Positions 1-64,000 of a DNA stretch of 64,000 bases are shown here, piece after piece (within the stretch, counting starts at the first letter, position 1; the number at the start of each line of letters is the position of its first letter). The DNA lies in NCBI GenBank assembly GCA_034005005.1, contig JAVEVO010000002.1, forward strand, positions 4,389 through 68,388. The letters run 5' to 3'. Below the pieces are notes generated by a model. That model saw only the letters and a list, made by a program, of their open reading frames with translations, was not told the DNA's origin and ran no database searches. The DNA comes from Myxococcota bacterium (lineage in GTDB: Bacteria; Myxococcota_A; JAVEVO01). The translations under genes were made by a program, and so were the position numbers.

Positions 1-1138
1 CGAGCTGCTGGCCTTGCTCGGCGGCGGCGAGGCCGAGACGGAGAGCAGCTCCGGCGGCACCCCGGTGCTGCCTCCGGACCTGGAGCTGCAGGGCAAGCTG
101 ACGGTCGCGCAGGGGGTCTTCAGCGCGACCCGCTTCCAGGACCTGGTCGCGGACCTGCAGGTCGCCCGGGGCGTCGTCGAGCTGCGCACCCTCGCGGTGA
201 AGGCCTTCGACGGCACGATCTCCGCCTCCGGCACGCGTCTGGACCTCTCCCGGCCGCAGCCGGTCTTCCACGCCCGGGCCCGCATGGAGAAGGTCGACTC
301 CCGGGCCCTGCTCAGCGACCAGACCACCCTGGGCAGCCTGCTCTCCGGGCGCCTCTCCGCGACGGTCGACGTGCAGGGCGAGGGCTTCGAGTTCGCGACC
401 TTCTCCCGCAACCTGGCGGGCACCCTCGAGGGCTCCGTGAGCGACGGCAACATCCACACCGCCAACCTGCTGGGCAGCGTCGTCGGGCCGCTGCTCGACT
501 ATCTGCCCAAGGAGGCCGCGCGGCCGACCGCCTTGCGCCTCGGCGCGGCCCAGGGCACCCCCTTCCGGACCCTTGCGGGCAAGTTCAAGGTCCAGGGGGG
601 CAAGCTGAACCTGATCGACGCCCTGCAGCTCGCGACCCCCGAGGGGCTGGTCGAGCTGGCCGGCGAGATCGGGCTGGACCAGGCCCTGGGGCTGAAGGGG
701 ACCTACCACCTGTCGCCCCCGACCGTCGCGGCGATGACCGCCAACCGCTACACGCCCAAGGAGGCGCTGCCGGTGGCCTTGCTCGTCGGCGGCACCCTGC
801 TGGCGCCCCGGCTGGAGGGCGTCGATCTGGCGACCACCGGGCGGGCCATCGCCCGCGGCTACCTGGAGAACGCCCTGGGCGGCCGGGTCGAGGACCTGCG
901 GGACCAGGCGACCGAGCGCGCGCGGGAGGCGGTGGACGCGGCCCGCCAACAGGCCGAGCAGCGCGCCCGGGAGGCGGCGGACCAGGCCCGCCAGCGGGCC
1001 GAGCAGGAGCGCCGGAAGGCCGAGGAGGCCGCCCGCCAGGCGGCCCAGGACGCCAAGGAGCGCGCCCGCAAGGAAGCCGAGCGCGCCCGCAAGAAGGCCG
1101 AGGAGGAGGCCAAGAAGCGGCTGCACGGCCTCTTCTGA
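1..1138 (+). CDS. AsmA-family C-terminal domain protein, 5'-partial (reading frame open to window edge), ending in a K/E/R/A-rich coiled-coil tail
   Basis: The frame of ORF 14..1138 is open back to position 2. It has AsmA-like C-terminal motifs (…LSGRLSATVDVQGEGF…GNIHTANLLGSVVGPL…). The tail is ARQQAEQRAREAADQARQRAEQERRKAEE…KKRLHGLF. Confidence 0.45.
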   Translation, partial: ELLALLGGGEAETESSSGGTPVLPPDLELQGKLTVAQGVFSATRFQDLVADLQVARGVVELRTLAVKAFDGTISASGTRLDLSRPQPVFHARARMEKVDSRALLSDQTTLGSLLSGRLSATVDVQGEGFEFATFSRNLAGTLEGSVSDGNIHTANLLGSVVGPLLDYLPKEAARPTALRLGAAQGTPFRTLAGKFKVQGGKLNLIDALQLATPEGLVELAGEIGLDQALGLKGTYHLSPPTVAAMTANRYTPKEALPVALLVGGTLLAPRLEGVDLATTGRAIARGYLENALGGRVEDLRDQATERAREAVDAARQQAEQRAREAADQARQRAEQERRKAEEAARQAAQDAKERARKEAERARKKAEEEAKKRLHGLF

Positions 1139-1200
1139 TGCCCAACTTTCTGTTTTTGCTAGCTATTTATTCATCGGGGGCCCACCCCCCGACAACGATC

Positions 1201-1230
1201 TTGCCGAGGCTGGATCAACCCATCTATAGT
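1201..1230 (+). promoter_or_regulatory. Candidate sigma70-type promoter TTGCCG-N18-TATAGT upstream of the ferredoxin gene
   Basis: Read directly: ttgccg (1201-1206), an 18-nt spacer, then tatagt (1225-1230). It sits in an AT-richer intergenic stretch about 65 nt upstream of the ATG at 1295. Confidence 0.4.
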
Positions 1231-1294
1231 GGCTCCACTCTGCACTCAACCCTCTCCGGGTCGGACCGGACGGGAGACGCTAAAGGAGGCCCCG

Positions 1295-1483
1295 ATGAGA
1301 GCGTTTGTTGATGCCGACACCTGCACCGCCTGCGGCCTGTGTGAGGAGACCTGCCCGGAGGTGTTCGCGCTCGGCGACACCGCTGCCGAAGTGATCGCCG
1401 ATCCGGTGCCCGCCGACGCCGAGGACTGCGTCGTCGAGGCTGCCGACGGCTGCCCCTCCGAGTCGATCACCTACGAGGAGTAA
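1295..1483 (+). CDS. Small 4Fe-4S ferredoxin (62 aa)
   Basis: AGGAGG RBS lies 6 nt upstream of the ATG at 1295. The protein MRAFVDADTCTACGLCEETCPEVFALGD…VEAADGCPSESITYEE matches the single-cluster ferredoxin pattern (CxxCxxC…CP plus C-terminal CP). Confidence 0.75.
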   Translation: MRAFVDADTCTACGLCEETCPEVFALGDTAAEVIADPVPADAEDCVVEAADGCPSESITYEE

Positions 1484-1502
1484 GCTCCGACCACCGCATC
1501 CG

Positions 1503-1540
1503 GCACGGGGGCAGCGTCCGCGAGGGTCCTGCCCCCGTGC
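1503..1540. terminator. Bidirectional hairpin between the convergent ferredoxin and lipase genes
   Basis: Perfect 12-bp inverted repeat: gcacgggggcag (1503-1514), a 14-nt loop, then ctgcccccgtgc (1529-1540), followed by tcgttctt. It lies between stop codons at 1483 and 1556. Confidence 0.55.
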
Positions 1541-1555
1541 TCGTTCTTGGCGTCG

Positions 1556-2818
1556 TCAGAACCCCTCGAGGCGGAGGAAGGCGGCCAGCTCCCGGTAGAA
1601 GGCGAGGTGGTCGAACCCGCTGAGCGGATCGGGGAACAAGGCGGCGATCTGCCCGATCTCGTCGAGGTGGTCCGCGGGGATGCAGCCGCGGAAGCGGCCC
1701 CACCGGGCCGACTCCACGGGAATCAGTCCATCGTTGGGGCGGAGCCGGAAGAGGCCCTCCCCCACGAAGCGGCCCGTGGCCTGTAGCCAGGGGGTGCACG
1801 CGTCGACCCCGTCGGGGTTGGGCACCTCCGCCCCGTCGCAGAGCTCCGCGGCCCGGTCCAGGAAGCTCCGCCCCGCCCAGGAGTAGTAGGCCACCGCGGG
1901 ATCGTCGGGATACTCCTGGTTGAAGCGGATCATCGTCCGCTCCGCGACCTGCTCCAGGGAGGCCCGGACGTCGGGGTCATCGCCCAGGTCCGAGATCGCC
2001 CGCCCGAGCAGCAGGGCGAGGGCCTGGGTCAGGAGGTCGCTCCAGCCGGGGACCAGCCCGAGGTAGGCGTCGCCGAGCCGCGTCCCCCGGTGGGGCGTGG
2101 AGATCGTCGTCAGGGACGCGATCCGGCTCCCGTAGCCGAGGCCGGAGATCACCCAGCGGGCGTCGATCCCGCCCTGGGAGTGGGCGATCAGGTTCACCTT
2201 CGCCGCACCCGTCTCCCGGAGGATCTGGTCGAGCTGGTCCGCGAGCTGCTCGCCCCGCACCGCGGAGCTCTGGTAGGGCGCGACCACGGTGACCCGGACC
2301 GTGTGCCCCGCGTCCGCGAGCTCCTCGGCCACGCGGAAGAAGTAGTCCAGCGGTCCGATGGCCTCGAAGCCAGTCCAGCCGTGGTGCAGGACGAGGGGGT
2401 AGGGCGGCCCGGTCCCCGGGGGGATCGTCGCCGCGTCCGGCGAGGCCGCGTCCCCGCCCGCATCCCCGGGCGGGAAGGCGAGGTCGGCCCGGCCGCCGTC
2501 CGCGGTCGCGGGCAGGACGTCGGTGGTCCCGGCGTCGGCCGGGGTCAGGTCGGGAGGGCTGGCGACGTCGGGCCAGGCCAGATCGACGGGGCCAGCCGCA
2601 TCGCGGGGGTCCGGGGCAGGCTGCAGATCGACAGGGACGAAAGTCCCATCCAGCACGTCGAGGTCCGCGGCCGGGTAGGCCGCCGCGTCCGGGGAGAGAT
2701 CCCGACCAGCGCCGGGCAGGGGCGGGCGGGCGCGCTCGGCGCAGCCGCTCGTGAGCACGAGCAGCACGACGCCCAGCGAGCCGCGGCGGCACCGCTTCGA
2801 CCAGGGAGACCACCCCAT
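1556..2818 (-). CDS. Secreted lipase/esterase, alpha/beta-hydrolase (AHSQGG nucleophile elbow), lipoprotein
   Basis: The protein has a signal peptide plus lipobox (LLVLTSGC) and a lipase-class-2-like core (LVLHHGWTG…NLIAHSQGG…). It also has a Pro/Asp-rich linker. Confidence 0.8.
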   Translation of the reverse strand: MGWSPWSKRCRRGSLGVVLLVLTSGCAERARPPLPGAGRDLSPDAAAYPAADLDVLDGTFVPVDLQPAPDPRDAAGPVDLAWPDVASPPDLTPADAGTTDVLPATADGGRADLAFPPGDAGGDAASPDAATIPPGTGPPYPLVLHHGWTGFEAIGPLDYFFRVAEELADAGHTVRVTVVAPYQSSAVRGEQLADQLDQILRETGAAKVNLIAHSQGGIDARWVISGLGYGSRIASLTTISTPHRGTRLGDAYLGLVPGWSDLLTQALALLLGRAISDLGDDPDVRASLEQVAERTMIRFNQEYPDDPAVAYYSWAGRSFLDRAAELCDGAEVPNPDGVDACTPWLQATGRFVGEGLFRLRPNDGLIPVESARWGRFRGCIPADHLDEIGQIAALFPDPLSGFDHLAFYRELAAFLRLEGF

Positions 2819-2856
2819 GGGCCCAGCATAGCAGCTCCGGGGGCGTGGAGGCCAGG

Positions 2857-3900
2857 CTAGCGTCCGACGAACAGCAGCTCCCGGCTCTGCTGGTTGGTGG
2901 ACAGGACGTACCGGTAGCGGCCCAGGTCGACCAGCTCCGCCCGGGGCTTGACCCGCTGCAGGAGGGCCAGCAGCTCGGCGGGCGCGGGCACTCCATCCGA
3001 GCGGTAGGAGAGCACGAGGGTCGAGGTGGAGAAGCGCTCCAGCAGCCGCCGGAGCAAAGACGCCACCTGCGCCCGATCGTTCCAGGGGTTGGGCGGTAGC
3101 CGATAGGGCCGGTGGCGACGCCGCGCGTCGATGCGGGCCGACCAGCCCTGGTAGTCGAGCATCCCCTCGAGGAAGTGATAGAAATCACCGTAGTCCACGC
3201 CCGCGCCGCGCGCCGGGAGGTAGGGCGGATCGAGGTAGACGAGGTCGAAATCCCCTTCGATCTCGCTCACATCGCCGCGACGCACGCTCGCCGGCGGCCA
3301 ACCGGCGAGGGCCGCCCCCTCCACCTGGGCGAGGAAACGAGGGAGCAGCTCGGCGAAGGGGCGCTCCCAGGAGACCGGGTTGCCGAAGCTGCGCGGCACG
3401 GCCGCGGTGCGCAGGGCCAGGTTGGCCCGGTGGAAGAGGCTGAACGGACGCTTGATCAGGCACGCCTGCGAGATGGCGTACCAGGCCCGGGACTTCTCGG
3501 AGGACGCTTCGAGATCGCCGAGGTTCTGGGCGAGGCGATCGAGGATCTGGTCCTCGGCGGCGGTGAAGTAGAGGCCGGCATACTCCCGGGCGATGACTGC
3601 GTCGTAGACCCGCCCTGGCCGCGTCGCCAGCAGCGTGGCCACGAAGTCGGCCGGCAAGGGCGGGCCCGGCGGGGAGAGCAGGGCGGGGGCGAGGAGGGCG
3701 TTGCTCGCCAGCAGGTCGTTGTAGGTCACCTGCCAGCCGAGGAGGCGGAGCAGGTAGCTCACCGCGCCGGTGCCGCCGAAGGCGTCCAGGGCGCGGCCCG
3801 GGGGGAGCGCGGCGAGCAGCTCCCCGAGGACGGGCAGCAGCTTGCGCTTGGAACCTTGGTACCTGGTGGTCGGGAAGCGGGGCAGCAGGGCGCGCCAGGA
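2857..3900 (-). CDS. D12-class N6-adenine DNA methyltransferase (Dam-like); start codon unresolved
   Basis: The DPPY catalytic motif is present (…LVYLDPPYLP…). Translating upstream in the same frame gives motif X (RYQGSKRKLLPVL) and motif I (DAFGGTGAV) beyond the GTG at 3762 that the ORF track uses. The frame is open to the stop at 4012-4014 but contains no ATG, GTG or TTG in that stretch. Confidence 0.65.
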   Translation of the reverse strand, partial: SWRALLPRFPTTRYQGSKRKLLPVLGELLAALPPGRALDAFGGTGAVSYLLRLLGWQVTYNDLLASNALLAPALLSPPGPPLPADFVATLLATRPGRVYDAVIAREYAGLYFTAAEDQILDRLAQNLGDLEASSEKSRAWYAISQACLIKRPFSLFHRANLALRTAAVPRSFGNPVSWERPFAELLPRFLAQVEGAALAGWPPASVRRGDVSEIEGDFDLVYLDPPYLPARGAGVDYGDFYHFLEGMLDYQGWSARIDARRRHRPYRLPPNPWNDRAQVASLLRRLLERFSTSTLVLSYRSDGVPAPAELLALLQRVKPRAELVDLGRYRYVLSTNQQSRELLFVGR

Positions 3901-3976
3901 GGACGCCGCGCCCGGCTCCCGCGGGCGCGCAGGCCCCCGGGCCCGGCGAGGGGAGGATCGGGGAGCGGCGTCCCGC

Positions 3977-4708
3977 TCAGGCAGCCTTCCGCTCCTGGAG
4001 GTTGAGGTAGATCAAGGCCGTCCCGACGGAGATCACCGGGACCGCCGCGACGACGCCGACGCAGCAGGCGACCAGCCCCGCGAGGCCGAGGACGAAGGAG
4101 ACGAGCAGCCAGAGGAAGAGGTCGGTGCGCTCCCCCTCGGTGAGGCGGAAGCTCTCCCGCATCGCCTCGATGGGCCCGAGCCCCCGGTCGACCACCAGGA
4201 CCAGGGTGAACATCAGACAGATCGACAGGATCACCCCGGGGACGAGGCAGAGGGACAGCCCGACCGCGATGGCCAGCCCCGTGAGGAAGTTGGCCAGCAA
4301 GCCGGGGACGAGGCAGGAGAACCCCGAGAAGAGGTCCGCGACCTCGGGTTGCTCTCCCCGCACGGCCTTGAGGGACATCCGGATGAGGCCCAGGGACAGG
4401 AAGGTGGACACGGCGAAGGAGAGCACGTTGACGAGGAAGCTGCTGCCGATGGTGCCGAGCAGGACGAGCCACGAGCCGCAGTAAGGCGCCAGCAGCTCGG
4501 CAGCCCAGGAGGAGGAGTCGACCCGGAAGCCGGGATGGCCGCAGAGCAGGTGCTGCAGCGCCCAGCGGATCCCCTGATCGAGCCCCACGAAGAGGCCCCC
4601 GACGAAGACCAGCAAGGCACCGGCGATCAGGAAAGGCACCGCGTTGACCTTGAACACCTCCCAGGCCTGCGAGACGACCGCGCCGATCTCCCATCTGTCG
4701 GTGTGCAT
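3977..4708 (-). CDS. Polytopic integral membrane protein, function unknown (244 aa)
   Basis: Start taken at MHTDRWEIGAVVSQAWEVFK (ATG 4708). Several long hydrophobic helices (…FLIAGALLVFVGGLFVGL…, …LVLLGTIGSSFLVNVLSFAV…, …LVPGVILSICLMFTLVLVV…). Strong G/C third-position codon bias. Confidence 0.6.
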   Translation of the reverse strand: MHTDRWEIGAVVSQAWEVFKVNAVPFLIAGALLVFVGGLFVGLDQGIRWALQHLLCGHPGFRVDSSSWAAELLAPYCGSWLVLLGTIGSSFLVNVLSFAVSTFLSLGLIRMSLKAVRGEQPEVADLFSGFSCLVPGLLANFLTGLAIAVGLSLCLVPGVILSICLMFTLVLVVDRGLGPIEAMRESFRLTEGERTDLFLWLLVSFVLGLAGLVACCVGVVAAVPVISVGTALIYLNLQERKAA

Positions 4709-4939
4709 CTGCGGCCTCCCTCCGCGGGCCCCTCGCCTGCCACGGCCAGCGGCTCCCATCCAGATCGAGCCTACCCGCTGCGGGACAAATGGGCAACTCC
4801 CGGCGCTCGGGGAGGAGCGTGTCCGATCCGGCGCGCCCACCCCGCTCGCGCGTGAGCTGCTGCTTGCCAGGGTCGCCGGAGAACGCTAAAGTCCTGGACG
4901 GCCGGTGACCGCGCCCCGCCCGGCTGCCCGGAGGATGCC

Positions 4940-5722
4940 ATGCGTGCCCACGCCCTCGCCCTGCTGCTGTCCCTCGCCTTCCTCGCCGGCTGCGCCGAGG
5001 ACGCCACCGGACCCGACGACGCCGAGCTCGCCCGCGAGCCCGGGAGCGGGTACGGCGAGCTGCTCGAGTCCGCCCAGCTCACGTCGAACAAGGCCGATGA
5101 CGCGGTGAGCTGTGGCGAGGAGACCTGCCCCACGAAGCTGTGCGGCTACACCTGCCGGGCCGGCGCCCAGTGCGTCAAGGAGTGTGTCGCCCAGGACACC
5201 CGCGCCGCCACCCGGCTGAAGCTCTCGGTCAGCGGCGCCCTGCTCACCCAGGCCGACTCGACGCGCTACCAGTACCAGCCGGTGCTCTCCCTCAACGACG
5301 TCATCTTCTATGGTTGCCAGCTCTGGGACTTCTCCAACGGAGAGTACGACGGCCTGGCCCTGATGTTCAGCGAGGTCTACAAGGGGGCCTTCCTCGCGGG
5401 CGAGCCCTCCCAGAAGGGGCTCGAGTTCGAGGTCTACACCAAGCCCTTCACCGGTCCCGGCACCTACATCGCCGAGGGCTTCCTCTCCAAGAGCTCCGAG
5501 ACGCGGGCGGCGCGGGACTTCTTCCGGGGCACCGATCAGTGCAGCATCGTCGCGGAGGACGACGGCGCGTTCGGTCTGAAGGGCACCTTCCGCTGCACCG
5601 ACCTCCCCCACTTCTCCAGTGACGCCAAGATCCACGTCCAGGGCGAGTTCGCCTGCGGCCCCACGGGCCTGCGCTTGCCCGAGATCGTCCGCATGAACCC
5701 GGTCACCGAGGACGAGGACTGA
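4940..5722 (+). CDS. Cys-rich secreted lipoprotein, function unknown
   Basis: GGAGGA RBS, then signal peptide and lipobox MRAHALALLLSLAFLAGCAED. The mature protein is Cys-rich with an acidic C-terminus (TEDED). Confidence 0.6.
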   Translation: MRAHALALLLSLAFLAGCAEDATGPDDAELAREPGSGYGELLESAQLTSNKADDAVSCGEETCPTKLCGYTCRAGAQCVKECVAQDTRAATRLKLSVSGALLTQADSTRYQYQPVLSLNDVIFYGCQLWDFSNGEYDGLALMFSEVYKGAFLAGEPSQKGLEFEVYTKPFTGPGTYIAEGFLSKSSETRAARDFFRGTDQCSIVAEDDGAFGLKGTFRCTDLPHFSSDAKIHVQGEFACGPTGLRLPEIVRMNPVTEDED

Positions 5723-5866
5723 GCCGCCGACCCGCTCTCCCGGGAACTCCCGCCGCCTCCACGTGTCCATCTCCTCCGACAGCCCCCGACGAGCCGCGCG
5801 CGAGTCGGTCCGCTGGCTCCGTCCAGTGAGAGACCTGCGGCAGGGTGCGGGGAGGGCCCGGCGACC

Positions 5867-7990
5867 ATGGGCAGACCAGGCAACCCGTCGAATTCGCTCG
5901 CTGTCGATGCCCTGACCCGGGAGACGGGGGCCGCACGCCCGCGGCCCGCGGAACCCCCGCGGCCACCGGCGCCGCGGCCCGCCAGGCCGGCCCCGGGCGA
6001 GATCCTCGTCGAGGAGCCCGACCCGGAGGCCGCGGCCCCGGGGCTGCTGTACGCCCGGCACGCCGACTATGCGCGGCGGCTGGCCCAGGCGCTCGCCGCC
6101 CGCTGGCGGCTCGATCCCTTCACCGGCGAGGAGGCGGAGGACGCCGCGCTCGAGGGGCTGCTCGACGCCGCCCAGCTCTGGCAAGACCGCAGCCACACGG
6201 CCCGCTTCACCACCTACGCCTACTGGCACATCCGTGGCAGCATCCTCGGTCGCCTCGCCGAGGTCCGGCGCCGCGTCTCCCTCGACGCCGGTCCGGGGTC
6301 GCCGCGCGGGCGCGGCTGGGCCACGGGCGCTCCCCTGCCGGCGCCGGGCGAGGTCCCCTTCCCCGGGGATCCAGAGGAGCAGGCCGCGCGCCGCGTCTGG
6401 CCGCACGTCGAGGCGGAGCTGAACCTCCTGCGCAGCCGGCAGCGGGTGGCGAGCCTGGTCGTGGAGCTGCGGGAGGCCGGCCGCCTCTCCCCCGTGGAGG
6501 AGCGGATCGTCGGGCCCCTGTTCCTGGAGCAGCAGGAGCTCCCGGAGGTCGCCGCGGCCACGGGGCTCGACCCGCCACGGATCCGCGCCGCGGCGCTGCG
6601 CCTGCTGCAGCGGCTCCGGACGGCCTTGCGCGACGACTCGCTGCTCCCCGAAGGCTGCTGCCGGCTCCCGCTCGAGGAGCTGCCGACCGGACGAGCGGAG
6701 GGACTGCAGATCGCCCGGGAGACCTTGCAGCTCTTGCGCGCGGAGCGGCGAGCCGGCGGGGCGCCGCCCGTCACCCGCCCCCTGGCGAGCTTCTTGCGCC
6801 TGCTCCCCGACATCGAGGCCGTGGCCCGCCGCACCGGGGTCTCGGCCCAGCTCGGCGCCGGCGACACCCCCTGCGCGCGGGTCGCCTCGTTCTACCGCCG
6901 GATCCTCGGGCTGGGACGCGCCGAGCTGGCCGGCGAGCTGGAGATGAAGGGGCCCGCGCTGGACAAGCTGCTCCGCCAGCTCAACCTCGACGCCCGCCAG
7001 TCGACGAGGCGCATCCTGCGGATGGCCAACGCCCTGGCCATCGACCCCGAGCAGCTCCTCTTCCGGGCGTCGCCCCGGCTCGGCGAGGCCTTCGACCGGG
7101 TGCTCTACGCCGGCGAAGACGTCTACCTCGCCCTGCTCACGGTCCCGCTCCCGCCGGCCGAGCTGCTCCCGATCCTGCGGGCGGGCGCCGATCCCGGCGG
7201 GGGCCCGGACATGGGCTCCCTGATCGCCGGCTACCGGCTGGCCCGCGGCATCCCCTCGGCCGCCAGCCTGGGCCGGTACTACAAGGGTTTCGAGGCCGGC
7301 GAGGCCACCGCCATCGAGGGCTGCCTGGCCATGGCGCGGCAGATCGGGATGCCACCCTTGCTGGCCCTGCTCGGCACTCGCCCGGAGCTGCTGGCGCTGT
7401 TCGACCTGCTCGACGGGGAGGGGACCCTGCTCCACGCGAGCGAGCGTGACTATGGTCGCATCTATCTGGTCCTAGAGTACCAAAAAATGCCCGGATCACG
7501 GGACCTGCCCCCGGCCGAAGCGCCCACGCAGCCGGATCTGGCCGCCTACCTGCGGTACCTCCTGGGGCGTTGCGAGCTGCTCTTGACCCCCGAGCGCCTG
7601 GCTGCGGCCGGGATCAACCCCCTGCTCCTCGCCCACGGCCTCGCCGGCCGCGCCCCCCACCAGCCCGAGGCGCTGCGGCCCCTCGCCGAGCTCCTCGCGC
7701 TGGACCCGATCGCCGAGGCTCGGCTCTGCTGCGAGGCCCTGTACCCACGCACCGGCCCCGAGGAGCAGGCCACGATCCGGGAGCTGTGCCGGCTCGCGCA
7801 CGCGCAGACCACGCTCTGCCAGCACCTGGCGACCCACGGCTGGGAGGATCTGAGCCTCCTGCTGACCGCCGACCCGGACGCGACCCGCCAGCTCACCCAC
7901 GAGTTCTACGGACGCTCCCGCCGGGGCCACCGGGGCTACCTGCGGGAGCTGCTCCTCCTGTGGCGAGGCGCAGCCGCCGAGTGGGGCTGA
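5867..7990 (+). CDS. Sigma-70/ECF-family sigma factor-like protein with a roughly 450-aa C-terminal extension (707 aa)
   Basis: Region-2-like segment (…DAAQLWQDRSHTARFTTYAYWHIRGSILGRL…) and region-4 HTH (…SPVEERIVGPLFLEQQELPEVAAATGLDPPRIRAAALRLLQRLRTAL). A long C-terminal domain follows with no recognisable family. The N-terminus is Pro/Arg-rich. Confidence 0.5.
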   Translation: MGRPGNPSNSLAVDALTRETGAARPRPAEPPRPPAPRPARPAPGEILVEEPDPEAAAPGLLYARHADYARRLAQALAARWRLDPFTGEEAEDAALEGLLDAAQLWQDRSHTARFTTYAYWHIRGSILGRLAEVRRRVSLDAGPGSPRGRGWATGAPLPAPGEVPFPGDPEEQAARRVWPHVEAELNLLRSRQRVASLVVELREAGRLSPVEERIVGPLFLEQQELPEVAAATGLDPPRIRAAALRLLQRLRTALRDDSLLPEGCCRLPLEELPTGRAEGLQIARETLQLLRAERRAGGAPPVTRPLASFLRLLPDIEAVARRTGVSAQLGAGDTPCARVASFYRRILGLGRAELAGELEMKGPALDKLLRQLNLDARQSTRRILRMANALAIDPEQLLFRASPRLGEAFDRVLYAGEDVYLALLTVPLPPAELLPILRAGADPGGGPDMGSLIAGYRLARGIPSAASLGRYYKGFEAGEATAIEGCLAMARQIGMPPLLALLGTRPELLALFDLLDGEGTLLHASERDYGRIYLVLEYQKMPGSRDLPPAEAPTQPDLAAYLRYLLGRCELLLTPERLAAAGINPLLLAHGLAGRAPHQPEALRPLAELLALDPIAEARLCCEALYPRTGPEEQATIRELCRLAHAQTTLCQHLATHGWEDLSLLLTADPDATRQLTHEFYGRSRRGHRGYLRELLLLWRGAAAEWG

Positions 7991-8053
7991 GAGGGGGGGG
8001 CCGACACGAACAGCGGGCGGGAGGCTGCTCCGGCGTCGCCCGGATCCTCCTCC

Positions 8054-10348
8054 TCACCGCTCGTCGTCCTCGTCCTGGTCCTCGTCCTGGTCCTCGTCCT
8101 CCTGGTCCTCCTCTTGATCCTCCTCCTCCACACCATCTGGTTCGTCCACCTGCCAGGAGCGATCGACCAGCTTGCCCATGGCTTCGTACTCGATGACCGC
8201 GGACTGCCAGATCAGCTCCTGGCCGACCTCGCTCGCCCCCGCGGCAGAGGCCATCACCGCGGCGCGCAAGGCGCTGTTCTTGATGTGGCCACCGCTCATC
8301 TCGAAGGCCTCGGCGAGCTCGTCCCAGTCCACATCCCGCGCGAGCGGCGCCTCCGCGGGGAAGGCCAGCGCCCAGAGCCGGCGTCGCTGAGACCGGCTGG
8401 GCGCCCGGAACGAGATGCGGAACTTGATGCGCCGGCGGAAGGCCTCGTCGATCACCTCGCCATGGTTGGTGGTCAAGACGGCGACACCGCCGAACTGCTC
8501 GAACAACTGGAGCAGGTGGTTGACCTCCAGGTTGGCGTAGCGGTCCACGGAGCTCCGGACCTCGGTGCGCTTCGTGAACAGGCTGTCCGCTTCATCGAAC
8601 AGGATCACGGAGGGCACGTCCTGGGCGGCCGCGAAGAGCCGGGAGAGGTTCTTCTCGGTCTCACCGACGTACTTGTCGACGAGGGAGGAGAGGTCCACCC
8701 GGTACAGATCCAGCCCGAGCTCGCGCGCGATGACCGAGGCCACCATGGTCTTCCCCGTCCCGGGCGGCCCCTCGAACAACGCGGTGAGCCCTTTACCATA
8801 GGGGAACTTCCGCCCGAACCCCCATTGTTCGAAGACGCGACGCTGATGACGAGCGAAGTGGACGATCTCCTCGAGGCGAGCGCGGGTCTCGACGGGCAGC
8901 ACGACGTCGGGCCAGCCGAACCCCGTCGCGATGCGCTGGGCGATCTTCCCCAGGCGCTCCCCGAGGCGCTGCTGGCACTCCCGCTCGAGCAGCGCGGGCA
9001 GGCCTTCCGGGGAGCCCTCGGCGAGCCGCTCGACCGCTTGCGCCGCGGCCAGACGGATGTCGCCCCCGGAGAGGGCGTAGCGCGCGCCGAGATCCATCCC
9101 GTCGACGCTCGTGGTCAGCCTGGAGTCGAGGAACCGACTCCAGAGCAGCGCGCGCTCAGGGGCCGACGGCAGCGGCAGGCCGAAGCGGAGCAGCCGCGCC
9201 CCGGCCAGTTCGAGCCCCAACCAGTCCGCCCGTTCGAGGCTACGCACGAAGACGGACGCGTCTGCCCGTTGCACCAGCTCGGTCAAACGAACGGCCAATC
9301 CCGGGGCCAGCCCCTCCCGGTCCGGTGGCGGCGCCGACGGCGCGTCGAGCAGCAGCATCGCCCCGTGCAGCCGAGCTTCGCGCAGCAGGGCCGCGAGCCT
9401 CCCCACGGCCTCCTCCGGCGCGGCGAGCAGCGGCGCCAGGTCGGCCTGCAGGAGCCGCTGGCCCCGGCGCGCGGCCAGCCAGCGCCCAGCGCTGCGACGC
9501 CCCGTCCCGCATGGCCCGTAGAGATTGCACCAGGCTGGTGCGCCAGCCTGACCGAGCTGCCCGCCGAGACGGGCCAGCTCAGCCAGCAGCTCGGCGCCGA
9601 GCACGAGCGGCTCGGATGGGTCGGGCAGCGGCAGCAGGCGGGCCTGCAGCTCGGGGGCAACTCCCACGGAGCCGGTGCCACCGAGCAGGAGCGAGGCGAT
9701 CCGACCGGAGAGGTGGAGCTGACGACCACGCAGGGGCAGGTCGCGGGCCCCCTCGTCCTCGAGGTGGACGAGACCGTGGACCACCAAGGGAGAGCCGGGC
9801 GCGAGCCGCCGGAGCACATCGCGAGCGCCCGGGGGGCTGCCGCCGAGGAGATCGGCCAGGAAACCGGCGGTGGGGAGCTTGCGGCCGAAGTCGTTCCAGG
9901 CGAAGCACCAGGCCCGCTCAAAACGGGAGTCGGAGGCTGGCGCGAGCAGCGCCAGGAGGATCCAGCGATCGAGTGGCTCGAGGGGAAACCGGTCGATCAA
10001 GCGATTGAAGGGTAGCTCCACTCCCTCGACGGCGCTGGAGATCAGCCGACGGTCCAGCTCGAGCCGGGAGGCCTTGAGGCGGTCCTCGAGCTCGGGCTCG
10101 GGCAGGTCGATGACGGGAGGCGCATGGAGCAGCCGCCCCACCTCGCGCCCAGGAACGTAGAGGCCGCGGCTGTCCTCGCCCGGCTGGTGGTGCGCTGCCA
10201 GGTAACGGACCAGCAGCAGCCGGGCCCACCCCAGCTCCGCGTCGAGGTGTGCGGTCGCGTCGCGAAAGGGGGCGTCCGAGGCGACGTCCACGCGCACCAC
10301 GGCTCCGGCAGACTCGTCAAGCTCGGCTCGGTCCTCACGGTTTGACAA
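8054..10348 (-). CDS. AAA+ ATPase with a degenerate N-terminal AAA domain and a canonical C-terminal AAA domain (Afp15/Pvc15-like loader-type ATPase), acidic DE-repeat C-terminal tail
   Basis: Canonical Walker A (GPPGTGKT), Walker B ([11 protein letters not shown]) and sensor/arginine-finger region ([15 protein letters not shown]) near the C-terminus. A degenerate first P-loop ([13 protein letters not shown]) lies upstream. The tail is [24 protein letters not shown]. Proposed TTG start at 10348 with GGAG 5 nt upstream. The 5' part of ORF 8054..14413 (above about 10350) is antisense to the real + gene and is not counted. Confidence 0.8.
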
Positions 10349-10408
10349 CTCGGCTCCGGCTGCTAGGGTGAAATCCCTAATACCATTGCAGAGCCGCAGG
10401 AGTCGACA
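10349..10408. promoter_or_regulatory. 60-bp divergent intergenic region between the AAA ATPase and DUF4157 genes; AT-rich core with a TAGGG-N6-CCCTA palindrome
   Basis: tagggtgaaatcccta (10364-10379) followed by the AT-rich taataccattgcagagc. Both divergent start codons (TTG 10348 on the minus strand, GTG 10409 on the plus strand) flank it. Confidence 0.35.
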
Positions 10409-13400
10409 GTGGCGAACCCGACCCACATGCACCAGGTCAGTCGTGTGGCCAGCGGCCGGACCGTGAGCCGCCAGGTCGACTCCGGGGGGGCGATGCAGGC
10501 ACCGGTCGGCGGCGCCAAGGTCGCGCTGCACCGGGGCGATCCCGGAGTGCAGCGACAGGTGGCCCGCCAGCTCCAGGCGGAGCAAGGAAACGCCGCGGTG
10601 GCCCGGCTGGCCCAGGAGCACGAAGGTGAGCCCGACGGAGGCGCCGAACCGCTGTCCGTGGACGCGGCGTTCGCCCTGGCCACGTCCGGCCGCTCGTCCC
10701 GCCTCCCCTTCGCGGCCGAGCTCGGTCCCAAGCTGGGCCTGGACCTCTCCCGGGTGAAGGCCTACCTCGGGGGCCCCGAGGCCGAAGCCGGGCTGGCGGC
10801 GCTCGGTGCCGAGGCCGCGGCCCACGGCGACCAGGTCGCGTTCCGCATGGCATCCCCCTCCAAGGAGCTCGTCGCGCACGAGGCGACCCACATCGCCCAG
10901 CAGGGAGGCAAGCCGGGCGCGACCTCCGGCTTGACCGTCAGCCAGCCCGGAGACGCCCTCGAACGTCAGGCCGAGAGCACCGGCCGCGACCTGGCCGCGG
11001 GCAAGACCCCCACCGGCGGGAAGGACGACCAGGCAGCCGCCGGCTCCTCGCTGGCCCGCGCGCCGGGCCCCGCGGACCCGATCCCGGTCCAGATCGACAC
11101 GGCCCTCGCGGCCACGCCGCTCAAGGCGGGAGCGGTCTACAAGCTGATCTTCCACAAGGATTTCGCGCTGGCCGATCGCACGATCCTGGGCCAGGACGCG
11201 ACCAAGATGGCCAAGATCGCCGCGGCCTTCGCGGCGGACGGCAGCAACATGGCCAAGGCCGCCATCCGGCTCGCCTGCACGCTGGCCGACGTCATCAAGT
11301 GGTGCATGGCCGCCAACCAGGCGAGCAAGCTCGCGGAGAAGCACTTCCAGAACCGCTTCGCCGGGGCCACCGCCGACGAGATCGTCGGCCTGCTCGCCAA
11401 CACCGAGGCGCTGACCGCCTTGATCAACGGCCAGAAGACCGCCAGCCCCATCAAGGCGGCGAGCATGGTGGCGGCCCCCGACAAAACCAAGGCCCTCCTG
11501 ACCGACCCCACCGGCCGGAGCTGGGCGCTGGGGGTCCACGGTGGGCTGCGCAACGTCTTCAAGGCGATGGTCCAGGCCCAGAAGGACGCGATCAAGGCCG
11601 ACGCGCCCACCCTGGCAGCGCTGCTGGCGACGCCCGAGGCCGCGACCGAAGACCTCGCCCAGATGCTCAAGAACCTGGGCTACAAGCCCCTCGAGGCGAT
11701 CCCCCTGCTGCAGACGGCCAACAGCCTGGTCAAGCTCGGCATGCCGCCCTACCCGGCCTGGTTCTGCAAGGAGGTGACGCGCGCCGACCTCGAGCCCTTC
11801 TTCGCGGCGCCGGAGTTCGAGACGCTCAAGAGCTCGGCCGGGCCCGCGATCAAGCCCCTGGAGATCGAGAGCCTGAAGAAGAGCCCAGGTGACTTTGGTA
11901 CCTTGCTCGGCGCGCAGCCCAAGTTCAAGGAATGGATCCTGCAAGCGGAGGGCTGGCCCCCGCTGCTCGAGGCCGTCGCCAAGCGGCTGGACGCGGCGAT
12001 GTACAGCGGGCTCCTCGCGGGCAGCGAGTGGCCGACCCTGGTGCAGGACCTGTATCTCCAGAAGAAGTCGGGAGACACCAAGGACGCCGAGGAGGTCGTG
12101 GCCAAGCTCAAGAAGGTCATGCCCCCGGAACACCAGGAGAACCTGGCGCTGCTCCTGGGGCTGCACGAGCTGAAAGACAAGATCGACGAGGCCGTCGCCG
12201 AGGCGGCGAAGCCGCCGGGGGGCCCGGAGGCCGGCGCCGATGGCGAGGCCAAGGCGCTGACGCCAGCCGAGGCGCTGGAGGCGCAGCTCGCGAAACCGGC
12301 TCCACCACCCAAGGAGCTGCTGGCTGCGGTGCTGGCGCTGCCCGAGGCCGATCGGACGACCCTGGCGGCCGACGACGCGAAGATGTCCAAGATCGCCGCC
12401 CTGCTCGGTCGCGGTGGCCAGGACGTGGTCAAACTGGCGATCGATCTGAAGGCCGCGCTCGACCAGATCGTCCGGTGGGTGCAGGCCGCGGGCCAGGCGG
12501 CCAAGCTCGGCAACAAGCCCTTCGTCGCCCGCGTCCACGACCAGGCCACCGACGTCGAGGTCACCGCCTTCGTCGACAAGCCCGAGCTGCAGACGCTCAT
12601 CGCCGCAGCGGGCAAGGCGGTCAAGCCGCTGGCGATCAAGGACCTCACCGGGAGCACGGCGAAGATGGGCGCGCTGCTCGGGGCCAAGGCCGCGTTCCGC
12701 ACCTGGGCGGTGACGGTCCAGACCTGGGGCGCGCTGCTCGACTACCTGGCCAAGCAGACCGACGCCACCCTGGCCGCGGCGCTGATCGCGGGAGCCGAGT
12801 GGAACAACCTCGTCCAGGACATCGAGCAGCAACGGACCGCCGGTGACCAGACCAAGGCCCGCAAGGCGCTCGACGCGCTCTTCGCAGCGACCCCGGACGG
12901 CAACCTCAACGAGCTGCAGCAGCTCTTCCAGGCCCGCTTCGGCATCTCCGTGACCTCGGCCCAGGCGGCCAATCCGGCGAACACCAAGGCGATGACCGAA
13001 GGCGATGGCCAGCATGAGCGAGCCTGGGACGCACCCGCCCTCCGGCGAGTCTACGATTCCTACAAGAAGCTGCCGCCAGGCCAGGTGGAATCGGGGAAGA
13101 CCGAGGTCGCGACCAGCTACGTCACCTACGATCCGGTCTGTCCGGCCTGCGGCAACGACAACTCCAAGGACGCTGCCGGAAACAAAGTCGGGCAATGGGG
13201 GCCCAACTGCTCCGGCGGAGCTGCCCCATGCGGCGCGGCCCTCGACGTGACCAACAACTGGAGCGGCTTCGCCTACAACGCCACCCCGCACCTGTCCATC
13301 CAGTACGACGATCAGGACATCGCCAAGGACGAGACCGGGGGGTACACGGACAACGCCAAGGACCTGCGCCGCAACACCAAGCTGCTGGACTACACCGCGC

Positions 13401-14086
13401 TGCACGAGCTGGGCCATCGCGTCGATGAGGGACGAAAGTACACCAACAAGGACCAGACCTTCCTGGACCTGGCCGGGTGGAAGGCCTACCCCGTCGGGAA
13501 CGCGGGGGGAGGGGCGGATCTCGCCAAGAAGCTGCGGGACAAGATGGGTGCCCCCTACGGGGGAGGCGCGCTGACCGACCCCGAGAAGGCGCTCGTGGTG
13601 GACGGTGCAGCCAACGCCCTGGCCGCGGCGACTCGCCCGAAGATCGTGGACGATCTGAAACCTCACCTCCAGGCGGCGTACACCGCCAAGTACGGCGGCC
13701 TGGCCGCGGGGATGGATGGCAGCAAGGCCTACCGCGAGTTCGACAACGTCGCCGGCACGGGGCTGTGGAGCGCGGCCAAGACGTCGAACCTCTACGTGCA
13801 GGTCGCAGCCGGCAACGAGGCCAACTCCCCCTGGTACACGGGGGAGCCCTTCGGGAGATTGAACAAGGGACTCCAGTTCCACGAAGGGTACGGGTACGAG
13901 GGCTGCTGGTGGGCCTACAAGACGACGGCGTGGAGCACGAAGATCAGCCTCTATCAGTTCCGCTGCCCAGCCGACCACTTTGCAGAGCTCTACGCACTCT
14001 GGTGGGTCACTGCGACACCAGGAGATAAAGTCAAAGGCAAGGCCCGGGACTGGTTCAAGTCCAAGAACCTCCACAAGGACGGCTGA
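10409..14086 (+). CDS. DUF4157 (PVC/eCIS-associated zincin, HExxH) domain protein, 1225 aa, with internal duplication and a C-terminal second HExxH putative toxin domain
   Basis: AGGAG RBS, then GTG 10409. The DUF4157 signature is …SGRSSRLPFAAELGPKLGLDLSRVKAYLGG…GDQVAFRMASPSKELVAHEATHIAQQ. Two roughly 330-aa Ala/Lys-rich helical repeats follow (…DATKMAKIAAAFAADG… and …DDAKMSKIAALLGRGG…). The C-terminal Cys-containing domain carries HELGHRVDEG. Confidence 0.8.
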   Translation: MANPTHMHQVSRVASGRTVSRQVDSGGAMQAPVGGAKVALHRGDPGVQRQVARQLQAEQGNAAVARLAQEHEGEPDGGAEPLSVDAAFALATSGRSSRLPFAAELGPKLGLDLSRVKAYLGGPEAEAGLAALGAEAAAHGDQVAFRMASPSKELVAHEATHIAQQGGKPGATSGLTVSQPGDALERQAESTGRDLAAGKTPTGGKDDQAAAGSSLARAPGPADPIPVQIDTALAATPLKAGAVYKLIFHKDFALADRTILGQDATKMAKIAAAFAADGSNMAKAAIRLACTLADVIKWCMAANQASKLAEKHFQNRFAGATADEIVGLLANTEALTALINGQKTASPIKAASMVAAPDKTKALLTDPTGRSWALGVHGGLRNVFKAMVQAQKDAIKADAPTLAALLATPEAATEDLAQMLKNLGYKPLEAIPLLQTANSLVKLGMPPYPAWFCKEVTRADLEPFFAAPEFETLKSSAGPAIKPLEIESLKKSPGDFGTLLGAQPKFKEWILQAEGWPPLLEAVAKRLDAAMYSGLLAGSEWPTLVQDLYLQKKSGDTKDAEEVVAKLKKVMPPEHQENLALLLGLHELKDKIDEAVAEAAKPPGGPEAGADGEAKALTPAEALEAQLAKPAPPPKELLAAVLALPEADRTTLAADDAKMSKIAALLGRGGQDVVKLAIDLKAALDQIVRWVQAAGQAAKLGNKPFVARVHDQATDVEVTAFVDKPELQTLIAAAGKAVKPLAIKDLTGSTAKMGALLGAKAAFRTWAVTVQTWGALLDYLAKQTDATLAAALIAGAEWNNLVQDIEQQRTAGDQTKARKALDALFAATPDGNLNELQQLFQARFGISVTSAQAANPANTKAMTEGDGQHERAWDAPALRRVYDSYKKLPPGQVESGKTEVATSYVTYDPVCPACGNDNSKDAAGNKVGQWGPNCSGGAAPCGAALDVTNNWSGFAYNATPHLSIQYDDQDIAKDETGGYTDNAKDLRRNTKLLDYTALHELGHRVDEGRKYTNKDQTFLDLAGWKAYPVGNAGGGADLAKKLRDKMGAPYGGGALTDPEKALVVDGAANALAAATRPKIVDDLKPHLQAAYTAKYGGLAAGMDGSKAYREFDNVAGTGLWSAAKTSNLYVQVAAGNEANSPWYTGEPFGRLNKGLQFHEGYGYEGCWWAYKTTAWSTKISLYQFRCPADHFAELYALWWVTATPGDKVKGKARDWFKSKNLHKDG

Positions 14087-14087
14087 C

Positions 14088-14774
14088 GTGACGGTGCGCC
14101 GAGCTCGAACCTCGAGCTGGTCCTTGCTGACCGCAGCCTGGGCCTTGCTGGCGAGCGCCTGCAATCCCGAGGGCGTCCGGGCCGAGCCCCCCGCCTCTGG
14201 AACCCCTCCGGCCGCTCCGCGCCCGGCCGACCTGCAACCAACCCCGGAGAAGCCCATGGACCCCCGCGCCGCTCTCGAGCAACAGATCCGCCAGGCCCGC
14301 CCGGGCGCCGCCTTCACCGTGACCGAGGTCCCCTTCGGCGTGGCGGGCTGGTCCTTCTTCGACGTCACCTTCACCCCGACCGCCACGGCCATGGACCGGA
14401 GCGCCGACCGCACGGCCTACACGCTGCGCGCCGACGGCAGCGTGGTCGCGGGAGACCGACGGCCGGAGCTGGGACGGATCCTCGGCCGGGCCGGCGCGCT
14501 GGAGCCGGGAGCCGGAGGGCGCACACCCCGACAGCTCGCCGAGCTCGTCCTTCACGTGCTGGGGCGGCCGGAGAGCCCGCTCGACGGACCGGGAAGGGAT
14601 CCGCAGAGCCCGCAGGGGCACGCCGCGCCCCCCTTGCTCGAGGCGACTGCCCAGGGGGTCCAGCTCCGCTTCTTCACCCTGCAGGCCGGTGCCATGGTAC
14701 CGGAAGTCGTCCGCTACCAGATCGATCTCTCACGGGATCTCACCCTGACCATGGAGCGCCGCGCGCTCCGCTGA
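14088..14774 (+). CDS. Small lipoprotein immediately downstream of the DUF4157 protein (candidate immunity/partner protein)
   Basis: GTG at 14088 lies 2 nt after the upstream TGA. Signal peptide and lipobox (…SWSLLTAAWALLASAC). No recognisable family. The earlier part of ORF 13980..14774 overlaps the upstream gene and is excluded. Confidence 0.5.
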   Translation: MTVRRARTSSWSLLTAAWALLASACNPEGVRAEPPASGTPPAAPRPADLQPTPEKPMDPRAALEQQIRQARPGAAFTVTEVPFGVAGWSFFDVTFTPTATAMDRSADRTAYTLRADGSVVAGDRRPELGRILGRAGALEPGAGGRTPRQLAELVLHVLGRPESPLDGPGRDPQSPQGHAAPPLLEATAQGVQLRFFTLQAGAMVPEVVRYQIDLSRDLTLTMERRALR

Positions 14775-14787
14775 CAAGGGTTCCAAC

Positions 14788-15369
14788 GTGACCACCGAGG
14801 ACCCGGACCTGCCCGAGCGCGCAGACCTGGAACAGGGCCTGAAGTACCTGCACCTCGTCGGCGAATCGCTGCGCAACGAGCTGGTGGCCGAAGGGGGACT
14901 CCTCTACGCCCTGGTGGACCTGCTGATCGCCAAGGGAATGATCCGCACGGTCGAGCTGGAGCAGCCGCGGGCAGAGGCCGCGGCCCGGGTGCAGCAGACC
15001 CTCGCGGCCATCCCGTCCCTGGCCTTCGGGCCGCTGGTCGACAAGTACGCCTTGGTCGTGGCCGGCCCCAGCGACTGCCTGGCGCGGCTGCCCGTGTGCC
15101 GGGGCGCCTGCTGCCGGCTGCCCCGCTGCCTGTCGGTCCAGGACCTGCAGGAGGGCGGGCTGCGGTGGGACTACTTCGCCCCCTACCTCCTCGGTCGCAC
15201 GCCGGACGGTCGCTGTCTGCATCAAGACGCACACCACCGCTGCACGGTCTACGACCGGCGGCCGGCCGCGTGCCGGAGCTACGACTGCCGCACCGACGGC
15301 CGCATCTGGCTGGACTTCGACCGCTGGCTGGTCCACCCGGACGTGGAGCAGCTCGGACGGCCCCGCTGA
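14788..15369 (+). CDS. YkgJ-family Fe-S/zinc-cluster protein (CxxCxxCC domain)
   Basis: …LPVCRGACCRLPRCLSV…CLHQDAHHRCTVYDRRPAACRSYDCR… matches the PF03692/UPF0153 cysteine pattern. Confidence 0.65.
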   Translation: MTTEDPDLPERADLEQGLKYLHLVGESLRNELVAEGGLLYALVDLLIAKGMIRTVELEQPRAEAAARVQQTLAAIPSLAFGPLVDKYALVVAGPSDCLARLPVCRGACCRLPRCLSVQDLQEGGLRWDYFAPYLLGRTPDGRCLHQDAHHRCTVYDRRPAACRSYDCRTDGRIWLDFDRWLVHPDVEQLGRPR

Positions 15370-15619
15370 CGGCAGGGGGACCACACGCGGCGGCCGCTGC
15401 TCGCGGGTTCGGCCGCAATCCGGCCCTGTCCCCCGATGACCGGGCGACGGCCAGAGCAGGCCGGTCGGCAGCAGAGCTGGCCAGGACACCCCCGAGCGCG
15501 CAGACCGGCCTCCGGATCGCGGCACGACCGGACGCTGGCCCCCTCACCTGCAGGAGCCAGCATTCGGTGCCTGCCCCACCGCCCCTTGCCAGGACCACGC
15601 CCGGGGGCTACTCTGCCCC

Positions 15620-15712
15620 CCGTCTGTAGGGGTGTCCCGACTACACGGTCGGGGCTGAGATCACACCCTCGGAACCTGACCCGGGTCATGCCGGCGTAGG
15701 GAACGGACGAGC
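15620..15712 (+). promoter_or_regulatory. TPP (thiamin pyrophosphate, THI-box) riboswitch
   Basis: ctgtaggggtgtccc…ggggctgagatcacaccctcggaacctgacccgggtcatgccggcgtagggaacgg matches the conserved THI-element core (AGGGGUGyCC…GCUGAGA…ACCCU..GAACCUGAyCCGGGUmAUGCCGGCGUAGGGAA). A downstream cctcctcc (15731-15738) can pair with the SD ggagg at 15766-15770. Confidence 0.8.
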
Positions 15713-15769
15713 GCAGCCCTCCCCCCGAGGCCTCCTCCAGGTATCCCCCGCGGCCGGACCCTGCCGGAG

Positions 15770-18373
15770 GTGATCGTGGATTTCGCGCACACGCTCTTTC
15801 CCACCGCACGCGCCCTGGCCCGCACCCGGAGCCGCCGATCGGTCGCCTGGGGCCTCGCCTCACTGCTGTTGCTCGCCGGGAACCCCGCGCCAGCCCGCCC
15901 CCTGGCCGGCGTCGTGCGCTGCGCGCAGACGGGCCAGCCCATCGCGGACGCCACGGTGCAGGTGGAGGGTGGTGACGGCCGGGCCCGGACCGCGGCCGAC
16001 GGGCAGTTCACCCTGGAGGTGCCGGAAAACGAGGCGCTGCGCCTCTCCGCGGCCGCGCCCGGCTTCTTGCCGGCCTGGTCCCCGGCCCTGCCCCCCGACT
16101 TCACCGGCCCCCTGGAGCTCCGGCTCCCGCCGCAGCCCACCGACCCGCTGTTCGCCACCGTCGTCACCGCGACCCGGGCGACCAGCGGGCGCACCCCCGC
16201 GACCTTCACCAACCTCGACGCGGCCGAGCTGCAGCAGCGGAGCTGGGGCCAGGACCTCCCTATCCTCCTCGAGAGCCAGCCGGGCGTCTTCGCGACCTCG
16301 GACGCGGGCAACGGCATCGGCTATACGACCCTGCAGCTCCGGGGCTTCGACGCCCGCCGGGTGGGGGTCCAGATCGACGGGGTGCCCCTGAACGACCCCG
16401 CGGAGCAGCTCGTCTACTGGGTCGACGTCCCGGACCTCGCGTCCTCCCTGCAGGACGTCCAGGTGCAGCGAGGGATCGGCTTTGCCGGCACCAGCCACTT
16501 CGGCGGCACCATCAACCTGGTCACCGACGACGCGGCCCTGACGCGCCGCTTCGAGCTGACCACCGGCCTCGGCAGCTTCGGCACCTTCCGCAACGCCCTG
16601 CGCCTCGGCTCGGGGCTCGTCGACAACAAGTACTCGATCTCCGGGCGCTTCTCCCGCGTGGTCTCCGACGGCTACCGGGAGCGCAGCGGCAGCGAGCTCT
16701 GGGGGTACTTCCTGACCGCCCGCCGCTTCGGCCCGAGCTGGTCTCTGCGGCTCACCACCTTCGGCGGACAGGAGCAGACCCGGCTGGCCTTCAACGGCAC
16801 GCCCGCGTCCCTGCTGGCGGCGGGCGAGCGGCGCCTGAACCTCGACGACTACTACGCCGCACCGGACAGCCCGGCCAACACCTACCCAAAGAGCCTCGAC
16901 CACTTCCAGCAGCCCCACACCCAGCTCAGCGTGGAGTGGCGCCCCTTGCCCGAGCTGGAGCTGCGCACGACCTTGTACGTGATCCAGGGGCGCGGCTGGT
17001 ACCAAGGTTACAAGGCCGACCGGGACCTGGCCGACTTCGGCTTTCCGGACAGCGATGCGGAGTCGGACCTGATCCGCCGCAAGCACGTCGCGAAGCTCGA
17101 GCTCGGCACGGTCGGCCAGGCCGCCTGGCGGCGGGAGGCCCTCGGGCTGACCCTCGGCTGGAGCCTCGACTGGCTGAGCTCGGACCACTGGGGCGAGCTG
17201 CTCTGGATCGCGGCCCCCCCCGCCCAGGACGGCTGGCCCGATGACTACTACCGCTACACCGAGGAGAAGACGACCCTGTCGACCTACCTCGACGCGGAGT
17301 ACCGGCTGCTCTCCAGCCTGCGCCTGCTCGGCGAGCTGCAGCTCCGCCACGGCAGCTTCGCGTTCCGGCACGCGGACGCCGGCAGCTTCGGCCCGGCCGA
17401 GCGCTACGAATTCACGGACGCGCGCACCCTGCTCAACCCCAAGCTCGGCCTCCTGTACGACCTCGTGCCCCGGCCGGCCGCCGCCGGGGGCGGGAGCGCG
17501 CCGGCCGCCGCCACGACCCTCCGGCAGGGCGAGCTGTACCTGCTCGTCGGCAAGAGCGGCCGGGAGCCGGCGGCCGACGACTACTGGGACGCGTGGCAGG
17601 GCCCGGACGATCGCGGGGCCGCGCCCCTCTTCCGGACCTTCACCGCCAACGAGGAGCGGGTCCAGGCCACCGGCTCCCGGCTGAACACGGAGACCTTGCT
17701 CGACGTCGAGCTCGGCAGCCGCTGGTCCCTTCGTCCCGATCTTCCCGGCCTGCGCTCGCTGAGTGCAACCTTGGCCCTGTACTGGATGGACTTCCGCAAC
17801 GAGATCCTCACCGCGGGCGGCGTGGACGACGATGGCAACCCCGTGAAGGGCAACGCCAAGCGCTCGATCCACCGGGGCCTCGAGGGCAGCTTGCGGCTGA
17901 TGCCGTGGCGCGGGCTGGCCCTCACCGGCAACCTGACCCTGGCCGACAACGTCGCGGTGGACCTGATCCAGCGGACCTGGGACGAGGAGGGCCAGGTGGT
18001 GCAGCTCGACCGCGGGGGCAACCCCCTCCCGGGCACACCCGTGACCCTCGCCAACCTCGGGCTCGCCTGGTCCGTCGGCCCCGCCACCCTGGAGCTCACG
18101 GGCAGCCACACCGGGCGACGCTACCTCGACCTGAGCGGCTTGGCCGAGCGCAGCCTCGACCCCTACTTCCTGCTGCACGCCGGGGCCCGGCTCGAGCTGG
18201 AGCGGCGGCTCGGGCTGGAGCGGCTGCAGCTCGCCCTGACCGTGCGCAACCTGCTGGACACCCCCCACGAGACCCACGGCTGGTGGGACGAGTGGTACGG
18301 CGACGGCGGGGAGGCGATCCTCTTCCCCGGCGCGCCCCGGCAGGTGCACCTGAGCCTGACCCTCGGGCTTTAG
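15770..18373 (+). CDS. TonB-dependent outer-membrane receptor with N-terminal carboxypeptidase-regulatory-like domain
   Basis: Signal peptide, then a CarbopepD_reg-like segment (VRCAQTGQPIADATVQVEGGDGRARTAADGQFTLEVP). The plug domain reads …QDLPILLESQPGV…GYTTLQLRGFDARRVGVQIDGVPLND…. A long beta-barrel follows. The GTG at 15776 may be the true start (GGAGG 5 nt upstream). Confidence 0.85.
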   Translation: MIVDFAHTLFPTARALARTRSRRSVAWGLASLLLLAGNPAPARPLAGVVRCAQTGQPIADATVQVEGGDGRARTAADGQFTLEVPENEALRLSAAAPGFLPAWSPALPPDFTGPLELRLPPQPTDPLFATVVTATRATSGRTPATFTNLDAAELQQRSWGQDLPILLESQPGVFATSDAGNGIGYTTLQLRGFDARRVGVQIDGVPLNDPAEQLVYWVDVPDLASSLQDVQVQRGIGFAGTSHFGGTINLVTDDAALTRRFELTTGLGSFGTFRNALRLGSGLVDNKYSISGRFSRVVSDGYRERSGSELWGYFLTARRFGPSWSLRLTTFGGQEQTRLAFNGTPASLLAAGERRLNLDDYYAAPDSPANTYPKSLDHFQQPHTQLSVEWRPLPELELRTTLYVIQGRGWYQGYKADRDLADFGFPDSDAESDLIRRKHVAKLELGTVGQAAWRREALGLTLGWSLDWLSSDHWGELLWIAAPPAQDGWPDDYYRYTEEKTTLSTYLDAEYRLLSSLRLLGELQLRHGSFAFRHADAGSFGPAERYEFTDARTLLNPKLGLLYDLVPRPAAAGGGSAPAAATTLRQGELYLLVGKSGREPAADDYWDAWQGPDDRGAAPLFRTFTANEERVQATGSRLNTETLLDVELGSRWSLRPDLPGLRSLSATLALYWMDFRNEILTAGGVDDDGNPVKGNAKRSIHRGLEGSLRLMPWRGLALTGNLTLADNVAVDLIQRTWDEEGQVVQLDRGGNPLPGTPVTLANLGLAWSVGPATLELTGSHTGRRYLDLSGLAERSLDPYFLLHAGARLELERRLGLERLQLALTVRNLLDTPHETHGWWDEWYGDGGEAILFPGAPRQVHLSLTLGL

Positions 18374-18377
18374 CCGG

Positions 18378-19850
18378 GTGAGCCTCCTCGACCGCCTGGT
18401 GATCCTGGCCTACCTCGGGGCCACCCTGGCCCTCGGGCTGGGGCTGGGCGCGTCCTGGCGCCGGCCCGCCCCGGGAGGCAACGACCGCGAGAGCTACCTG
18501 CTCGCGGGGCGACGCCTCAGCCTGCCCGCGTTCGTCGCCGCGCTGGTCTCGAGCTGGTACGGGGGCGTGCTCGGGGTCGGCGAGTACACCTTCAGCTACG
18601 GCATCTCCAACTGGCTCGTCTTCGGCGTGCCCTACTACCTGGCCGCGTTGATCTTCGCCCTGCTCCTGGCGGGGCGGGCCCAGCGGGCGCGGGTCCTCAG
18701 CCTGCCCGAGCAGCTCCGCCAAGCCTACGGCAGCGGCGCGGGCGCGCTCGCCGCGGGCGTGGTGGTGGCGACGACCCTGCCCGCCGCCTACCTGCTCACC
18801 GTCGGCCTGCTGCTCGGGCTGGCCTTCGACCTCCCCCTCTGGCAGGGGGTGCTCGCCGGCGCCCTCTTCGCGGTCGTCCTCAACTGGGCCGGCGGGCTGC
18901 GCTCGGTGGTGCGCAGCAACCTGCTGCAGTTCGGGCTGATGTACGGCGGCTTCGCGATCCTGCTCGGCTCCCTGATGCTGGAGCACGGCGGGCTCGGCTT
19001 CCTGCGGGCGAACCTCCCCGCGAACCACCTCACCTGGAGCGGCGGCCGGCCCCTGCAGGCCATCCTGGTGTGGTATCTGATCGCGCTGGCCACCCTGGTG
19101 GAGCCGACCTTCTACCTGCACTGCTTCGCGGCGAAGAGCCCCCAGGTGGCCCGGCGCGGGCTGCTGATCTCCATCGTCGCCTGGTGCGGTTTCGACGCCT
19201 TGACCACCTTCAGCGGACTGTACGCGCGGGCCCTGCTCGATCCGACCCTGGGGCTCTCCGCGGAGGCCTATCCCCGCCTTGCGGCCCAGACCCTCCCCCC
19301 CGGCCTGCTCGGCCTGTTCTACGTGGCCCTGTTCTCCACGGTGCTGTCCACCATCGACAGCTACCTCTTCCTCTCCGCCACCTCCCTCGGCCCGGACCTG
19401 CTCGGGCAGCTCGGCGACCGCTGGCGCCGCTGGCGACGGACCGCGGCGGGGCCGACGACCGCCAGCGCGACGGCCCCTCCCTCCCCAGCGAGCGGCGACG
19501 GCCAGCGCCGGCTCACCCGGGTCGGCCTGCTGCTCTCCGCCGGGCTGGCCTCGGGGATCGCGCTGGTCGCCCGCTCCGTGGTCGATATCTGGCATGATTT
19601 CGGGACGATCGGCACCGCGACCCTGCTGGTCCCCGCGGTGGCCTCCTTCTTCCCCCGCCTGCGCCTCTCCCCCCGGGGGGCCTTGCTGGGCATGGCCCTG
19701 ACCCTGCCCGTCGCCCTGGTCTGGACCCTCAGCCGCCGCTTCTCGACCACGGGCGAGCACCTGCTCGGCGTCGAGCCGATCTTCCCCGCCCTGGGGCTCG
19801 GGTTGCTGGTCTGGGGGATCGACCGGCTCCGGGGCCGGCGCACACGCTGA
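18378..19850 (+). CDS. Sodium:solute symporter (SSF) family transporter
   Basis: Start is 4 nt after the TonB receptor stop, so probably same operon. Protein MSLLDRLVILAYLGATLALGL…SYLLAGRRLSLPAFVAALVSSWYGG… has a 12-13 TM SSF pattern. Confidence 0.8.
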   Translation: MSLLDRLVILAYLGATLALGLGLGASWRRPAPGGNDRESYLLAGRRLSLPAFVAALVSSWYGGVLGVGEYTFSYGISNWLVFGVPYYLAALIFALLLAGRAQRARVLSLPEQLRQAYGSGAGALAAGVVVATTLPAAYLLTVGLLLGLAFDLPLWQGVLAGALFAVVLNWAGGLRSVVRSNLLQFGLMYGGFAILLGSLMLEHGGLGFLRANLPANHLTWSGGRPLQAILVWYLIALATLVEPTFYLHCFAAKSPQVARRGLLISIVAWCGFDALTTFSGLYARALLDPTLGLSAEAYPRLAAQTLPPGLLGLFYVALFSTVLSTIDSYLFLSATSLGPDLLGQLGDRWRRWRRTAAGPTTASATAPPSPASGDGQRRLTRVGLLLSAGLASGIALVARSVVDIWHDFGTIGTATLLVPAVASFFPRLRLSPRGALLGMALTLPVALVWTLSRRFSTTGEHLLGVEPIFPALGLGLLVWGIDRLRGRRTR

Positions 19851-19858
19851 GGTCGTCT

Positions 19859-21139
19859 TCAGCCGCAGCCGCCGACGACCTTGGCCCGGGCCTGGATCGT
19901 GACCTTGCGGGGGTAGGTGTGGGTGGGCCAGACCGGGGGGGCATTGACCGGATCGACGCCCGGCATGCCGCAGAAGTAGGGCAGCACTTCCTTGCACGCG
20001 CAGTCGGGATGCGCCGCGTAGGCCCGCTGCCCGACCGCCCGGCGGAAGCGGTAGCCGAACTCTTCGTTCCCGGAGTCTTTTTCGGCAAGACAGGTCGAGG
20101 GCGGGTACTTGGCCAGCCAATTCGCGTAGCCGCCCTCGATGATGTAGAGGTTGCCCACCCCCGCGGCGCTGAGGGTCTTGAACAGCCCGACCGCCGCCGC
20201 CTCGCCCCGGCCGATGAGCAGCACCGCGGTGCTCGCCTCCTGGGCCTTCAGCTTCTGGAGGAGGGCCGGCGCGAGGGGCCGATCGGGATCGACGCGCAGG
20301 GCGCCGTAGAGATGGAAGACGTTGTACTCCCGCTCAGACCGCACATCCAGGACGATGGTACTAACGCCACCCTGCTTGCGGAGGTCGGTCAGCTCGGCCG
20401 GATGGATGAAGACGGAGCGGTCGGCCAGCCTCTGCTCCGTGGCCGCCGCGATCCACTGCCAGCGATCCGCGAGATCGGGCTGCCCGAGCACGGCGACGAG
20501 CAGGGCGACGCCGAACAAGGCGCCGCCACCGATCCGGACGAGACGGGGTACGGGCCCCCGCACGACGCCGAAGCGCCGCTCCGCGAGCTCGGCCAGGGCG
20601 AACGCCCCCACGGCCATGCCCACCAGCCCGAGCAGCACGACGCCGGCGTCGACGCCGAAGAGGTCCATGAGGGTGAAGCGGCCGAGGTGGCTGCTGTGAT
20701 AGAAATCCTCGAAGTTACCGACAGTTTCGCCAAAGAGCAGGGTCCCCAGCCCGACCCCGACGAGGAAGACCATCCCGTCGATCTTCAGGGTGCTGGCCGC
20801 GACGAGGCTGGTCCCCGGGCAGAAGCCGCCGATGATGAAGCCGACGCCCCCGATCAACCCGCCGACGATGCCGGGCCAGAGGTAGGTCGGGTTGACGAAG
20901 ACCCGATCGAAGTCGAGCAGCTCCAGGCTGCAGGCGAGGAAGATCAGGAGGCTGGCGACGACGATACCCGTGAACATGACCTTGAGCACGGTCATCTCGT
21001 GCAGGTAGAACTGCGCGGCCAGCTTCCGGCTGTCGCCGAAGCCCGAGAGCTCCAGCACCACGCCGAAGCCCAGCCCGATCGCGAAGAAGATCAGGAACTG
21101 GGCGAAGCCGCCGAGCACGTGGACGTCGAAGGGAGCCAT
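19859..21139 (-). CDS. YeeE/YedE-family sulfur-compound transporter domain fused to C-terminal rhodanese domain
   Basis: Sulf_transp-like N-terminus (…GGVGFIIGGFCPGTS…) and rhodanese-like C-terminus (…TIVLDVRSEREYNVFHLYGALRV…). AGGAGG RBS upstream of ATG 21139. Confidence 0.8.
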   Translation of the reverse strand: MAPFDVHVLGGFAQFLIFFAIGLGFGVVLELSGFGDSRKLAAQFYLHEMTVLKVMFTGIVVASLLIFLACSLELLDFDRVFVNPTYLWPGIVGGLIGGVGFIIGGFCPGTSLVAASTLKIDGMVFLVGVGLGTLLFGETVGNFEDFYHSSHLGRFTLMDLFGVDAGVVLLGLVGMAVGAFALAELAERRFGVVRGPVPRLVRIGGGALFGVALLVAVLGQPDLADRWQWIAAATEQRLADRSVFIHPAELTDLRKQGGVSTIVLDVRSEREYNVFHLYGALRVDPDRPLAPALLQKLKAQEASTAVLLIGRGEAAAVGLFKTLSAAGVGNLYIIEGGYANWLAKYPPSTCLAEKDSGNEEFGYRFRRAVGQRAYAAHPDCACKEVLPYFCGMPGVDPVNAPPVWPTHTYPRKVTIQARAKVVGGCG

Positions 21140-21149
21140 GGTCTCCTCC

Positions 21150-21677
21150 TCAGGTCCACTGCTTGCGCAGGGAGTAGGCCAGCAGGTACCCGCCGGCGAA
21201 CACCGCGAACATGAACGCGAAGCTACCGACCGAGAGCACCGCGCCGCCGCTGAGAGCCTGGCCCGAGGTGCAGCCCCGGGCGAGCCGGGCGCCGTAGCCC
21301 ATCAGGGCGCCGCCGACCAACGCGAGGAGGAGGCGGGTCCCGGCCTGGACCCGCGGGCCTCGCCGCAGCTCGAGCTTGAAGCGCCGGTTGAAGAGGCCGC
21401 TCAAGGCCCCGCCCAGCATGGTGCCGAAGAGCATGAAGACCGAGCTGTGATCGAAGGGGTTGCGGCTGCCGCCCGCGGTCTCCGCGAGGCCCGCGACCCG
21501 GTCGACGTGGTCCGGCGCGGCCAGGGCGACCAGACCCGACTGCACCCGGCTGATCGCGCCCGAGGCGCCCAGCCCGCCGCCCGTGACGAAGAAGGCTAGA
21601 AAGAGCACGACGCCCAGCAGACAGCCTCCCAGGTAGGGGTTCAGGTAGGGTCGCGGCCCCCTGGCGTCGTCAGACAT
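21150..21677 (-). CDS. YeeE/YedE-family membrane protein (second half-transporter)
   Basis: …YGARLARGCTSGQALSGGAVLS… is the Sulf_transp motif. ATG 21677 (MSDDARGP) with AGGAGG 6 nt upstream is preferred over the GTG at 21692. Confidence 0.75.
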   Translation of the reverse strand: MSDDARGPRPYLNPYLGGCLLGVVLFLAFFVTGGGLGASGAISRVQSGLVALAAPDHVDRVAGLAETAGGSRNPFDHSSVFMLFGTMLGGALSGLFNRRFKLELRRGPRVQAGTRLLLALVGGALMGYGARLARGCTSGQALSGGAVLSVGSFAFMFAVFAGGYLLAYSLRKQWT

Positions 21678-23907
21678 CACCGCCTCCTTCACCGGGCGCG
21701 GGCCCTTCGTCGAGGATGTCGTAGCCCGTGATCATCGCCCGCAGGTTGCTGCCGAGGGTGTGCCCGGTGGTGATCAGGTACAGGTGCGCCACCACGAAGG
21801 CCAGCAAGGCCCAGGAACCGAGGTTGTGCAAGGGTGCGATCAGGTACAGCCCGGGCAGGTCGACGGCCAGCCCCGGCTGGCGGCCGGTCAGCCAGATCAG
21901 GATCCCCGTGACCACCTGGAAGGGGATCAACACGTTGAGCAGCATCAGGTAGGTCACCTGCTGCAAGGGGTTGAGGTGGCGCTGCGGGGTGCGGGGCAGC
22001 GGATGGGGCGCGCCCACGAAGATGCCGTGGAGATAGAAACGGGCCTGGCTCAGGACATCCCGGAACAGGGTCGGCCCCCGCGGGATGAACTGCCGGATGT
22101 CGGTGGTGACGAGGTGGTAGAACAGGCTGAGCACCGCATTGACGATCAGCACCAGGGCGAGGGCGTTGTGCAGCCGCACCGCGTGGGCGAACCCGAGCAA
22201 CGGGAAGCAGTCGACGAAGTGCACCTCGAGGCCCGTGAGGAGCAACAGCACGATGCTCGCCGCCATCAACCAGTGCCACAGCCGCTGGTAGCGGGTGTAC
22301 AGGTAGACCTGCCGGTTGGGCCCGTGAGTTGCCGGACGACGTCGCCGGGTCACGAAGCGCACCAGGCCGTGCACGAAGATGCCGGCGAAGGCGAGGAGGA
22401 ACAGGCCGAAGCCGGTCCGATCGGACCAGCCCTCCCGGCTGTGCCCGAAGATGTAGACCGTCGCCGTGGCCGGCGGCTCGTAGACCAGCTCACGGGCTGG
22501 ACCTGGCAGCAGACGCCCCCCGGCGAGGGGCCCCGTGGAGGGGAGCTCCAAGCGCAGACCCGGAGGGAGGGCCCCGACCAGGGGGATGGGCAGCGCCAGG
22601 CGGCCCTGCTCCCCGTGGCAGCGACCGCAGGCCATGGTCGCGCCGGCCCGCTCCTGGGTGCCATGGTGCAGGCCGTGGGCCTCGACGCTGCCAGTCAGCC
22701 GCGGCTGCGTGACCCCCTGCTGCCGGAGCAAGTCTGCGACCAGCGCGACCTTGGCCTCCGTGTCGAGGTGCTGCTCCGGCGCGGCCAGGCGCCCGTCGTG
22801 ATCGGTGTCGAGCTGGGCCAGGAGTGCAGGCTTGTAGCGCCCGCGCTCCAGCAGGGCCGCGGCGAGGGTCGTCAACGGCACGTCCCCGCCGCTGGCCGCA
22901 TCCTGCCAGCCGAGCAGCGTGACCAGGTTGAAGGGCCGCCAGCGAGGATCCCCGCCATGGGCCGAAGGGACGGGGAGCAAGGCGGGCGAGAAGGGCGAGG
23001 TGAGGCGGACGTTGGGGGAGACGCCCGGGTCCAGGGGCTGGTTGTGATAGGTCACCAGCGCACTGCCGGTCTCCATGACCAAGGTCGCATCGATCACCGC
23101 AACCGTAGGACCAAAGCTCTCGGGGGCATGGCAGGTCGAGCAGGCGACCCGCTCGAAGTGACGCTTGGGGTAGGGCAGCTCGGGGTGGACGGCCAGGGGC
23201 TCGTGGCAGCTCGTGCAGGGGGCGGCGCCGAGCCGGTGGTCGGGCCGCACCAGGTAGCTGCCGAGGCTCACCTGACGGGGATCCCGCTTCAGATGCGGTA
23301 GGCCGGCCCCCGGACGTGAGCGGGCCGGGTGGTTGGCCGACCGGTGGCAGTCGGTGCAGGTGAGCAAGCGGGCCGCGTGGATGTCGAAGGGCCGGTCGAG
23401 GCCATCCTTGCCCACCAGGTTGAGGTGGCTGGCGGCCATCTGCTGGGAGGAATAGACCACGCCGCTGGCCTTGGTCAGCGAGTGGTGGTCCTCGATGAGG
23501 GCCGTCGGCGTCCAGTCGTAGTCCTCGGGGAGTGCGAGGGGCCAGGGATCGGTGTGCACCAGGCCGTGACAGCGACCACAGCGGCTCGTGGTGGGTGCGG
23601 AGAGGTCGATCTCTTCCCGCACGAGCCGCCCTTGCTCGTCGAGCTGCTTTTCGCCGATGTCCCAGGGCTGGTCACGGTGGCAGACGGAGCACTCGAGACC
23701 AGGATGGCTGTTGTGTTGCTCGATGTACGCGACGTCGTGGCACTGGCTGCAGGTCGCGGCCTCCGAGAAGACCCCGCCCTGCTCGAGGAGGGACCCGCCC
23801 TCCTCGTTGCGCGCCACGAAGGTGGGGTGCAGGGGGTTGGGCGCGGCGAGGGCCAACGACGGCAGCAGCCAGAGGAGGAGCAGAGGAAACGGGCCACGCA
23901 CGCTCAT
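21670..23907 (-). CDS. CbcL-like fusion: periplasmic multiheme c-type cytochrome (7+ CxxCH) plus C-terminal diheme cytochrome b (HydC/FdnI-like) membrane domain
   Basis: Signal peptide MSVRGPFPLLLLWLLPSLALA. CxxCH motifs: CSQCH, CSVCH, CGRCH, CTDCH, CTSCH, CSTCH, CGRCH. C-terminal cytochrome b (PF01292-like) helices with conserved His (…YTRYQRLWHWLMAASIVLLLLTGLEVHF…APLHNLGSWALLAFVVAHLYLI…). Confidence 0.8.
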   Translation of the reverse strand: MSVRGPFPLLLLWLLPSLALAAPNPLHPTFVARNEEGGSLLEQGGVFSEAATCSQCHDVAYIEQHNSHPGLECSVCHRDQPWDIGEKQLDEQGRLVREEIDLSAPTTSRCGRCHGLVHTDPWPLALPEDYDWTPTALIEDHHSLTKASGVVYSSQQMAASHLNLVGKDGLDRPFDIHAARLLTCTDCHRSANHPARSRPGAGLPHLKRDPRQVSLGSYLVRPDHRLGAAPCTSCHEPLAVHPELPYPKRHFERVACSTCHAPESFGPTVAVIDATLVMETGSALVTYHNQPLDPGVSPNVRLTSPFSPALLPVPSAHGGDPRWRPFNLVTLLGWQDAASGGDVPLTTLAAALLERGRYKPALLAQLDTDHDGRLAAPEQHLDTEAKVALVADLLRQQGVTQPRLTGSVEAHGLHHGTQERAGATMACGRCHGEQGRLALPIPLVGALPPGLRLELPSTGPLAGGRLLPGPARELVYEPPATATVYIFGHSREGWSDRTGFGLFLLAFAGIFVHGLVRFVTRRRRPATHGPNRQVYLYTRYQRLWHWLMAASIVLLLLTGLEVHFVDCFPLLGFAHAVRLHNALALVLIVNAVLSLFYHLVTTDIRQFIPRGPTLFRDVLSQARFYLHGIFVGAPHPLPRTPQRHLNPLQQVTYLMLLNVLIPFQVVTGILIWLTGRQPGLAVDLPGLYLIAPLHNLGSWALLAFVVAHLYLITTGHTLGSNLRAMITGYDILDEGPAPGEGGGDV

Positions 23908-25322
23908 CGTCTGCCTCCGACCCCGGCCGGGTCCGCGTCGTAGCCGAGGGCCGCCCAGTCCAGCCGGCCGCCAGCACCATGGCAATCGGCGCAGGCGAGG
24001 GCCTGCCCGGCCTGGCGCACCAGGTGGTTGAGGGGCCAGTACATCGCGGTGGCGACGAAGCCGTACTGCCCGCTGTACGCGAGGCCGGCCTGCTGGGCCC
24101 CCTGGCGGAGCGCGCCGTCCCAGTCGAAGGTCGTCCAGTACCCGGTCGGCCCGGTGGTCTGCGGGGTGAGCAGGTGCTCGTGCTGGAGGTCGTAGGGCTG
24201 CTTGCCGCGGTGCACCTTGAAGGGATAGATCTTCGATTTCTTGTCGCCTTTGGCGCCGAGGGGCGGATTCAGCTCAGTCGTCCTCGCGGGATCGACGGGG
24301 TCACCAGCGAGGTATCGCCCCGTGCGACCATCCCACCAGCGGTACTCGGGGACCAGGCTCTGGCCGTAAACGAACGCGCCCTTCTTCTTCTGGTACTGGT
24401 GTTCGTCCTGGGGACGCGTGCCGTCGCCGGCCTGGCTCCAGTCCCAGGCGAGCTTGGTCGGGGCGAGGTGCGCGTGGGTGGGGATGTGGCAGGTCGGGCA
24501 GGCCACCGCGGCGAGGTGGGTGTCGAGCCGGGCGTCCTGGTGCCGGTGACGCTGGTGGCAATCCTCGCACGCGAGGCTGTGGGCACGGTCGACGCTCACC
24601 GCGATGGAGCGGCCCCGGAGCGCGTGCTCCCGGCCGCCGTGGCAGTCGATGCAGAGCATCCCCTGCAGCCCCATGTGCACATCGTCCTTGGCCTGGGGAG
24701 TGGTCAGCCCCGTGTTCAGGTCACCGTGCTTCACGCCCATGCCCCCGCCGCCGAAGAAGTGGCAGACACCGCAGTTGTCGAGGCGGGGGTAGCCGACCGA
24801 GCGGGCCACAGCCCGCAGATCGGTCCCGGGGACGGGCAGCCCGGCGTCACCCTTGAGGTAGCTGCCGGACCAGTCGTGGCAGACCAGGCAGTCGACGTTC
24901 TCCTCCCTGGTGAAATCATAGCGACCGTCCCGCCAGCCGTAGCCCGCGTGGCACTTGGTGCACATCGTCTCGTTGCTGGTGATGCCGATGCAGAAGTTGT
25001 TGATCAGGTTGCGCTTGCCCACGGCGTGGATGCCGGTGCGGCCCGGGATCTCTGCTGGCGGGGCCAGCCAGGTGAAGTGGGTGCTCCCCAGCAGTTGCCG
25101 GCCGGCGTTCGGGTGGCAGCGCAGGCAGGCCCGGGTCACCTCGGGCCCCTCCTGAAACGGCTGGTCGAAGAAGGAGGAATGGTCGAGGTGGGCGCGATGC
25201 CCGGGGGTCGGGGGACGGGAGGAGGCCGTTGGCCGCCAGAGCCCCCATCCGGCCAGCAAGAGGCCCCCGGCCGCGACGAGCGCGAGCAGGGAGAGCAAGA
25301 GTCGCTTTTTCGTCAACGCCAC
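23904..25322 (-). CDS. Octaheme c-type cytochrome, tetrathionate-reductase (OTR) family-like
   Basis: Signal peptide and eight CxxCH motifs (CLRCH, CTKCH, CLVCH, CGVCH, CIDCH, CEDCH, CPTCH, CADCH). GTG start at 25322. ATGA overlap with the downstream CbcL-like gene. Confidence 0.7.
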   Translation of the reverse strand: MALTKKRLLLSLLALVAAGGLLLAGWGLWRPTASSRPPTPGHRAHLDHSSFFDQPFQEGPEVTRACLRCHPNAGRQLLGSTHFTWLAPPAEIPGRTGIHAVGKRNLINNFCIGITSNETMCTKCHAGYGWRDGRYDFTREENVDCLVCHDWSGSYLKGDAGLPVPGTDLRAVARSVGYPRLDNCGVCHFFGGGGMGVKHGDLNTGLTTPQAKDDVHMGLQGMLCIDCHGGREHALRGRSIAVSVDRAHSLACEDCHQRHRHQDARLDTHLAAVACPTCHIPTHAHLAPTKLAWDWSQAGDGTRPQDEHQYQKKKGAFVYGQSLVPEYRWWDGRTGRYLAGDPVDPARTTELNPPLGAKGDKKSKIYPFKVHRGKQPYDLQHEHLLTPQTTGPTGYWTTFDWDGALRQGAQQAGLAYSGQYGFVATAMYWPLNHLVRQAGQALACADCHGAGGRLDWAALGYDADPAGVGGRR

Positions 25323-25381
25323 CTCCGGGGGGCGAATTGTCGTCTACGCTCGACCCGGAAGGCGATAGCAGACCGCACAGC

Positions 25382-26278
25382 TCACCGCCAGGGCAAATGA
25401 GCGGTCGAGGAGGCCCCGGAGGGGGGTGCGCTCCAGGAGCAGACCAGGGCGTGAGTCCCCACGGGCAGCCCGACGTGCTCGGCGATCACCGGGCACTTCG
25501 CCTTGAGCAGGAAGACCAGCCGACCAGAGACGCCGGAGAGGGTCTCGAAGTTGCCCTGGCCCTTGGCGAGGATCAGGTCCGCACGGCGGAAGCGTTCCTG
25601 GAAGTCCGGGCTGCAGTCGTCGAGGATCGTGCCAGGGGCGTCGGAGCCGTTGGCGATGACCGCCACACGTCCGTCGAACCCCGCGTCCGCCACGTCCGCG
25701 AGGGTCGCGTCGTTGAGCACCGGACGACCACGCACCGCGACCGTCACACGCGCCGGCCCGAGCTGCTCGACGAGCAGGCGGTCCACGACGATCTCCCCGG
25801 CGTTGTCCGCCAGGCAAAGGATGTCGGTGGCCGAGTGGACGGCTTGGCGGAACTGCTCCAGATCACCGTGCAAGGTCACCGGAGCCGCTGCGAGGGCCTC
25901 CCGGACCTGGGCGTCGGACAGCTCGCCCGCGACACCGAGGTCGATGGCGTTGGCCGCGACCGCCAGGCCGGCAGCGGTGAGCAGGGGATCGGCCGCCTGG
26001 TCCACCCGGGCGGCGAGCGCGGGTAGCGCCTCCCGGGCCAGCCGGTTGAAGCGCTGCTTCGCCGCCAGGTACGGATCGGCCACGCCGGTCAGCTCCCGGA
26101 GGCGCCGATGGATCCGCTGCCCCACCCAGGGCGGCGGCCGCTGCAGGTCGAGCTCCAGGGTCAGGCGCAACACATCCCGCAGGATCTGCTCGTGGATCTG
26201 CGGATCGGGGGAGAAGCGCCGGGCCGACTCGAGGCTCTGCCGCAGCAGGCAGGGGATGCAATCGAGATAGGTGTGCAT
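25382..26278 (-). CDS. DUF89 (ARMT1-like damage-control phosphatase/methyltransferase fold) protein
   Basis: MHTYLDCIPCLLRQ…ILCLADNAGEIVVD… matches the DUF89 N-terminal and core motifs. Confidence 0.7.
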   Translation of the reverse strand: MHTYLDCIPCLLRQSLESARRFSPDPQIHEQILRDVLRLTLELDLQRPPPWVGQRIHRRLRELTGVADPYLAAKQRFNRLAREALPALAARVDQAADPLLTAAGLAVAANAIDLGVAGELSDAQVREALAAAPVTLHGDLEQFRQAVHSATDILCLADNAGEIVVDRLLVEQLGPARVTVAVRGRPVLNDATLADVADAGFDGRVAVIANGSDAPGTILDDCSPDFQERFRRADLILAKGQGNFETLSGVSGRLVFLLKAKCPVIAEHVGLPVGTHALVCSWSAPPSGASSTAHLPWR

Positions 26279-26604
26279 CGGAGCGATCAGACCTCCCCTC
26301 CCGGGCAGTGGTCAGGCCCGGGAGACCGAGAAGCTGGACGACCGGCCAACCGCCGCGCGTCGCTGACGCCTGGGCCAGGCCGGAGCGAGGCCCTGGCGAG
26401 GCGGCAAGGTAGCACTGCCAGGAGGGTCGGCACCAGTCCGGGGAGCGGACATGGGTGAGGAGCGAGTACCGAGGCGACGGCCATCCCCCGTGAAGGCCTC
26501 CCGACGAGGTGGCGACGATCTCGCGAGCAGGTGCCCGACCGCAGCGTAACCCTGCGAAAGGACGTGCGCGGGCCGTCTTTTTGGGGGGCGCATGCCTCTT
26601 TGCC

Positions 26605-26634
26605 TTGCAATCGGTGGGACCCTCTCGGTATATC
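26605..26634 (+). promoter_or_regulatory. Candidate promoter TTGCAA-N18-TATATC upstream of the ATP-grasp gene
   Basis: Read directly: ttgcaa (26605-26610) then tatatc (26629-26634), about 95 nt upstream of ATG 26731. Confidence 0.3.
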
Positions 26635-26730
26635 CCGAAAGGATTGAGAAATCGACGCAGCCGGCGTGTCGAGGGGTCCTGTTCCGACGGGCGGGGTCAT
26701 CGCCGAGACGTCGGGAGAGGAGGACCCAGC

Positions 26731-27855
26731 ATGCCGGCCACACTCCCCGCACCCGATATCCCCGTGATCCTGCTGTATTCCCTCGATCCGCAGTGGGAGC
26801 CGGAGGAGCGGACGGGCTGTCGCGCCGAGGCGGCCGAGCTGGTCGCCGCGATGGCCCGGGAGGGGCGCCAGGTTCGCCCCGTCGAGGTCGCCAGCCTCGA
26901 TCCGCTCCGCCCGCTGCGCGGGCTCGATCCCAGCTCCTGCGTGATCTTCAACTGGTGCGAGTCGCTGCCCGGCATCCCGCGCAGCGACGCCCTGATCGCG
27001 CAGGCCCTGGAAGAGGCCGGCTTCACCTTCACCGGCTCCACCGCCGCGGTGCTCGCGCAGAGCTGGGAGAAGCTCCAGGTGAAGCTGCTGCTCGACCAGG
27101 AGGGCATCCCGACGCCCCGCTGGATGCTCTGCCAGCGACCGGGGCTCGCCGGCTGGAACCGCTACCCGGCCATCGTCAAGCCCTGCCGCGAGCACTGCAG
27201 CGTCGGCCTCGACGAGGAGTCGGTGGCCCTCGGGCCGGTCCAGTTGCGGCATCAGATCGCCCGGATCCTGCTCCAGCACCGGCAGCCGGTCCTGGTCGAG
27301 GAGTTCCTCGACGGCCGGGAGGTCCACATCACGGTCTGGGGGGATGGCCGGCTCGAGCTGCTGCCGGCGGCCGAGATGGACTTCTCGGCGTTCGGACGCA
27401 TCCAGGACCGGCTGTGCAACTTCGACTCGAAGTACGTCCCCGGCTCCAGCCACTACGAGCAGATCACCCTGCGGCTGCCGGCACCGCTCACCGCCCGGGA
27501 GCAGCAGCAGCTCACGGCCGTCTGCCTCGCCACCTACCGGGCCCTGGGCTGTCGCGACTACGCCCGGATCGACCTGCGCCAGGCCCCGGACGGGACCTTC
27601 CTCGTCCTCGACGTCAACCCCAACGCCGACCTGTGCCGCGAGACGAGCATGGCCCAGAGCGCAGAGCTGCTGGGCCTGAGCTGGGGGGCGATGGCCGTGC
27701 GGCTCGTGGACCTCGCCCTGCAGCGGCACCCGGCCGTGCGGCGGCGCGGACCGGCTCCGGCGGCGCGTCCCCCCGCCGCGCTCGGGCCCCCCCGGCCGCA
27801 ACCGGCCAGCACCGCCCTCCCGACCGCCGCACGCTGGGCGACGGCCGCGGGCTGA
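26731..27855 (+). CDS. ATP-grasp enzyme, D-alanine--D-alanine ligase family-like
   Basis: GGAGAGGAGG RBS then ATG 26731. The ATP-grasp core is …AIVKPCREHCSVGL…VLVEEFLDGREVHITVWGDG…YARIDLRQAPDGTFLVLDVNPN…. Confidence 0.7.
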   Translation: MPATLPAPDIPVILLYSLDPQWEPEERTGCRAEAAELVAAMAREGRQVRPVEVASLDPLRPLRGLDPSSCVIFNWCESLPGIPRSDALIAQALEEAGFTFTGSTAAVLAQSWEKLQVKLLLDQEGIPTPRWMLCQRPGLAGWNRYPAIVKPCREHCSVGLDEESVALGPVQLRHQIARILLQHRQPVLVEEFLDGREVHITVWGDGRLELLPAAEMDFSAFGRIQDRLCNFDSKYVPGSSHYEQITLRLPAPLTAREQQQLTAVCLATYRALGCRDYARIDLRQAPDGTFLVLDVNPNADLCRETSMAQSAELLGLSWGAMAVRLVDLALQRHPAVRRRGPAPAARPPAALGPPRPQPASTALPTAARWATAAG

Positions 27856-27968
27856 GCCCTCCTCGAGCCGCCCGGCCGACGCGCCCCCCTTCCCCCGCCT
27901 TGCCCACTCTCTTCGCCGCGTGTAGAAGGCACGCCCGCAGCAGGGGGCCATCGCCCCCCGGGAGGTCG

Positions 27969-29633
27969 ATCATCTTCGCGCAGCTCGCCAGCGTCTTGCC
28001 CCAGACGGCCCACGCCATCCTGGTGCTGAGCCTGGTGGCCGCGCTCGGCCTCGGCCTGGGGCGGATCCGGGTGCTCGGGGTCAGCCTCGGGGTCGGCGGC
28101 GTGCTCTTCGTCGGGCTGCTCTTCGGTCACCTCGGGGTGACCATCGACGCCCACGTCATGGAATTCCTCCGGGAGTTCGGGCTGATCCTCTTCGTCTACG
28201 CCATCGGCGTGCAGGTCGGCCCAGGCTTCGTCGCCTCTCTGCGGCGGCACGGGCTGGTGCTCAACGCGCTCGCGGCGGCCATCGTGCTCGGCGGCGCGGC
28301 CATCGCCTGGGGGATCGGTCGACTGGGCGACATCCCGGCCGGCGTCACCGTGGGGCTGTTCTCGGGTGCGACCACCAACACGCCGAGCCTCGCGGCCGCG
28401 CAGCAGGCCCTGCTCGATCTCGGCCAGCGGGGCCGCGCGCTGGTGCAGCAGCCCGGGCTGGGCTACGCGGTCGCCTACCCCTTCGGCGTGCTGGGCGTCA
28501 TCCTGGTCATCGCCTTGCTGCGCAAGGTCCTGCGCATCGATCCCCTGCAAGAGGCGATCGCCCTGCGGCAGTCCGAAGCGCTGCCCGCACCGCAGTCCCT
28601 GAGCGTGCTCGTCGAGAACCGCAACCTCGCCGGGCTCGCGCCGGGCGCGATCCCCGGCCTGAGCGAGGCGCGGGTGGTGATCTCCCGGCTGCTGCAGGAC
28701 GGCGTCCAGCGGGCGGTCCGCCCGGAGCTGCGGGTCCAGGTCGGCGACGTGCTGCACCTCGTGGGCCCGCCGGACGGGCTCGAGAAGATGCGGCTGATCA
28801 TCGGTCGCCAGGCCGACGTCGACCTGCAGAACGTGCCCAGCCCGGTGCTCGCCCGCTCCCTCGTCGTGACCCGCGCCGCAGCCCTCGGCCGCACCCTCGC
28901 CGAGCTGCAGTTGCCCCAGCGCTACGCGGTGACCGTGACCCGGGTCTTCCGGGCCGGCGTCGAGTTCACCCCCACGGGCTCCCTACCCTTGCAGTTCGGG
29001 GACCGCCTGCTCTGCGTCGGCGAGGAGCAGGCCCTCGACGTGGTGGCCCGGCAGGAGCTCGGCAACGCCGTCGAGCTGCTGCAGCAGCCCCAGCTCGCGC
29101 CGGTCTTCATCGGGCTGGCCCTCGGCGTGCTGCTCGGCAGCGTCCCGGTCGCCTTGCCGGGGGTGCCGGTGCCCGTGAAGCTGGGCCTGGCCGGCGGCCC
29201 CCTGGTCGTCGCCATCGTCCTCTCGCGGCTCGGCCACCTCGGCCGCCTGGTCTGGTACATGCCCCTCGGGGCCAACCTGATGATGCGCGAGCTGGGCATC
29301 GCCCTGTTCCTGGCCTGCGTCGGGCTGCGCGCCGGCGATCAGTTCGTGGCGACCCTCACCCACGGCGACGGCCTGAGCTGGATGGCCTGGGCCACCGCGG
29401 TCACCCTGGTGCCCGTGCTCGTCGTCGCCCTCTTCGCCCGGCTGAAGCTGCGCCTCCCCTTCCCGACCCTCTGCGGCCTGCTCTCGGCCAGCATGACCAA
29501 CGTACCAGCGCTGGCCTACTCGGCCTCGCTGCACGAGAGCGACGCCCCCCACGTCTCCTATGCCACGGTCTACCCCCTGGTGATGATCCTGCGGGTGGTC
29601 ACCGCGCAGCTCCTGGTGATGCTCCTGGCCTGA
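27969..29633 (+). CDS. AAE (aspartate:alanine exchanger, YidE/YbjL) family transporter with central TrkA-C/RCK_C domains; start codon ambiguous
   Basis: …IIFAQLASVLPQTAHAILVLSLVAALGLGLGRIRVLGVSLGVGGVLFVGLLFGHLGV…EFGLILFVYAIGVQVGPGF… matches the YidE N-terminus, followed by two RCK_C-like segments and a second transporter half. There is no ATG, GTG or TTG at the expected position. The nearest in-frame candidate is TTG 27900. Confidence 0.7.
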   Translation: MIFAQLASVLPQTAHAILVLSLVAALGLGLGRIRVLGVSLGVGGVLFVGLLFGHLGVTIDAHVMEFLREFGLILFVYAIGVQVGPGFVASLRRHGLVLNALAAAIVLGGAAIAWGIGRLGDIPAGVTVGLFSGATTNTPSLAAAQQALLDLGQRGRALVQQPGLGYAVAYPFGVLGVILVIALLRKVLRIDPLQEAIALRQSEALPAPQSLSVLVENRNLAGLAPGAIPGLSEARVVISRLLQDGVQRAVRPELRVQVGDVLHLVGPPDGLEKMRLIIGRQADVDLQNVPSPVLARSLVVTRAAALGRTLAELQLPQRYAVTVTRVFRAGVEFTPTGSLPLQFGDRLLCVGEEQALDVVARQELGNAVELLQQPQLAPVFIGLALGVLLGSVPVALPGVPVPVKLGLAGGPLVVAIVLSRLGHLGRLVWYMPLGANLMMRELGIALFLACVGLRAGDQFVATLTHGDGLSWMAWATAVTLVPVLVVALFARLKLRLPFPTLCGLLSASMTNVPALAYSASLHESDAPHVSYATVYPLVMILRVVTAQLLVMLLA

Positions 29634-29841
29634 GCCGATCACCTCCGCGCCCCCCGGGGGGGCTCTGCTTTAATTTGAGACAAATAGAATCTCAATTGTA
29701 GATAAACACCGTTCCAGTCATCCACCTGACCAGGGACCGGTTTGAGGATTGACTCTCGCTGCAGTTGTCGATTAGGCTCGTTCCGTTCCAGAAGTCTATT
29801 CTGCAGAGAGCGAAGGCAGCAACCAGCAGCGAGGTAATCTC
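29634..29841 (+). promoter_or_regulatory. AT-rich (about 45% GC) promoter/regulatory island upstream of the giant lipoprotein gene, containing GTTCCAG direct repeats
   Basis: tttaatttgagacaaatagaatctcaattgtagataaac in a roughly 72% GC background. gttccag occurs at 29711 and 29785. GAGGT RBS before ATG 29842. Confidence 0.45.
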
Positions 29842-32800
29842 ATGAGAATCCGCACGCTTTTCCATCCGCTGGTCCGGATCCTGTTGGTCCTGGCCCTGAG
29901 CTTGTCCGCCCTGCCCGGGTGCGGCGGTGAGGCCGACCCAGGCGAGGGCGAGGGCGAGGGCGAGGGCGAGGGCGAGGGCGAGGGCGAGGGTGAGGGCGAA
30001 GGGGAGGGCGAGGGAGAAGGCGAGGGAGAGGGTGAAGGAGAGGGTGCTCCGCCCTGCGTGCCCTGCCCGCCGGGAGCCTCGTATCCTTGCCCCGAGCCCT
30101 GTCCCGGCGGCGCGGGCGGGGTGATGCGCTGCGAGCAGCAGCCGAGCGGCCAATACTGCTGGGCCGCGGCCTGTGACTGCGCCGGGTGCACCGTCGGTCA
30201 GACCATGGCCTGCACCTGCGGCGCCGACCCCGGCGTGCAGAACTGCACCAAGTCGGGCACCTGGGGCTCCTGCATGAAGGACTGCGCCTTGCCCAACCCC
30301 GATGGCGGGCTCGACCTGCCGGGCAAGGCCTTCTGCACCCCGCTCGGCACCTGGAGCGAGTGCACCAGCGGCTGCCCCGAGACCGAGTGCTCCGCGGGAC
30401 AGGTCGCCGACCCGGACTTCGGTTGCGGGTGCTTCGACGCGTATCGCGAGAACATCGACTGCACCAACACGGGCCTGGCGCCCGGTGCAGCCCAGGCCTT
30501 CGGCATCCGCGTCTACCAGAACGGCGCCTGGCGCTGGCAGAACTGCCAGCCACGTTCGTGCCTCAGCGGCTACACCCTCCAGGGGGCGGAGTGCGTCCAG
30601 TGCCAGACCGCGGACCAGTGCGGCCCCGGTGAGGATCTCATCGGTTGCCTCTGCCAGGCCGTGGATTGCCCCCCCGACGAGCTGATCTGCCAGTGCGAGG
30701 CCGACGTCTGCATCAGCGCCAGTTGCGGCCCCGAGTTCTGCCTGCCGGCCAACGGCTGCGAGGCGAAGAACCCCGCCGAGTTCGAGGCGAGCTGCTCGGG
30801 GGGGCCGGTCGAGGAAGAGAAGTGCACGATCTGCCACACCGGCCTCGAGAAGGCCCACGTGCCCTTCCTGAGCTGCGTGGAGTGCCACGGCGGTGACGCG
30901 AGCACGGTCAACGTGCTCCAGGCCCACGTCGCCAAGCCGGCCGCCATGGCCAGCACCTGGAACTCCACCGACCCGGTCACCGGGACATACTTCAACTACC
31001 TGACCCACGTCGGCCTCGAGGACGAGCGGTTCGACGACCCGGCGACGCCCTCGATCCACGAGGGTCTGGCCTGGTTGAAGTTCTCCAACCCGGCCGACCT
31101 GCGGGTGGGCGGCCAGACCTGCGGCAAGGAAGGCTGCCACACGACGATCCTCGGCGCGGTGACCAAGAGCGTCATGGGGACCTCGGCCGGCGTGATCGGC
31201 GGCGCCCACTACGCGCTGGGCCTCGGCCGCCGGGTGAACGGGCTGCCCATCGACACCGAGGCCGCCCGGCTCGCCAGCGTCGCCGCCCGGACCACCCCCC
31301 TGCTCGACGAGGGGATGGTCTCCGAGCCCAACTTCCCCACGGGCACCGCCCGCGAGCTGGCCCCCTACCCCACCGCCGAGCTGCGTGACATCGGCGACAG
31401 CTCCGACGAGGGCCTGGCCGCGATGCTCGAGGACACCATCGACAAGGCCTGCGCCTCCTGCCACGTCGGCAGCAAGGGCGCCAACCGCCGGGCCGGCGAC
31501 TTCCGCTCCGCAGGCTGCTCGGCCTGCCACGTCCTGTACGAGGACGACGGCGTCAGCCGCTCCGCGGACGCCAGCATCCTCAAGACCGAGCCGTACTACG
31601 ACCCCTCCAACCCCGGGGTCGCGGACGCCTACACCGACATCATGCTCAAGCCCGGGCAGCGGCCCCACCCCTACCAGCACCGGCTGACCCGCAAGCTGCC
31701 GTCGCGCCACTGCGCGCACTGCCACAACGAGTCCAACTGGACGGTGATGCAGTTCAAGGGGCAGCGGCCCGATCCCAACGGCGACCTGCAGGCCACCTTC
31801 GGCTGCCAGGAAGGCGGCAACGAGGACAAGTGCCGCTACGACAACTCCCTCGTCGGGGAGAAGCGCCGCCACGGCCTGAAGTACCACCAGATCATCGACT
31901 ACGAGGACCTCAACGGGGACGGGGTCGACGACACCCCCGCGGACGTCCACTTCCTCGCGGGGCTCGACTGCATCGACTGCCACACCCCCACCGAGATGCA
32001 CGGCGACGGCCGCATCCACAGCCGGATGGACCAGGCCACCGAGATCCGCTGCGCCTCCTGCCACGGCACCATCGACAGCTACATCGACCCGGCCCAGTCG
32101 CCGATCCCCAACCTCGTGCGCCAGGGCACCGAGGCCCGCCCCTCCTTCTACCTCAAGTCGAAGATCACCGGGCGGCTGCACTACATCTACCAGGTCAAGG
32201 ACTCGGCCATGGACGTCTCCCCCGGCGCCCGTGACCCCCGCACCGGCGAGCGCGTCTACGCCCGCAACGCCAGCCTCGCACACGGCCGCTGGAACGGTGC
32301 GGAGAACGTCGACGACGGCATCGGGATCAAGTCCCTCGACGCCAGCGCGCCCGACGGGGAGACCACCCGCGACGGCTTCAGCCACGCGGACACCCTGGAG
32401 TGCAACACCTGCCACGCGACCTGGGGCAACATGTGCTACGGCTGCCACCTGACCCTGTCGGACTACGATCCCACGGGCAACGAGCCCCTGTCCGACTTCT
32501 CCAACGTCAGCGGGCTGCTCTCCCCCGGCAAGGTGGTCCAGAAGGACGTGACCTTCGTCTCGATGCTCGACATCCAGCTCGGCGTGAACAGCCGCGGCAA
32601 GGTGTCCCAGTTCACCCCGGGCGGCAAGGTCTTCTTCCGCCACATCACCCACCCCCAGGGTGCCGACGATTTCCAGGGCTCCACGGGCGCGTCCTACCGC
32701 ACCTTCAACGACCGACTGGGCTTCGGCAACCGTGTCGGCGCGGGCCTCGCCTCTCGCGACCCCGACCTCGGCGGGCTGTACAACAGCGACGTGCGGGCGG

Positions 32801-35800
32801 ACCAGAACGGCGCCCTGTCGTTCAACCCGGTGGTCTCCCACACGGTGCAGCGCAAGCCCCGCAACTGCACCCAGTGCCACATCCCGGTCGGCCACACCGC
32901 GACCCCGGCGACGGACCCCTACGCCCGCCAGGCCATGGTGACCTGGGGCGTGGTCCCCGGCGGCGCCTCGCCCGAGACCTCGGCCTTCCTCGCCGAGGTG
33001 CCCCTGACCACCCAGCGGGACTCGGGCAGCACCTTCTCCACCAGCGCCGGCTTCCTGATCCCGGACATGGTGGGTAGCGACGTCGAGGGCAACCCGGCCA
33101 ACACCTTCACCTCCTCGCCGAGCGCGCTCCCCGGCACCACCGCCGGCGACACGGCTGCGCACCGCCTGGACTGGGTCGTGCTCGAGGACGGCTTCCCCCT
33201 GTCCAGCACCTCCCGGCCGCGCCACGAGCCCCCCGGCCCCCTGGCCCGCTTCGGCGCGCCGGGCGGCGGGGCCGGGCCCCTGGCCGCGGAGACCCTGGCC
33301 AAGCTGAAGGACAAGGTGCGGGTCTACGACTTCGCGGAGTTCACCCGGACCGGCAACCTGCTGGCGCCGATCTTCTATCAGGCCGACGTCGACGACAAGG
33401 ACGGCGACGGTTACTGCCCCGCGGGGATCGACGGCAACGGCGACGGCGACTGCTCCGACACGGGAGAGGCAGGCGGCACCGGCCCCTTCGACTGCGACGA
33501 CACCTCGGCCGACGTCAACCCCGACGCGGACGAGGACTGCGCCGACACCATCGACAACAACTGCAACGGGCTCGTCGACGCGCAGGACGGCTCCTGCGAG
33601 GGCGGGCTCGACGGCGACGGGGACGGCTGGTGCCCCGCGGGCCAGGACACCAACGGCGACGGGGACTGCATCGATCCGGGCGAGTCCGACGCCTCCGGTC
33701 CCTTCGACTGCAACGACGAGGACCCGACCCTGAACCCGGCCAAGAGCGAGGACTGCTTCAACGGCAAGGACGACAACTGCAACGCCCGCATCGACGCGGC
33801 CGACCCCGAGTGCTCGAACTACGCGGACAAGGACAAGGACGGGTACTGCCCCGCGGGCAAGGACAACAACGGCGACGGTGACTGCACCGACGAAGGCGAG
33901 CGGCCCGAGGGCGGCCCGGTGGACTGCGACGATGCGACCAAGACCACCGCGCCGGGCGCGACCGAGATCTGCGACAACGGCATCGACGACAACTGCGACC
34001 TGCGCAAGGACTGCGGCTCGGGCTGCGCCGGCTGCCCGGACAGCTCCACCTGCGGGGTGGCCGCGGACTGCCAGAGCGGCGTGTGCAAGGAGGGCCGCTG
34101 CGAGGTGCCCGCCTGCAACGACACCGTGCGCAACGGCAAGGAGACCGACGTCGACTGCGGCGGCGGCATCTGCCCCGCGTGTGCGGACACCAAGGCCTGC
34201 ACCCTGGCCAGCGATTGCACCAGCCTCGTCTGCACCGGCAACATCTGCCGGGCGCCGGCCTGCAACGACACGGTGAAGAACGGCACCGAGAGCGACATCG
34301 ACTGCGGCCCGGGCTGCAGCAAGTGCGCGGACTTCCTCCGCTGCACCGCGGCGGCGGACTGCGTCTCCGGCGTCTGCACCGCGAACCAGTGCAAGGCCCC
34401 CTCCTGCACCGACCGGGTGCTCAACGGCGAGGAGACGGCCATCGACTGCGGCGGCACCTGCACCAAGTGCCGCGACAACCAGGCCTGCGCCTCCGACCTC
34501 GACTGCGTCTCCGGGGTCTGCATCGGCGCGGTGTGTCAGGCCGCGACCTGCACCGACGGCGTGCACAACGGCACCGAGACCGACGAGGACTGCGGCGGGA
34601 GCTGCCGCAACACCGCGAAGTGCGAGGACTACCTGAAGTGCACGGTCCACGCGGACTGCGTCAGCGGCGTCTGCACCCAGAACCTCTGCCAGGCGCCGAG
34701 CTGCACCGACCGGGTGAAGAACGGCGACGAGACCGCCTTGGACTGCGGCGGCTCGTGCGATCCCTGCGCAGACCGGGCGACCTGCTCCATCGGCTTCGAC
34801 TGCGAGAGCGGCGTCTGCTCCGGCGGGACCTGCCAGGTGCCGACCTGCGAGGACGGCGTGAAGAACGGGGACGAGGCCGACCGCGACTGCGGCGCGGTCT
34901 GCCCCAACCAGTGCGCCACGCAGAAGACTTGCGTCATCGGCGACGACTGCGTCAGCGGCGTCTGCGAGAACAAGCGCTGCCAGCCGGCCGCCTGCGACGA
35001 TGGGGAGCAGAACGGCAACGAGACCGACACCGACTGCGGCGGCGACTGCCGCCCCTGCGACACCAACGGGAGCTGCAAGCTCGCCCGGGATTGCGCCAGC
35101 GGCGTCTGCAAGCAGCTCGTCTGCAAGGCCGCGGCCTGCAACGACGAGGTCCAGAACGGCCTGGAGACCGACGTCGACTGCGGCGGGCTCTGCGATCGCT
35201 GCGCCGACAACAAGACCTGCGCGGTCGGCACCGACTGCGCGAGCGGCGTGTGCGCGGGCAGCATCTGCCGCAAGGCGACCTGCGAGGACCGCGTGAAGAA
35301 CGGCGACGAGACCGACGTCGACTGCGGCGGCGGTTGCCCCCTGGATTGTGCGGTCGACAAGGGCTGCCTGAGCGGCGACGACTGCCTCAGCAAGGTCTGC
35401 ACCGGGCTGAAGTGCGTCGCGGCGACCTGCGCGGACGGCACCAAGAACGGCACCGAGACCGACAAGGACTGCGGCGGCGGCTGCCAGGCCAAGTGTGCGC
35501 CGGAGCAGGGCTGCACGGTCGGCGGGGACTGCACCACCGGCGTCTGCCTCGCGGGGGTGTGCCAGATCGCCAAGTGCGACGACCTCGTGAAGAACGGCCA
35601 GGAGACCGACATCGACTGCGGCGGCGGCTGCGCGGCGAAGTGCGCGGACGGCAAGGGCTGCGGCCTCGGCAGCGACTGCTACAACAAGGTCTGCACCGAC
35701 AAGATCTGCCGCGAGCCGGCCTGCAACGACTTCGTGCAGAACGGCAACGAGGCGGCCGTGGACTGCGGCGGCTCCTGCCCCACCCGCTGCGCGGACCTCT

Positions 35801-38800
35801 CCACCTGCCGGGCCGCGGGCGACTGCGCGAGCGGCGTCTGCACCGGCGGGACCTGCGCCGTGCCCACCTGCAGCGACAAGGTGAAGAACGGCAACGAGAC
35901 CGACGTCGACTGCGGCGGCCCCTGCGGACCCTGTGCGGACGGGCGGAGCTGCGCCTTCGCCGCCGACTGCCTCAACAAGATCTGCCAGGGCAGCATCTGC
36001 CGGGCCGCCCAGTGCGGTGACGGTCAGCTCAACGGCGACGAGACCGGCCTGGACTGCGGCGGCTCCTGCGTCGCCGACTGCGCGGACGGGCTGGGCTGCA
36101 AGGCCCCGGGCGACTGCCAGAGCGGCGTCTGCACGAACTCGCTGTGCGTCGCGGCCAACTGCGACGACAAGGTGAAGAACGGCCTCGAGACCGACGTCGA
36201 CTGCGGCGGCCCCTGCGCCCCCTGTGCGGACGGCAAGCGCTGCACCCTCGGGACCCACTGCACCAGCAAGGTCTGCACCGGCGGCTTCTGCCAGGTGCCG
36301 TCCTGCGAAGACAGCGTCAAGAACGGCAGCGAGACCGACATCAACTGCGGCGGCTCCTGCCCCAAGTGCCCGGACACCAAGACCTGCCTGCTGGGCACCG
36401 ACTGCGTCAGCAAGGTCTGCGATGGCACCTGCCAGGCGCCGACTTGCAGCGACAACCAGACCAACGGCACCGAGACCGATCTCAACTGCGGTGGGTCCTG
36501 CCCCGACTGCCCGGACGGTAAGGCCTGCAAGCTGGGCAGCGACTGCGTCAGCACCGTCTGCTCGGGCGGGGTCTGCGCGCAGGGGAGCTGCGCCGACGGC
36601 TCCAAGAACCCCGGCGAGACCGACATCGACTGCGGCGGCGGCACCTGCGGGCCCTGCGCGGACACCAAGAGCTGCCTGGTGGCCACGGACTGCCTCAGCG
36701 GGGTGTGCGACGGCGTCACCAAGAAGTGCCTGGCGCCGGCCTGCAACGACGGGGTCAAGAACGGCGCCGAGACTGACATCGACTGCGGCAGCAACTGCAA
36801 CGACTGCCTCGACGGCAAGCTCTGCTCCCTGGCCGGCGACTGCGCAAGCGGCGTCTGCGCCGGCGGCAAGTGCCAGGTCCCGACCTGCATCGACGGCGTC
36901 AAGAACGGCCTCGAGACGGACCGCGACTGCGGCGGCACCTGCGGCAAGTGCGACGACACCAAGGTCTGCAGCGTCCCGGCCGACTGCGCCAGCGGCGTCT
37001 GCACCAACAAGGTCTGCGTCGCGCCGAGCTGCACCGACGGCGTGAAGAACGGCCTCGAGACCGACCTCAACTGCGGCGGCGGGGTCTGCGGCAAGTGCGC
37101 CAACGACCTGAGCTGCCTCGCAGCCAGCGACTGCCTCAGCGGCGTCTGCGCCGGCGGCAAGTGCCAGGCGCCGGCCTGCACCGACGGCATCAAGAACGGC
37201 AGCGAGACCGACGTCGACTGCGGCGGCCCCTGCAGCAAGTGTGCGGACACGAAGACCTGCGAGATCCCTGCGGACTGCACGAGCGGCGTCTGCACCACCA
37301 AGGTCTGCCGCGCCCCGGTCTGCAACGACTCGGTGCTCAACGGCAACGAGTCCGACGTCGACTGCGGCGGCTCCTGCCCGAACAAGTGCGGCAACACCCT
37401 CACCTGCCGCGCCGCGGCCGACTGCGTCAGCGGCGTGTGCACGGGCGGCAAGTGCCAGGCGCCGCTCTGCACCGACAACGTCAAGAACGGGACCGAGACC
37501 GACGTCGACTGCGGCAGCAACTGCAGCGACTGCAGCGACGGCAAGGCCTGCTCCCTGGCCAGCGACTGCCTCAGCAACGTCTGCGTCAACAACATCTGCC
37601 AGTCCAGCGGCTGCAACGACAACGCCAAGAACGGCAACGAGACCGACGTCGACTGCGGCGGCTCCTGCTCCCCCTGCCTGCCGCCCAAGCACTGCCTGAT
37701 CCCCGCGGACTGCTCGAGCAAGGTCTGCCTCGACACGGTCTGCCAGGCTCCGGCCTGCAACGACGGGGTCAAGAACGGCACCGAGACCGACCGGGACTGC
37801 GGCGGTAACTGTGGGCCCTGTGGCGATCAGAAGACCTGCAACGTCCCGGCAGACTGCACCAGCAAGGTCTGCACCAACAACGTCTGCCAGGCGCCGGCCT
37901 GCGACGACACCGTGAAGAACGGCAGCGAGACCGACACCGACTGCGGCGGCTCGTGCAAGGCCTGTGCGGACACCAAGGCCTGCTCCGTGGCCGCGGACTG
38001 CCTCAGCAAGGTCTGCACGACCAACGTCTGCCGCGCGCCGGCCTGCAACGACACGGTGCTCAACGGCAGCGAGTCCGACGTCGACTGCGGCGGCACCTGC
38101 AACGACTGCGTGGTAGGCAACCGCTGCAACACCGGGGCCGACTGCGTCACCGGCGCGTGCGTCGATGGCCGCTGCCAGTCCGCAGGCTGCACCGACGGCG
38201 TGAAGAACGGCAGCGAGACCGACATCGACTGCGGCGGCGGCTGCGAGCCCTGCGTCAACGGCAAGGTCTGCACCCTCCCCACCGACTGCGCGAGCCTCGT
38301 CTGCACCGCGAACACCTGCCGGGCCGCGACCTGCAGCGACACGGTGCGCAACAGCGACGAGACCGACGTCGACTGCGGCGGGTCCTGCCTCGCGGACTGC
38401 GCGGACGGCAAGGCCTGCAAGACGGGCGGCGACTGCACCAGCGGCGTCTGCAACAACCTGCGCTGCGCGGCCCCGTCGTGCTCCGACGGGCTGAAGAACG
38501 GCAACGAGACCGACGTCGACTGCGGCGGCCCGTGCAACAAGTGTGCGGACACCCTGTCCTGCAGCTCGGCCACGGACTGCCAGAGCGGCGTCTGCGCCAG
38601 CGGCAAGTGCCAGGCCCCGACCTGCAGCGACAAGGTCAAGAACGGCCTGGAGACCGACGTCGACTGCGGCGGCGGCACCTGCAACAAGTGCATCACGGAC
38701 AAGGCCTGCACCAAGGCCCTGGACTGCGTCAGCGGCGTCTGCAACAGCAACATCTGCCGGGCCCCGACCTGCAGCGACGGTGTGCAGAACGCGGCCGAGA

Positions 38801-39831
38801 CCGACATCGACTGCGGCGGCGGCACCTGCAACAAGTGCGCGGACAACAAGAAGTGCAGCATCCCCACGGACTGCCAGAGCAGCGTCTGCACCAACGCGCT
38901 CTGCAAGCCTGCGCTCTGCACCGATTCCGTACTGAACGGCGCCGAGACCGACGTCGACTGCGGCGGTGGAACCTGCACGGCCTGCGCTGCCAACAAGAAA
39001 TGCAAGGTAGACAGCGACTGCCTGCAGGGTGTGTGCAACAACGGGATCTGCCTGCCGACACGAACCATCAAAGCCACAAACGGTATCCGGTGGTGGTCTG
39101 ACAACACCTATGCAACCACTTGCCTTGGCTATCGTCGGCCTCTGGACAGCAACTACACTTATGTTGGCGATACGGGCAACGGTGTCTACAGGTTGCGCAC
39201 ATCCAGCAACCCGATTGACGTCTACTGCGACATGACCACCGACGGCGGCGGCTGGACCTTCATCGGCTACTACAAGGACGGCGCTTCCGACTCACCGCCG
39301 GGATGGCACAACGACGAGTACATCTACTTCATGAACGCCCGGGACAACAAGTTCTACGGGCGTGACACCAACCTGGCCAACCCGAACTCGCCAGGAGCCT
39401 GGATGGATTGGCGGGTGCTCGAGATGATCACCTGGCCAATCGAGTATGCAATCATCCTCGACCAGAACAGCTACTCGGCTGGCTGGGAGAATCATCAGGC
39501 AAAGGTCATCTACCGAGTCAAGAACCGGAACATCATGCCGGATTACGGTCAGTCTCAGGACCTGAACAGCGGAGACAACCTGTGGTACAAGTTCCGCCCC
39601 TGGGACAACTGGACCGACGTCGGCAGCTCTTCAGCTTCGGGCTGGTATTATTGGTATCCTTACTCGGCCGGAAATGCCTACCTGATCCTCTTCCACTGCG
39701 ACAACTACCCACTGTGTGGGCATGGCGGTGGTAGCAACTACAATTATTGGAACTACTACGGAACTGGCGTGCCTGGCGGCAACAACTCGTGGTACCACAC
39801 GAGTCGCCAGCTCGTCCGCGAGATCCGCTAG
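29842..39831 (+). CDS. Giant (3329-aa) mosaic lipoprotein: (GE)17 linker, Cys-rich region, multiheme cytochrome c domain (10 CxxCH plus one CX4CH), 3 MopE-like Cys/Asp motifs, about 34 tandem 48-aa 8-Cys repeats, C-terminal fibrinogen-related domain
   Basis: Signal peptide and lipobox MRIRTLFHPLVRILLVLALSLSALPGCGG. Heme motifs CTICH, CVECH, CASCH, CSACH, CAHCH, CIDCH, CASCH, CNTCH, CYGCH, CTQCH, plus TCGKEGCH. MopE-like DGDGYCPAG…DCDD…PGA.E.CDNGIDDNC motifs. Repeats have the form C.D.V.NG.ETD.DCGG.C..C.....C....DC.SGVC....C. The C-terminus reads …IDVYCDMTTDGGGWTFIGYY…, the fibrinogen beta/gamma globular-domain signature. Confidence 0.85.
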   Translation: MRIRTLFHPLVRILLVLALSLSALPGCGGEADPGEGEGEGEGEGEGEGEGEGEGEGEGEGEGEGEGEGAPPCVPCPPGASYPCPEPCPGGAGGVMRCEQQPSGQYCWAAACDCAGCTVGQTMACTCGADPGVQNCTKSGTWGSCMKDCALPNPDGGLDLPGKAFCTPLGTWSECTSGCPETECSAGQVADPDFGCGCFDAYRENIDCTNTGLAPGAAQAFGIRVYQNGAWRWQNCQPRSCLSGYTLQGAECVQCQTADQCGPGEDLIGCLCQAVDCPPDELICQCEADVCISASCGPEFCLPANGCEAKNPAEFEASCSGGPVEEEKCTICHTGLEKAHVPFLSCVECHGGDASTVNVLQAHVAKPAAMASTWNSTDPVTGTYFNYLTHVGLEDERFDDPATPSIHEGLAWLKFSNPADLRVGGQTCGKEGCHTTILGAVTKSVMGTSAGVIGGAHYALGLGRRVNGLPIDTEAARLASVAARTTPLLDEGMVSEPNFPTGTARELAPYPTAELRDIGDSSDEGLAAMLEDTIDKACASCHVGSKGANRRAGDFRSAGCSACHVLYEDDGVSRSADASILKTEPYYDPSNPGVADAYTDIMLKPGQRPHPYQHRLTRKLPSRHCAHCHNESNWTVMQFKGQRPDPNGDLQATFGCQEGGNEDKCRYDNSLVGEKRRHGLKYHQIIDYEDLNGDGVDDTPADVHFLAGLDCIDCHTPTEMHGDGRIHSRMDQATEIRCASCHGTIDSYIDPAQSPIPNLVRQGTEARPSFYLKSKITGRLHYIYQVKDSAMDVSPGARDPRTGERVYARNASLAHGRWNGAENVDDGIGIKSLDASAPDGETTRDGFSHADTLECNTCHATWGNMCYGCHLTLSDYDPTGNEPLSDFSNVSGLLSPGKVVQKDVTFVSMLDIQLGVNSRGKVSQFTPGGKVFFRHITHPQGADDFQGSTGASYRTFNDRLGFGNRVGAGLASRDPDLGGLYNSDVRADQNGALSFNPVVSHTVQRKPRNCTQCHIPVGHTATPATDPYARQAMVTWGVVPGGASPETSAFLAEVPLTTQRDSGSTFSTSAGFLIPDMVGSDVEGNPANTFTSSPSALPGTTAGDTAAHRLDWVVLEDGFPLSSTSRPRHEPPGPLARFGAPGGGAGPLAAETLAKLKDKVRVYDFAEFTRTGNLLAPIFYQADVDDKDGDGYCPAGIDGNGDGDCSDTGEAGGTGPFDCDDTSADVNPDADEDCADTIDNNCNGLVDAQDGSCEGGLDGDGDGWCPAGQDTNGDGDCIDPGESDASGPFDCNDEDPTLNPAKSEDCFNGKDDNCNARIDAADPECSNYADKDKDGYCPAGKDNNGDGDCTDEGERPEGGPVDCDDATKTTAPGATEICDNGIDDNCDLRKDCGSGCAGCPDSSTCGVAADCQSGVCKEGRCEVPACNDTVRNGKETDVDCGGGICPACADTKACTLASDCTSLVCTGNICRAPACNDTVKNGTESDIDCGPGCSKCADFLRCTAAADCVSGVCTANQCKAPSCTDRVLNGEETAIDCGGTCTKCRDNQACASDLDCVSGVCIGAVCQAATCTDGVHNGTETDEDCGGSCRNTAKCEDYLKCTVHADCVSGVCTQNLCQAPSCTDRVKNGDETALDCGGSCDPCADRATCSIGFDCESGVCSGGTCQVPTCEDGVKNGDEADRDCGAVCPNQCATQKTCVIGDDCVSGVCENKRCQPAACDDGEQNGNETDTDCGGDCRPCDTNGSCKLARDCASGVCKQLVCKAAACNDEVQNGLETDVDCGGLCDRCADNKTCAVGTDCASGVCAGSICRKATCEDRVKNGDETDVDCGGGCPLDCAVDKGCLSGDDCLSKVCTGLKCVAATCADGTKNGTETDKDCGGGCQAKCAPEQGCTVGGDCTTGVCLAGVCQIAKCDDLVKNGQETDIDCGGGCAAKCADGKGCGLGSDCYNKVCTDKICREPACNDFVQNGNEAAVDCGGSCPTRCADLSTCRAAGDCASGVCTGGTCAVPTCSDKVKNGNETDVDCGGPCGPCADGRSCAFAADCLNKICQGSICRAAQCGDGQLNGDETGLDCGGSCVADCADGLGCKAPGDCQSGVCTNSLCVAANCDDKVKNGLETDVDCGGPCAPCADGKRCTLGTHCTSKVCTGGFCQVPSCEDSVKNGSETDINCGGSCPKCPDTKTCLLGTDCVSKVCDGTCQAPTCSDNQTNGTETDLNCGGSCPDCPDGKACKLGSDCVSTVCSGGVCAQGSCADGSKNPGETDIDCGGGTCGPCADTKSCLVATDCLSGVCDGVTKKCLAPACNDGVKNGAETDIDCGSNCNDCLDGKLCSLAGDCASGVCAGGKCQVPTCIDGVKNGLETDRDCGGTCGKCDDTKVCSVPADCASGVCTNKVCVAPSCTDGVKNGLETDLNCGGGVCGKCANDLSCLAASDCLSGVCAGGKCQAPACTDGIKNGSETDVDCGGPCSKCADTKTCEIPADCTSGVCTTKVCRAPVCNDSVLNGNESDVDCGGSCPNKCGNTLTCRAAADCVSGVCTGGKCQAPLCTDNVKNGTETDVDCGSNCSDCSDGKACSLASDCLSNVCVNNICQSSGCNDNAKNGNETDVDCGGSCSPCLPPKHCLIPADCSSKVCLDTVCQAPACNDGVKNGTETDRDCGGNCGPCGDQKTCNVPADCTSKVCTNNVCQAPACDDTVKNGSETDTDCGGSCKACADTKACSVAADCLSKVCTTNVCRAPACNDTVLNGSESDVDCGGTCNDCVVGNRCNTGADCVTGACVDGRCQSAGCTDGVKNGSETDIDCGGGCEPCVNGKVCTLPTDCASLVCTANTCRAATCSDTVRNSDETDVDCGGSCLADCADGKACKTGGDCTSGVCNNLRCAAPSCSDGLKNGNETDVDCGGPCNKCADTLSCSSATDCQSGVCASGKCQAPTCSDKVKNGLETDVDCGGGTCNKCITDKACTKALDCVSGVCNSNICRAPTCSDGVQNAAETDIDCGGGTCNKCADNKKCSIPTDCQSSVCTNALCKPALCTDSVLNGAETDVDCGGGTCTACAANKKCKVDSDCLQGVCNNGICLPTRTIKATNGIRWWSDNTYATTCLGYRRPLDSNYTYVGDTGNGVYRLRTSSNPIDVYCDMTTDGGGWTFIGYYKDGASDSPPGWHNDEYIYFMNARDNKFYGRDTNLANPNSPGAWMDWRVLEMITWPIEYAIILDQNSYSAGWENHQAKVIYRVKNRNIMPDYGQSQDLNSGDNLWYKFRPWDNWTDVGSSSASGWYYWYPYSAGNAYLILFHCDNYPLCGHGGGSNYNYWNYYGTGVPGGNNSWYHTSRQLVREIR
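29941..30042 (+). repeat. In-frame (GGCGAG)n-type hexanucleotide microsatellite encoding (Gly-Glu)17
   Basis: Eight perfect ggcgag units followed by degenerate ggtgag/ggcgaa/ggggag/ggagaa units. It encodes GEGEGE…. Confidence 0.9.
34015..39054 (+). repeat. About 34 tandem copies of a roughly 147-bp coding repeat (48-aa 8-Cys module)
   Basis: Periodic NG.ETD.DCGG and DC.SGVC codon blocks recur every 140-150 bp. This periodicity generates the long spurious out-of-frame and antisense ORFs in the track. Confidence 0.85.
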
Positions 39832-39838
39832 CCTTCCT

Positions 39839-39869
39839 CCCCCGGGGCGGCCCCCTGCCACCCCGGGGG
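39839..39869 (+). terminator. GC hairpin just downstream of the giant gene stop (candidate terminator, no T-tract)
   Basis: cccccgggg (39839-39847), a 13-nt loop, then ccccggggg (39861-39869). It sits between convergent genes (giant gene end 39831, dppF-like end 40036). Confidence 0.3.
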
Positions 39870-40035
39870 GGCCTTCCCCGCTCAGCCCTCATCCCCCCTG
39901 CTGACCAGCCCCCGACCACCCTCCAGCGCAGCCGTGCGCGCGGCGAGGCCGACCACGCCCACCAGGAGCTACGGCGCTGGGGCGGGACGGGACACCGTGT
40001 CGATCAGGAGGGGATCCGCGCCGGGTGGCGGGGGC

Positions 40036-41037
40036 TCAACCTCGCCGGTGGCACCAGACGCGCCGCCCGCTGGTCACGACCGGGGGGGGCGGCGTCTCCC
40101 GGCAGCGGGGCAGCCGCTCCGGGCAGCGCGCCGCGAAGGGACAGCCGGCCGCGTCGGCGACCGTGCGGGGCGCCGACGACGGGAGCGCGCCCGCGAGGAC
40201 GCCCGGGCCGTCGGTGGGCCCGGCCGGCTCCCGCCCCGGCCCCCGCAGCCCGGGCACCGCGGCCACCAGCAGGCGGGTGTAGGGGTGCTCCGGTGAGCAG
40301 ATCAGCTCGTCGAGCGGCCCCTCCTCCATGGGCCGGCCGCCGAGCAGCACCAGCCCGCGCCGGGCGAGCCGGCGCACCACCCGCAGATCGTGGGAGATCC
40401 AGAGCAGGGCCAGCCCCCGCTCCCTCTGCAGCTCCCGGAGCAGCTCCAGGATCCGCCGCTGGGTCGAGACGTCCAGGGCCGAGGTGGGCTCGTCCGCGAC
40501 GATCAGCTCGGGCTGCGTGGCGAGGGCGCGGGCGATGCCGACCCGCTGCCGCTGCCCTCCCGAGAGCTCGTGGGGGTAGCGCTGGCCGAGCTCCGGCGGC
40601 AGGCCGACCTCCCGGAGCAGCCGGTCCGTCTCCCCGGTCAGCTCGGCCCGGGCGACGAGGGCGTGCAGCCGCAAGACCGCGGCGAGGTGTTGCTGGACCG
40701 TCCAGCCCGGCGTCAGGGAGCCGAGGGGATCCTGGAAGACCGCCTGGAAGCGGGGCCGCACCCGCCGCAAGGCCCGTCCCCGGAGCCGCAGCAGGTCGAG
40801 CCCGGCGAAGCGCAGCTCCCCCGCGTCCGGCTCCTCGAGGCGCAGGATCAGGCGACCAAGGGTACTTTTGCCACTCCCCGATTCGCCCACTAGAGCGAAC
40901 GTCTCACCCGCAGCGATCTCCAGATCGACCCCCCGCAGGGCTCGCACCCGGGCCCCGTCCCCCCACAGGCTCCCCCCGCGCCCATAGCTCTTGTGCAGCC
41001 CCTGCGCGACGAGCAGCGGCGGTATGGACGGGCTCAC
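40036..41037 (-). CDS. ABC transporter ATP-binding protein, DppF/OppF-type
   Basis: Walker A GESGSGKST, LSGGQRQR signature, Walker B LIVADEPTSALD, and the oligopeptide-type C-terminal PEHPYTR motif. GTG start overlaps the upstream gene stop (GTGA). The upper part of ORF 40036..41952 is an out-of-frame read-through of the DppD-like gene (41034..41909). Confidence 0.85.
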   Translation of the reverse strand: MSPSIPPLLVAQGLHKSYGRGGSLWGDGARVRALRGVDLEIAAGETFALVGESGSGKSTLGRLILRLEEPDAGELRFAGLDLLRLRGRALRRVRPRFQAVFQDPLGSLTPGWTVQQHLAAVLRLHALVARAELTGETDRLLREVGLPPELGQRYPHELSGGQRQRVGIARALATQPELIVADEPTSALDVSTQRRILELLRELQRERGLALLWISHDLRVVRRLARRGLVLLGGRPMEEGPLDELICSPEHPYTRLLVAAVPGLRGPGREPAGPTDGPGVLAGALPSSAPRTVADAAGCPFAARCPERLPRCRETPPPPVVTSGRRVWCHRRG

Positions 41038-41909
41038 GATGAGCCTCCCGGGCCAGGCGCGACCGGCCCGGCCAGGTCCAGCGCGTCCGCGACCAGCGAG
41101 CGGGTATAGGGATGCTCGGGCTCTCCGAGCACGGCCGCGGTCGGCCCCTCCTCGACGAGGCGCCCCTGCTGCAGCACCAGCAACCGGTCGGCTCGCGTCG
41201 CGAGCAGCCCGAGGTCGTGGGAGATCAGCAGCAGGCCCAGCCCCTGCTCCCGACGCCAGGTGTCGAGGAGATCGAGCACCTCCTGCTGCCGGGTGGCGTC
41301 GAGCGCCGAGGTCGGCTCGTCCGCGACGAGCACCTGGGGTTCGCAAGCCAGGACCAGCGCCAGCAGGACCCGCTGCTGCAACCCCCCGGAGAGCTGGTGC
41401 GGGTACGCCCGCCCCTGGTCGGGCAGGTCCGCCAACCCGACCCGCTGCCAGAGGCGCTCGGCCGCGGCCGCGGCCGCCGCCCGCGTCACCCCCCCCCGCC
41501 CGATCAGCACCTCCTGGAGCTGCGCGCCCACCCGCTGCAGGGGGTCGAGGCTGGCGGCCGGGTCCTGGGGCAAGGTGGCGATGCCCCGGCCCCGCACCTC
41601 GCGCAGCGCCCGGGGATCGAGGCTCGAGAGGTCGCGCCCCGCGAAGCGGACCTCCCCCCGGACCCGGGTGGGCGGCGAGGGCAGCAGCCGCGTGAGGGCC
41701 AGGGCCAGGGTGCTCTTGCCGCTGCCCGACTCCCCCACCAGCCCGACGGTCTCGCCCCGGTACAAGGAGAAGGAGACCCCGGTGAGGATCGGCCGGGGCG
41801 GGCCCTGCTCGAGCAGGAAATCCACTTCCAGATCGACCACCTGCAGGATCGGCTCCTCGGAGGCGGGCGGCTGCGGCCCCCCGGGAGCACACCGGGACCC
41901 GACGGTCAT
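41034..41909 (-). CDS. ABC transporter ATP-binding protein, DppD/OppD-type
   Basis: GESGSGKST, LSGGLQQR, LVADEPTSALD, and PEHPYTRSL. Confidence 0.85.
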   Translation of the reverse strand: MTVGSRCAPGGPQPPASEEPILQVVDLEVDFLLEQGPPRPILTGVSFSLYRGETVGLVGESGSGKSTLALALTRLLPSPPTRVRGEVRFAGRDLSSLDPRALREVRGRGIATLPQDPAASLDPLQRVGAQLQEVLIGRGGVTRAAAAAAAERLWQRVGLADLPDQGRAYPHQLSGGLQQRVLLALVLACEPQVLVADEPTSALDATRQQEVLDLLDTWRREQGLGLLLISHDLGLLATRADRLLVLQQGRLVEEGPTAAVLGEPEHPYTRSLVADALDLAGPVAPGPGGSS

Positions 41910-43033
41910 CCGCGGACCCCCTGCAGATCGAGTGCGTCCCGCAACCCCTCACCGAGCAGGTTGCAGGCAGCCACCGCGAGGAACAGGAACCCGCCAGGCG
42001 CGAGGAGCCAGGGAAAATCTACGAGGAAACGCACCGACTGGGCGTCGCGCAGCAACAGACCCCAGCTCGCCTGGGGCTCCTGCACGCCCAGCCCCAAAAA
42101 GGAGAGCGCGGCCTCGTTGAGCACGAAGGCCGGCAGGGACAGGGAGAGGTTGGGGATCACGTAGGAGGAGGTCCCCGGGAGGATCTGGCGGACGAGCAGG
42201 GAGGCGGGCCCGAAGCCCTGGACCCGGGCTGCGCGGACGTGCTCCCGGTCCCGCAGGGCCAGCACCAGCCCCCGGATCACCCGGGCGTGGGGCGCCCACT
42301 CCACGAGGGCGAGCACCAGGGCCAGCACCCCCAGCAAGGCCCACGGAGACAGCTCCCGTCCGAAGGAGTCCCGCAGGGCGAGCAGCAGGTACAGCCCGGG
42401 CAAGGCCAGGACCAGCTCCGTCCCCCGCATCAGCAGGAAATCGAGCCAGCCACCGGCGTAGCCGGCCAGCCCACCGAGCAGCAGCCCGAGGGCCAGGGAG
42501 AGGAAGACCGCGAGCAGGGCCACCCCCAGGCTCACCCGGGTGGCGTGCAGCAGCCTGGACAGGAGGTCCCGACCGAACTGATCGCTCCCGAGCACGAAGA
42601 GCACCCCTCCCGGATCGACGCCGAAGAGATGGCGCTCGCAGGGCAGCAGGCCCCAGAGGCGGTAGGGCTCGCCGCGCACGAACAGGCGGATCGGCCAGCG
42701 CTCTGGTCCGGCGGCGTACTGCTTGCGCTGGGGATCGACCACCTGCACCCCCGCGACCGCGAGCCGCGGCAGGACCGCGCCCTCGGCGAACCCGAGCTGC
42801 CGGAGCATGGGCGGGTGGAACGCGAGGTCCCGGCGCTGGGTGTCCTGGCGGTAGGGGGCGATGAACTCGGCGCCGAGGGCGACGAGGAGCAGGACCACGA
42901 GCACGGTGCCGCCGCAGAGGGCGCCGCGGTCCCGCCGCAGCCGCTGCCAGACCAGGCGCCGAGGCGGGCCACCACCCGCGGCCGGCGCGCGCGCCGCCGC
43001 CGGCGAGCGACCGCCCGAGACCGACGGGCTCAT
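41906..43033 (-). CDS. ABC transporter permease, DppC/OppC-type
   Basis: BPD_transp_1 core (…SLGVALLAVFLSLALGLLLGGLAGYAGGWLD…). Stop/start overlap with neighbouring genes. Confidence 0.8.
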   Translation of the reverse strand: MSPSVSGGRSPAAARAPAAGGGPPRRLVWQRLRRDRGALCGGTVLVVLLLVALGAEFIAPYRQDTQRRDLAFHPPMLRQLGFAEGAVLPRLAVAGVQVVDPQRKQYAAGPERWPIRLFVRGEPYRLWGLLPCERHLFGVDPGGVLFVLGSDQFGRDLLSRLLHATRVSLGVALLAVFLSLALGLLLGGLAGYAGGWLDFLLMRGTELVLALPGLYLLLALRDSFGRELSPWALLGVLALVLALVEWAPHARVIRGLVLALRDREHVRAARVQGFGPASLLVRQILPGTSSYVIPNLSLSLPAFVLNEAALSFLGLGVQEPQASWGLLLRDAQSVRFLVDFPWLLAPGGFLFLAVAACNLLGEGLRDALDLQGVRG

Positions 43034-44004
43034 CCTGCATGCCTCGTCCGGGGGTCGAGGCCGAGCAAAGCCAGGTCGGCCAGCAGGTTGCCGAGCACCA
43101 GCAGCACCGCGGCGGCGAGCAGGGAGGCCAGCAGCAAGGGGGCGTCACGCTGGAGCACCGCCTCGTAGGTGAGGGAGGCGAGCCCAGGCCACGCGAAGAC
43201 GATCTCGACGAGGAAGGAGCCGCCGAGCAGCCCGCCGAGGCTGCCGCCGAGCTGGGTCAGCAGAGGGTTGCGGAGCTGCCGGCCCGCGTGGCGCAGCACC
43301 AGGCCCTCGGGCAGGCCGAGGAGGCGGGCGTTGCGGACGTGGGGCAGGCCCAGGGCCTCGATCATCAGCCCCCGCACCTGACGCAACAACCCGCCGACGC
43401 CGGTGAGGACCAGCACCGCCACGGGCAACACCAGGTGCCAGACCAGGTCGCGCAGCCGGGCGCCGGGCCCCCACCCGTCCCAGCCGAGCTGATCGTGCAG
43501 CCCGCCGACGGGGAAGAGCCCGGTGGACGCGGCGAACAGCAGCAAGAGCAAGGCGAGGAGCACGGGAGGGGTGGAGAGCCCGAGGTAGGCCAGCAGGCCG
43601 AGCAACCGGTCGAGCAGGCCCCGCGGCCGCAAGGCGGCCAGCACCCCGAGCCCCACCCCGAGCACCCAGATCAGGACCAGGCTGGTGCCCGTGAGCAGCA
43701 GGGTGTTGCCGGTGCGCTCCCGGATCAACTGGCTCACGGGGAGCTGGTAGCGGAGGGAGAGCCCCAGGTCTCCTTGCAGCAGGCGGCTCAGCCAGCGCAG
43801 GTAGCGGGTCGGCAGGGGGTCGTCCAGACCGTACAGGGCACGCAGCCCCGCCACCTGCTCCTGGCTGATCTGGGGGTCCGCGAGCAACCGGCTGAAGGCG
43901 TCGCCGCCGGCGCGGGACAGCAGCCAGAAGGACAGGAAGCTGACCGCCAGCAGCAGGGGCAGCAGCCCCAACACGCGCCGCAGGATCAGCCCCCGGGCGT
44001 TCAT
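43030..44004 (-). CDS. ABC transporter permease, DppB/OppB-type
   Basis: MNARGLILRRVLGLLPLLLAVSFLSFWLL… is typical of the DppB N-terminus, with an EAA-loop region. Confidence 0.8.
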   Translation of the reverse strand: MNARGLILRRVLGLLPLLLAVSFLSFWLLSRAGGDAFSRLLADPQISQEQVAGLRALYGLDDPLPTRYLRWLSRLLQGDLGLSLRYQLPVSQLIRERTGNTLLLTGTSLVLIWVLGVGLGVLAALRPRGLLDRLLGLLAYLGLSTPPVLLALLLLLFAASTGLFPVGGLHDQLGWDGWGPGARLRDLVWHLVLPVAVLVLTGVGGLLRQVRGLMIEALGLPHVRNARLLGLPEGLVLRHAGRQLRNPLLTQLGGSLGGLLGGSFLVEIVFAWPGLASLTYEAVLQRDAPLLLASLLAAAVLLVLGNLLADLALLGLDPRTRHAG

Positions 44005-45887
44005 CGCTCCCGGTACAGCAGGTGCGCGTTCCAGTAGGAGTGGGGCCGGAAGACGGTGGGCTGGAGGTTGCCGATCCCCCGCCGCGCGGCCACGTACTGG
44101 TTGCTGTTGTAGGTGAAGATCTGGGCCTGCTGGGAGGCGAAGATCTCGCTGAGCTCCCGGTACAGGGCTTGCCGCGCGGCGAGCTCGAGGGTGCTGGAGA
44201 GCTGACCGACCAGCTCGTCCAGCCGCCGCTCCCAGTCGCTGGCCGGCTGGGTCTGGCCCGGGTGCCAGAGGTGGAGCTGGCCGGAGCTGAGGAAGACGTT
44301 CTTGCTCAGCACCGGGTCGGGGGGCACCGCGGCGCCCCAGGCGCCCAGCAGGGCCTCCCAGTCGTGGGTCTCCCGCAAGGCGGTGACGTAGCCGTTGAAC
44401 GGCAGCACGCGCAGATCGACCTGCACGCCGATCCGGAGGAGGTCGGCCTTGATCGCGGTCGCCACCGCGACCCGCTCCCGGTTCTCGGCGTTGGTGGTGA
44501 TCGCGAAGCGCACGGGGTGGCCCCGGCCGTCGTCCCGGATGCCGTCCGCGTCGGTGTCGCGCAGCCCGAGCTCATCGAGGAGCTGCCCGGCTCGCCCGGG
44601 ATCGTGGGGGAAGCGGGGACAGTCCGAGGCCCAGCGCCGGTTGCTCGGGGAGTCGAAGCAGTACAGGGGGCGCCCCCGGCCGAGCAGCACCGTGGCGACG
44701 ATCCCCTCCCGATCGAGGCCGTGGCTCACGGCCTGGCGAAAGCGGGGATCCGCGAACCAGGCCCGGCGGACCGGATCGACGAGGGGCCGGCCGTCGGCCG
44801 TCGTTCCTGGATTCCAGTTGAAGGACAGGTAGTTGGCGGTGAGCGCGGGCCCGAGATCCCGGAGCTCGTAGCCCCCCGCAGCCTGCTGCCGCTCCAGGAG
44901 ATCGAGCTGATCGGCCGGCACCTCCTCGTACAGGTCGATCTCGCCCCGCTGGAAGCGGAGCAGGGCCGCGTTGAAATCGGGGACCATCACCCAGAGGACC
45001 CGGTCGAGGTAGGGCAGCCGCTGACCGGCTGGATCCAGCTTCCAGTAATAGGGATTTCGTTCCAGAACGAGGCGCTGACCTGGCACGAAGGTCTTGATCC
45101 GGAACGGCCCCGACGCGACCAGCTCGCGAGGCGGCGTGAGGACGTTGTAGGCCTGGTGCAGCCGGCCTGCGCGGTAGTGCCGCTCGAGCCGGGCCCGGGG
45201 CGCGAGGTAGACGGAGCCGATCGCCGCGAGGAAGAGGACGTTGGGCTCGCGCAGGGTGAAGCGGACGTGGCCCGCGTCGACCTTCGTGACCTCCGGCAGG
45301 TGGCCCCGGGAGTCCTTGAAGAGATCGGCCAGGGAGTTGGGGACGGACGGGTCGAAGAGGACCTGCAGGCTGAAGACCACGTCGTCCGCGTCGAAGGGGG
45401 TGCCATCGGACCAGCGGACGCCTCGCCGCAAGGTCAGCAGCCAGGTCCGGCCGTCCGCCGAGCTCTCCCAGCCCGTCGCCAGCTCCGGCTCCTCGCGCTG
45501 GGAGAGCGGGTCCCAGCGGACCAGGGTGGTGTAGACCAGGGGGAAGAGCACGTCGGTGGTCGACTGCTCGTCCGCGAGCAGCGGGTTGAAGGTCTTGGGA
45601 TCGGACGGCGTGGGCAGCACGAGCTCACCACCGTGGCGACCGATGCTCAGCCCCTCCCGGGCCGGCTCGCGCAGGGGCTCGTCCGCGAGGGGGAGCAGGA
45701 AGGGAGGCTCGGGGAGGCGGGGGGCCGGGCTCGGCGAGGTCTCGGCCGTCGGCTCCGGCCGGGCCGGACAGCCGGCCAGGAGCGTGGCGAGCGCGCCGAG
45801 CACCAGCAAGGTGGGCAGACTGGCCGCCACGGGGCCGGCGACGCGGCCGCGCCCGCCCGGGATCGGTGATCGGTCGTCGCCGCGCAT
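44001..45887 (-). CDS. ABC transporter substrate-binding lipoprotein, family 5 (DppA/OppA/NikA-like)
   Basis: ATG 45887 (MRGDDRS…), lipobox LLAGC, and SBP_bac_5 features (…LVLPTPSDPKTFNPLL…RWSDGTPFDADDVVFS…). Confidence 0.8.
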   Translation of the reverse strand: MRGDDRSPIPGGRGRVAGPVAASLPTLLVLGALATLLAGCPARPEPTAETSPSPAPRLPEPPFLLPLADEPLREPAREGLSIGRHGGELVLPTPSDPKTFNPLLADEQSTTDVLFPLVYTTLVRWDPLSQREEPELATGWESSADGRTWLLTLRRGVRWSDGTPFDADDVVFSLQVLFDPSVPNSLADLFKDSRGHLPEVTKVDAGHVRFTLREPNVLFLAAIGSVYLAPRARLERHYRAGRLHQAYNVLTPPRELVASGPFRIKTFVPGQRLVLERNPYYWKLDPAGQRLPYLDRVLWVMVPDFNAALLRFQRGEIDLYEEVPADQLDLLERQQAAGGYELRDLGPALTANYLSFNWNPGTTADGRPLVDPVRRAWFADPRFRQAVSHGLDREGIVATVLLGRGRPLYCFDSPSNRRWASDCPRFPHDPGRAGQLLDELGLRDTDADGIRDDGRGHPVRFAITTNAENRERVAVATAIKADLLRIGVQVDLRVLPFNGYVTALRETHDWEALLGAWGAAVPPDPVLSKNVFLSSGQLHLWHPGQTQPASDWERRLDELVGQLSSTLELAARQALYRELSEIFASQQAQIFTYNSNQYVAARRGIGNLQPTVFRPHSYWNAHLLYRER

Positions 45888-46204
45888 CCTCCCTCCACCA
45901 GCCACTCGCTCTCTAGGATGCCCGTCTCGCGGGCGGGCCACAAGTTCGCGCGGCCGAACCGCCACCCCCGGTCTCCCCTGCTCGGCCCGGGCCGGGGCCT
46001 GCCGCGGCAGCACCCCCGGCCGGACCGATGAATACGCCGTCGCCGGCCGACGTCCATCCCCTGGATCGGCGCCGGCCCATGGCCGCTCGCCGGTCCGGGC
46101 GAGTGGCGGGCCGCGACGGGCCCGGGGAGGATTGCCCGAGCGGCCGCCCTTGGTTATGCTCGGATCGACGGTTCGACCACTTGCCCCGAGGAGATGGAGG
46201 GACG

Positions 46205-46933
46205 ATGCCGGTTTCGCGAACTTTCCAGCGCTGGCTCCTGGTTGTCGTGGGGGTCTCGACCCTGCTGCTCGCTACGCCCGACCCCCTCGCCGACGCCAAG
46301 GGGAAAGCCAAGGGCAAGGCCCCCAAGGCGCCTCTCGCCGAGGGCGACGTCGTCGAGACCATGGCGCAACTGCGCGACCTCAACGGCAAGGTCCTCGACC
46401 TCGGCCTGCTCTGCGGGCCTGCGGCCCGGATGTACAACCCCGCCCGCCCCAAGGCCTTGCTGCTGGACATCTACATGACGACCTGCGTCCCCTGCAACGC
46501 CGCCTTGCCCCTGCTCGGCGAGCTCGCCGCCAAGCTGGAGCCGCGGGGGCTGCGGACGCTGCTCATCAGCCTCGACGGGACCGAGCACGCCGGCCCCGAC
46601 GGGGTGAGCAACGCGACCCTGCGTGAGAAGGTCGCCGCGGCGCACCTCGCCGACAGCAACATCGTCCGCGACCCGGGCCAGGTGCTCGCGGAAGACCTCG
46701 ACGTGGTGACCAACGATCCGGCCAAGGGCCGCACGGTCAGCGTGCCGCGTACCTTCCTCCTGGACGAGGACTGCCGGATCCGGGGGCTGTACACCTCCCT
46801 CGAGGAGAGCCGCCAGCTCCTCGAGGAGAGCTTCGAGAAGATCCTCACCGCGCCTCCCCCCGACGCGACACCGGGGAAGGGGAAGGGCAAGGGGAAGGGC
46901 AAGGGGAAGGGGAAGGCAAAGGGCGGCAAGTAG
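46205..46933 (+). CDS. TlpA/ResA-like thiol-disulfide oxidoreductase (CxxC) with Lys-Gly repeat N- and C-terminal tails
   Basis: Signal-anchor MPVSRTFQRWLLVVVGVSTLLLA, then KGKAKGKAPKAP. Redox motif TTCVPC. C-terminal GKGKGKGKGKGKGKAKGGK encoded by a (gggaag)n-like repeat at about 46878-46930. Confidence 0.65.
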   Translation: MPVSRTFQRWLLVVVGVSTLLLATPDPLADAKGKAKGKAPKAPLAEGDVVETMAQLRDLNGKVLDLGLLCGPAARMYNPARPKALLLDIYMTTCVPCNAALPLLGELAAKLEPRGLRTLLISLDGTEHAGPDGVSNATLREKVAAAHLADSNIVRDPGQVLAEDLDVVTNDPAKGRTVSVPRTFLLDEDCRIRGLYTSLEESRQLLEESFEKILTAPPPDATPGKGKGKGKGKGKGKAKGGK

Positions 46934-47047
46934 CCCCGCCCGGCCGCCGAGGGCTCCACCCTCCCGACCACGCCGGCCAGCTCCCCCCGGACACGGTTGC
47001 TCCCCACCGCCGGCTCGTCGGCCGCAGGGTGGGTGCTCAGGAGAACG

Positions 47048-50000
47048 ATGACGCCCACCTGCCGACGCGCACCGGGCAACCACCGCGGCTCCCGGATCCC
47101 CCCCGGCTCAGCAGGCCTCTGCTGGCTGCTGCTGTCCTTCGCCGGCGCCGCCCCGGTCCTGGCCGAGGAGGCCCCCCGGCCGCTGCTGCTGGCCCCCTGC
47201 GACAGCCGGGAGACTGCGCTGCAGGGACAGGCCCAGCCGTACTCGCAGCAGCTCGAGGCCGCGCTCCACGCGACGGGCCGCTTCGCAGCCGCGACGGGCG
47301 GCTCTCCGACGGCCGCGGCCGGGCCGGCCCCGGCGTGCCCCGCGGCCCGGCTCGACCGGGCCTGCTGGGTCCGGCAGGGCACCCTGGCCGGCGCGCAGCG
47401 GCTGGTGACCAGCGAGCTCTGGGGCGAGCCGCCCGCGTGCATGGTCACCGTGCACCTGCTGGAGCTGCCGGGGGGCCGGGTGCTGCGCAAGGTGCAGGAC
47501 ACCTACAACTGCCGCATCGAGGATCTGCTGGCGCGGGTGGAGCACCACGGCCGGCAGCTCGCCGATCTCCCCCCCCTGCCCGGCGCCACGACGCACCGCG
47601 GGGTGACCCTCGCCCGCTCGCCCGCCACGCCGGCGGCCGGGCCCACCCTGCAGCTCAGCACCGAGCCGGCGGGCGCCGACGTCTACCTGGACGGCGAGCT
47701 GCGCGGCAAGGCGCCCCTGACGCTCTCCGGGCTGGCCCCGGGTGAGCACAGCCTGGTGTTGGTCCGGGAGGGGTACGCCGACCTGGTCAAGGGGCTGCTG
47801 CTGCCGGCCACGGGGACGGTCACGGTCCAGGAGCGCCTGGTCGCGGCCACCGGCGGGGTGAAGGTGACCTCCGTCCCCGTCGGGGCGCAGGTCGAGATCG
47901 GGGGCCAGGCACGCGGCGTCACCCCCCTGACCGTCCGGGGGCTCGCGGCCGGGACCCAGGTGGTGCGGCTGCTGCTGGCGGGCCACCCACCGTGGGAGAG
48001 CCGGGTCGAGGTGAAGGCGGGGGCCCTGATCGAGGTCGTCGGCCGGCTCGGCGGCAAGGACGGCAAGGTGATCTTCTCCTCCGTGCCCGCCAAGGCCAAG
48101 GTCTTCGTCGACGAGCGCGAGCGGGGGACCACCCCCCTGACCCTCGCCCTCCCTCCGGGGAGCCACCGGGTCCGGTTCGAGAAGGACGGTCATGGCCCGC
48201 AGGAGCGCGAGCTGCTCCTGCAGCCCGGCGAGGCCCGCAGCCTGAGCGTGACCCTGGCCCGTCAGGCCACGCCGGCGGCCGGCGTCGTCGCCGGGCACGA
48301 GCTCACCCTCTTCACCCCGGAGGCGCGCGCCTTCGATGCCCGGGACGAGCGCTTCCTCCGGGAGGCGGAGGCCCTCGGCTTCAAGCTCGATCGCCGTCAC
48401 TACCCCTCCAACCCCGAGGGCAACATCAAGGTGGCCCGCGGCAACCGAGCCCTGGCCGAGCGCGTCCAGGCCCTGGTCCGAAAGCACCATGGCAAGGAGC
48501 TGGAGATCCGCGAGACCTTCTCCGAGGGTGACCGGGACGTCTTCGTGAACCTGGGGAGCGACACGCCGACCGAGGACCTGCTCTCGGCCGTCACCGGTCC
48601 CGTCGTGCCAAAAGCCGCGCCCAACGGCTTCGAGGTCACCCTGTTCACCCCCGACAAGCGCCCCCGGAGCCCGGCCGACGACCGGCTGCTCAGCGAGCTG
48701 GAGGCCGCGGGCTTCCGCATCGACCGGGGGAGCTACGCCTCCAACCCCGACGCCAACGTGAAGGTGCCCCAGGGGAAGCGCACCCTCGGTGAGCAGGTGC
48801 TGCAGGTGGTCCGCCGCTACTACCAGGGGGATTTCCCCATCCTCGAGGTGTTCGGCGAGACGGAGACCGACGTCTTCATCAACCTCGGCCAGGCGGTCCC
48901 CGTGCTGGACGACGCCGCGGTCGAGGACGAGGCCGCGACCGACGAGGACGACCGGCAGCCCAACGTCGTGGTCTTCACGCCGGGCGCACGGCCGTTCAAC
49001 GATGCGGACCGGCGGCTGCTGGAGACCTTGCGGGGGCTCGGCCTGAGCGTCCAGGAGACGCCCGGCGGCGGGGGCTCCAACCCCGAGTCGAGCATCAAGG
49101 TGGCGACCGGCCGGGCCTTCGTCGGCGAGCGGATCCGGCCGCTGCTGCAGCGCTGCTACGACCAGCCCTTCCCCGTGAAGGAGCTGTTCGAGCCGGGCAG
49201 CGACGACGTCTTCGTGAACCTCGGCGAGCAGGCCGCCCCCCTGCCGGGCTGCACCATGCCGGCGCTGGCCGCCGAGGCGACGCAGCCCCCCGCCTCCCGA
49301 CACCGGGTCGTGGTCTTCACCCCCGGGGCGCGCCCCTTCACCGAGGCCGATCGCACCTTGCTCACGGAGCTGCGCACCGGGGGCTTCGAGGTCCAGGAGC
49401 GTCCCGGCGGCGGCGGCAGCAACGAGGACCCCAACATCAAGGTCGGCAAGGGCAAGCTGGCCCTGGGCATCCGGGTGCAGGAGGTCGCCCGCGGCTGCTA
49501 CGACCAGCCCTTCCAGGTCAAGGAGCTCTTCGACGAGGACGACACCGACATCTACCTCAACCTCGGTGCCCGGGCCGACGAGCGGGTCCGGTGCGGCTCG
49601 CCCCCGGGCCCGGGCGAGCAGACCGTCGTGGATCCCCGCGACGGGCCGCGCGGGGCGCCGCCGCGCGCCATCGATCCCACCCGCTACCGCATCCGGTTCT
49701 TCACCCCCGACAGCCGGCCCCTGGGCGATGGCGAGCTGGAGCTGCAGGAGCGGCTCCGGCGGATGGGCTTCCGGGTCGAGCAGGAGCCCCTCGCCGCGAG
49801 CGACCGCCCCAACATCAAGGTCGGCTCGGACCAGATCGCGGCCGGCGAGCGGGTGCAGCGCACCATCACCGAGCTCCTCGGGCGGGAGCTCGAGCTGAAG
49901 CCGGCGTTCAACGCGGGCGACGGGGACATCTTCGTGACCTTCGGCGGAGAGGGCGAGGAGGAGCTGGAGCCGGACCGCGGGGCGCTCCCCGAGGAGGTCG

Positions 50001-50359
50001 GGACCGGCGCGGCCGCCCTGCTCGGCCGCGAGCTGTACTCCCAGTTCACGGTGCTGCTGTTCACCCCGGGGAGCCGGCCCCTGAACGCCTCCGACGACAA
50101 GATCCTCAGGGATCTCAAGGCATTGGGATTCCAGGTGGTCGACGATCGCTCGGGCGGCGGCGGCTCCAACGAGGAGTCCAACGTCAAGGTCGGGCGCGGG
50201 TTCGGCCAGGTGGGCAACATCGTCCGCCGGGTGGCCCAGCGCTGCTACGACCAGCCCTTCCCCCTGCTCGAGGCCTTCGAGCCCGGCGACACCGACATCT
50301 ACATCAACCTGGGTGCGGACGCGGACCGCAAGACGCGCTGCGGCAAGACCCGGCTGTAG
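47048..50359 (+). CDS. Secreted PEGA-domain protein (3 PEGA domains) followed by six roughly 90-aa repeats of unknown function
   Basis: RBS then ATG 47048, with a signal peptide. PEGA motifs (LSTEPAGADVYLDGELRGKAPL; VTSVPVGAQVEIGGQARGVTPL; FSSVPAKAKVFVDERERGTTPL). Repeats have consensus …FTP..RP….D..LL..L…GF………GGGSN….NIKVG.G……RCYDQPFP…LFE.GD.DI..NLG. Confidence 0.7.
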   Translation: MTPTCRRAPGNHRGSRIPPGSAGLCWLLLSFAGAAPVLAEEAPRPLLLAPCDSRETALQGQAQPYSQQLEAALHATGRFAAATGGSPTAAAGPAPACPAARLDRACWVRQGTLAGAQRLVTSELWGEPPACMVTVHLLELPGGRVLRKVQDTYNCRIEDLLARVEHHGRQLADLPPLPGATTHRGVTLARSPATPAAGPTLQLSTEPAGADVYLDGELRGKAPLTLSGLAPGEHSLVLVREGYADLVKGLLLPATGTVTVQERLVAATGGVKVTSVPVGAQVEIGGQARGVTPLTVRGLAAGTQVVRLLLAGHPPWESRVEVKAGALIEVVGRLGGKDGKVIFSSVPAKAKVFVDERERGTTPLTLALPPGSHRVRFEKDGHGPQERELLLQPGEARSLSVTLARQATPAAGVVAGHELTLFTPEARAFDARDERFLREAEALGFKLDRRHYPSNPEGNIKVARGNRALAERVQALVRKHHGKELEIRETFSEGDRDVFVNLGSDTPTEDLLSAVTGPVVPKAAPNGFEVTLFTPDKRPRSPADDRLLSELEAAGFRIDRGSYASNPDANVKVPQGKRTLGEQVLQVVRRYYQGDFPILEVFGETETDVFINLGQAVPVLDDAAVEDEAATDEDDRQPNVVVFTPGARPFNDADRRLLETLRGLGLSVQETPGGGGSNPESSIKVATGRAFVGERIRPLLQRCYDQPFPVKELFEPGSDDVFVNLGEQAAPLPGCTMPALAAEATQPPASRHRVVVFTPGARPFTEADRTLLTELRTGGFEVQERPGGGGSNEDPNIKVGKGKLALGIRVQEVARGCYDQPFQVKELFDEDDTDIYLNLGARADERVRCGSPPGPGEQTVVDPRDGPRGAPPRAIDPTRYRIRFFTPDSRPLGDGELELQERLRRMGFRVEQEPLAASDRPNIKVGSDQIAAGERVQRTITELLGRELELKPAFNAGDGDIFVTFGGEGEEELEPDRGALPEEVGTGAAALLGRELYSQFTVLLFTPGSRPLNASDDKILRDLKALGFQVVDDRSGGGGSNEESNVKVGRGFGQVGNIVRRVAQRCYDQPFPLLEAFEPGDTDIYINLGADADRKTRCGKTRL

Positions 50360-50380
50360 TACCTCGTCACCGCACGGCTA

Positions 50381-50407
50381 GCCGGTCACGCGCTCGTGGC
50401 GACCGGC
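50381..50407. terminator. Weak hairpin between the convergent PEGA and OMP genes
   Basis: gccggtc (50381-50387), a 13-nt loop, then gaccggc (50401-50407). Confidence 0.2.
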
Positions 50408-50421
50408 CGGCACGCCGGTCG

Positions 50422-51870
50422 TCAGAACTCCACGGCCACCCCCAGCTCCGAGGAGATGAGCCGCGTCCAGGAGGTGCTGCCCGCGAAGTCGTAGACCAGG
50501 TGCAGGGTCGTCGTCGAGGTGAGGCTCCAGGTGGCGAGGCCGCCCCGCCCCACCAGCGGGAAGGTGAACCCGGCCGGGAAGGCGAAGCCGGAGCGGAGGC
50601 GCACCTCGCTGCTGCCCTGGGCCCGCAGCAGGTAGCCCTGGTAGAACCCGGCCTGCAGCCCCACGAAGCCCGAGAGCCGGTCGCGCCAGAGGAGGCCGTC
50701 GATGCGGGGCCCGAGCATCACCCGCAACAGCACGAGGTCGTCCCCGGAGTCGACCTGGGGGATCCACAGGGTGCCGAAATCGAGCTGGGCGAAGGTCCAG
50801 TGGTCGCTCCAGCGGCGGCCGAAGCTGAGGTGACCGAGGGGGAAGAGGCTCGCGCGGTCCGTGACGTGCTCGCTCAACCCCTGCAGGAAGTTGTCGCCGG
50901 CCGCGCCGGCGCCCCCCGAGAGGGTGATGCGGAAGCGCTGTGGCTCGGGCTGCTTGTGGATGACGTCGGTGGCCAGGAGGCTGGACGCGAGCCGCAGCCC
51001 CTCGTCGAGGGAGACCGCCAGCGCGGGGAAGCTGACCGGGTCCTTGCCGAACAGGTCGAAGTACCAGACGAAGTTCAGCAAGCGATGGATCCGCAGCCCG
51101 GGCCCGAGGGCCGGCGCGGTCTTGCTCTCCAGCCCCGAGGGGAGCCCCTGGAAGGTGATCACCGCCAGGCCGAGCACCAGATCGACGCGGTCCGCGAACT
51201 CGGACCAGGCGGTGGCGCGAGACACGGTGTTCCACCCGAAGGAGACCTGCAGGGCGAGCGGGAAGGTCGCCCGGGCGACGTCACCCCGGACGCGGGCCTG
51301 TTCGGGGTCCAGGGAGCGCGCGCCCTCGGGGATCGGCAGCACCCCCACCGCGACGTCGACGTCGACCCGGTCGGGGAGGCCGTCGCCGCGGACCGGACGC
51401 AGCTCGAAGTAGTACCTCTCGACCTCATTAGAGCCTTCATCATGGATCGAAAGCTCTATGAGATCCCCCTTCCCTAGACCATAAAGCCTGGCCACTCCCA
51501 CCAGATCGATGACGAGGTCCCGGGTGTGGCCGCGCCCGTCGTCGAGGCGACGCCGGCTGCCGTCCCGGTACGCCTCGTGGGTGAGGGGGGTGAGGCCCTG
51601 GGCCGGCTCCCGGACGCGCAGGTAGGCCAGCTCGACCCAGGTCGCAGGCCGCCGGGCCCCGAGTAGCACCTCCCCCTCCCCGACGATGGTGCAAGGTGGC
51701 GAGGAGCAGTAGGCGAGCCCCCGCACCCCGGCGACGAGGGGACCGTCCTCGGGGTTGATCTCCCGGGTGGTGAACTCGACCCGGGCCATGGCCTGGCGCC
51801 CCTCGGCGCGGATCTCGGGGAAGCAGGGGGCCTTGGTGTACAGGCAGCCCGACAGCGCCAGCCCGCCGAG
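50422..51870 (-). CDS. Outer-membrane beta-barrel protein; 5' end unresolved (lipoprotein-type signal peptide lies upstream of the first ATG)
   Basis: C-terminal …SELGVAVEF (terminal Phe) and alternating beta-strand patterns. Translating upstream of ATG 51789 in frame gives …[22 protein letters not shown]|[24 protein letters not shown]…, i.e. a lipobox, but no canonical start codon before the topoisomerase B-subunit (gyrB/parE-type) stop at 51956. Confidence 0.55.
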
Positions 51871-51955
51871 CGCGAGCAGACCGGGAAGGCCGCACCGGAC
51901 CAGACGGCGGGCGCCGTGCAGAGGCCGAGCCTCGCGTGGTCGTCGGGAAGCGGGC

Positions 51956-53867
51956 CTAGACGTCGATCTCCTCCACCTCGCCCGCGCCCTCGGAGATCAG
52001 CCGGAAGCGGGGGGCGGGATCCTTGCCCATGAGCTCCTCGATGACCCGCTTCGTCTCCGCACGCTGATCCTCGGGGATGGTCACCCGCAGCAGCCGACGG
52101 CGCGAGGGGCACAGGGTCGTCTCGAACAGGACCTTGGGCATCATCTCGCCGAGGCCCTTGAAGCGCCCGATCTCGACCTTCTTGCTGCGGCCGCTCTCGC
52201 GCTGGAGGATCCGGTCCTTCTCCGCATCGTCGAGGGCCCAGAAGGTCTTCTCGCCGATGTCGATGCGGTACAAGGGCGGCTGCCCCAGGTAGACGTGGCC
52301 GGCGTCGATCAGCGGGCGGAGGTGCCGGTAGAAGAAGGTCAGCAGCAAGGTGGCGATGTGGCTGCCGTCGCTGTCCGCATCCATCAGCAAGATGATCTTG
52401 CCGTAGCGCAGCTTCTGCAGGTCGAGCCGGTCCCCCATGCCGCAGCCGAGGGCCTGCACGAGGTCATTCAACTCTTTGTTATTCTTGACTTTTTCCAGGG
52501 AGGCCTGCTCGACGTTGAGCACCTTGCCGCGCAGCGGCAGCACCGCCTGGGTCTCCCGGTGGCGGCCCTGCTTGGCGGAGCCGCCCGCGCTCTCCCCCTC
52601 GACCAGGAAGAGCTCGCGCCGCATGGGCTCCGGGGAGGAGCAGTCTGCGAGCTTGCCGGGGAGCTGCACCCGCCGGGTGATGCCGGTGCTCTTGCCCCGC
52701 ACCTTGCTCACGGCGTTGCGGGCCGCGGCCCGCGCCCGGGCGGCCTCGACCACCCGGGCCGTGACGGCCTCGCCGACGGAGGGGCGGGTGTGGAACCAGG
52801 TCTCCAGCGCGGCGCGCAGCACGCCGTCGATGGCCGGCTTGACGTCCGGGTTGTTGAGCCGGTCCTTGGTCTGGCCCTGGAACTGCGGATCCGCGAGGAA
52901 GACGCTGACCAGGGCGACCAGCCCCTCCCGGATCTCCTCGGCGGAGACGGCCAGGCCGCGGGGGATCTTGTCGTGGGCCTCGAGGTAGCTGCGCGTCGCC
53001 TTGGCGACCGCGTCCTTCAGCCCCTGCTCGTGCGCGCCGCCGTCCCGGGTGCGGATCCCGTTGACGAAGGAGAGGATCTTCTCGCGGGGCGCGGCGGTCC
53101 AGCAGAGCGCGACCTCCAACCGCGGGTCCTCGCTGCGCTGCAGCACGAAGGGCTCGAGGTGGACCCGCTCCTCGCCCCCCGCGAGCACGAGCTGGTCGAG
53201 GTACTCCACCAGCCCGCCTTCGTGCTTGAACTCGTGGGAGGCGCCGCGCAGGCGATCGCGGAACAGGATCCGCAGCCCCCGGTGGAGATAGGAGCGGGTC
53301 TCCAGGTGCGTGACGATGCGCTCGGGGTCGAAGCGCAAGGTCTCGCCGAAGATCCGGGGGTCGGGGCGGAAGGTGATCGTGGTGCCGCTGCCCCGGGCCG
53401 GGCCGACCTGCTTCAGCTCCGTCGTCGGCTTGCCCCGCCGGTAGCGCTGCTCCCAGAGGGTGTCGTCGCGCTTCACCTGGGCCACCAGGCTCTCGGAGAG
53501 CGCGTTGACGACCGAAGCGCCGACGCCGTGGAGGCCGCCGGCCGTCCGGTAGCTCTTGTGGTCGAACTTGCCGCCCGCGTGCAAGGTCGTCAGCACCAGC
53601 TCGAGGGCGCTCTTGCCGTGCTGGGGGTGCAGGTCGATGGGGATGCCCCGCCCGTTGTCCGCGACCGAGGCGGTCAGCCCGTCATCCTCGAGGGTCACGG
53701 TGATCGTCGTCGCGTGGCCGTTCATGACCTCGTCGACCGCGTTGTCGACCACCTCCCAGAGCAGATGGTGCAGCCCGTCCGCATCGGTGCCGCCGATGTA
53801 CATCCCCGGCCGCTTGCGGACCGGGTCGAGGCCTTCGAGGACGACGATGTCCCGCGCCAGATACGTG

Positions 53868-53875
<8 letters not shown>
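51956..53875 (-). CDS. Type IIA topoisomerase subunit B (GyrB/ParE family, 639 aa)
   Basis: …[19 protein letters not shown]…[12 protein letters not shown]… (GHKL ATPase) and the Toprim region (…[13 protein letters not shown]…[12 protein letters not shown]…). Confidence 0.85.
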
Positions 53876-56972
<3,097 letters not shown>

Positions 56973-57079
56973 GGCCGGCGATCTATAGATGAGGCAGAGG
57001 ATCCTGGCAAGGAGAGGCCTCGGGTGGCCCGCTGCCGATCCCGCCGCGGCCGCCCCTTGCGGGAGGACCAGGAGGTGCT

Positions 57080-57099
57080 AAGTTAGTAGGGCCTAACTT
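57080..57099. promoter_or_regulatory. Inverted repeat AAGTTAG-N6-CTAACTT directly upstream of the dtxR-family gene (candidate metalloregulator operator)
   Basis: Read directly at 57080-57099. The RBS GGGGAGG and ATG 57110 follow about 10 nt later. It resembles the GTTAG/CTAAC half-sites of DtxR/IdeR boxes but with different spacing. Confidence 0.35.
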
Positions 57100-57109
57100 C
57101 GGGGAGGCC

Positions 57110-57562
57110 ATGGAGCTGAGCGCACCGCAAGAGGATTACCTCGAGACCATCGGCCACCTCTGCCGGGAGAACGGGGCCGCCCGGGTCTCGGAGATCGCCG
57201 CGCGCCACGGCGTGTCCACGGCGACCGTGGTCGGCGCGCTCCGATCGCTGAAGCAGCGTAACCTGCTCTGCCAGCCTCCCTATGGCCAGATCACCCTCAC
57301 CCGCGAGGGGCAGGCGGCCGCGGAGTCCGTCATGGCGCGTCACGCGGCCTTGCACGCCTTCCTCGTCGGCGTGCTCGGCGTCGACGGCCCCACGGCCGAG
57401 CGCGACGCCTGCCGGATCGAGCACGACGTCTCGCCGGCGACCCTCCGACGCCTGATCGCGCTGGAGCGCTTCCTCGCCCGCGGACCCTGGGCCGACCTGG
57501 ACTGGCGAGGCGAGTTCGAGCGCTTCCTCGCGACCGAGGAGCAGCAAGGAGCCACGGGGTGA
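57110..57562 (+). CDS. DtxR/MntR-family metal-dependent transcriptional repressor
   Basis: MELSAPQEDYLETIGHLCRENGAARVSEIAARHGVSTATVVGALRSLKQRNLL… (DtxR N-terminal HTH plus metal-binding/dimerisation domain). Confidence 0.85.
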   Translation: MELSAPQEDYLETIGHLCRENGAARVSEIAARHGVSTATVVGALRSLKQRNLLCQPPYGQITLTREGQAAAESVMARHAALHAFLVGVLGVDGPTAERDACRIEHDVSPATLRRLIALERFLARGPWADLDWRGEFERFLATEEQQGATG

Positions 57563-57828
57563 TGTTCGACGACGCCCCCTCGCCGCAGACCTGCTCGCTG
57601 GACCGGTTGCCCCGGGGCGTGGTCGCCCGCATCCGCCACGTGCACGGCGGGCTGAACGTCCGCCAGCGCCTGAGCAACCTGGGCCTCCACCCCGGCGACC
57701 GGATCCGCGTGCTGCGCTGCTCCTGCTTCGGCGGGCCGGTGCTGGTGGCGATCCACGACCTGGAGGTCGCCATCGGGCGGGGCATGGCCGAGAAGGTGGA
57801 GGTCGACCTCGAGCTCGGACTGAGCTGA
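57562..57828 (+). CDS. feoA: FeoA-domain protein
   Basis: …RLPRGVVARIRHVHGGLNVRQRLSNLGLHPGDRIRVLRCSCFGGPVLVAIHDLEVAIGRGMA… is the FeoA SH3-like fold pattern. The ATG overlaps the dtxR stop (TGATG). Confidence 0.7.
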   Translation: MFDDAPSPQTCSLDRLPRGVVARIRHVHGGLNVRQRLSNLGLHPGDRIRVLRCSCFGGPVLVAIHDLEVAIGRGMAEKVEVDLELGLS

Positions 57829-59744
57829 TGCGCATCGCCCTCGTCGGCCAGCCGAACAGCGGCAAGAGCACCCTCTTCAACAGCGTCGCCGGCTACAAGT
57901 CGGTCGTCGCCAACTACCCCGGGACGACCAGCGAGCCCGCCCGCAGCCTCGTGCACGGCCAGGGCGAACCCTTCGAGCTCGTGGACCTGCCCGGCCTGTA
58001 CTCCCTGTCGTCCATCGAGAAAGACGAGCTGCGCGCCCGGGAGCTGCTCCTTTCCCTCGCGCCCGAGCTGATCATCCACGTCATCGACGCGTCCGCGCTC
58101 GGACGCAGCCTCGAGCTGACCTTCGAGCTCGCGGAGCTCGAGCTCCCCCTGATCGTCTGCCTGAACATGATGGACGAGGCGGCGCGCAAGGGGATCGACA
58201 TCGACCTCCCGCGGCTCGCGGCCGCGCTCGGCGTCCCGGTGGTACCCACGGTCGCGGCCACGGGCGAAGGCGTCGCCAGGCTGTTCCAGGTCGGGCTGCA
58301 GGCCGCCCGGGAGCGGCCCGTGCCCCGCCGCTTCCTGTTGAGCGACGACGTGGAGCGCGTGATCGGTCTCTTGGTCACGAAGCTCCGCCAGGAGCTGGTC
58401 CGAAAGACGGGTCTCCCCACCCGCCTCCTCGCGCTGAAGCTGCTCGAGCGGGACACCCTCCTGGCCGCCACGGTCGCCGAGACCGACCCCGAACTCGCCC
58501 AGGAGGTCCTCCGGCTCCAGCAAGAGCTGGCCACGTCCCACGGCCGGCCGGCCGACGTGGTCCTCGGCTCGGAGCGGCACGCCCTGTGCCTCAACCTCTT
58601 CGAGGAGGTGGCCACCGTCCGGCGCCCTCTCCGGCGCTCCCTGCGCGACCGGCTCGACGCCTACGTCATGCACCCCCTCTGGGGCTACCTGATCCTCGGG
58701 GCGGTCCTGTTCGGCTTCTTCTCCGTCGTCTTCGGGGTCGGCCGCCTGATCGAGGCGCCGATCATGGCCGGCTTCGAGCAGCTCGGGCTCTTGCTCACGA
58801 CGGCCTTCCCGGACCGCAACCTGGCCTACACCGTGCTCCACGGCCTCATCCAGGGGCTCTCCGGGGGGATCGGCCTGGTCCTCCCCTACCTCCTGCCGTT
58901 CCTCGTCGTGCTGACCCTGCTCGAGGACGTCGGCTACATCCCGCGCGCCGCCTTCTTGATGGACTCGCTGATGCACAAGATCGGCCTCCACGGCAAGGCG
59001 ATCATCCCCTTCGTCCTGGGGTATGGCTGCACCGTCCCGGCGATCATGAGCGTCCGGTTGCTGGAGAGCTCCCGGGATCGCCTGGTGACGTCCCTGCTGG
59101 TCAACTTCATCCCCTGCGCGGCGCGCACCACGGTGATCTTCGCCCTGGTCGGCTTCTACCTCGGCCCGGGCCACGCGCTGCTCCTGTACGTGCTGAACCT
59201 GGTCATCATCGCGCTCGCCGGGCGGCTGCTGCTCCACTTCCTGCCCGAGGCGACGCCGGGCATGATCCTCGAGGTGCCCAGCTACCGGCTGCCCCAGCTC
59301 CGGGCCCTGCTGGCCAAGGTCTGGTACCGGATGCGCGAGTTCGTCGTCATCGCCTGGCCGATCCTCATCGCCGGCAGCGTCGTCCTCAGCCTGCTCGAGG
59401 CCTTCGAGCTGGCCCAGCCCATCAACGCCCTGCTCGCGCCTTTCACCAGCACCCTGCTCGGGCTGCCCGCGGCGGTGGGGATCACCCTGATCTTCGGTGT
59501 GCTGCGCAAGGAGCTGGCGATCGTCATGCTGGTACAGGCCCTAGGTACCAGCGATTTCTCGTCTGTTATGACCAACGGACAGCTCCTGACCTTCACCGTC
59601 TTCACCATCTTCTACGTGCCCTGCCTCGGCACCCTCGCGATGCTGCGCAGCGTCAGCGGCGTCCGGGGGATGCTCGCGGCCCTGGGGCTGACGACCCTGG
59701 TGGCGACGCTGGGAGCCCTCGTCTTCCGGCTGCTGACGGCATGA
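57828..59744 (+). CDS. feoB: Ferrous iron transport protein B
   Basis: [18 protein letters not shown]…DLPGLYSL… (G-domain) followed by a polytopic membrane domain with Gate motifs. The start overlaps the feoA stop. Confidence 0.9.
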   Translation: MRIALVGQPNSGKSTLFNSVAGYKSVVANYPGTTSEPARSLVHGQGEPFELVDLPGLYSLSSIEKDELRARELLLSLAPELIIHVIDASALGRSLELTFELAELELPLIVCLNMMDEAARKGIDIDLPRLAAALGVPVVPTVAATGEGVARLFQVGLQAARERPVPRRFLLSDDVERVIGLLVTKLRQELVRKTGLPTRLLALKLLERDTLLAATVAETDPELAQEVLRLQQELATSHGRPADVVLGSERHALCLNLFEEVATVRRPLRRSLRDRLDAYVMHPLWGYLILGAVLFGFFSVVFGVGRLIEAPIMAGFEQLGLLLTTAFPDRNLAYTVLHGLIQGLSGGIGLVLPYLLPFLVVLTLLEDVGYIPRAAFLMDSLMHKIGLHGKAIIPFVLGYGCTVPAIMSVRLLESSRDRLVTSLLVNFIPCAARTTVIFALVGFYLGPGHALLLYVLNLVIIALAGRLLLHFLPEATPGMILEVPSYRLPQLRALLAKVWYRMREFVVIAWPILIAGSVVLSLLEAFELAQPINALLAPFTSTLLGLPAAVGITLIFGVLRKELAIVMLVQALGTSDFSSVMTNGQLLTFTVFTIFYVPCLGTLAMLRSVSGVRGMLAALGLTTLVATLGALVFRLLTA

Positions 59745-59788
59745 GCGGCGGGCTGGGAGCGGGGGGCGACCTCGATTACACTGCACCG

Positions 59789-61534
59789 ATGGACAAGCCC
59801 TGCCCGCATCGTCCCCGCTGTCCCGGCTGCCGCTGGTGGGAGCGCCCCTACGCCCAGCAGCTCGCCGGGAAGCGAGCGCGGCTCGCCCAGGCGCTCCAGC
59901 CCTACCCGGAGCTGGCCGACATCGAGATCGCTCCCTGCCTGGGGGTGAGCCCTCACCAGGGGTACCGGACGCGGGTGAAGTGGGCCGTCCAGGGGCGACG
60001 GATCGGGCTGTACGGCGAGGAGCACCAGGTCATCGACACGCCCTGCTGCCTGGTGGTCCCCCCGGTCGCGCTGGAGGTGGCGGCCCTGCTGCGCCGGCGC
60101 CCGCCGGATGGGCGCGGCGCCCGGCTCGCCGGGCTCGACCTGCGGGTGACCGGTGACGGCCGCTGGCTGGCCAACCTGGTGATCGAGGCGCCCGTCGAGC
60201 CCGCGGCCGCCCGGCTGGCGCGGACCCTGGCCCCCCTGCTGGTGTCCGGAGGGGGCGCGGGCCAGCGCGGCGTCGCCTACAGTTGGCGGGCGCCCGGCTC
60301 CCCGACCCTGCTCGGCGGTGCGCCGACCCTCCTCACCGGTGAGCCCGAGCTGGTCGACCGCATCGGCCGGGTGGAGCTCCCCTACCCTCCCGGCGCCTTC
60401 TCCCAGGCCCACGCGGGGGGCGCGACCCTGCTCCACGATCTGCTCCGGCAGGCGATCGCCGAGCTCCCGGCCGATGCGCGCCACCACCTCGTCGATCTCT
60501 ACGCCGGCACCGGGAGCCTCGGCCTCGTCCTCGCGGACCTGGTCGACGCCGTCACCCTGGTGGAGGCCTACCGGCCTGCAGCCGAGGCCGCCCGCCGGGG
60601 GGCCGCCCGCCTCGGGCAGCAGGTCGAGGTGCGGGGGGTCGCGGCCGAGCGGGCGCTCGACGAGCTGACGGCCCGGCCGGCCGCCGCCGGGGTCATCGTG
60701 CTCGATCCGCCCCGAGCGGGGGTCGCGCCCGCGGTGCTGGCCGCGGTCTGCCAGGCCCGGCCGCACCTCGTCGCCCTGGTGAGCTGCCAGGCGACGACCC
60801 TCGCCCGGGACCTCGCCTTGCTCGCCACCGCGGGCTATCGCACCGACGAGGTGCAGCCCCTGGACATGATGCCGGGCACTCCCCACGTCGAGGCCCTGGC
60901 CTTGCTGCACCCCGACCAGCCGACCGCGGCGCCCGTCGTCGCCCTGGGCCATGGCTGGCGGCTGGTGGCGCGCCCCCCCTTGCTGCCGTGCCCCGCGTCA
61001 CTCCCCCCGGGAGAGCCGTCGGCAGACCAGCTCACCCCGGCCGGCGACCTGCCCCGTGAGCTGTCGGGGCTCTGCCTGCTGGCCGACAACGCCGCGGCCC
61101 CGCCGCCCGAGCCGGCCGCCCGCCAGACCGTCTGGATGGCCCTGGTGCAGGGCGAGTGGCCCGCCGAGGAGGAGATCGGGCGCCCCGGACGCGCGCCCGG
61201 CCGCGACGGGGCCGTCCGCTGCCGCGTGACCCCGGTGGCCCGGGCGGGATCGCACACGGTGGTCCAGTTGCAGGTGCTCGCCGGCGAGCTCACCGCGACC
61301 CGACGCCTCCTCGCCCTGCGCGGCCACCCGGTCCTCGGCGACGACCGGTTCGGCGATCCGGCCGCCAACCGCCACCTCCAGGCCCGGCACGGCCTGACGC
61401 GCCCCTTCCTCCACGGGAGCTGCGCCTACAGCCCCCAGGGGACCCTCTGGAGCACCGCGCTGGCGCCCGACCTGGCCGCGACCCTCGCCTCCCTGCGCGC
61501 CCGGGAGCCGGACGACGAGGCGCTGCTGGACTGA
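59789..61534 (+). CDS. RNA (uracil-5-)-methyltransferase, RlmD/RumA-like, fused to a C-terminal RluA-type pseudouridine-synthase fragment
   Basis: N-terminal Cys cluster (CPHRPRCPGCRWWE), SAM motif (VDLYAGTGSLG), DPPRAG, and catalytic C in VSCQ. The C-terminal …ALRGHPVLGDDRFGD…RHGLTRPFLHGSCAY resembles the end of RluA-family synthases. Only this downstream part of ORF 58586..61534 is real. Confidence 0.6.
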   Translation: MDKPCPHRPRCPGCRWWERPYAQQLAGKRARLAQALQPYPELADIEIAPCLGVSPHQGYRTRVKWAVQGRRIGLYGEEHQVIDTPCCLVVPPVALEVAALLRRRPPDGRGARLAGLDLRVTGDGRWLANLVIEAPVEPAAARLARTLAPLLVSGGGAGQRGVAYSWRAPGSPTLLGGAPTLLTGEPELVDRIGRVELPYPPGAFSQAHAGGATLLHDLLRQAIAELPADARHHLVDLYAGTGSLGLVLADLVDAVTLVEAYRPAAEAARRGAARLGQQVEVRGVAAERALDELTARPAAAGVIVLDPPRAGVAPAVLAAVCQARPHLVALVSCQATTLARDLALLATAGYRTDEVQPLDMMPGTPHVEALALLHPDQPTAAPVVALGHGWRLVARPPLLPCPASLPPGEPSADQLTPAGDLPRELSGLCLLADNAAAPPPEPAARQTVWMALVQGEWPAEEEIGRPGRAPGRDGAVRCRVTPVARAGSHTVVQLQVLAGELTATRRLLALRGHPVLGDDRFGDPAANRHLQARHGLTRPFLHGSCAYSPQGTLWSTALAPDLAATLASLRAREPDDEALLD

Positions 61535-61547
61535 GGAGGGAGCCGGG

Positions 61548-62794
<1,247 letters not shown>

Positions 62795-62798
<4 letters not shown>

Positions 62799-63967
62799 GG
62801 GTCGGCGGCGGGTGCGGCCAGCCGCGTGGCGAGCAAGAGGAGCAGCTCGGCGATGCCCTCGCCGGTCACCGCGGAGATCGGCACGAGGGTGAGCCCCCGC
62901 CCGGCGAGCTCCTGCTGCAGCGGGACGATCTGCTCCCGGACCTCGGGCAGGTCGACCTTGTTCAGCGCGACGATCCGCGGCCGGCTCGCGAGCTCGGGGC
63001 TGTACCGCCGGAGCTCGTCCTCCAGGAGCGACAGGCTCTGCCGCGGGTCGGGGCGGACGCAGTCGGTGTCGAGGAGGAAGAGGAAGAGCGCGCAGCGCTC
63101 GACGTGCCGCAAGAAGCGCACGCCGAGCCCGGCGCCCTCCGCCGCGCCCTCGATCAGCCCGGGGATGTCGGCGACCACGATGTCCCGGTCGTGGTACCGG
63201 ACCACGCCGAGGTTGGGCACCAAGGTGGTGAAGGGATAGTCGGCGATCTTCGGTCGAGCATTGGAGATCTTCGAGATCAGGGTAGATTTCCCGCTATTGG
63301 GGAACCCGACGATCCCGACGTCGGCCAGCAGCTTGAGGGTCAGCCGCAGATCGCGCGCCTCCCCCGGCTCGCCCGGCTCGGCGAAATCCGGAGCCCGGCG
63401 GGTGGAGGAGGTGAAGGAGTGGTTGCCCCGGCCGCCCCGGCCGCCCCGCACCGCGACATGGCGCTGCTCGCTGACCGTGAGGTCCGCGAGGAGCTCCCCA
63501 CTCGCCCGATCGGCGATCAGCGTCCCCACCGGGACCCGCACCAGCAGGTCCTCTCCCGCGGCGCCGGTGCGGTTGTTGGGACCGCCACTACGGCCCCGGG
63601 GCGCACGCAGCAGGCGCCGGTGCTTGAGATCGAGGAGGGTGGACAGCCCCTCGTCCGCGACGAAGACGACGCTGCCGCCGTTGCCGCCGTTGCCGCCGGC
63701 AGGCCCGCCCAGCCGCTGCCGCTTGGAGCGCAGCCAGGCGACGAGCCCGTTGCCGCCGGCGCCGCTCTCGACGGTCAGGGTGACCTCGTCGACGAAGCGC
63801 GCGTCACGCTCCGTCGGGGTCGGCTGCGCCGGAGCCCCGGCCGAGGCGCTGGATGGCGACGAGTTCGGCGTCTCACCGGCGGACGCACCCGAGAGGCCCG
63901 GCGCGAGTGGCGACCGCGCGCTCGCGAGCGGGTCGCGTGGCGGAGGGGGAGAGGGTGGGCTAGTCAT
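62795..63967 (-). CDS. obg: GTPase Obg/CgtA with Pro/Ser-rich N-terminal extension
   Basis: Obg fold (…[41 protein letters not shown]…) and G domain (…[15 protein letters not shown]…DIPGLIEGA…NKVD…). Confidence 0.85.
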
Positions 63968-64000
63968 CAGGGTGCCTCCCAGGGCAGCGCCCCGGAAGCG

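Follow-up and report, generated by a model that had tools for sequence, protein, structure and literature searches.

A DUF4157 toxin and an Afp15/Pvc15-family ATPase encoded away from injection-system genes in a Myxococcota genome: a candidate satellite cargo-handling cassette

The presence of a toxin with a DUF4157 domain beside a loading-type ATPase, with none of the injection machinery of an extracellular contractile injection system (eCIS) in reach, raises the question of which particle, if any, the pair serves. Within the window (the whole 64-kb stretch of Myxococcota DNA that was analysed), a 764-aa ATPase is divergently transcribed from a 1225-aa DUF4157 protein, which is followed by a lipoprotein gene (Table 1). 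A first-pass annotation had described these as a two- or three-gene module; the listed genes are real, but a fourth gene, encoding a Cys-rich CxxCxxCC protein, belongs to the module, which ends at position 15369. The explanation preferred here, with confidence slightly better than even, is of a satellite locus, a copy of an eCIS cargo-handling cassette that serves a distant eCIS.

Table 1. Coordinates of the cassette features, numbered from the first letter of the window.
Feature	Position	Strand	Evidence
Afp15/Pvc15-type AAA+ ATPase, 764 aa	8054..10348	-	BLASTP to Afp15; Pfam WHD + AAA; dN/dS 0.26 vs L088
Asp/Glu/Gln-rich C-terminal tail of the ATPase	8057..8149	-	Translation; length polymorphic among strains
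Catalytic D2 AAA domain, residues 524-647	8408..8779	-	PF00004, 5.7e-30
Degenerate D1 Walker A GPCGTGRRS, residues 278-286, Lys to Arg	9491..9517	-	Read from translation and alignment A1
ATPase N-domain, winged-helix variant, residues 24-223	9680..10279	-	PF22977 WHD, 2.5e-26
Divergent intergenic region, 60 bp, strain-hypervariable	10349..10408	.	19/60 positions differ vs L088
Cargo/toxin, 1225 aa: leader, DUF4157, helical repeats, zincin C-terminal domain	10409..14086	+	ORF, Pfam, relatives; dN/dS 0.20
N-terminal leader, residues 1-100, Gly/Ala/Arg/Gln-rich	10409..10708	+	Composition; fastest-evolving part of the protein
DUF4157/eCIS_core domain, residues 101-168	10709..10912	+	PF13699, 41.8 bits vs cut-off 22
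Helical middle region, two related repeats	11084..12868	+	By eye and composition scan
C-terminal zincin toxin domain, residues 821-1225	12869..14083	+	HELGH at 13403-13417
Exported lipoprotein, 228 aa	14088..14774	+	GTG start; lipobox Cys at 14160-14162
CxxCxxCC (PF03692-like) Cys-rich protein, 193 aa, fourth cassette gene	14788..15369	+	Same-position homologues in L096, L098

By sequence, the ATPase belongs to the Afp15/Pvc15 family and its catalytic D2 is intact, in agreement with the first-pass annotation, which had noted a degenerate first and a canonical second AAA domain. Residues 117–727 align by BLASTP with residues 94–694 of Afp15 from Serratia pADAP (31% over 618 aa, E 1e-67), a span that includes part of the N-domain as well as D1 and D2, and PF22977 is also present in Afp15 (6.6e-20), giving both proteins a common WHD + AAA architecture in Pfam. 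The Lys to Arg degeneration of the D1 Walker A is the same as in Pvc15 (PMC11495950), and the D1 Walker B position reads LLLDA, with the catalytic Glu absent. The motifs of D2, including Walker A (GPPGTGKT, residues 527–534), the pore loop KY (559–560), Walker B (FDEAD, 584–588, within ILFDEADS, 582–589), sensor-1 N628, and the Arg fingers R639/R640, are invariant columns of the family alignment (A1). The WHD N-domain, the substituted D1, and a D2 that has a KY pore loop and a Walker B of the DEAD type are shared with Afp15 (Serratia entomophila pADAP), Pvc15 (Photorhabdus), and Alg15 (Algoriphagus), and loading of cargo into a particle is the predicted role. Unlike these three, the ATPase is not encoded between tape-measure and tail-terminator genes, falls in a separate, mostly Myxococcota branch, and has a unique acidic C-terminal tail. 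This DE-repeat tail, pointed out in the first-pass annotation and recovered in the translation, has tandem repeats with TRF periods of 6, 12, and 27, carries a 6-nt indel at 8063 relative to L088, and is missing from the other family members in the alignment. The start of the gene is ambiguous between TTG at 10348 (764 aa), with GGAG 5 nt upstream, and GTG at 10300 (748 aa); gene callers elsewhere give lengths of 766 aa (L088/L089), 749 aa (P0001), and 747 aa (L091), and an exact look-up of the 764-aa product in protein records returned no entry.

An identity as a CDC48/VCP or FtsH-type homologue, the outcome that the first-pass annotation had considered fatal to its proposal, was rejected. 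Likeness to these proteins in the PDB and NCBIfam is confined to D2 (residues ~475–712), NCBIfam scores against the CDC48/FtsH-type families are far under the family cut-offs, and neither a CDC48-type double-psi-barrel N-domain nor an FtsH M41 protease domain was detected by Pfam. The D2-only likeness to CDC48/VCP and IetA is seen to an equal degree in Afp15. A role in anti-phage defence of the IetAS kind, in which an AAA+ ATPase acts with a protease, would fit the top NCBIfam/PADLOC matches of the ATPase (IteA/IetA, 118–122 bits) and the two HExxH motifs of its partner; however, the IetA match is limited to D2 (122 bits against an NCBIfam cut-off of 510), Afp15 itself scores higher on the same PADLOC model (130 bits), no IetS-type serine protease is present, and neither the partner nor the lipoprotein has a PADLOC match. 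An IetA/TRIP13 defence identity was rejected because Afp15 gives the same matches, and this explanation is largely refuted and exceedingly improbable.

The 1225-aa protein is laid out like eCIS cargo, with a leader, DUF4157, and a long C-terminal domain. The gene starts at a GTG with AGGAG 6 nt upstream and its stop codon occupies 14084–14086. The DUF4157 domain reported in the first-pass annotation was reproduced, with HEATHIAQQ at residues 157–165 (HEATH, residues 157–161, at 10877–10891), and both PF13699 and the AAA model of the ATPase score above threshold (Table 1). The leader, with 62–72% disorder-promoting residues in a simple composition count, occupies the place that the loading leader has in AlgoCIS cargo; its dS is 0.16, and residues 1–79 account for 13 of the protein's 36 amino-acid differences. 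The repeats of the middle region begin at approximately residues 263 and 655 with a Pro/Gly/Ala linker between them; they are visible by eye, though BLASTP of the protein against itself detected none, and the region is matched by four relatives (P0037, P0066, P0112, P0113). No Sec signal was found in the toxin, its sequence had no match in the PDB, and a word-indexed search with the whole protein as query returned only the 97% twin and one DUF4157 match. In AlgoCIS, the cargo protein Cgo2 has 1228 aa, consists of a leader, DUF4157, and a C-terminal domain, and is loaded through Alg15 (bioRxiv 10.64898/2026.05.27.728243). The window protein is near Cgo2 in size and shares with Cgo1, Cgo2, and other DUF4157-containing eCIS toxins (EATs) the leader, DUF4157, a long linker, and a variable C-terminal domain, while it differs from them in being encoded away from an eCIS operon, in ending in a new zincin family, and in being followed by an immunity-like lipoprotein.

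The C-terminal domain is a zincin: its fold, which includes the HExxH helix, is lethal-factor/PPEP-like, and its Foldseek matches are not significant. Sequence identity to the M34 gluzincins (anthrax lethal factor, PPEP-1/2/3) and to MtfA (M90) is 13–18%, and no Pfam model, including ATLF (PF07737), matched the domain. Amongst 77 proteins with this C-terminal domain, one touches ATLF (weakly, 5e-4) and three touch Peptidase_Mx1, all weakly. The domain is a new family, common to 139 proteins with differing N-terminal parts in an exhaustive representative search. QFHEGY and YQFRxPxxxFAE are conserved motifs of the domain, which also has a lineage-specific insert rich in Cys at 13136–13231. DUF4157 is carried by 14 of the 77 proteins, and none of the 77 has a T6SS, T7SS, or Rhs marker.

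The small lipoprotein gene that had been placed 2 nt after the effector stop is present, with a GTG at 14088 opening a 228-aa ORF that carries a signal peptide and lipobox (RRARTSSWSLLTAAWALLASA immediately before the lipobox Cys). The signal peptide is 100% conserved, the dN/dS of the gene is 0.10–0.22, and an identical product is on record (P0175). Homologues of the lipoprotein adjoin homologues of the zincin domain, on either side, in L096 (E 4e-7), L098 (2e-8), and L094 (~1e-3), and the toxin in L094 has the zincin domain without DUF4157; an exception is L124, with a CpXC protein in the lipoprotein position. Since the lipoprotein tracks the toxin domain across distant loci, it is probably the cognate immunity protein of the zincin, as judged by gene neighbourhood only. 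Its structure prediction from a four-sequence input (pLDDT 51) is too poor for a fold comparison.

The fourth gene links the locus to cassettes within true injection loci. The CxxCxxCC protein is 41–47% identical to the products of the same-position genes in L096 and L098, and its family is found between the ATPase and the DUF4157/Pvc16 genes in many eCIS loci, directly abutting Pvc16 in L024, L008, and L074. A metagenome scan with a four-sequence alignment as query revealed a recurrent order of ATPase, CxxCxxCC, DUF4157 (1–4 copies), Pvc16, sheath, and tube, and eCIS structural markers occur on 18 of the 22 metagenomic contigs (≥10 kb) with the CxxCxxCC gene. The ATPase/CxxCxxCC/DUF4157 trio is a standard cassette within real eCIS loci. 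Related gene sets consist of effector, immunity-like gene, CxxCxxCC, and ATPase in L098, effector, immunity-like gene, and CxxCxxCC in L096, and ATPase (-), effector (+), CpXC protein, and CxxCxxCC in L124. No paper in the limited literature searched connects the CxxCxxCC protein with eCIS, and its role is inferred from gene neighbourhood alone.

The surroundings of the cassette here are housekeeping genes. Pfam and custom HMMs for sheath, tube, VgrG, gp25, Baseplate_J, Tail_P2_I, and Pvc16 gave zero matches across the whole 64-kb window, and no eCIS structural gene occurs in the 17 kb beyond its left end on the syntenic contig of a 97%-identical relative (L090). The first-pass annotation was correct that structural genes are absent nearby, while its figure of 6 kb for the left flank should be 8 kb; a complete adjacent eCIS locus, which would have made the toxin an ordinary cargo gene, is likewise lacking in the window and in the 17 kb of L090. 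Over the same sequence, the 1225-aa protein does not lie within ten genes of an eCIS core and the ATPase is not positioned beside tail-terminator or tape-measure genes. The 60-bp divergent gap was reproduced; it varies although the flanking genes are identical, with RBS-like GGAG/AGGAG before both starts and no site in a sigma-70 consensus promoter scan. Strain divergence is limited to ~9.5–16.9 kb, with identical flanks on both sides, and the most variable parts (the ATPase N-terminus, the promoter region, and the cargo leader) are candidate recognition determinants.

One explanation for such a locus is a decaying, non-functional remnant of an eCIS locus after structural-gene loss. The cassette does resemble one end of real eCIS loci, and the locus L058, in which an Afp7-like gene, an Afp8-like gene, and the ATPase with DUF4157 are followed by the housekeeping gene Tex, looks truncated. 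Against decay, the four ORFs are intact and have kept every catalytic motif, dN/dS is 0.1–0.4 in each gene, the arrangement recurs on unrelated contigs (L098, L124), and the ATPase branch is both diverse and old. GC content at the three codon positions and a third-position bias of substitutions against the 97% relative further indicate that all of the cassette genes are real and under purifying selection, and a remnant is highly improbable.

The ATPase falls in a monophyletic branch, mostly from Myxococcota (bootstrap 95/100); for 23 of its 24 members, no structural gene is present within up to 10 kb. About 14 members also lack a DUF4157 neighbour and are set among housekeeping genes; the idea that other orphan ATPases have a hidden DUF4157 domain in a large neighbouring protein was rejected, those neighbours being CcmF, GH57, S41 peptidase, YebC, and others. 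Structural genes are nearby in 1 of 21 loci in the branch versus 48 of 61 other loci (Fisher p 1.6e-9), and among loci whose sequence extends at least 5 kb in both directions, in 0 of 10 versus 32 of 35 (p 9e-8). In an independent test, the CxxCxxCC gene was used to find loci that yielded 21 full-length ATPases; only those of L124 and L135 were placed inside the branch, and these two are the ones from loci without structural genes. Synteny with housekeeping genes is stable around branch members (e.g., L048 and L060), some of which have PG_binding_1 proteins beside them. Myxococcota also have canonical ATPases embedded in operons (L018, L034), which argues that the branch is a paralogue and not merely a relocated single copy.

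This decoupling could equally mean that the lineage has left the injection system. Under such an explanation, an Afp15-derived branch independent of contractile particles would unfold or activate DUF4157-tagged and other toxins, with release by lysis, vesicles, or another secretion system. The support for the branch, the depletion of structural genes within it, the agreement of the independent test, the stable housekeeping synteny, and its paralogous nature all favour autonomy. Set against it, the partner families of the cassette (DUF4157 and CxxCxxCC) are otherwise all eCIS-linked, the branch member L058 adjoins a CIS_tube/LysM gene and a VgrG-like gene, no alternative export component is encoded nearby, and the toxin is without a Sec signal. 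An independent branch is rather unlikely, and the fuller proposal, in which the unfoldase lineage with its DUF4157 toxins, CxxCxxCC partner, and exported immunity proteins constitutes a particle-free autonomous toxin-handling system, is a shade more doubtful.

The preferred explanation of a satellite copy serving a distant eCIS is supported by the extended alignment of the ATPase with Afp15 and its intact D2, by the match of the cargo in layout and size to Cgo2, by the occurrence of the same cassette inside real eCIS loci, and by the conservation of the module in L098, L096, and L124. It is further supported by the fold of the toxin domain and the markers carried by its relatives, by purifying selection on the four genes together with divergence confined to the cassette region, and by the coexistence in one MAG (JADMJS) of an orphan ATPase-DUF4157 pair (L006) and a structural-gene-linked pair (L058). 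The absence of eCIS structural genes from 64 kb plus 17 kb and the scarcity of such genes around branch members weaken it, as does the distribution of known EATs, 88% of which are within ten genes of an eCIS operon (PMC11297309).

Remote cargo has a precedent in Halogeometricum borinquense, whose sheath-dependent secretion extends to DUF4157 proteins with genes remote from the CIS cluster, one of which is followed by an immunity gene (PMC11566945); this precedent also supports a satellite copy. The pairs are alike in combining a remote DUF4157 protein with a protective gene directly downstream, a probable one in the case of the window, while the H. borinquense pairs are not reported with an ATPase or CxxCxxCC gene of their own and belong to an archaeal host with a cell-bound CIS. 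A similar satellite logic, extra toxin-immunity pairs with their own delivery helper for a machine elsewhere, is found in type VI secretion. The auxiliary (orphan) VgrG/PAAR-effector-immunity islands of the T6SS are satellite toxin-immunity loci with a delivery adaptor and are strain-variable by recombination. The helper in the window differs in being an unfoldase ATPase and not a spike or adaptor, and its dependence on a distant machine is putative.

For a satellite copy, a hexamer of the ATPase would recognise the variable N-terminal leader of the toxin, unfold the toxin, and feed it into the tube of a contractile particle encoded elsewhere in the genome. A nearby Gram-negative cell would receive the toxin from the particle by injection, and the zincin domain may there cleave an envelope or periplasmic target; the lipoprotein, in the periplasm, would shield the producing cell and its kin. 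As a metal-binding helper, the CxxCxxCC protein may assist in loading or in the maturation of the toxin, and recombination would exchange cassette alleles among otherwise identical strains.

A new zinc-protease toxin family with a probable periplasmic immunity partner suggests an antibacterial toxin acting on the cell envelope. As eCIS particles are under engineering as programmable protein-delivery devices, for which cargo choice and loading are the main open question, the ATPase, CxxCxxCC protein, and DUF4157 cargo, which evolution moves as one separable block, may represent a minimal natural loading unit. A branch of loaders apart from any nearby machine would either serve a distant particle, which would be useful for engineering, or consist of unfoldases with a new job.

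The four genes under study form an eCIS cargo cassette standing alone on an otherwise ordinary chromosome, and the identity of its parts is secure. Real genes were separated from shadow ORFs in the window (G+C ~72%) by third-codon-position GC, and the divergent starts of the ATPase and effector lie 60 bp apart, each preceded by a GGAG-type ribosome-binding site. The effector matches eCIS_core, the current Pfam name for DUF4157, above the curated cut-off, bearing out the first-pass annotation of this domain in the giant protein. Sheath, tube, spike and baseplate families were absent from the window based on Pfam and HMMs built from real eCIS loci, such that the earlier claim of no injection-machine genes nearby holds across its length. 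The remainder of the window encodes AsmA, a hydrolase, a TonB-dependent receptor, transporters, multihaem cytochromes, an Opp ABC system, topoisomerase subunits, FeoB, GalK and Obg. Two neighbouring multihaem cytochrome genes, one of which includes a membrane domain of the cytochrome b561 type as a fusion, adjoin sulphur-transport and rhodanese genes, and a 3329-aa lipoprotein combines a (Gly-Glu)n run, repeated modules containing ~11% cysteine and a C-terminal end that resembles fibrinogen C. The use of DUF4157 as an eCIS marker is already known (PMC8213781; PMC11297309), as are loader ATPases and remote DUF4157 effectors; new here are the grouping of the four genes into one cassette, the membership of the CxxCxxCC gene in it, a detached ATPase branch, and a predicted zincin toxin family with a lipoprotein partner.

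Features of the window and of loci (L) from other genomes or metagenomes
Locus	Feature	Coordinates	Strand	Description
Window	707-aa protein	5867-7990		
Window	ATPase gene	8054-10348	-	764 aa; holds [27 protein letters not shown] and an Asp/Glu/Gln tail
Window	ATPase acidic tail	8057-8149		Coded by imperfect 6-, 12- and 27-nt repeats
Window	Hot spot	9500-16900		
Window	Effector gene	10409-14086	+	1225 aa; HEATHIAQQ present
Window	Four-cysteine insert	13136-13231		CPAC...C...C, in zincin domain
Window	Lipoprotein gene	14088-14774	+	228-aa ORF; GTG at 14088, one base past effector stop; lipoprotein-type signal peptide
Window	CxxCxxCC gene	14788-15369	+	PF03692-like
Window	Multihaem cytochrome gene pair	21670-25322		
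Window	3329-aa lipoprotein	29842-39831		
L010	PG_binding_1 neighbour	11798-12751		
L039	PG_binding_1 neighbour	707-2224		
L040	PG_binding_1 neighbours	2422-4608; 7127-9208		
L058	Gene run	44-9691		CIS_tube/LysM, VgrG-like gene, MOSC protein, ATPase, DUF4157, then directly housekeeping gene Tex
L094	Tandem lipoproteins	7059-10391		Upstream of zincin-family toxin without DUF4157; 12.7-kb contig without eCIS gene
L180	Tandem lipoproteins	664-2144		
L096	Cassette relative			Effector, 180-aa protein, 201-aa CxxCxxCC protein
L098	Cassette relative			Effector, 227-aa protein, 204-aa CxxCxxCC protein, WHD-AAA ATPase
L105	eCIS locus	7764-20487		CxxCxxCC between ATPase and DUF4157 genes, as in L107 and L125 (all within L100-L179)
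L124	Window-like layout		ATPase -, effector +	ATPase, zincin-domain effector, CpXC protein, CxxCxxCC; no structural genes

The ATPase carries the Pfam domains WHD (PF22977) and one AAA, a pattern common to Afp15, and its residues 117 to 727 align with Afp15 from plasmid pADAP (31% identity; E 1e-67), upholding its designation as an Afp15/Pvc15-type ATPase. Published work divides Pvc15 into an N domain, a D1 that lacks the catalytic acid and has Arg for the Walker A Lys, and a D2 carrying GTGK, DEAD, a KY pore loop and a pair of Arg fingers (PMC11495950); the window ATPase fits this description residue for residue. Judged from these alignments, it is a true Afp15/Pvc15 homologue. Matches to CDC48/VCP (PDB) and to IteA/IetA (NCBIfam, PADLOC) were confined to D2, fell far under the family cut-offs and were equally obtained with Afp15; together with the Afp15 alignment and the fit to Pvc15, this answers the concern that the ATPase might be of CDC48/FtsH type, in favor of an Afp15-like architecture. 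The idea that the genes constitute a defence system is highly improbable given the pattern of database matches. None of the other family members in alignment A1 has the acidic ATPase tail.

A scan of species-representative genomes recovered at least 80 loci with relatives of the ATPase, most of which, among those listed, have the ATPase directly adjoining Pvc16, sheath and tube genes. A neighbour-joining tree places the window ATPase in a branch (95/100 bootstrap) composed almost wholly of Myxococcota MAGs (Kofleriaceae, Polyangia, Haliangium and ‘Myxococcales’). Among the loci listed, a structural gene occurs within the available flanks of 1 of 21 branch loci, compared with 48 of 61 outside the branch (Fisher p 1.6e-9), and, for loci with at least 5 kb on each side, of 0 of 10 compared with 32 of 35. 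An independent test, a second set of 21 full-length ATPases recovered through another gene, agreed with this pattern, as only those of L124 and L135, the two loci without structural genes, join the branch. A DUF4157 protein adjoins the ATPase in seven branch members (the window, L005, L006, L016, L058, L068 and L084), while other members occur among housekeeping genes and a few adjoin PG_binding_1 proteins, one of them with an additional weak M15 peptidase match. These PG_binding_1 proteins, found in place of DUF4157 beside orphan branch ATPases, may be alternative cargo. That the branch is monophyletic, consistently apart from structural genes, and for many members missing a cargo neighbour favors a cassette that functions independently of any particle, a possible but rather doubtful reading. 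Support for a particle encoded elsewhere in the genome comes from one MAG in which an orphan pair (L006) coexists with a pair adjoining CIS_tube/LysM and a VgrG-like gene (L058). The L058 run, with no gp25 or Baseplate_J gene downstream, looks like a truncated eCIS.

The effector is organized as a leader (residues 1-100), DUF4157 (101-168), a helical middle region and a predicted toxin domain, a layout matching the AlgoCIS cargo Cgo2, in which the disordered leader is the loading signal and is recognised through the ATPase Alg15 (bioRxiv 10.64898/2026.05.27.728243). An exhaustive search with residues 176-1225 returned 139 relatives, nearly all matching the last 280-400 residues alone. In this C-terminal domain the HE of HExxH is invariant (H999, E1000) and the motifs QFHEGY and YQFRxPxEEFAExYA are conserved. 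DUF4157 is present at the N-terminus of 14 of 77 family members; most of the others are about 450 aa with N-termini rich in Lys/Ser/Thr/Gln, and markers of other secretion systems are absent from all 77. The four-cysteine insert in the zincin domain, modelled at low confidence, is missing in 37 of 37 aligned relatives.

The effector's nearest relatives lie on contigs with the same neighbouring genes. The window lipoprotein is homologous to the small proteins of L098 (E 2e-8) and L096 (E 4e-7), which in turn have weak homology to two tandem lipoproteins in L094, next to a zincin-family toxin that has no DUF4157. The small protein therefore tracks the toxin domain rather than the trafficking domain and is usually exported, traits that mark the immunity proteins of envelope-acting toxins. 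By this homology, the lipoprotein is probably the immunity protein for the zincin domain. Immunity-like lipoproteins also occur as tandem duplicates in L094 and L180. The product of the gene following the lipoprotein is 41-47% identical to the CxxCxxCC proteins in L096 and L098; of the module of two or three genes proposed initially, the listed genes stand and the extent does not, as this gene is a fourth member and the module is four genes.

A syntenic JGI contig (L088/L090) has flanking genes 100% identical to those of the window (>15 kb) and differs from it along a stretch from ~9.5 to 16.9 kb (up to 11.6% per 500 nt) that takes in the cassette and the beginning of the TonB-receptor gene and nothing else. 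Divergence is highest where the ATPase begins, across the 60-bp gap and in the effector leader, with amino-acid changes concentrated in ATPase residues 1-26, effector residues 1-79 and the linker 596-611. This mosaic is the pattern that recombination at a toxin island yields, and the stretch is a recombination or diversification hot spot. With dN/dS of 0.1-0.4 all along it, the mosaic shows that the cassette genes are functional, and such purifying selection makes a decaying remnant quite unlikely. Between the strains, the acidic ATPase tail varies in length by two residues (a 6-nt indel). The 707-aa protein ending 63 bp from the ATPase stop has the same sequence in both; it has a weak sigma-70 region 2/ECF match at the N-terminus alone and a long unannotated remainder.

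In the first locus set, three eCIS operons, each from a different phylum, have a CxxCxxCC gene directly before Pvc16, and a metagenome scan for the family yielded 80 loci with a recurrent order of ATPase, CxxCxxCC, one to four DUF4157 genes, Pvc16, sheath and tube. Structural markers were present in 18 of the 22 metagenome contigs of at least 10 kb with a CxxCxxCC gene. Such genes are found regularly in eCIS operons, and a literature search found no paper connecting the family with contractile injection systems. Support for a distant particle comes from the eCIS links of all partner families and, by analogy, from Halogeometricum borinquense, in which DUF4157 proteins whose genes lie far from the CIS cluster have sheath-dependent secretion and an immunity gene lies downstream of one of them (PMC11566945). 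The cassette is linked to real injection systems through its CxxCxxCC gene, and on balance the cassette would appear to serve a distant particle.

Follow-up and report, generated by a model that had tools for sequence, protein, structure and literature searches.

The effector gene and its domains

The window, a stretch of 64,000 nucleotides from an uncultured myxobacterium, carries on its forward strand an open reading frame of 1225 amino acids (10409–14086, stop included), hereafter the effector. Read directly from the sequence, the start codon is GTG, with a Shine-Dalgarno sequence AGGAG (10398–10402, forward strand) 6 nt upstream, inside a divergent intergenic region of 60 nt (10349–10408). 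The GC content at the three codon positions (0.69/0.48/0.91) is typical of a real gene in a genome of 72% GC. An orthologue of 97% identity, P0001, lies on a 49.7-kb JGI contig among the same neighbours as in the window. The gene is part of a cassette that further comprises a divergently transcribed ATPase (8054–10348, reverse strand) and, downstream on the forward strand, a partner gene (14088–14774) and a gene for a CxxCxxCC protein (14788–15369).

Residues 1–95 (10409–10693) are hydrophilic, with 1% aromatic and 66% disorder-promoting residues. By analogy with the N-terminal domains that Cgo1 and Cgo2 need for loading, and with N-terminal traits of toxins linked to contractile injection systems (eCIS/CIS, phage-tail-like particles), this region is likely a loading sequence. 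No Sec signal was found there, nor in the short zincin-family members of ~450 aa, and all these N-termini are polar. Residues 101–168 (10709–10912) matched the eCIS_core/DUF4157 model PF13699 with 41.8 bits against a cut-off of 22 (E 1.3e-10). This domain contains HEATH at residues 157–161 (10877–10891), followed by the family motif GDxxExxAE, which an alignment of 21 DUF4157 domains revealed and which here reads GDALERQAE. A second motif, HELGH, lies at residues 999–1003 (13403–13417), followed by D1006. Two HExxH motifs occurred in 1/20,000 shuffles of a protein of this composition, for which 0.018 motifs are expected, and both are kept in homologues. An alignment of the two domains with hhalign paired only 17 columns around HExxH, at a probability of 55%, and we therefore take DUF4157 and the C-terminal zincin to be distinct domains. 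The earlier note on this DNA had described two HExxH motifs in two different zincin-type domains, the N-terminal one a DUF4157, and this was borne out; only its motif coordinates were off by 1 nt.

Between the two zincins lies an all-alpha repeat region (11171–12976), rich in alanine (20%), leucine (13%) and lysine (8%). Comparison of the effector against itself by blastp aligned residues 386–602 with 643–856 (31% identity, E 1e-29) and 255–377 with 647–771 (34% identity, E 1e-14). This resolves into modules A1 (residues 255–377, 11171–11539), A2 (386–520, 11564–11968) and B1 (520–602, 11966–12214), a Pro/Ala linker (603–642, 12215–12334), and modules A3 (643–777, 12335–12739) and B2 (777–856, 12737–12976). 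The internal duplication proposed earlier thus stands, but not as two repeats of ~330 aa: the layout is A-A-B / A-B, with one unit of ~350 and one of ~215 aa. The repeat strings quoted at the time were located at residues 263 (DATKMAKIAAAF) and 655 (DDAKMSKIAALL), and the EW(P/N)(T/N)LVQD(L/I) segments at residues 540 (EWPTLVQDL) and 797 (EWNNLVQDI). An AlphaFold model of the region (pLDDT 89.9, pTM 0.53) consisted only of helices of 8–15 residues, for which Foldseek returned weak ARM/HEAT-like matches (E about 1e-2, TM below 0.25). The region therefore models as a short-helix, solenoid-like, ARM/HEAT-like spacer and not as a coiled stalk. The A/B modules recur with varying copy number in P0004, P0005, P0023, P0117, P0098, P0067 and P0139.

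The C-terminal zincin and its distribution

The C-terminal domain (residues ~838–1225, 12920–14083) belongs to an unnamed family. An exhaustive phmmer search found 205 representatives at E<=1e-3, 56 of them at E<=1e-10, and in each of these the zincin was C-terminal. Two motifs are near-invariant, HExxHxxD and YQxRxPx[E/D]xFAExYA. The first is conserved at H999 (143/145), E1000 (143/145), H1003 (142/145) and D1006 (139/145). The second corresponds in the effector to YQFRCPADHFAELYA at residues 1182–1196, which contains D1189 (Glu in 134 and Asp in 15 members) and E1193 (145/148); RQFHEGY precedes it at residues 1155–1161. Modelled from an alignment of 22 sequences (pLDDT 88.7, pTM 0.89), the domain showed a zincin-like order of secondary structure, from a beta-sheet to the HExxH helix and a later helix with the conserved acidic pair. 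Zinc is probably bound by H999 and H1003, E1000 being the likely general base; D1189 and E1193 are candidates for the third ligand and its support. A non-catalytic fold lacking a metal site, which the earlier note had named as an outcome that would refute its reading, did not emerge: the model is confident and places HExxH on one helix and the acidic pair on another.

No Pfam, NCBIfam or PADLOC model matched the C-terminal domain above threshold, in agreement with the initial impression that it belonged to no named toxin family, and a Foldseek search of PDB and BFVD gave no significant structural neighbour. Below threshold, the Pfam matches of 22 family members were to Peptidase_Mx1 (8/22, best 4.8e-5), ATLF (4/22) and M90 (2/22), and PPEP-1/Zmp1 and an ATLF-like protein aligned with the family at both motifs (PDB profile E 0.3–4). 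The named families that recurred were zincins only, all of them sub-threshold. The best reading is that of a putative gluzincin-type metallopeptidase of a previously unnamed family. The domain had also been called Cys-containing. Indeed, four cysteines (C911, C914, C934 and C941; 13121–13243) lie in a beta-subdomain and may form a small zinc knuckle, but the alignment identified them as an insertion restricted to the window effector, P0001 and P0004 and not as a feature of the family. The insertion is the least confident part of the model (pLDDT 50–55, model residues about 90–110).

These data bear on the proposal that the effector is a polymorphic toxin, which was partly supported. In its classical form, DUF4157 would release or process the protein by cutting, with the repeats as a stalk and a C-terminus freely exchanged among close relatives. 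DUF4157 was first named PVC-metallopeptidase in the polymorphic-toxin literature (PMC8213781), the HExxH and the downstream ExxA motif of the effector's DUF4157 are intact, an immunity-like gene lies downstream, and the DUF4157 superfamily bears many different C-termini. At a coarse scale modularity was indeed found: DUF4157 is present in only part of the zincin family (21/60 in the with/without count of long members) and is joined to other C-termini in P0002 and a Nostoc protein. At a fine scale it was not. A swappable toxin on this repeat stalk was not seen: every protein found with A/B modules also bears the same C-terminal zincin, and effector relatives at 97%, 47% and 38% identity retain the entire architecture. 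The zincin is conserved in ~205 cluster representatives with its own adjacent partner gene. An autoprocessing site was not evident in the effector, and in published work DUF4157 was dispensable for loading and the toxicity of Cgo1 independent of its metalloprotease motif (PMC11297309; bioRxiv 10.64898/2026.05.27.728243). We thus consider the classical form very unlikely.

Genomic context and proposed function

The ATPase (764 aa, TTG start) matched the Pfam models PF22977 WHD (1.7e-27) and PF00004 AAA (5.7e-30). An N-terminal winged-helix domain is followed by a degenerate D1 (GPCGTGRRS, in which Arg replaces the Walker A Lys) and by a D2, predicted to be active, that carries GTGK and the Walker B sequence DEAD; these features match those published for Pvc15 (PMC11495950). 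Its best full-length plasmid homologues are ATPases of CIS clusters (Nostoc pn3, 36%; S. clavuligerus, 46% identity), which by sequence affiliates it with CIS. In locus L015 the ATPase is divergent from the effector relative (71% identity over the visible 51 aa), and in L021 it lies in the same operon (39% identity over 664 aa, E 1e-107), so the linkage has outlasted rearrangement of the genes in two further lineages. What the earlier reading had missed is the decisive context, namely the CIS-type ATPase next to the effector gene and the conserved immunity-like lipoprotein.

In the 228-aa form of the partner called by NCBI, a lipoprotein signal (MTVRRARTSSWSLLTAAWALLASAC) is joined through a Pro-rich tether to a globular domain of ~170 aa; translation from the alternative start ATG 14256 would give 172 aa. 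In all 8 distinct loci that were examined, a homologue of ~175 aa adjoins the zincin gene, with hmmsearch E values of 1e-55 to 1e-69. Because it is also present in the DUF4157-less locus L001, with two tandem upstream copies (E 7e-10 and 4e-9), the partner tracks the C-terminal zincin and not DUF4157. Signal or lipobox N-termini were found in the window, both copies of L001, L014, L015, L019 and L021; none was detected in L017 and L023. We consider the partner most likely a putative immunity protein that would bind the zincin, its adjacency, signals and tandem copies following what is seen in the immunity genes of effectors that act in the periplasm, for instance VgrG2b-Cter/PA0261.

The partner also bears on whether a cargo of this architecture might instead have a eukaryotic target (protist, fungus or invertebrate), in which case the C-terminal domain would be a lethal-factor-like host protease and the partner a chaperone or adaptor. 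Two partner proteins indeed lack a signal, and the named relatives of the zincin, all weak, include anthrax lethal factor/ATLF and M34. Furthermore, the effector repeats are ARM/HEAT-like, as is frequent among effectors with eukaryotic targets. Eukaryotes are the targets of many eCIS, and for most eCIS toxins immunity genes are missing (PMC8213781). The lipoprotein or Sec signal of the partner in most loci, including the window, would however place it in the periplasm, apart from a cytoplasmic cargo in need of a chaperone; its tandem duplication in L001 is typical of immunity genes, and the resemblance to lethal factor falls short of significance. A eukaryotic target therefore appears unlikely.

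The CxxCxxCC protein (193 aa) resembles YkgJ-type Fe-S/Zn proteins by a weak match to PF03692 (E 6e-4 to 8e-4). Its gene is found in 4/8 loci, with orthologues of 41–58% identity at the same position in L015, L017 and L021. No CIS structural genes (sheath, tube, gp25, baseplate J, DUF4255, VgrG/PAAR) were found within about 19 kb upstream and 50 kb downstream, nor in the visible flanks of seven related loci, which extend at most 10 kb for most of them. The cassette might hence function without a CIS, as a self-contained module of ATPase and two zincins with another export route (outer-membrane exchange, vesicles or lysis) or as an intracellular unfoldase-protease pair with the lipoprotein and CxxCxxCC protein as accessories. 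The absence of structural genes from about 83 kb and from the surroundings of the seven related cassettes is in line with this, as is the fact that the four genes stay linked and undergo rearrangement as one block. The CxxCxxCC protein is not known as part of CIS, and AAA+ proteins and zincins repeatedly pair up in proteolysis, FtsH being an example. On the other hand, T6SS effectors are often encoded in satellite islands at a distance from the machine, the flanks in view are short, and PADLOC gave only a generic AAA match. Above all, DUF4157 and WHD-AAA ATPases are strongly associated with CIS in the literature (PMC8213781) and among annotated homologues. To a cassette independent of CIS we assign a low probability.

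We favor, as moderately probable, that the effector is a DUF4157-class CIS/eCIS cargo whose toxin domain is a new metalloprotease and whose immunity protein resides in the periplasm. The overall layout fits published cargo of this type, in which the effector domain is variable (PMC8213781; bioRxiv 10.64898/2026.05.27.728243) and whose signature is a DUF4157 at the N-terminus, then a long linker and, C-terminally, the toxin (PMC8213781, PMC11297309). The WHD-AAA+ ATPase would unfold the effector, with the disordered, hydrophilic N-terminus as loading signal, and load it into the tube of a CIS whose genes would lie elsewhere in the genome. This particle would then deliver it by injection to neighbouring diderm bacteria, where the protease may cleave envelope or periplasmic proteins, while the lipoprotein would protect kin cells. 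The duplicated A/B modules would serve as an alpha-solenoid-like spacer, with a copy number differing between relatives. Counted against this reading were the lack of CIS structural genes in view, given that 88% of the eCIS toxins in the training set are encoded no more than ten genes from the operon (PMC11297309), the sub-threshold level of all links to named zincin families, the lack of a significant Foldseek neighbour, the two partners without signal peptide, and a CxxCxxCC protein that has no role in the model.

Comparison with known systems

The effector shares HExxH with an Asp three residues past the second His with M34 (lethal factor, PPEP-1/Zmp1), MtfA (M90) and Peptidase_Mx1. The later-helix sequence P-x-E-x-F-A-E aligns with P-x-E-F-F-A-E of PPEP-1, which we take to be the site of the zinc-binding Glu185. 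All matches to these families are below significance; the best Pfam value of 4.8e-5 was reached in one member, and the zincin of the window effector had no such match. About 186 residues separate HExxH from the acidic helix, filled by a helical insert and the conserved RQxHEGY hairpin. In M34 this spacing is about 40–45 residues.

Among T6SS systems, Tpe1/Tpi1 and VgrG2b-Cter/PA0261 (PMC6899460) resemble the proposed pair in combining an HExxH effector, a contractile machine and an adjacent, poorly conserved, periplasm-exposed immunity protein, which in some lineages is a lipoprotein, as is the window partner. In VgrG2b-Cter, however, the toxic domain itself is annotated as DUF4157 and fused to VgrG, whereas the effector has its DUF4157 on the N-terminal side and its partner follows the other zincin.

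The ATPase has in common with Pvc15/Afp15/Alg15 the DNA-binding-like winged-helix N-terminus, the Arg in D1 and the intact D2 motifs; it differs in that no structural operon is in view nearby and that its only pairing is with a cargo cassette. Likewise, the effector gene is found outside a structural CIS operon, with its own ATPase, lipoprotein partner and CxxCxxCC protein, unlike cargo of the Cgo1/Cgo2 type. Outside DUF4157, the effector showed no similarity to the DUF4157 proteins compared, all of them other than Cgo1 and Cgo2. In their build, AlgoCIS Cgo1/Cgo2 and DUF4157 eCIS toxins are nonetheless alike to the effector, with a disordered N-terminus, DUF4157, a long ordered region and an effector domain (PMC8213781, PMC11297309, bioRxiv 10.64898/2026.05.27.728243). 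Cgo2 even has nearly the same length (1,228 vs 1,225 aa). Cargo of this type is also genetically linked to an AAA+ ATPase of the Afp15/Pvc15/Alg15 type, and Cgo1 and Cgo2, with the same three-part build, are loaded by the AAA+ protein Alg15 (bioRxiv 10.64898/2026.05.27.728243).

The effector gene and its N-terminal half

The window DNA is chromosomal and has a GC content of 72%. The effector ORF (10409-14086, + strand) showed a codon-position GC of 0.69/0.48/0.91 and a GTG start with AGGAG 6 nt upstream, and is a real gene. On a JGI contig, an orthologue with 97% identity (P0001) is flanked by the same neighbour genes. Two HExxH motifs had been pointed out in the earlier note, and both were present: HEATH at aa 157 (nt 10877-10891) and HELGH at aa 999 (nt 13403-13417). 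Composition alone would give 0.018 such motifs per protein, and two at once occurred in 1 of 20,000 shuffles. The placement of the first motif in a DUF4157 domain was also borne out: PF13699 eCIS_core (formerly DUF4157) matched aa 101-168 over profile positions 6-78 of 79, with a score of 41.8 bits (cut-off 22). The segment HEATHIAQQ...GDALERQAE aligned with 20 other DUF4157 domains, in which HExxH is followed by a conserved GDxxExxA(D/E) segment. A duplication as origin of the two zincin domains was ruled out, hhalign aligning just 17 columns around HExxH.

eCIS-associated toxins (EATs) are characterised by an architecture in which an N-terminal DUF4157 is joined through a long linker to a toxin domain at the C-terminus (Geller 2021 PMC8213781; Danov 2024 PMC11297309). 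More than half of the predicted eCIS toxins carry DUF4157, most of those without any other annotated domain (Danov 2024 PMC11297309). Residues 1-95 of the effector had a GRAVY of -0.42, 1.1% aromatic and 66% disorder-promoting residues, so that the hydrophilic, disordered and aromatic-poor N-terminus that goes with DUF4157 in EATs was found here, disorder being judged from composition. Neither the effector nor its relatives had a signal peptide, which ruled out a Sec-secreted protease.

A predicted gluzincin-like domain behind a variable spacer

For the C-terminal domain (aa ~838-1225), searches of Pfam (E<=10), NCBIfam, PADLOC and PDB sequences gave no name, nor did Pfam (E<=10), NCBIfam and PADLOC provide a named family for the repeat region, the partner or the effector as a whole; sequence searches against solved structures gave no significant match. 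Word-index searches with the full protein, the C-terminal 365 aa or a 22-sequence profile returned almost nothing, the index being blind to this family: the C-terminal query missed even the 99%-identical P0001, and the family profile found nothing. Since an exhaustive search gave 205 cluster representatives at E<=1e-3, of which 56 reached E<=1e-10, the empty word-index result cannot be read as orphan status, which was thus ruled out. Scans of genome and metagenome contigs yielded 2 loci and 1 locus, respectively, a low yield due to the promiscuity of short patterns, and neither the effector nor the partner nor the CxxCxxCC protein had a tblastn match among plasmids. Family members are mostly metagenomic and unnamed. 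The zincin domain is C-terminal in every one of them, in host proteins of about 250-1467 aa.

Conservation within the family was strong. Besides RFG...W...GL..Y.....LP..H, it comprised the motif DtT..HExGHxVD, with H999 and E1000 each kept in 143/145 sequences, H1003 in 142/145 and D1006 in 139/145, the shorter motifs GW, PW and RQxHEGY, and finally YQFRxPx[E/D]xFAExYA, where position 1189 is E in 134/149 and D in 15/149 sequences and E1193 is kept in 145/148. The Cys-containing stretch that the earlier note described in this domain does exist (C911, C914, C934, C941); it is an insertion confined to the effector, P0001 and a further relative, P0004. An AlphaFold model from 22 family sequences (pLDDT 88.7, pTM 0.89) presented the elements in the order of a zincin: beta-sheet, HExxH helix, helical insert, RQxHEGY beta-hairpin and D1189/E1193 helix. 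Strands 63-69, 115-119 and 124-128 (model numbering) form the beta-sheet subdomain expected ahead of the HExxH helix in gluzincins, and helix 155-168 holds HELGH at 162-166, with a pLDDT of 94-98 in these parts. The conserved acidic third ligand of gluzincins (ExxxD/E) would be found in position 1189 and E1193, on model helix 350-363.

Links to named families remained below significance. A profile search of the PDB aligned both motifs with PPEP-1/Zmp1 and with an ATLF-like protein at E 0.3-2, the P-x-E-F-F-A-E of PPEP-1 overlying the P-x-E-x-F-A-E of our family. The ATLF family of Pfam matched 4/22 members (best E 0.006) and left the window protein unmatched; member-wise scans further gave Peptidase_Mx1 in 8/22 (best 4.8e-5) and M90 in 2/22. 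Foldseek of the model found no significant neighbour in the PDB (E above 0.8) or in BFVD. As these links all pointed in the same direction and none was significant, the C-terminal domain is predicted to be gluzincin-like and to constitute a new family, with motif-level resemblance to anthrax lethal factor (LF), PPEP-1 and MtfA. PDB profile matches at E 0.3-4 do not demonstrate membership of M34, the family of LF and PPEP-1. An anti-eukaryotic, LF-like effector, with the downstream partner as its chaperone, could be imagined from this resemblance; the sub-threshold matches and the lipoprotein-type N-termini of most partners, described below, fit it poorly, and we consider it improbable.

The earlier note had also proposed two repeats of about 330 aa forming a stalk. 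The internal duplication was confirmed (aa 386-602 against 643-856, E 1e-29; aa 255-377 against 647-771, E 1e-14), yet its layout is not that of two such units. It consists of modules A1 (aa 255-377), A2 (aa 386-520) and B1 (aa 520-602), a Pro/Ala linker (aa 603-642), and modules A3 (aa 643-777) and B2 (aa 777-856). Seven other proteins carried A and B modules in differing copy number, all ending in the zincin domain of the effector; these carriers had been retrieved with the C-terminal domain as query. The full-length effector in the word-index search returned P0001 and one match through DUF4157 alone. The AlphaFold model of the region (6-sequence alignment, pLDDT 89.9, pTM 0.53) was made entirely of helices of 8-15 residues and not of a coiled stalk, and Foldseek gave a generic, non-significant ARM/HEAT resemblance (E about 1e-2, TM below 0.25). 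The region is thus modelled as an alpha-solenoid-like spacer of variable length.

N-terminal domains among zincin members (alignment A2) were DUF4157 in 21/60, T6SS_Tse3_N (3), LysM (2) and Annexin (2). The last three fusions hint that the zincin is delivered by other routes too, or binds cell wall or membrane. Near another relative, P0020 (loci L019/L020), a second DUF4157 protein (1346 aa) is encoded 9 kb upstream, accompanied by a TIR_2 protein and several unannotated genes, and this region looks like a toxin island.

The ATPase, the partner and the surrounding genes

Divergently from the effector runs the gene of a winged-helix AAA+ ATPase (8054-10348, - strand), matching PF22977 and PF00004. 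It sits within an antisense ORF of 2119 codons (8054-14413, - strand) that overlaps the effector gene and of which just the 3' third, 8054-10348, is real. No sigma-70 consensus was detected by a promoter scan of the divergent intergenic region. Pvc15 has been described with an N-terminal winged-helix domain, a degenerate D1 and an active D2 (PMC11495950). The window ATPase showed the same Pvc15/Afp15-type features, with a winged helix, a D1 Walker A of GTGRR (K to R) and a D2 with GPPGTGKT and DEAD (FDEAD). Its best full-length annotated relatives are ATPases of contractile-injection clusters, such as that on Nostoc plasmid pn3, beside gp25, baseplate proteins and a DUF4157 protein of 2074 aa, and that of S. 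clavuligerus, beside DUF4255, sheath, tube, VgrG and gp25. Linkage to an Afp15/Pvc15-class ATPase, as seen for EATs, was kept in two related loci, in L015 in divergent orientation and in L021 within the same operon (39% identity over 664 aa). PADLOC gave a generic IetA/TRIP13 AAA match alone, which ruled out a known anti-phage defence system. Convergent with the ATPase gene is that of a 707-aa protein (5867-7990, + strand) with a sub-threshold ECF-type sigma-70 region 2/4 at its N-terminus and a long C-terminal part without family; it is kept in the orthologous JGI/Logan contigs and was seen in none of the other cassettes.

On the other side of the effector lies the gene of a partner whose family, of about 175 aa, was found next to the zincin gene at each of the 8 distinct loci read, as is expected of an immunity gene that co-varies with the toxin domain in polymorphic toxins. 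Because the Bradymonadales locus L001, which is devoid of DUF4157, has two tandem partner copies upstream of its zincin gene, the partner tracks the zincin rather than DUF4157. In its longest form, the window partner (14088-14774, + strand; 228 aa in the NCBI call) starts 2 nt past the effector stop and begins with MTVRRARTSSWSLLTAAWALLASAC, a predicted lipoprotein signal, followed by a Pro-rich tether. Signal or lipobox N-termini were found at most loci and were absent in two. The gene that follows encodes a YkgJ-like CxxCxxCC protein of about 195 aa (14788-15369, + strand). It recurred in L015, L017 and L021 at 41-58% identity, a higher conservation than that of the effector itself. It is followed by a radical-SAM protein in L015, and in L017 a glycyl-radical enzyme is encoded upstream; there may be a link to metal-cluster or redox chemistry.

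The earlier note's reading as a classical polymorphic toxin, in which DUF4157 would act as the releasing peptidase and C-termini would be exchanged freely, is in keeping with the adjacent partner. We hold this classical scheme to be very unlikely. The EAT-like N-terminus and the Pvc15-type ATPase speak for cargo of an injection system.

An EAT gene is expected to lie no more than about ten genes away from an eCIS structural operon. Here, no genes for sheath, tube, baseplate, spike or terminator were found in the stretch that reaches from about 19 kb upstream of the effector to 50 kb downstream, nor in those flanks of related loci that were visible. An ATPase-zincin module that works independently of any CIS would be consistent with this finding and less so with the CIS-borne relatives of the ATPase; it has little probability in our view. 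We give somewhat more weight, still tentatively, to an autonomous mobile cargo cassette of ATPase, effector, lipoprotein immunity and CxxCxxCC protein, distant from or without CIS structural genes. If so, CIS cargo would come with a dedicated loader and make use of a machine encoded far away, or a DUF4157/Pvc15-like pair would need no contractile particle; in both cases the C-terminal domain would represent a new gluzincin family, antibacterial and directed at the envelope, to which an immunity family belongs.

Two further features of the window were observed. An ORF of 3351 aa (29776-39831, + strand) with an unusual codon-position GC of 0.58/0.55/0.94 contains about 30 tandem Cys-rich units of 144 nt (48 aa, CxxGxC...DCGGxC-type) at 34650-38966 and, close to the C-terminus, a weak match to Fibrinogen_C. 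A multihaem c-type cytochrome cluster (21670-25343, - strand; MtrC/MtrF-like, cytochrome c7/c3, cytochrome b561) adjoins sulphur-transport and rhodanese genes and suggests an anaerobic, metal- or sulphur-respiring lifestyle of the host.

Relation to known injection-system effectors

The effector fits the EAT pattern through its hydrophilic, aromatic-poor N-terminus, DUF4157, spacer, zincin, Pvc15-type ATPase and exported partner. We therefore favour, as the probable reading, a cassette that encodes a CIS cargo effector, its immunity protein and a loader of its own. The ATPase would load the effector as cargo and the partner would be its candidate immunity protein, with the envelope of other diderm bacteria as the probable target. 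Similar elements have been reported elsewhere. AlgoCIS cargo combines a disordered N-terminal loading sequence, DUF4157 and a variable C-terminal domain; the AAA+ protein Alg15 loads it into the tube, a step for which DUF4157 is dispensable (bioRxiv 10.64898/2026.05.27.728243). Contractile machines also deliver HExxH metallopeptidases with a periplasmic site of action; immunity proteins, either periplasmic proteins or lipoproteins, neutralise these (PMC6899460). How cargo is chosen and how the producer protects itself are open questions in the field (PMC8213781; bioRxiv 10.64898/2026.05.27.728243).

The partner, as a candidate cognate immunity family, is pertinent to the latter. Few eCIS toxins have such a family, so that antibacterial action directed at the periplasm could be tested directly here. 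A loader ATPase that goes with the cargo and not with the machine could reveal how the specificity between ATPase and cargo is encoded, and thereby be useful to the engineering of programmable injection systems. The zincin family, with about 205 clusters, is strongly conserved, and its predicted catalytic residues are clear enough for mutation.

In conclusion, DUF4157-type injection-system effectors are already known as a kind. New are the zincin family, the candidate immunity family, the repeat spacer and the cassette with ATPase and CxxCxxCC protein away from structural genes. All in all, the locus extends current models of these systems and overturns none.

Follow-up and report, generated by a model that had tools for sequence, protein, structure and literature searches.

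A stretch of 64,000 nucleotides from a Myxococcota bacterium, hereafter called the window, carries at positions 15618-19850 what is probably a two-gene thiamin-uptake operon under the control of a TPP riboswitch, for which a translational mechanism is proposed. An intact TPP aptamer precedes a gene for a TonB-dependent receptor and a gene for a carrier of the sodium:solute symporter family (SSF, also SSS), and this operon layout is conserved together with the riboswitch. Thiamin as the cargo is suggested by the genes for thiamin pyrophosphokinase (TPK) that are linked to the operon in relatives. The features of the operon are the following:

15618..15719, forward strand, TPP riboswitch aptamer (RF00059; cmscan, Rfam 15)
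15705..15711, forward strand, candidate anti-sequestor GGACGAG, putative in function, overlapping the 3' strand of P1
15730..15738, forward strand, anti-SD segment GCCUCCUCC, of which 15730-15735 pair with the Shine-Dalgarno (SD) region 15766-15771 in the MFE structure
15738..15763, forward strand, internal hairpin (CAGG...CCUG) predicted by folding and enclosed by the anti-SD/SD helix
15766..15770, forward strand, SD sequence GGAGG, located by inspection of the letters, with a spacer of 5 nt to GTG 15776 of the receptor gene
15776..18373, forward strand, TonB-dependent outer-membrane transporter (Pfam PF13620 and PF07715), with an alternative in-frame start at GTG 15770
18378..19850, forward strand, sodium:solute symporter family carrier, PanF-like and ThiV-type (PF00474)

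The aptamer was identified using cmscan against Rfam 15 with a score of 66.9 bits, the gathering threshold being 54.3 bits (E=5.7e-11), and the match spans the full model (positions 1-105 of 105). The first-pass annotation, made from the sequence before any search, had held that a score below the gathering threshold would speak against a riboswitch; the aptamer lies 12.6 bits above it, and the THI-box sequence quoted there was found at 15629-15704. RF00059 was the sole Rfam family over threshold in the 64-kb window, and a permissive rescan of 14300-20300 returned no second or tandem aptamer even at E<=1. Tandem TPP aptamers are present in some relatives of the operon. In the structure, which was worked out manually on the cmscan alignment, the helices P1, P2, P3, P4 and P5 are present with all mapped pairs canonical, P1 being formed by CGUCUGU (15621-15627) and ACGGACG (15703-15709), and the variable P3a stem is the only one missing. 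The core motifs CUGAGA, ACCUGA and CGUAGGGAA are unbroken, and the conserved cores CUGAGA, ACCUGA and CGNAGGGA were recovered in the alignment to the RF00059 consensus. Segment 15618-15719 is thus by its covariance-model match a genuine TPP riboswitch, for which TPP binding is predicted.

The open reading frame downstream encodes a TonB-dependent receptor, as had been proposed. Its N-terminus consists of a CarboxypepD_reg domain (PF13620), followed by a TonB-box-like motif, the plug (PF07715; 39.2 bits, cut-off 23.9, residues 141-236) and the beta-barrel. The Pfam barrel model gave no match on the window receptor; homologs do carry PF00593. The AF2 model (pLDDT 86.7, pTM 0.82) has the full plug-plus-barrel fold, and Foldseek returned PqqU (9c4o), YncD and FecA as the best matches (E 1e-35 to 1e-37), with the model aligning with these, FhuA and others over ~750-800 columns at E-values down to 1.8e-37. 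The TonB-box-like sequence ATVVTAT (nt 16154-16174, aa 127-133) precedes the plug; the consensus of the family is EEVVVTA. It lies in a segment of low pLDDT, as expected for a TonB box that is disordered. The gene ends with TAG at 18371-18373. For the identical protein, JGI places the start at 15770 (867 aa); because GGAGG overlaps GTG 15770, GTG 15776 with its 5-nt spacer is the likelier start.

The SSF gene begins with GTG 18378, four nucleotides past the receptor stop, as the first-pass annotation had indicated, and the start is backed by the conservation of D5 and Y12 in the homolog alignment. The span annotated earlier included the receptor and ended at 18373, so that the SSF gene itself was omitted. 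The carrier matched PF00474 (TC 2.A.21) with 77.7 bits (gathering 22.8). The only equivalog-type NCBIfam match of note was TIGR02119 (panF; 40.8 bits, under its cut-off), and TIGR00813 scored 73.5 bits, under the superfamily cut-off of 184. When characterised relatives were scored against a profile of the carrier family, PanF scored highest (95.6 bits), followed by PutP (63.5), SiaT (42.3) and SAR11 ThiV (40.1). The carrier has LSTIDS at residue 323, and across 30 homologs S324 and T325 hardly vary. The Ser-Thr of the 'MST' motif belongs to the Na2 site in PutP and PanF, and coupling to Na+ is predicted for the window carrier.

The arrangement was followed through a comparative set of 92 related loci, those with enough flanking sequence being regarded as informative. 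A TPP aptamer was present in all 53 informative SSF loci with an outer-membrane partner gene (the window locus counted) and in none of the 13 partner-less SSF loci with enough flank. The 53 loci comprise 44 with the order TPP-TBDR-SSF (TBDR, TonB-dependent receptor), including the window, 4 with TPP-SSF-TBDR and 5 with TPP-UNK_A-UNK_B-SSF. Nine loci have the aptamer before other outer-membrane genes and the SSF gene; five of these are counted in the 53, and four UNK loci, all preceded by a TPP aptamer, were added after that tally. In four loci (L038, L053, L058 and L075) the aptamer is directly upstream of the SSF gene. The junctions between TBDR and SSF genes are mostly 0-12 nt. All-against-all clustering of the neighbours revealed no universally conserved third cassette gene: methyltransferase, PLP enzymes, esterase and PIG-L are lineage-specific, and only TPK recurs meaningfully. 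The view that riboswitch, receptor and SSF carrier form a functional unit is borne out by the identical order in the 44 loci and by the co-occurrence of aptamer and outer-membrane partner, which has no exception among the informative loci and extends across several phyla. Comparative genomics thus provides strong support for the predicted link between the three elements.

Automated annotation could suggest that receptor and carrier serve some other substrate, such as iron complexes or pantothenate, with the aptamer being a relic or regulating something else. JGI names the identical receptor protein 'iron complex outermembrane receptor protein', and the NCBIfam matches are to siderophore and B12 receptors (partial TonB receptor models only) and to panF. 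Each of these matches is far under its curated cut-off, and PDB sequence searches returned distant matches only (SMCT1, 7sl9; TonB-linked receptor, 9gbc) that were of no help on specificity. Given that the aptamer is unbroken and over its gathering score, that its co-occurrence with the outer-membrane partner is perfect across several phyla and that in relatives the cassette is accompanied by TPK, we consider a substrate unrelated to thiamin very improbable.

The most likely cargo, judged from gene linkage, is intact thiamin rather than a precursor, because a TPK gene is linked in 10 related loci. In L009, L023, L045 and L046 the gene (PF04263 and PF04265) is part of the operon, and in six loci of Eisenbacteria it adjoins the riboswitch in divergent orientation. 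In the window no TPK or other thiamin gene adjoins the operon, so that the cargo assignment rests on relatives with a carrier identity of only 45-50%. The first-pass annotation had predicted uptake of thiamin or a precursor, and of these the linked TPK genes favour thiamin itself. The same operon and riboswitch might nevertheless serve for a thiamin precursor or degradation product (HMP, FAMP or the thiazole moiety) or for TMP or TPP. This would agree with the transport of HMP by ThiV, an SSS carrier of SAR11 under TPP riboswitch control (PMC11452348), with the description of ThiV as a 'thiamin precursor' or 'thiamin/HMP' transporter (PMC11223231), with the specificity of omr1 being called unclear (PMC12442306) and with the lack of TPK in the window. 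A phosphorylated or precursor cargo would also suit the porin that replaces the receptor in the closest relatives and best matches phosphate/pyrophosphate porins. We regard it as unlikely, since the carrier is no ortholog of SAR11 ThiV (40 bits against 95.6 for PanF; separate clade), tenA, thiD, thiM and thiE were absent near all of the ~90 loci, the enzyme that is linked in 10 loci uses intact thiamin, and the characterised analog OMthi-pnuT-tnr3 imports thiamin (PMC5613172; bioRxiv 10.1101/867226).

For the leader of the receptor gene, folding predicted a helix between GCCUCC (15730-15735) and GGAGGU (15766-15771) in the MFE structure, with a pair probability of 0.57-0.65 for the SD with CCUCC. 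The complementarity described in the first-pass annotation was located at CCUCCUCC (15731-15738) and GGAGG (15766-15770), with a spacing of 27 nt instead of the ~30 nt given. The resulting sequestor hairpin (-18.0 kcal/mol) places the SD inside the most stable local helix. The candidate anti-sequestor GGACGAG matches CUCCUCC (15732-15738) by complementarity except for a single C-C mismatch, and its local hairpin has -9.7 kcal/mol. In a ligand-free nascent transcript ending at 15740 this pairing reached a probability of 0.76, and at full length, once the SD is transcribed, the hairpin was displaced. Forcing the anti-sequestor state costs ~5 kcal/mol relative to the sequestor state, and in equilibrium folding SD accessibility was identical with the aptamer enforced, free or P1-blocked; there is therefore no ligand-dependent switch in silico. 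Folding energies of the leader were no better than those of shuffled sequences (z = 0.6-0.75), and CCUCC is not above chance, its probability in simulated 51-nt leaders of matching composition being 0.20-0.57. A sigma-70 promoter scan, which is uninformative for this organism, returned nothing.

No close relative supplies an intact leader for covariation: L081 (99% identical) and L086 start inside the receptor gene, a metagenome scan for close receptor relatives returned only L088, a 123-nt 3' fragment, and the identical JGI protein (P0121) is listed with no contig. Among the related loci, 13 have a helix masking the SD or AUG, and six Eisenbacteria leaders have the layout of anti-SD, hairpin and SD in the form CCUUCC-hairpin-GGAAGG. 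Terminator-like hairpins with U tracts occur in 14 of 44 related leaders, so that the mechanism is not uniform within the operon family.

These terminator-like leaders, together with the chance expectation for CCUCC and the missing equilibrium switch, would also fit a riboswitch that acts mainly on transcription, through Rho termination or mRNA decay following or replacing translational repression, or through a cryptic terminator, with CCUCC/GGAGG being incidental to a C-rich, GC-rich leader. The C-rich, unstructured CCCUCCCCCC (15717-15726) would suit Rho loading, and in TPP riboswitches of E. coli the repression of translation is coupled to termination by Rho or to decay (summarised in bioRxiv 10.1101/867226). 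This explanation is rather improbable for the window, where no intrinsic terminator was found between 15709 and 15776, only 66 nt separate the end of P1 from the start codon, and the SD lies within the -18 kcal/mol helix. The 'translational OFF switch' of the first-pass annotation agrees with the sequence as far as the lack of a terminator, the predicted helix and the similar relatives are concerned; the complementarity is unexceptional and the folding ligand-insensitive. Because CCUCC is unexceptional and the SD is sequestered with or without the aptamer formed, translational OFF control at the receptor leader is graded as likely only.

Under the proposed translational mechanism, at high cellular TPP the ligand would bind the aptamer and close P1 (15621-27 with 15703-09), leaving the C-rich anti-SD GCCUCC (15730-35) free to pair with GGAGGU (15766-71). 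This pairing would block translation initiation of the receptor and, by translational coupling via the 4-nt junction, of the SSS carrier as well. At low TPP, P1 would be open, and its 3' strand and linker (GGACGAG, 15705-11) could capture the anti-SD during transcription, so that the SD is left free. The receptor would then carry thiamin through the outer membrane with energy from TonB, and the PanF-like symporter would carry it through the inner membrane with Na+. The TPP riboswitch of E. coli thiM is translational, with an anti-SD/anti-anti-SD design, and the logic proposed here resembles it: the 3' strand of P1 would act as the anti-anti-SD, the anti-SD follows downstream, and the SD would be masked in the bound state. 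In the window, by contrast, the anti-sequestor pairing contains a mismatch and falls ~5 kcal/mol short of the sequestor in stability, so that any switching would have to be under kinetic control.

The closest known system is OMthi-pnuT-tnr3 of Bacteroides, which is one operon in B. uniformis and is divided into OMthi and pnuT-tnr3 as separate units in B. thetaiotaomicron, whose thiamin-transport riboswitches are located close to the start codon and work at the translation level (bioRxiv 10.1101/867226; PMC5613172). The layout is similar, with a TPP riboswitch, a TonB-dependent transporter and then an inner-membrane thiamin carrier, and some relatives of the window operon have a TPK gene, comparable to tnr3. 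However, the window carrier belongs to the SSS family (PF00474) and not to the PnuT family, and the window operon lacks a kinase gene. As relayed in later accounts, omr (omr1) is a BtuB-like outer membrane receptor regulated by a THI-element (Rodionov et al. 2002, via PMC2211319, PMC10881298 and PMC12442306). It likewise has the TPP riboswitch directly before the gene of a TonB-dependent receptor and is a predicted B1 transporter; the resemblance is one of layout, and the window receptor stands apart by its constant operon partner, an SSS carrier, and by the CarboxypepD_reg domain at its N-terminus. The btuB gene is controlled by a cobalamin riboswitch (PMC2211319), and BtuB and PqqU are, like the window receptor, TonB-dependent transporters of scarce cofactors. 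PqqU is the best structural match (9c4o; TM 0.85 relative to target) but shares only ~16% sequence identity with the receptor, and the ligands and the riboswitch class differ from those of the window operon.

For the carrier, ThiV as originally introduced is, according to the account in PMC2211319 (citing Rodionov 2002), a homolog of PanF, the Na+/pantothenate symporter, that is regulated by a THI element, and it is listed as a B1 transporter (PMC6593275). The window carrier is by its family and best-scoring characterised relative PanF-like and matches this original definition by description, including its TPP riboswitch control as the second gene of a riboswitch-led operon; it differs in that carriers of its type usually come second behind an outer-membrane component. 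Orthology to the ThiV of SAR11 (SssP, SAR11_0811; sequence from the supplement of PMC11452348) was rejected: there was no phmmer match between the two, the 40-bit score to the family profile is under those of PanF, PutP and SiaT, and SAR11 ThiV falls in a separate clade of the NJ tree. Both are SSS-superfamily carriers under a TPP riboswitch, but SAR11 ThiV belongs to another SSS branch, clustering in the tree with Dur31-like carriers of eukaryotes; it lacks an outer-membrane partner, and its substrate is HMP (PMC11452348).

The first-pass annotation had called the pairing of a TPP-regulated receptor with an SSF carrier less commonly described; the single components are less novel than this implies, as TPP-regulated PanF-like SSS carriers (thiV) and TonB receptors (omr/omr1) have long been catalogued (PMC2211319). 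The window operon is well supported as a further, rather ordinary case of an established type of system. The conceptual gain is little, since TonB receptors and PanF-like carriers regulated by TPP, as well as operons of receptor plus carrier, have already been described.

The riboswitch nevertheless gives a specific function to proteins that are automatically annotated as 'iron complex outermembrane receptor protein' and 'sodium:solute symporter family protein'. The earlier expectation that it predicts the substrate specificity of two transporters thus holds for the assignment of a function to two generically annotated proteins, with thiamin as the probable cargo by way of the TPK of relatives. 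The conserved cassette extends the assignment of thiamin uptake to hundreds of homologs in poorly known phyla. For communities in sediment and soil, the operon is of help in predicting auxotrophy for B1 and cross-feeding; the TPK linkage points to the use of intact thiamin over precursors.

In the closest SSF relatives the receptor is replaced by an unannotated porin and a beta-propeller lipoprotein, and here too a TPP riboswitch is in control; the porin is 16-stranded, with OprP and OprO as best fold matches. Taking the loci together, we tentatively suggest that a PanF-like SSS clade could represent widespread, uncharacterised inner-membrane thiamin importers, for which the outer-membrane partner (TBDR, or porin plus beta-propeller lipoprotein) is interchangeable under the same TPP riboswitch. 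The hosts of this clade may comprise Zixibacteria, Eisenbacteria, Ignavibacteriales, KSB1, Myxococcota and relatives. New biology could come above all from the module of porin and beta-propeller lipoprotein: if this reading is true, the module would be a new TonB-independent route of vitamin B1 through the outer membrane, and it might take up phosphorylated thiamin with dephosphorylation in the periplasm.

A single match above threshold was returned by Rfam 15 for the 64-kb window, the TPP riboswitch model RF00059 at 15618-15719 (+), with 66.9 bits (gathering score 54.3), an E-value of 5.7e-11 and the entire model covered. The TPP riboswitch call of the first-pass annotation was thereby upheld, and the THI-box sequence quoted in it was found in the window. 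In the alignment P2, P3, P4 and P5 are complete, as are the three cores (CUGAGA, ACCUGA, CGUAGGGAA), the variable P3a stem being the only element absent. A permissive rescan of 14300-20300 gave no second aptamer. The features on which the analysis turns are as follows.

Features of the riboswitch-led operon in the window
15621-27 with 15703-09 (+), basal aptamer helix P1, CGUCUGU with ACGGACG (Rfam alignment)
15731-38 (+), candidate anti-Shine-Dalgarno (anti-SD) stretch CCUCCUCC, read from the sequence
15766-70 (+), Shine-Dalgarno (SD) sequence GGAGG, read from the sequence
15770/15776-18373 (+), TonB-dependent receptor ORF with CarboxypepD_reg domain and TonB plug
18378-19850 (+), SSS-family carrier, PF00474, 77.7 bits

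The assignment of the downstream gene as a TonB-dependent receptor was borne out by its plug and CarboxypepD_reg domains and by its modelled fold. No Pfam barrel model matched the window receptor; its AlphaFold2 model (40 homologs as input; pLDDT 86.7, pTM 0.82) aligned to solved TonB-dependent transporters across ~750-800 columns with E-values down to 1.8e-37, the top structural matches being the PQQ transporter PqqU, YncD and FecA. Residues 127-133 read ATVVTAT, which resembles a TonB box; the family consensus at this place is EEVVVTA. Since GGAGG overlaps GTG 15770, the in-frame GTG 15776, with a 5-nt spacer, is the likelier start; the JGI gene call for the identical protein starts at 15770. 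In the precomputed domain list of one 846-aa receptor homolog (P0146), PF01964 (ThiC family) is flanked by the entries for plug and barrel, which could be a spurious match or a gene-call artefact.

The receptor stop codon (TAG) is followed by the carrier ORF at 18378, in agreement with the 4-nt junction described earlier, and the carrier start is backed by D5 and Y12, which are conserved among 30 homologs. Because the next gene (19859-21139) lies on the opposite strand, the operon comprises two genes. In the carrier the 'MST' motif of PutP and PanF keeps its conserved Ser-Thr. Against the profile of the carrier family, E. coli PanF scored 95.6 bits, PutP 63.5, SiaT 42.3 and ThiV, the HMP transporter of SAR11 (SAR11_0811, sequence taken from the supplement of PMC11452348), 40.1. 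Given this low score relative to PanF, and since the carrier family forms a separate clade in the neighbour-joining tree, identity with the SAR11-type ThiV was ruled out. The window carrier does fit thiV as first defined, namely a PanF homolog regulated by a THI element (PMC2211319, citing Rodionov 2002).

Several other loci surround the operon. Directly downstream lies a convergent cluster on the minus strand (19859-25322), which is also conserved on contig L081 (99% identical). Its products are a sulfur-transport/rhodanese protein, a thiosulfate-reductase-like protein of 771 aa in which a multihaem cytochrome is fused to a cytochrome b, and an MtrC-like/Cytochrome_cB protein of 472 aa; an ARMT1-like phosphatase (25382-26278) lies beyond the cluster. 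Upstream of the riboswitch region, 8054-14413 (-) is a 2119-aa ORF that combines a winged-helix domain (PF22977) with an AAA ATPase domain at the C-terminus. Very long ORFs overlap on opposite strands at 29842-39831 (+; 3329 aa) and 29692-37692 (-; 2666 aa), suggesting a giant gene.

More than 1,200 relatives of the carrier were found, and 80 genomic loci were sampled from Zixibacteria, Eisenbacteria, Ignavibacteriales, KSB1, Myxococcota and other MAGs, with 12 further loci taken from metagenomes. Locus layouts were scored by Rfam scans, motif regular expressions and tblastn using the window proteins. The tally covers the loci in hand before the last four in which two unannotated genes, UNK_A and UNK_B, replace the receptor (TBDR), and it counts the locus of the window.

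TPP aptamers by layout of the carrier (SSF) loci
TPP-TBDR-SSF, aptamer at 44 loci, the window among them
TPP-SSF-TBDR, aptamer at 4 loci
TPP-UNK_A-UNK_B-SSF, aptamer at 5 loci
All partnered loci with enough flank, aptamer in 53/53
Lone SSF with an upstream flank of >=3.3 kb, aptamer in 0/13

The four additional UNK_A-UNK_B-SSF loci, outside the tally, all have the aptamer upstream (4/4), and receptor-carrier junctions measure 0-12 nt in most loci. On these grounds the linkage of riboswitch, outer-membrane component and carrier is conserved across phyla, far above chance.

The lone-SSF loci without aptamer or partner despite a full upstream flank (L002, L012, L015, L021, L025, L037, L039, L043, L044, L055, L059, L063, L068/L070) are dispersed over the SSF tree; at L070 a TPP aptamer occurs at 390-487 on the opposite strand, 5.5 kb off. 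Tandem TPP aptamers, 157-530 nt apart, stand ahead of one receptor gene in L008, L042, L049 and L067; those of L008 (2842-2934 and 3365-3466) both exceed the gathering score, with no sizeable ORF in between. The tandem arrangement is absent from the window.

The window leader had been described as a translational OFF switch in which an anti-SD motif is complementary to the GGAGG downstream. Both elements were located, and GCCUCC (15730-35) is predicted to pair with GGAGGU (15766-71), enclosing an internal hairpin, in minimum-free-energy and ensemble folds (p=0.57-0.65), the local structure amounting to -18 kcal/mol. There is no terminator-like site 3' of the aptamer, and the P1 end lies 66 nt from the start codon. 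The candidate anti-sequestor GGACGAG (15705-11) overlaps the P1 3' strand and is complementary, with one mismatch, to CUCCUCC (15732-38; -9.7 kcal/mol), a pairing predicted at p=0.76 when the ligand-free transcript extends only to 15740. By these predicted pairings the P1 3' strand, anti-SD and SD would have the layout of a thiM-type switch. While the predicted helix and the lack of a terminator favour the OFF switch, full-length folding gave no ligand-dependent SD release (the SD was sequestered with the aptamer enforced, free or P1-blocked) and the CCUCC is at chance level, being expected in 20-57% of comparable C-rich leaders. The forced anti-sequestor state was ~5 kcal/mol less stable, the leader folded no better than its shuffles, and among close relatives none was found whose leader is intact and could serve for covariation. 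We consider translational OFF control the most likely mechanism, with confidence somewhat above even; switching would probably be kinetic, with Rho-dependent termination possibly following it.

Among the relatives, 13 leaders of Zixibacteria and Ignavibacteriales (alignment A2: L001, L016, L020, L033, L034, L036, L040, L048, L057, L071, L073, L076, L077) are highly conserved and share a ~15-bp helix masking SD and AUG alike, CAGGACGGAAUCUUGC with GCGAGGUUACUGUCAUG, which is largely invariant with one compensatory pair; their upstream hairpin (GGAGAUG...CAUCCCC) takes in the P1 3' strand. Six Eisenbacteria leaders have the order CCUUCC, hairpin, GGAAGG, and 14/44 leaders are instead terminator-like. 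Judged from the 13 masking and six CCUUCC-hairpin-GGAAGG leaders, predicted translational masking is common within this operon family.

All-against-all clustering of neighbouring ORFs gave no universal third cassette gene. About six loci have a ~800-nt receptor-carrier gap, filled in at least four by a gene for thiamin pyrophosphokinase (TPK).

TPK genes (PF04263 + PF04265) in related loci
Between receptor and carrier, L009 5207-5857; L023 3985-4647; L045 ~5250-5903; L046 3606-4244
Divergent, adjoining the riboswitch, six Eisenbacteria loci (L007, L024, L047, L060, L062, L079)

No TPK was found within the 64 kb of the window, and no tenA, thiD, thiM or thiE near any of the loci. Since TPK acts on intact thiamin, the TPK-containing layout mirrors Bacteroides OMthi-pnuT-tnr3 (bioRxiv 10.1101/867226; PMC5613172) and those four genes are missing nearby, the relatives favour thiamin itself as the putative cargo of the window operon.

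The closest relatives of the window carrier (53-60% identity) are without a TonB receptor and have a TPP aptamer (42-70 bits) followed by UNK_A and UNK_B (L082 3193-7458; likewise L035, L083-L085, L087, L089-L092). UNK_A (about 425-439 aa) is matched by neither Pfam nor NCBIfam, and all 94 homologs are labelled 'hypothetical'; its AlphaFold2 model is a confident porin-type barrel (pLDDT 87.3) whose top matches, OprP and OprO, are phosphate/pyrophosphate porins. UNK_B (about 432-456 aa) carries a lipobox and weakly resembles the 'choice-of-anchor I' beta-propeller. The pair may give thiamin or its phosphates a TonB-independent, riboswitch-controlled passage through the outer membrane.

TPP-regulated TonB receptors (omr/omr1, OMthi) and PanF-like carriers (thiV) have already been described, and a receptor-carrier operon under a single TPP riboswitch is known from B. 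uniformis OMthi-pnuT-tnr3, although the characterised inner-membrane carrier there belongs to another family than that of the window. Full-text literature searches found no description of a receptor-ThiV pairing or of the cassette in these phyla. The most novel observation, absent from the window, is the replacement of the receptor by another outer-membrane module, UNK_A-UNK_B, behind a B1 riboswitch, and the practical value of the findings lies in annotation and in the prediction of B1 auxotrophy in uncultured lineages.

Follow-up and report, generated by a model that had tools for sequence, protein, structure and literature searches.

Gene content of the locus

The region spanning positions 19859 to 26278 of the window (the whole stretch of 64,000 nucleotides analysed here, from Myxococcota bacterium GCA_034005005.1, JAVEVO010000002.1:4389-68388) raises the question of which of its genes belong together and which substrate an octaheme cytochrome would reduce when encoded beside two halves of a YeeE/YedE transporter. 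The original prediction viewed the region as a five-gene operon coherent with quinol-linked respiration of tetrathionate/thiosulfate or of a related sulfur or nitrogen oxyanion. When ORFs, junctions and profile matches were re-derived, the five co-directional minus-strand ORFs were all recovered, together with the overlaps and family assignments initially proposed (Table 1). The DUF89 gene is upstream of the OTR gene and separated from it by ca. 59 nt, the ATG of the gene fusing multiheme c and cytochrome b (c/b fusion) overlaps the OTR stop codon in an ATGA (23904-23907), the start of half A lies over the stop of the c/b fusion (8 nt, 21670-21677), and the genes for half A and half B (genes 4 and 5) are separated by 10 nt that contain a GGAGG. 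An independent JGI gene call on the same contig gives identical 745-aa and 175-aa products.

Table 1. Location of the genes and domains of the locus within the window
Feature	Position	Strand	Basis
DUF89/ARMT1-like damage-control phosphatase homolog, 298 aa	25382..26278	-	PF01937, 5e-60
OTR-family octaheme c-type cytochrome	23904..25322	-	TIGR04315, 1SP3, 8 CxxCH
Quinol dehydrogenase fusion, 7-heme c + cytochrome b, 745 aa	21670..23907	-	PF01292
YeeE/YedE half A, 175 aa	21150..21677	-	Sulf_transp, C-terminal half
YeeE half B + rhodanese + tail, 426-aa product	19859..21139	-	Sulf_transp N-terminal half + PF00581
YeeE/YedE half B membrane part, aa 1-225	20465..21139	-	Sulf_transp, TM count, loop Cys
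Rhodanese-homology domain, aa ~240-346 (predicted periplasmic)	20102..20422	-	PF00581, 7.5e-11
C-terminal tail, aa 347-426 + stop	19859..20101	-	Homolog alignment

A conserved unit of four genes

Comparison with related loci indicates that genes 2 to 5, without DUF89, constitute the conserved unit, which comprises the OTR, the 7-heme-c/cytochrome-b quinol dehydrogenase, YeeE half A (YeeE-A) and YeeE half B with its rhodanese domain and tail (YeeE-B-Rhd). This order was found in ca. 75 of 80 species genomes representing at least five phyla (carriers belong to the Myxococcota, Eisenbacteria, Chloroflexota, Leptospiraceae and Actinomycetota), that is in essentially all of the 80 species-level genome loci having enough upstream DNA, and also in 33 of 37 OTR-anchored metagenome loci. 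Such an arrangement is far beyond chance. No description of the four-gene unit was found in the literature and it is apparently undescribed.

The five-gene version of the unit was not retained because DUF89 is missing from all 160 related loci (0/80 genome and 0/80 metagenome loci). The DUF89/ARMT1 protein, which scores far below the cutoffs of the NCBIfam equivalogs, was thus rejected as an operon member. Elsewhere its position is usually occupied by regulators, either ArsR, Rrf2 or a divergent sigma54 activator, with an Rrf2 regulator in the closest relative of the locus and ArsR-family genes being the commonest upstream (26 loci). In some lineages, the upstream Rrf2 proteins display weak NsrR-like matches and the sigma54 activators NorR-like ones, all far below family cutoffs. 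No additional conserved neighbour emerged from the related loci and, in particular, no nitrogen-cycle gene, no selD, yedF or other selenium gene, and no SoxZ, SoxB or SoxXA gene.

The same parts recur in architectural variants. The OTR and the 7-heme domain form a single protein in three loci (L111, L120 and L122). In L168 the gene after OTR encodes a stand-alone PhsC-like cytochrome b, and in L173 a partial one. More divergent relatives of the YeeE pair come after an OTR and a plain cytochrome b, or after a PhsA/Psr-like molybdoenzyme; in two short contigs (L171 and L172), relatives of YeeE-A and YeeE-B-Rhd with its Cys are located directly behind PhsA-like molybdopterin, 4x[4Fe-4S] and NrfD/PsrC-like subunits. 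These latter contexts look like a non-orthologous displacement of the reductase.

The octaheme cytochrome

The octaheme protein (472 aa from a GTG start, 470 aa in the JGI call) begins with a hydrophobic signal or anchor and is, as had been anticipated, a true member of the OTR family. It scores 525.6 bits against TIGR04315 (cutoff 375), its sole PDB sequence match is the Shewanella OTR (1SP3, E = 1.7e-131), and each of its eight CxxCH motifs (aa 66, 121, 145, 184, 224, 252, 275 and 444) aligns to one of 1SP3. Over its full mature length, the protein is ca. 48% identical to this Shewanella oneidensis enzyme, and its Lys103 (codon 25014-25016) is the equivalent of Lys56 in the latter (GKRN vs. 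GKKN). This Lys is invariant in cassette-type and Shewanella-type OTRs, between which 128 positions are conserved, and the neighbouring Cys111 is the equivalent of the conserved Cys64 in Shewanella OTR. Lys56 is reportedly, from the 2004 work of Mowat and colleagues, the axial ligand of the active-site heme (heme 2). An identity as ONR, HAO or NrfA is ruled out by the TIGR04315 score, the 1SP3 match and the Lys56/Cys64 equivalents.

In a neighbour-joining tree, the cassette OTRs form a clade apart from those of the Shewanella type, whose loci consist of a monoheme cytochrome c, a DUF3373 protein and OTR, or of OTR alone, with no cytochrome b, YeeE or Cys-arm protein. An OTR adjoining a cytochrome b has been noted in T. 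dismutans (PMC4911364). In vitro tetrathionate reduction has been documented for OTR-family enzymes of Shewanella and of Beggiatoaceae, the latter at 93 umol/min/mg (PMC6449678), and OTRs in purified form are efficient with nitrite and hydroxylamine and often poor with tetrathionate (PMC12949373). Tetrathionate respiration of Shewanella ANA-3 is unaffected by deletion of OTR, which is not induced by tetrathionate there (PMC12949373). The ANA-3 protein belongs to a different OTR subclade from the cassette OTR.

In vitro, Shewanella OTR works best on nitrite and hydroxylamine (PMC12949373, citing Atkinson 2007), and the cassette enzyme might accordingly be a quinol-dependent nitrite, hydroxylamine or NO reductase involved in DNRA or detoxification, with the YeeE and rhodanese parts playing an unrelated or protective role. 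The upstream NsrR-like and NorR-like regulators of some lineages would agree with this, yet the low scores of all these matches, the predominance of ArsR-family genes and the lack of nitrogen-cycle genes among conserved neighbours argue to the contrary. Moreover, OTR is strictly co-inherited across phyla with a sulfur-family channel and a Cys arm, and the same accessory pair also accompanies PhsA/Psr-like enzymes, so that a nitrogen-oxide function appears most improbable.

The multiheme c/cytochrome b fusion

The second gene of the unit encodes a signal peptide, a periplasmic domain with seven CxxCH (ca. 22423-23835), a single linking TM helix and a C-terminal 4-helix cytochrome b of the PhsC/FdnI/HydC type (ca. 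21673-22422). This product matches PF01292 (Ni_hydr_CYTB, 3.7e-26) and TIGR02125, and scores 129 bits with the PhsC model NF011582, below its cutoff of 204; it has no sequence match in the PDB and no CbcL-specific NCBIfam model was matched. Its initial description as CbcL-like is upheld for the architecture only. CbcL of Geobacter sulfurreducens, a quinol oxidase combining a 9-heme c domain with a HydC/FdnI-like di-heme b (PMC6295460), has the same order of parts, with an N-terminal periplasmic multiheme c fused to a C-terminal cytochrome b. The two proteins differ in their CxxCH motifs, seven vs. nine (PMC6295460), and in their TM helices, five predicted after the signal peptide by hydropathy scan vs. 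six. Among relatives of the fusion the heme count is 7, 6 or 5, and some relatives have a plain cytochrome b of 212 aa in its place. Furthermore, CbcL serves extracellular electron transfer, whereas gene context suggests that the fusion would feed a dedicated, adjacent reductase. The path from quinol to cytochrome b, multiheme domain and OTR that was originally put forward fits the domain architecture, and the natural fusions of OTR to the 7-heme domain lend it further support.

A split YeeE/YedE pair

The last two genes encode the predicted split YeeE/YedE pair, one half of which is fused to a rhodanese domain: both halves exceed the gathering cutoff of Sulf_transp (PF04143, cutoff 27), with 76.3 bits for half A and 32 bits for half B, and each keeps its loop cysteine. 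Half A corresponds to the C-terminal half (H8-H13) of a full-length YeeE; its residues 82-170 align to residues 244-327 of StYeeE (8K1R/6LEO), covering H11-H13, and its ARGCTSG loop aligns to the StYeeE GGCNIG, which provides the equivalent of Cys293. The core of half B consists of four TM helices and includes a GGFCPGTS loop, invariant in relatives, in which C107 is the equivalent of StYeeE Cys91. After this core, the prediction gives a fifth TM helix that stands for the H7 linker helix, then a cytoplasmic loop rich in Arg, and finally an additional sixth helix leading back to the periplasm.

Sulf_transp and the two essential loop cysteines are thus common to the halves, to YeeE/TsuA-YeeD and to the split PmpA/PmpB (PMC7449682, PMC11073785, PMC11582611), and the two-gene layout resembles that of PmpA (C-terminal half) and PmpB (N-terminal half). 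When compared to YeeE/TsuA, half B keeps the H7 helix and is extended by a predicted sixth one, followed by the rhodanese domain and the Cys arm, both predicted to be periplasmic. The halves score only 16-40 bits with TsuA models (cutoffs 400-645), far below TsuA and YedE equivalog cutoffs alike, and the protein is split in two genes vs. the single 9-TM TsuA. YeeE/TsuA is a thiosulfate importer (PMC7449682) and TsuA needs its YeeD partner (PMC11073785). An import mechanism of the TsuA type is not assured here because no TusA/YeeD-like ORF was found in the 160 loci, although this is a weak test.

A rhodanese domain without catalytic cysteine and a C-terminal Cys arm

The domain that follows half B has a rhodanese fold (AlphaFold pLDDT ca. 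90, all top Foldseek matches being rhodanese domains). It was first taken for a sulfurtransferase, and this does not hold for a classical enzyme because the active-site Cys is missing family-wide; the active-site loop reads VLLIGRGEAAA here and FLxSNGE in the family consensus, and alignment to 6MXV puts a residue other than Cys opposite its catalytic Cys. In the tail downstream, Cys350 and Cys390 are conserved and the linker is variable; the tail further contains a basic strand (RKVTIQARAKVV) and a terminal GGCG, the penultimate Cys425 being encoded by a TGC at 19865-19867. The terminal GGCG occurs in 120 of the 120 top homologs and the terminal Cys is kept by 85 of 95 full-length representatives (222 clusters at 50% identity). 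In related loci, 102 of 113 tails end in GGCG, the others including GGCS, GGCD, GVCS and, in L052, L090 and L099, GGCGG. The original prediction had overlooked this C-terminal Cys. The tail has no Pfam match even at E-values up to 10, SoxY included, and no SoxY-like fold match.

The rhodanese domain and the arm are predicted to be periplasmic, beside OTR, based on a positive-inside count (8 K/R in predicted inside loops of half B vs. 2 in outside loops, as read from the sequence), on the YeeE topology (PMC7449682) with half A placed on H11-H13, and on split variants whose TM6, rhodanese and tail are encoded together as a protein of their own, with a signal anchor at its N-terminus. By analogy with two known carriers, we propose that the tail is a swinging-arm carrier cysteine. 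The first one is Sud of Wolinella succinogenes (1QXN), which serves PsrABC and which is a periplasmic, rhodanese-like polysulfide carrier requiring a single Cys (Klimmek 1999, as summarised in PMC6378623). Through this residue, Sud would offer sulfur to a reductase linked to the quinol pool, as might also be the case here. The YeeE-B-Rhd family profile matches 1QXN weakly (E = 0.011), and relatives of the YeeE pair are found behind PhsA/Psr-like operons as Sud serves polysulfide reductase. The Cys of Sud, however, is in the rhodanese active-site loop, whereas that of YeeE-B-Rhd is at the C-terminal tip, with a residue other than Cys at the loop position; Sud is soluble while YeeE-B-Rhd is tethered to a channel, and the rhodanese loop of the latter is not cationic. 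The second one is SoxY, whose GGCGG arm shares with the tail a Gly-Gly-Cys-Gly(-Gly) at the extreme C-terminus after a basic, beta-strand-like segment. Most tails are one Gly shorter and only three relatives have exactly GGCGG; the tail resembles the Ig-like domain of SoxY neither in sequence nor in fold, there is no SoxZ, and the likeness is confined to the motif and probably convergent.

The resemblance to SoxY and the three GGCGG tails nevertheless raise the alternative of an oxidative direction, in which thiosulfate or sulfide would be oxidised in the periplasm, OTR would conjugate sulfur to the arm Cys as SoxXA does with SoxY, and electrons would enter the quinone pool. Genes soxY and soxZ do adjoin otr in sulfur-oxidising lucinid symbionts (PMC11237559), and OTR has been reported to oxidise thiosulfate weakly (PMC12949373). 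In the loci compared here, however, neighbours include no SoxZ, SoxB or SoxXA gene, and the PhsC-type cytochrome b and the Psr/Phs-like partners are those of reductive systems. In addition, the Myxococcota and Anaerolineae hosting the cassette are presumably menaquinone organisms, and the thiosulfate/tetrathionate couple (+198 mV) cannot reduce menaquinone. An oxidative role is therefore very unlikely.

Probable selenocysteine variants of the arm

In two Anaerolineae loci from related MAGs (L046 and L068), the tail ends with GG-TGA-GGC-TAA, the TGA being at the usual Cys position. A hairpin of 6-7 bp follows, with a loop G at +23 that corresponds to the bacterial SECIS spacing; in E. coli fdhF, the SECIS loop G is likewise at +23. 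Between the two loci, TGA-GGC-TAA is conserved at 9/9 positions and the hairpin at 13/15, with differences only in the loop, when compared to 2/7 for the spacer and 18/49 for the 3' flank (flanks are ca. 30-37% conserved). The hairpin has no Rfam match, and hairpins are common after the last gene, with stems of at least 6 bp in 16 of 74 Cys-type loci for the same window of positions. Because of the GG-TGA-GGC-TAA ending and of the conserved hairpin at SECIS spacing, the arm probably contains selenocysteine in these two loci.

Such variants could point to selenium or tellurium handling, in which OTR would reduce an oxyanion such as selenite, the Cys/Sec arm and the rhodanese would bind selenium, and a YedE-like channel would import it. 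Weak matches were obtained for half A with selen_YedE_FdhT and for the rhodanese domain with a (seleno)protein rhodanese family; relatives of YedE have been associated with selenium transport (PMC11582611), and some OTRs and YeeE proteins have been annotated as selenoproteins (PMC13188914). These selenium-family matches in NCBIfam are, however, 10-fold below cutoff and no better than those to TsuA, the conserved neighbours include neither selD nor yedF nor other selenium genes, and the PhsA/Psr-like partners point to sulfur. Finally, the use of Sec is the sign of a reactive redox residue and not of a selenium substrate, which leaves a selenium function scarcely probable.

A putative carrier-dependent sulfur reductase

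Of the respiratory module first envisaged, the quinol path and the sulfur link are supported, the latter being strengthened by the strict synteny with the YeeE halves and by the YeeE-pair relatives located behind PhsA/Psr-like molybdoenzymes; free tetrathionate as a respiratory substrate is unproven, OTR being dispensable in ANA-3 (PMC12949373). Plain tetrathionate or polythionate respiration would have OTR reducing free tetrathionate with electrons from quinol, the YeeE pair importing the thiosulfate produced, and the rhodanese and tail acting as a binding, gating or regulatory accessory. Architecture and synteny are equally compatible with this scheme. Electron transfer from menaquinol to tetrathionate is thermodynamically downhill. 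Both the in vitro activities of OTR-family enzymes (PMC6449678) and thiosulfate import by YeeE/TsuA (PMC7449682) are also in its favour. It leaves unexplained, however, why an almost invariant, Sec-substitutable terminal Cys is carried on a flexible basic arm and why the same accessory pair occurs with PhsA/Psr-like enzymes. Together with the ANA-3 deletion without effect, which concerns a different subclade, and with the YeeD partner needed by TsuA (PMC11073785) not being detected nearby in what is a weak test, this makes plain tetrathionate respiration unlikely.

The explanation that we favour, and which we hold to be moderately probable, is that genes 2 to 5 are a horizontally spread unit encoding one periplasm-facing machine, a quinol-driven periplasmic sulfur reductase with a Sud/SoxY-like Cys-arm carrier and a sulfur channel. 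Judging from the architecture, menaquinol would be oxidised by the di-heme-b domain of the c/b fusion, whose seven c hemes would relay the electrons to the eight of OTR. The YeeE halves would assemble antiparallel into a YeeE/TsuA-type channel in which the two essential loop cysteines are kept, and the sixth helix of half B would place the Cys-less rhodanese domain and the basic arm in the periplasm next to OTR. There, the penultimate Cys (probably Sec in two lineages) could act as a covalent sulfur carrier, like Sud or the GGCGG arm of SoxY, and hold sulfane or thiosulfonate sulfur in the form of a mixed (per)sulfide; OTR would reduce this sulfur and/or the arm would pass it to the channel Cys relay for import. 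The substrate, the way in which sulfur moves and the arm-OTR contact are inferred, with polysulfide or persulfide, adducts derived from thiosulfate, and tetrathionate as candidate substrates. From the proposed arm-carrier mechanism, OTR would here be a heme-based counterpart of the sulfur reductases of the Psr/Phs/Ttr type.

A further proposal, which we advance only tentatively, is that the substrate of the cassette OTR is not a free oxyanion at all but sulfur held covalently on the Cys/Sec arm of YeeE-B (persulfide, polysulfide or thiosulfonate), that YeeE-AB/Rhd-Cys is a portable accessory for OTR and for Psr/Phs-like reductases, and that the GG-U-G proteins are a new selenoprotein family. 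If these views are correct, the four proteins would represent a sulfur reductase and importer of a kind not recognised so far, dependent on a carrier and driven by quinol, and the YeeE-AB/Rhd-Cys pair would be a "substrate-arm plus channel" accessory serving heme- and molybdenum-based reductases alike. The unit thus gives a testable clue to the role of the long-puzzling OTR enzyme.

Gene content of the locus

Five minus-strand ORFs are present at 19859-26278, as had been claimed from the sequence alone, and their ATGA and 8-nt overlaps match the description first given; there is also a 10-nt gap with GGAGG. An independent gene call of this region returned the same products; in the public gene call the octaheme tetrathionate reductase family cytochrome (OTR) has a different start codon. 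Gene 5, which joins one YeeE half to a rhodanese domain and a C-terminal tail, is publicly annotated only as "rhodanese-like domain-containing" or "YeeE/YedE family" protein, and an identical protein is on record both for a Myxococcota MAG and for JGI metagenome 3300027914. Genes 3-5 fall outside all curated NCBIfam equivalogs. At the GC content of the window (ca. 72%), scans for transcription signals were uninformative: no sigma-70-like promoter was found, and terminator-like sites were no more frequent than in shuffled sequence.

The transporter, ATP-grasp and receptor genes that flank the five ORFs are not conserved with genes 2-5. Farther out, the window encodes a protein with an eCIS_core match, positioned by converting coordinates from the gene table of L085, a public contig that matches the window, and an unusual giant multiheme, Cys-repeat surface protein, predicted to be a lipoprotein.

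Features of the window and of related loci (L-numbers, fetched genome or metagenome loci)
Locus	Feature	Position	Strand	Characteristics
Window	DUF89/ARMT1 (gene 1)	25382-26278	minus	PF01937, 5e-60
Window	Octaheme cytochrome, OTR (gene 2)	23904-25322	minus	8 CxxCH
Window	c/b fusion (gene 3)	21670-23907	minus	745 aa; 7 CxxCH, then Ni_hydr_CYTB/PhsC-like cytochrome b domain
Window	YeeE half A (gene 4)	21150-21677	minus	175 aa; Sulf_transp C-terminal half
Window	YeeE half B (gene 5)	19859-21139	minus	426 aa; Sulf_transp N-terminal half + rhodanese domain
Window	ATP-grasp D-Ala-D-Ala-ligase-like gene and Asp-Al_Ex/TrkA_C transporter	26509-29633	plus	Upstream side of DUF89, divergent from it
Window	SSF transporter	18378-19850		Downstream side of gene 5, convergent with it
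Window	TonB-dependent receptor	15770-18373		Downstream side of gene 5, convergent with it
Window	Giant predicted lipoprotein	29842-39831	plus	3329 aa; lipobox, (GE)n linker; 10 CxxCH at aa 328-1009, followed by 27 or more Cys-rich NGxETDxDCGG repeats in tandem (361 Cys overall); C-terminal Trp/Tyr-rich domain of ca. 300 aa
Window	eCIS_core protein	ca. 10409-14086	plus	1225 aa; PF13699 match
L018	Two gene-5 homolog copies	503-8317		Phage-type integrase between them
L122	Variant cassette	6848-11599		YeeE-B split; separate TM6/rhodanese/tail protein ends GGCD
L171	Psr-like context	2-4256		Gene-4/5 relatives, tail GGGC
L172	Psr-like context	1-4959		Gene-4/5 relatives, tail REGC; Pyr_redox_2 (SQR/NDH-2-like) gene follows
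L170	Another distant relative, short contig	25-3792		Tail REGC; flanked by 81-aa rhodanese-like fragment and 577-aa SufS-like class V aminotransferase
L046	Candidate selenoprotein end	11240-11290		TGA-GGC-TAA + conserved hairpin at bacterial SECIS spacing
L068	Candidate selenoprotein end	11237-11287		TGA-GGC-TAA + conserved hairpin at bacterial SECIS spacing
L081	Shewanella-type OTR locus	4694-8404		Small monoheme cytochrome c and ca. 570-aa DUF3373 protein precede OTR
L082	Marinobacter-type OTR locus	4900-8383		Small monoheme cytochrome c and ca. 570-aa DUF3373 protein precede OTR

A four-gene cassette conserved across phyla

When an alignment of gene-5 homologs (A1) was scanned against one genome per species, relatives were found to be encoded in at least 582 genomes, from which 80 loci were fetched. 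These belong to Myxococcota, Eisenbacteria, Anaeromyxobacteraceae, Chloroflexota/Anaerolineae, Leptospiraceae, Actinomycetota and others. In all of those with enough upstream DNA, the order OTR, c/b fusion, YeeE-A, YeeE-B-Rhd occurs on one strand, the single exception being L018, which has no upstream cassette and probably reflects a rearrangement or the insertion of a mobile element. In the reverse test, 80 metagenome loci were anchored on the OTR; YeeE-B occurs in 33 of the 37 having at least 4.3 kb downstream, and the four lacking it are those with the most distant OTRs. Searches for TusA or YeeD neighbours of the cassette, made with approximate query sequences and no positive control, found none.

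The operon of five genes originally proposed is thereby reduced to genes 2-5, since DUF89 is absent from all 80 genome loci and from all 160 related loci when metagenomes are included. At its position, 26 loci have an ArsR-family gene in the same orientation and 6, among them the closest relative L087, have an Rrf2 gene; in others a sigma54 activator is transcribed divergently or the position is empty. DUF89 is accordingly a neighbour specific to its lineage, for which no functional link to the cassette was found, and this is why its place at the operon head had seemed unexplained. The upstream regulators were considered as a clue to the signal, but their matches to ArsR (TsoR, BigR), Rrf2 (IscR, NsrR, CymR) and sigma54 (NifA, NorR) families are uninformative because all lie far below the family cutoffs; the TsoR lead, moreover, belongs to a selenoprotein operon unrelated to the cassette question.

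The octaheme cytochrome belongs to a distinct OTR clade

The OTR family has had a crystal structure since 2004, and among solved structures that of Shewanella (1SP3) was the sole sequence match to the window protein (E = 1.7e-131). No ONR, HAO, NrfA or MccA chain fell below E = 0.01. K56 of 1SP3, which Mowat et al. in 2004 are said to have identified as the ligand of the active-site heme, aligns with K103 of the window protein, and C64 aligns with C111. When 65 OTRs from cassettes were aligned with 40 of the Shewanella type, 128 positions, K103 and C111 among them, proved to have the same residue in the two groups at a conservation of 90% or more. Fixed differences were limited to two positions, and the two groups separate cleanly in a neighbour-joining tree. 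By these alignments the window protein is a genuine OTR, and its assignment to this family in the original prediction holds after placement.

The genomic setting differs from that of other OTRs. In Shewanella and Marinobacter the locus consists of a monoheme cytochrome c, a DUF3373 protein and the OTR, and in Desulfuromonas and Malonomonas the OTR stands alone or in tandem; unlike the cassette, neither arrangement includes a cytochrome b or YeeE. The cassette is its own kind of genomic context, and the OTRs found in it form their own clade. The pair formed by monoheme cytochrome c and DUF3373 may be a separate conserved OTR context. An OTR adjoining a cytochrome b subunit has been mentioned in passing for T. 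dismutans (PMC4911364) and Beggiatoaceae (PMC6449678). In a 2026 genetic study, OTR was dispensable for tetrathionate respiration in Shewanella, and its physiological role was stated to be unresolved (PMC12949373).

The YeeE pair occurs with alternative partners

Several loci depart from the standard composition. In L111, L120 and L122 a single polypeptide with 15 CxxCH motifs and no cytochrome b domain unites OTR and 7-heme domain, and YeeE-B is split. In L168, which encodes the distant relative P0310 (tail QGGC), the OTR (564 bits against TIGR04315) precedes a PhsC-like cytochrome b of 212 aa that stands alone, after which come YeeE-A and YeeE-B-Rhd; L173 repeats this pattern, except that its cytochrome b is partial. 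For P0312 and P0306, two further distant relatives, the genes immediately in front form a reductase module of three, as in L171 and L172: a PhsA-like molybdopterin subunit (best NCBIfam match, thiosulfate reductase PhsA), a TtrB/NrfC-like 4x[4Fe-4S] subunit and an NrfD/PsrC-like membrane subunit.

Because it adjoins either OTR plus cytochrome b or a PhsA/Psr-like module, the YeeE-AB/Rhd-Cys pair behaves as a portable accessory of both kinds of enzyme. Of all the present evidence, this non-orthologous displacement argues most strongly that the substrates of the OTR clade are of the same sulfur class as those of Psr/Phs. The neighbours found in L170 hint at a third kind of partner.

Topology, rhodanese domain and terminal cysteine

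The structure of StYeeE has two sets of helices, H1-H6 and H8-H13, mutually inverted through linker helix H7; C22 and C91 face the cytoplasm and C293 the periplasm (PMC7449682). The part of StYeeE to which half A aligns, residues 244-327, includes the C293 loop, and the central loop of half A is strongly basic (seven K/R), consistent with an N-in, C-in orientation. In half B a 4-TM core is followed by a fifth helix, equivalent in position to H7, then by a loop containing five Arg and by a sixth helix; eight K/R lie in predicted inside loops vs two in outside loops. In the split variants L113 and L122, TM6, rhodanese domain and tail form a separate protein, which has a signal-anchor-like start (MKARINPRVLGAGFLLAASGALALYGQP...) and ends in GGCG or GGCD. 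Three independent lines thus agree in predicting a periplasmic location for the rhodanese domain and tail.

The fold of the gene-5 domain is confidently rhodanese, which bears out one part of the sulfurtransferase first proposed. The other part is not borne out: in 6MXV, which is the best structural relative, the catalytic Cys falls opposite a non-Cys residue of the gene-5 family. The active-site loop of the family has the consensus FLxSNGE and is VLLIGRGEAAA in the window protein. Judged from this alignment, gene 5 is not a classical sulfurtransferase.

The conserved cysteine lies instead at the C-terminus. GGCG ends all 120 top gene-5 homologs and 102 of 113 complete tails in the fetched loci, the remainder including GGCS, GGCD, GVCS and three GGCGG. 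An exhaustive HMMER search gave 222 clusters (50% identity) at E <=1e-30, and in 85 of 95 full-length representatives one of the last three residues is a Cys, in each case behind a basic stretch; in more distant relatives it is the final residue (...GGC or ...EGC). SoxY carries a GGCGG arm, a precedent for that of the cassette. Homology of the tail to SoxY was rejected, as there was no Pfam match at E up to 10 and no SoxY-like fold was found, so that the likeness is retained at the motif level only.

Variants with a probable selenocysteine

At two loci, L046 and L068, both from Anaerolineae MAGs, TGA stands in place of the terminal Cys codon; GGC follows in frame and then a genuine stop (GG-TGA-GGC-TAA). 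The MAGs are relatives of one another, and the loci are identical at 42/60 positions of the upstream coding sequence, 9/9 of TGA-GGC-TAA, 2/7 of the spacer, 13/15 of a 15-nt hairpin (GCCGCA-NNN-TGCGGC, differing in the loop only) and 18/49 of the 3' flank. The hairpin is predicted in both, with a loop G at +23 from the U of UGA, the spacing of the E. coli fdhF SECIS. An Rfam search for a SECIS element gave no match and the folding z-scores were not significant, so the argument rests on position and on the conservation footprint. In a control, stems of at least 6 bp were found in the same interval in 16 of 74 Cys-type loci; hairpins are thus fairly common after the last gene of the operon, and this one carries less weight taken alone. 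The terminal residue is probably selenocysteine, making this a candidate new selenoprotein with a GG-U-G C-terminus. If so, the residue is marked as a reactive redox or nucleophilic centre, comparable to the GCUG tail of thioredoxin reductase.

A proposed mechanism

The composition, conservation and residue patterns of the cassette are observed directly, and towards the following general mechanistic picture we lean. Electrons from menaquinol would pass through cytochrome b and the seven c hemes to the OTR. The arm cysteine would hold sulfur covalently and present it to the OTR and/or to the periplasm-facing Cys loop of half A, from which it would move onward through Cys107 of half B. The narrower version, in which the substrate of the OTR is the sulfur bound to the arm, is tentative and rather doubtful. 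In a passage of PMC6378623 citing earlier work, Sud is a periplasmic rhodanese-like polysulfide carrier whose single Cys is needed to serve Psr; otr is also linked to soxY-soxZ in lucinid symbionts (PMC11237559). Rival readings are respiration of free tetrathionate, reduction of nitrogen oxides, selenium handling and operation in the oxidative direction. The observation first made is confirmed, and the tetrathionate/thiosulfate respiratory module originally envisaged is partly supported.

Significance

All parts of the cassette belong to known families. In the open-access literature, no description was found of the four-gene unit, of a YeeE-half/rhodanese/terminal-Cys protein or its Sec variants, or of a YeeE pair alternating between OTR and Psr-like partners. 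The YeeE family is extended by a split form with a predicted periplasmic decoration, and the two lineages with a probable selenocysteine at the arm tip likely represent a new selenoprotein. A large cross-phylum OTR clade gains fixed partners, namely a dedicated quinol dehydrogenase, a channel of a sulfur family and a cysteine arm predicted to be periplasmic, which, together with the pair common to PhsA/Psr-like molybdoenzymes, argue for a sulfur role for this clade. The system-level hypothesis bears on the open question of the role of OTR, which the cassette context makes directly testable. Members of the clade are frequent in Myxococcota, Anaerolineae and Eisenbacteria from soil, freshwater and sediment, and metagenome surveys equating "otr" with tetrathionate respiration should score it as a distinct system.
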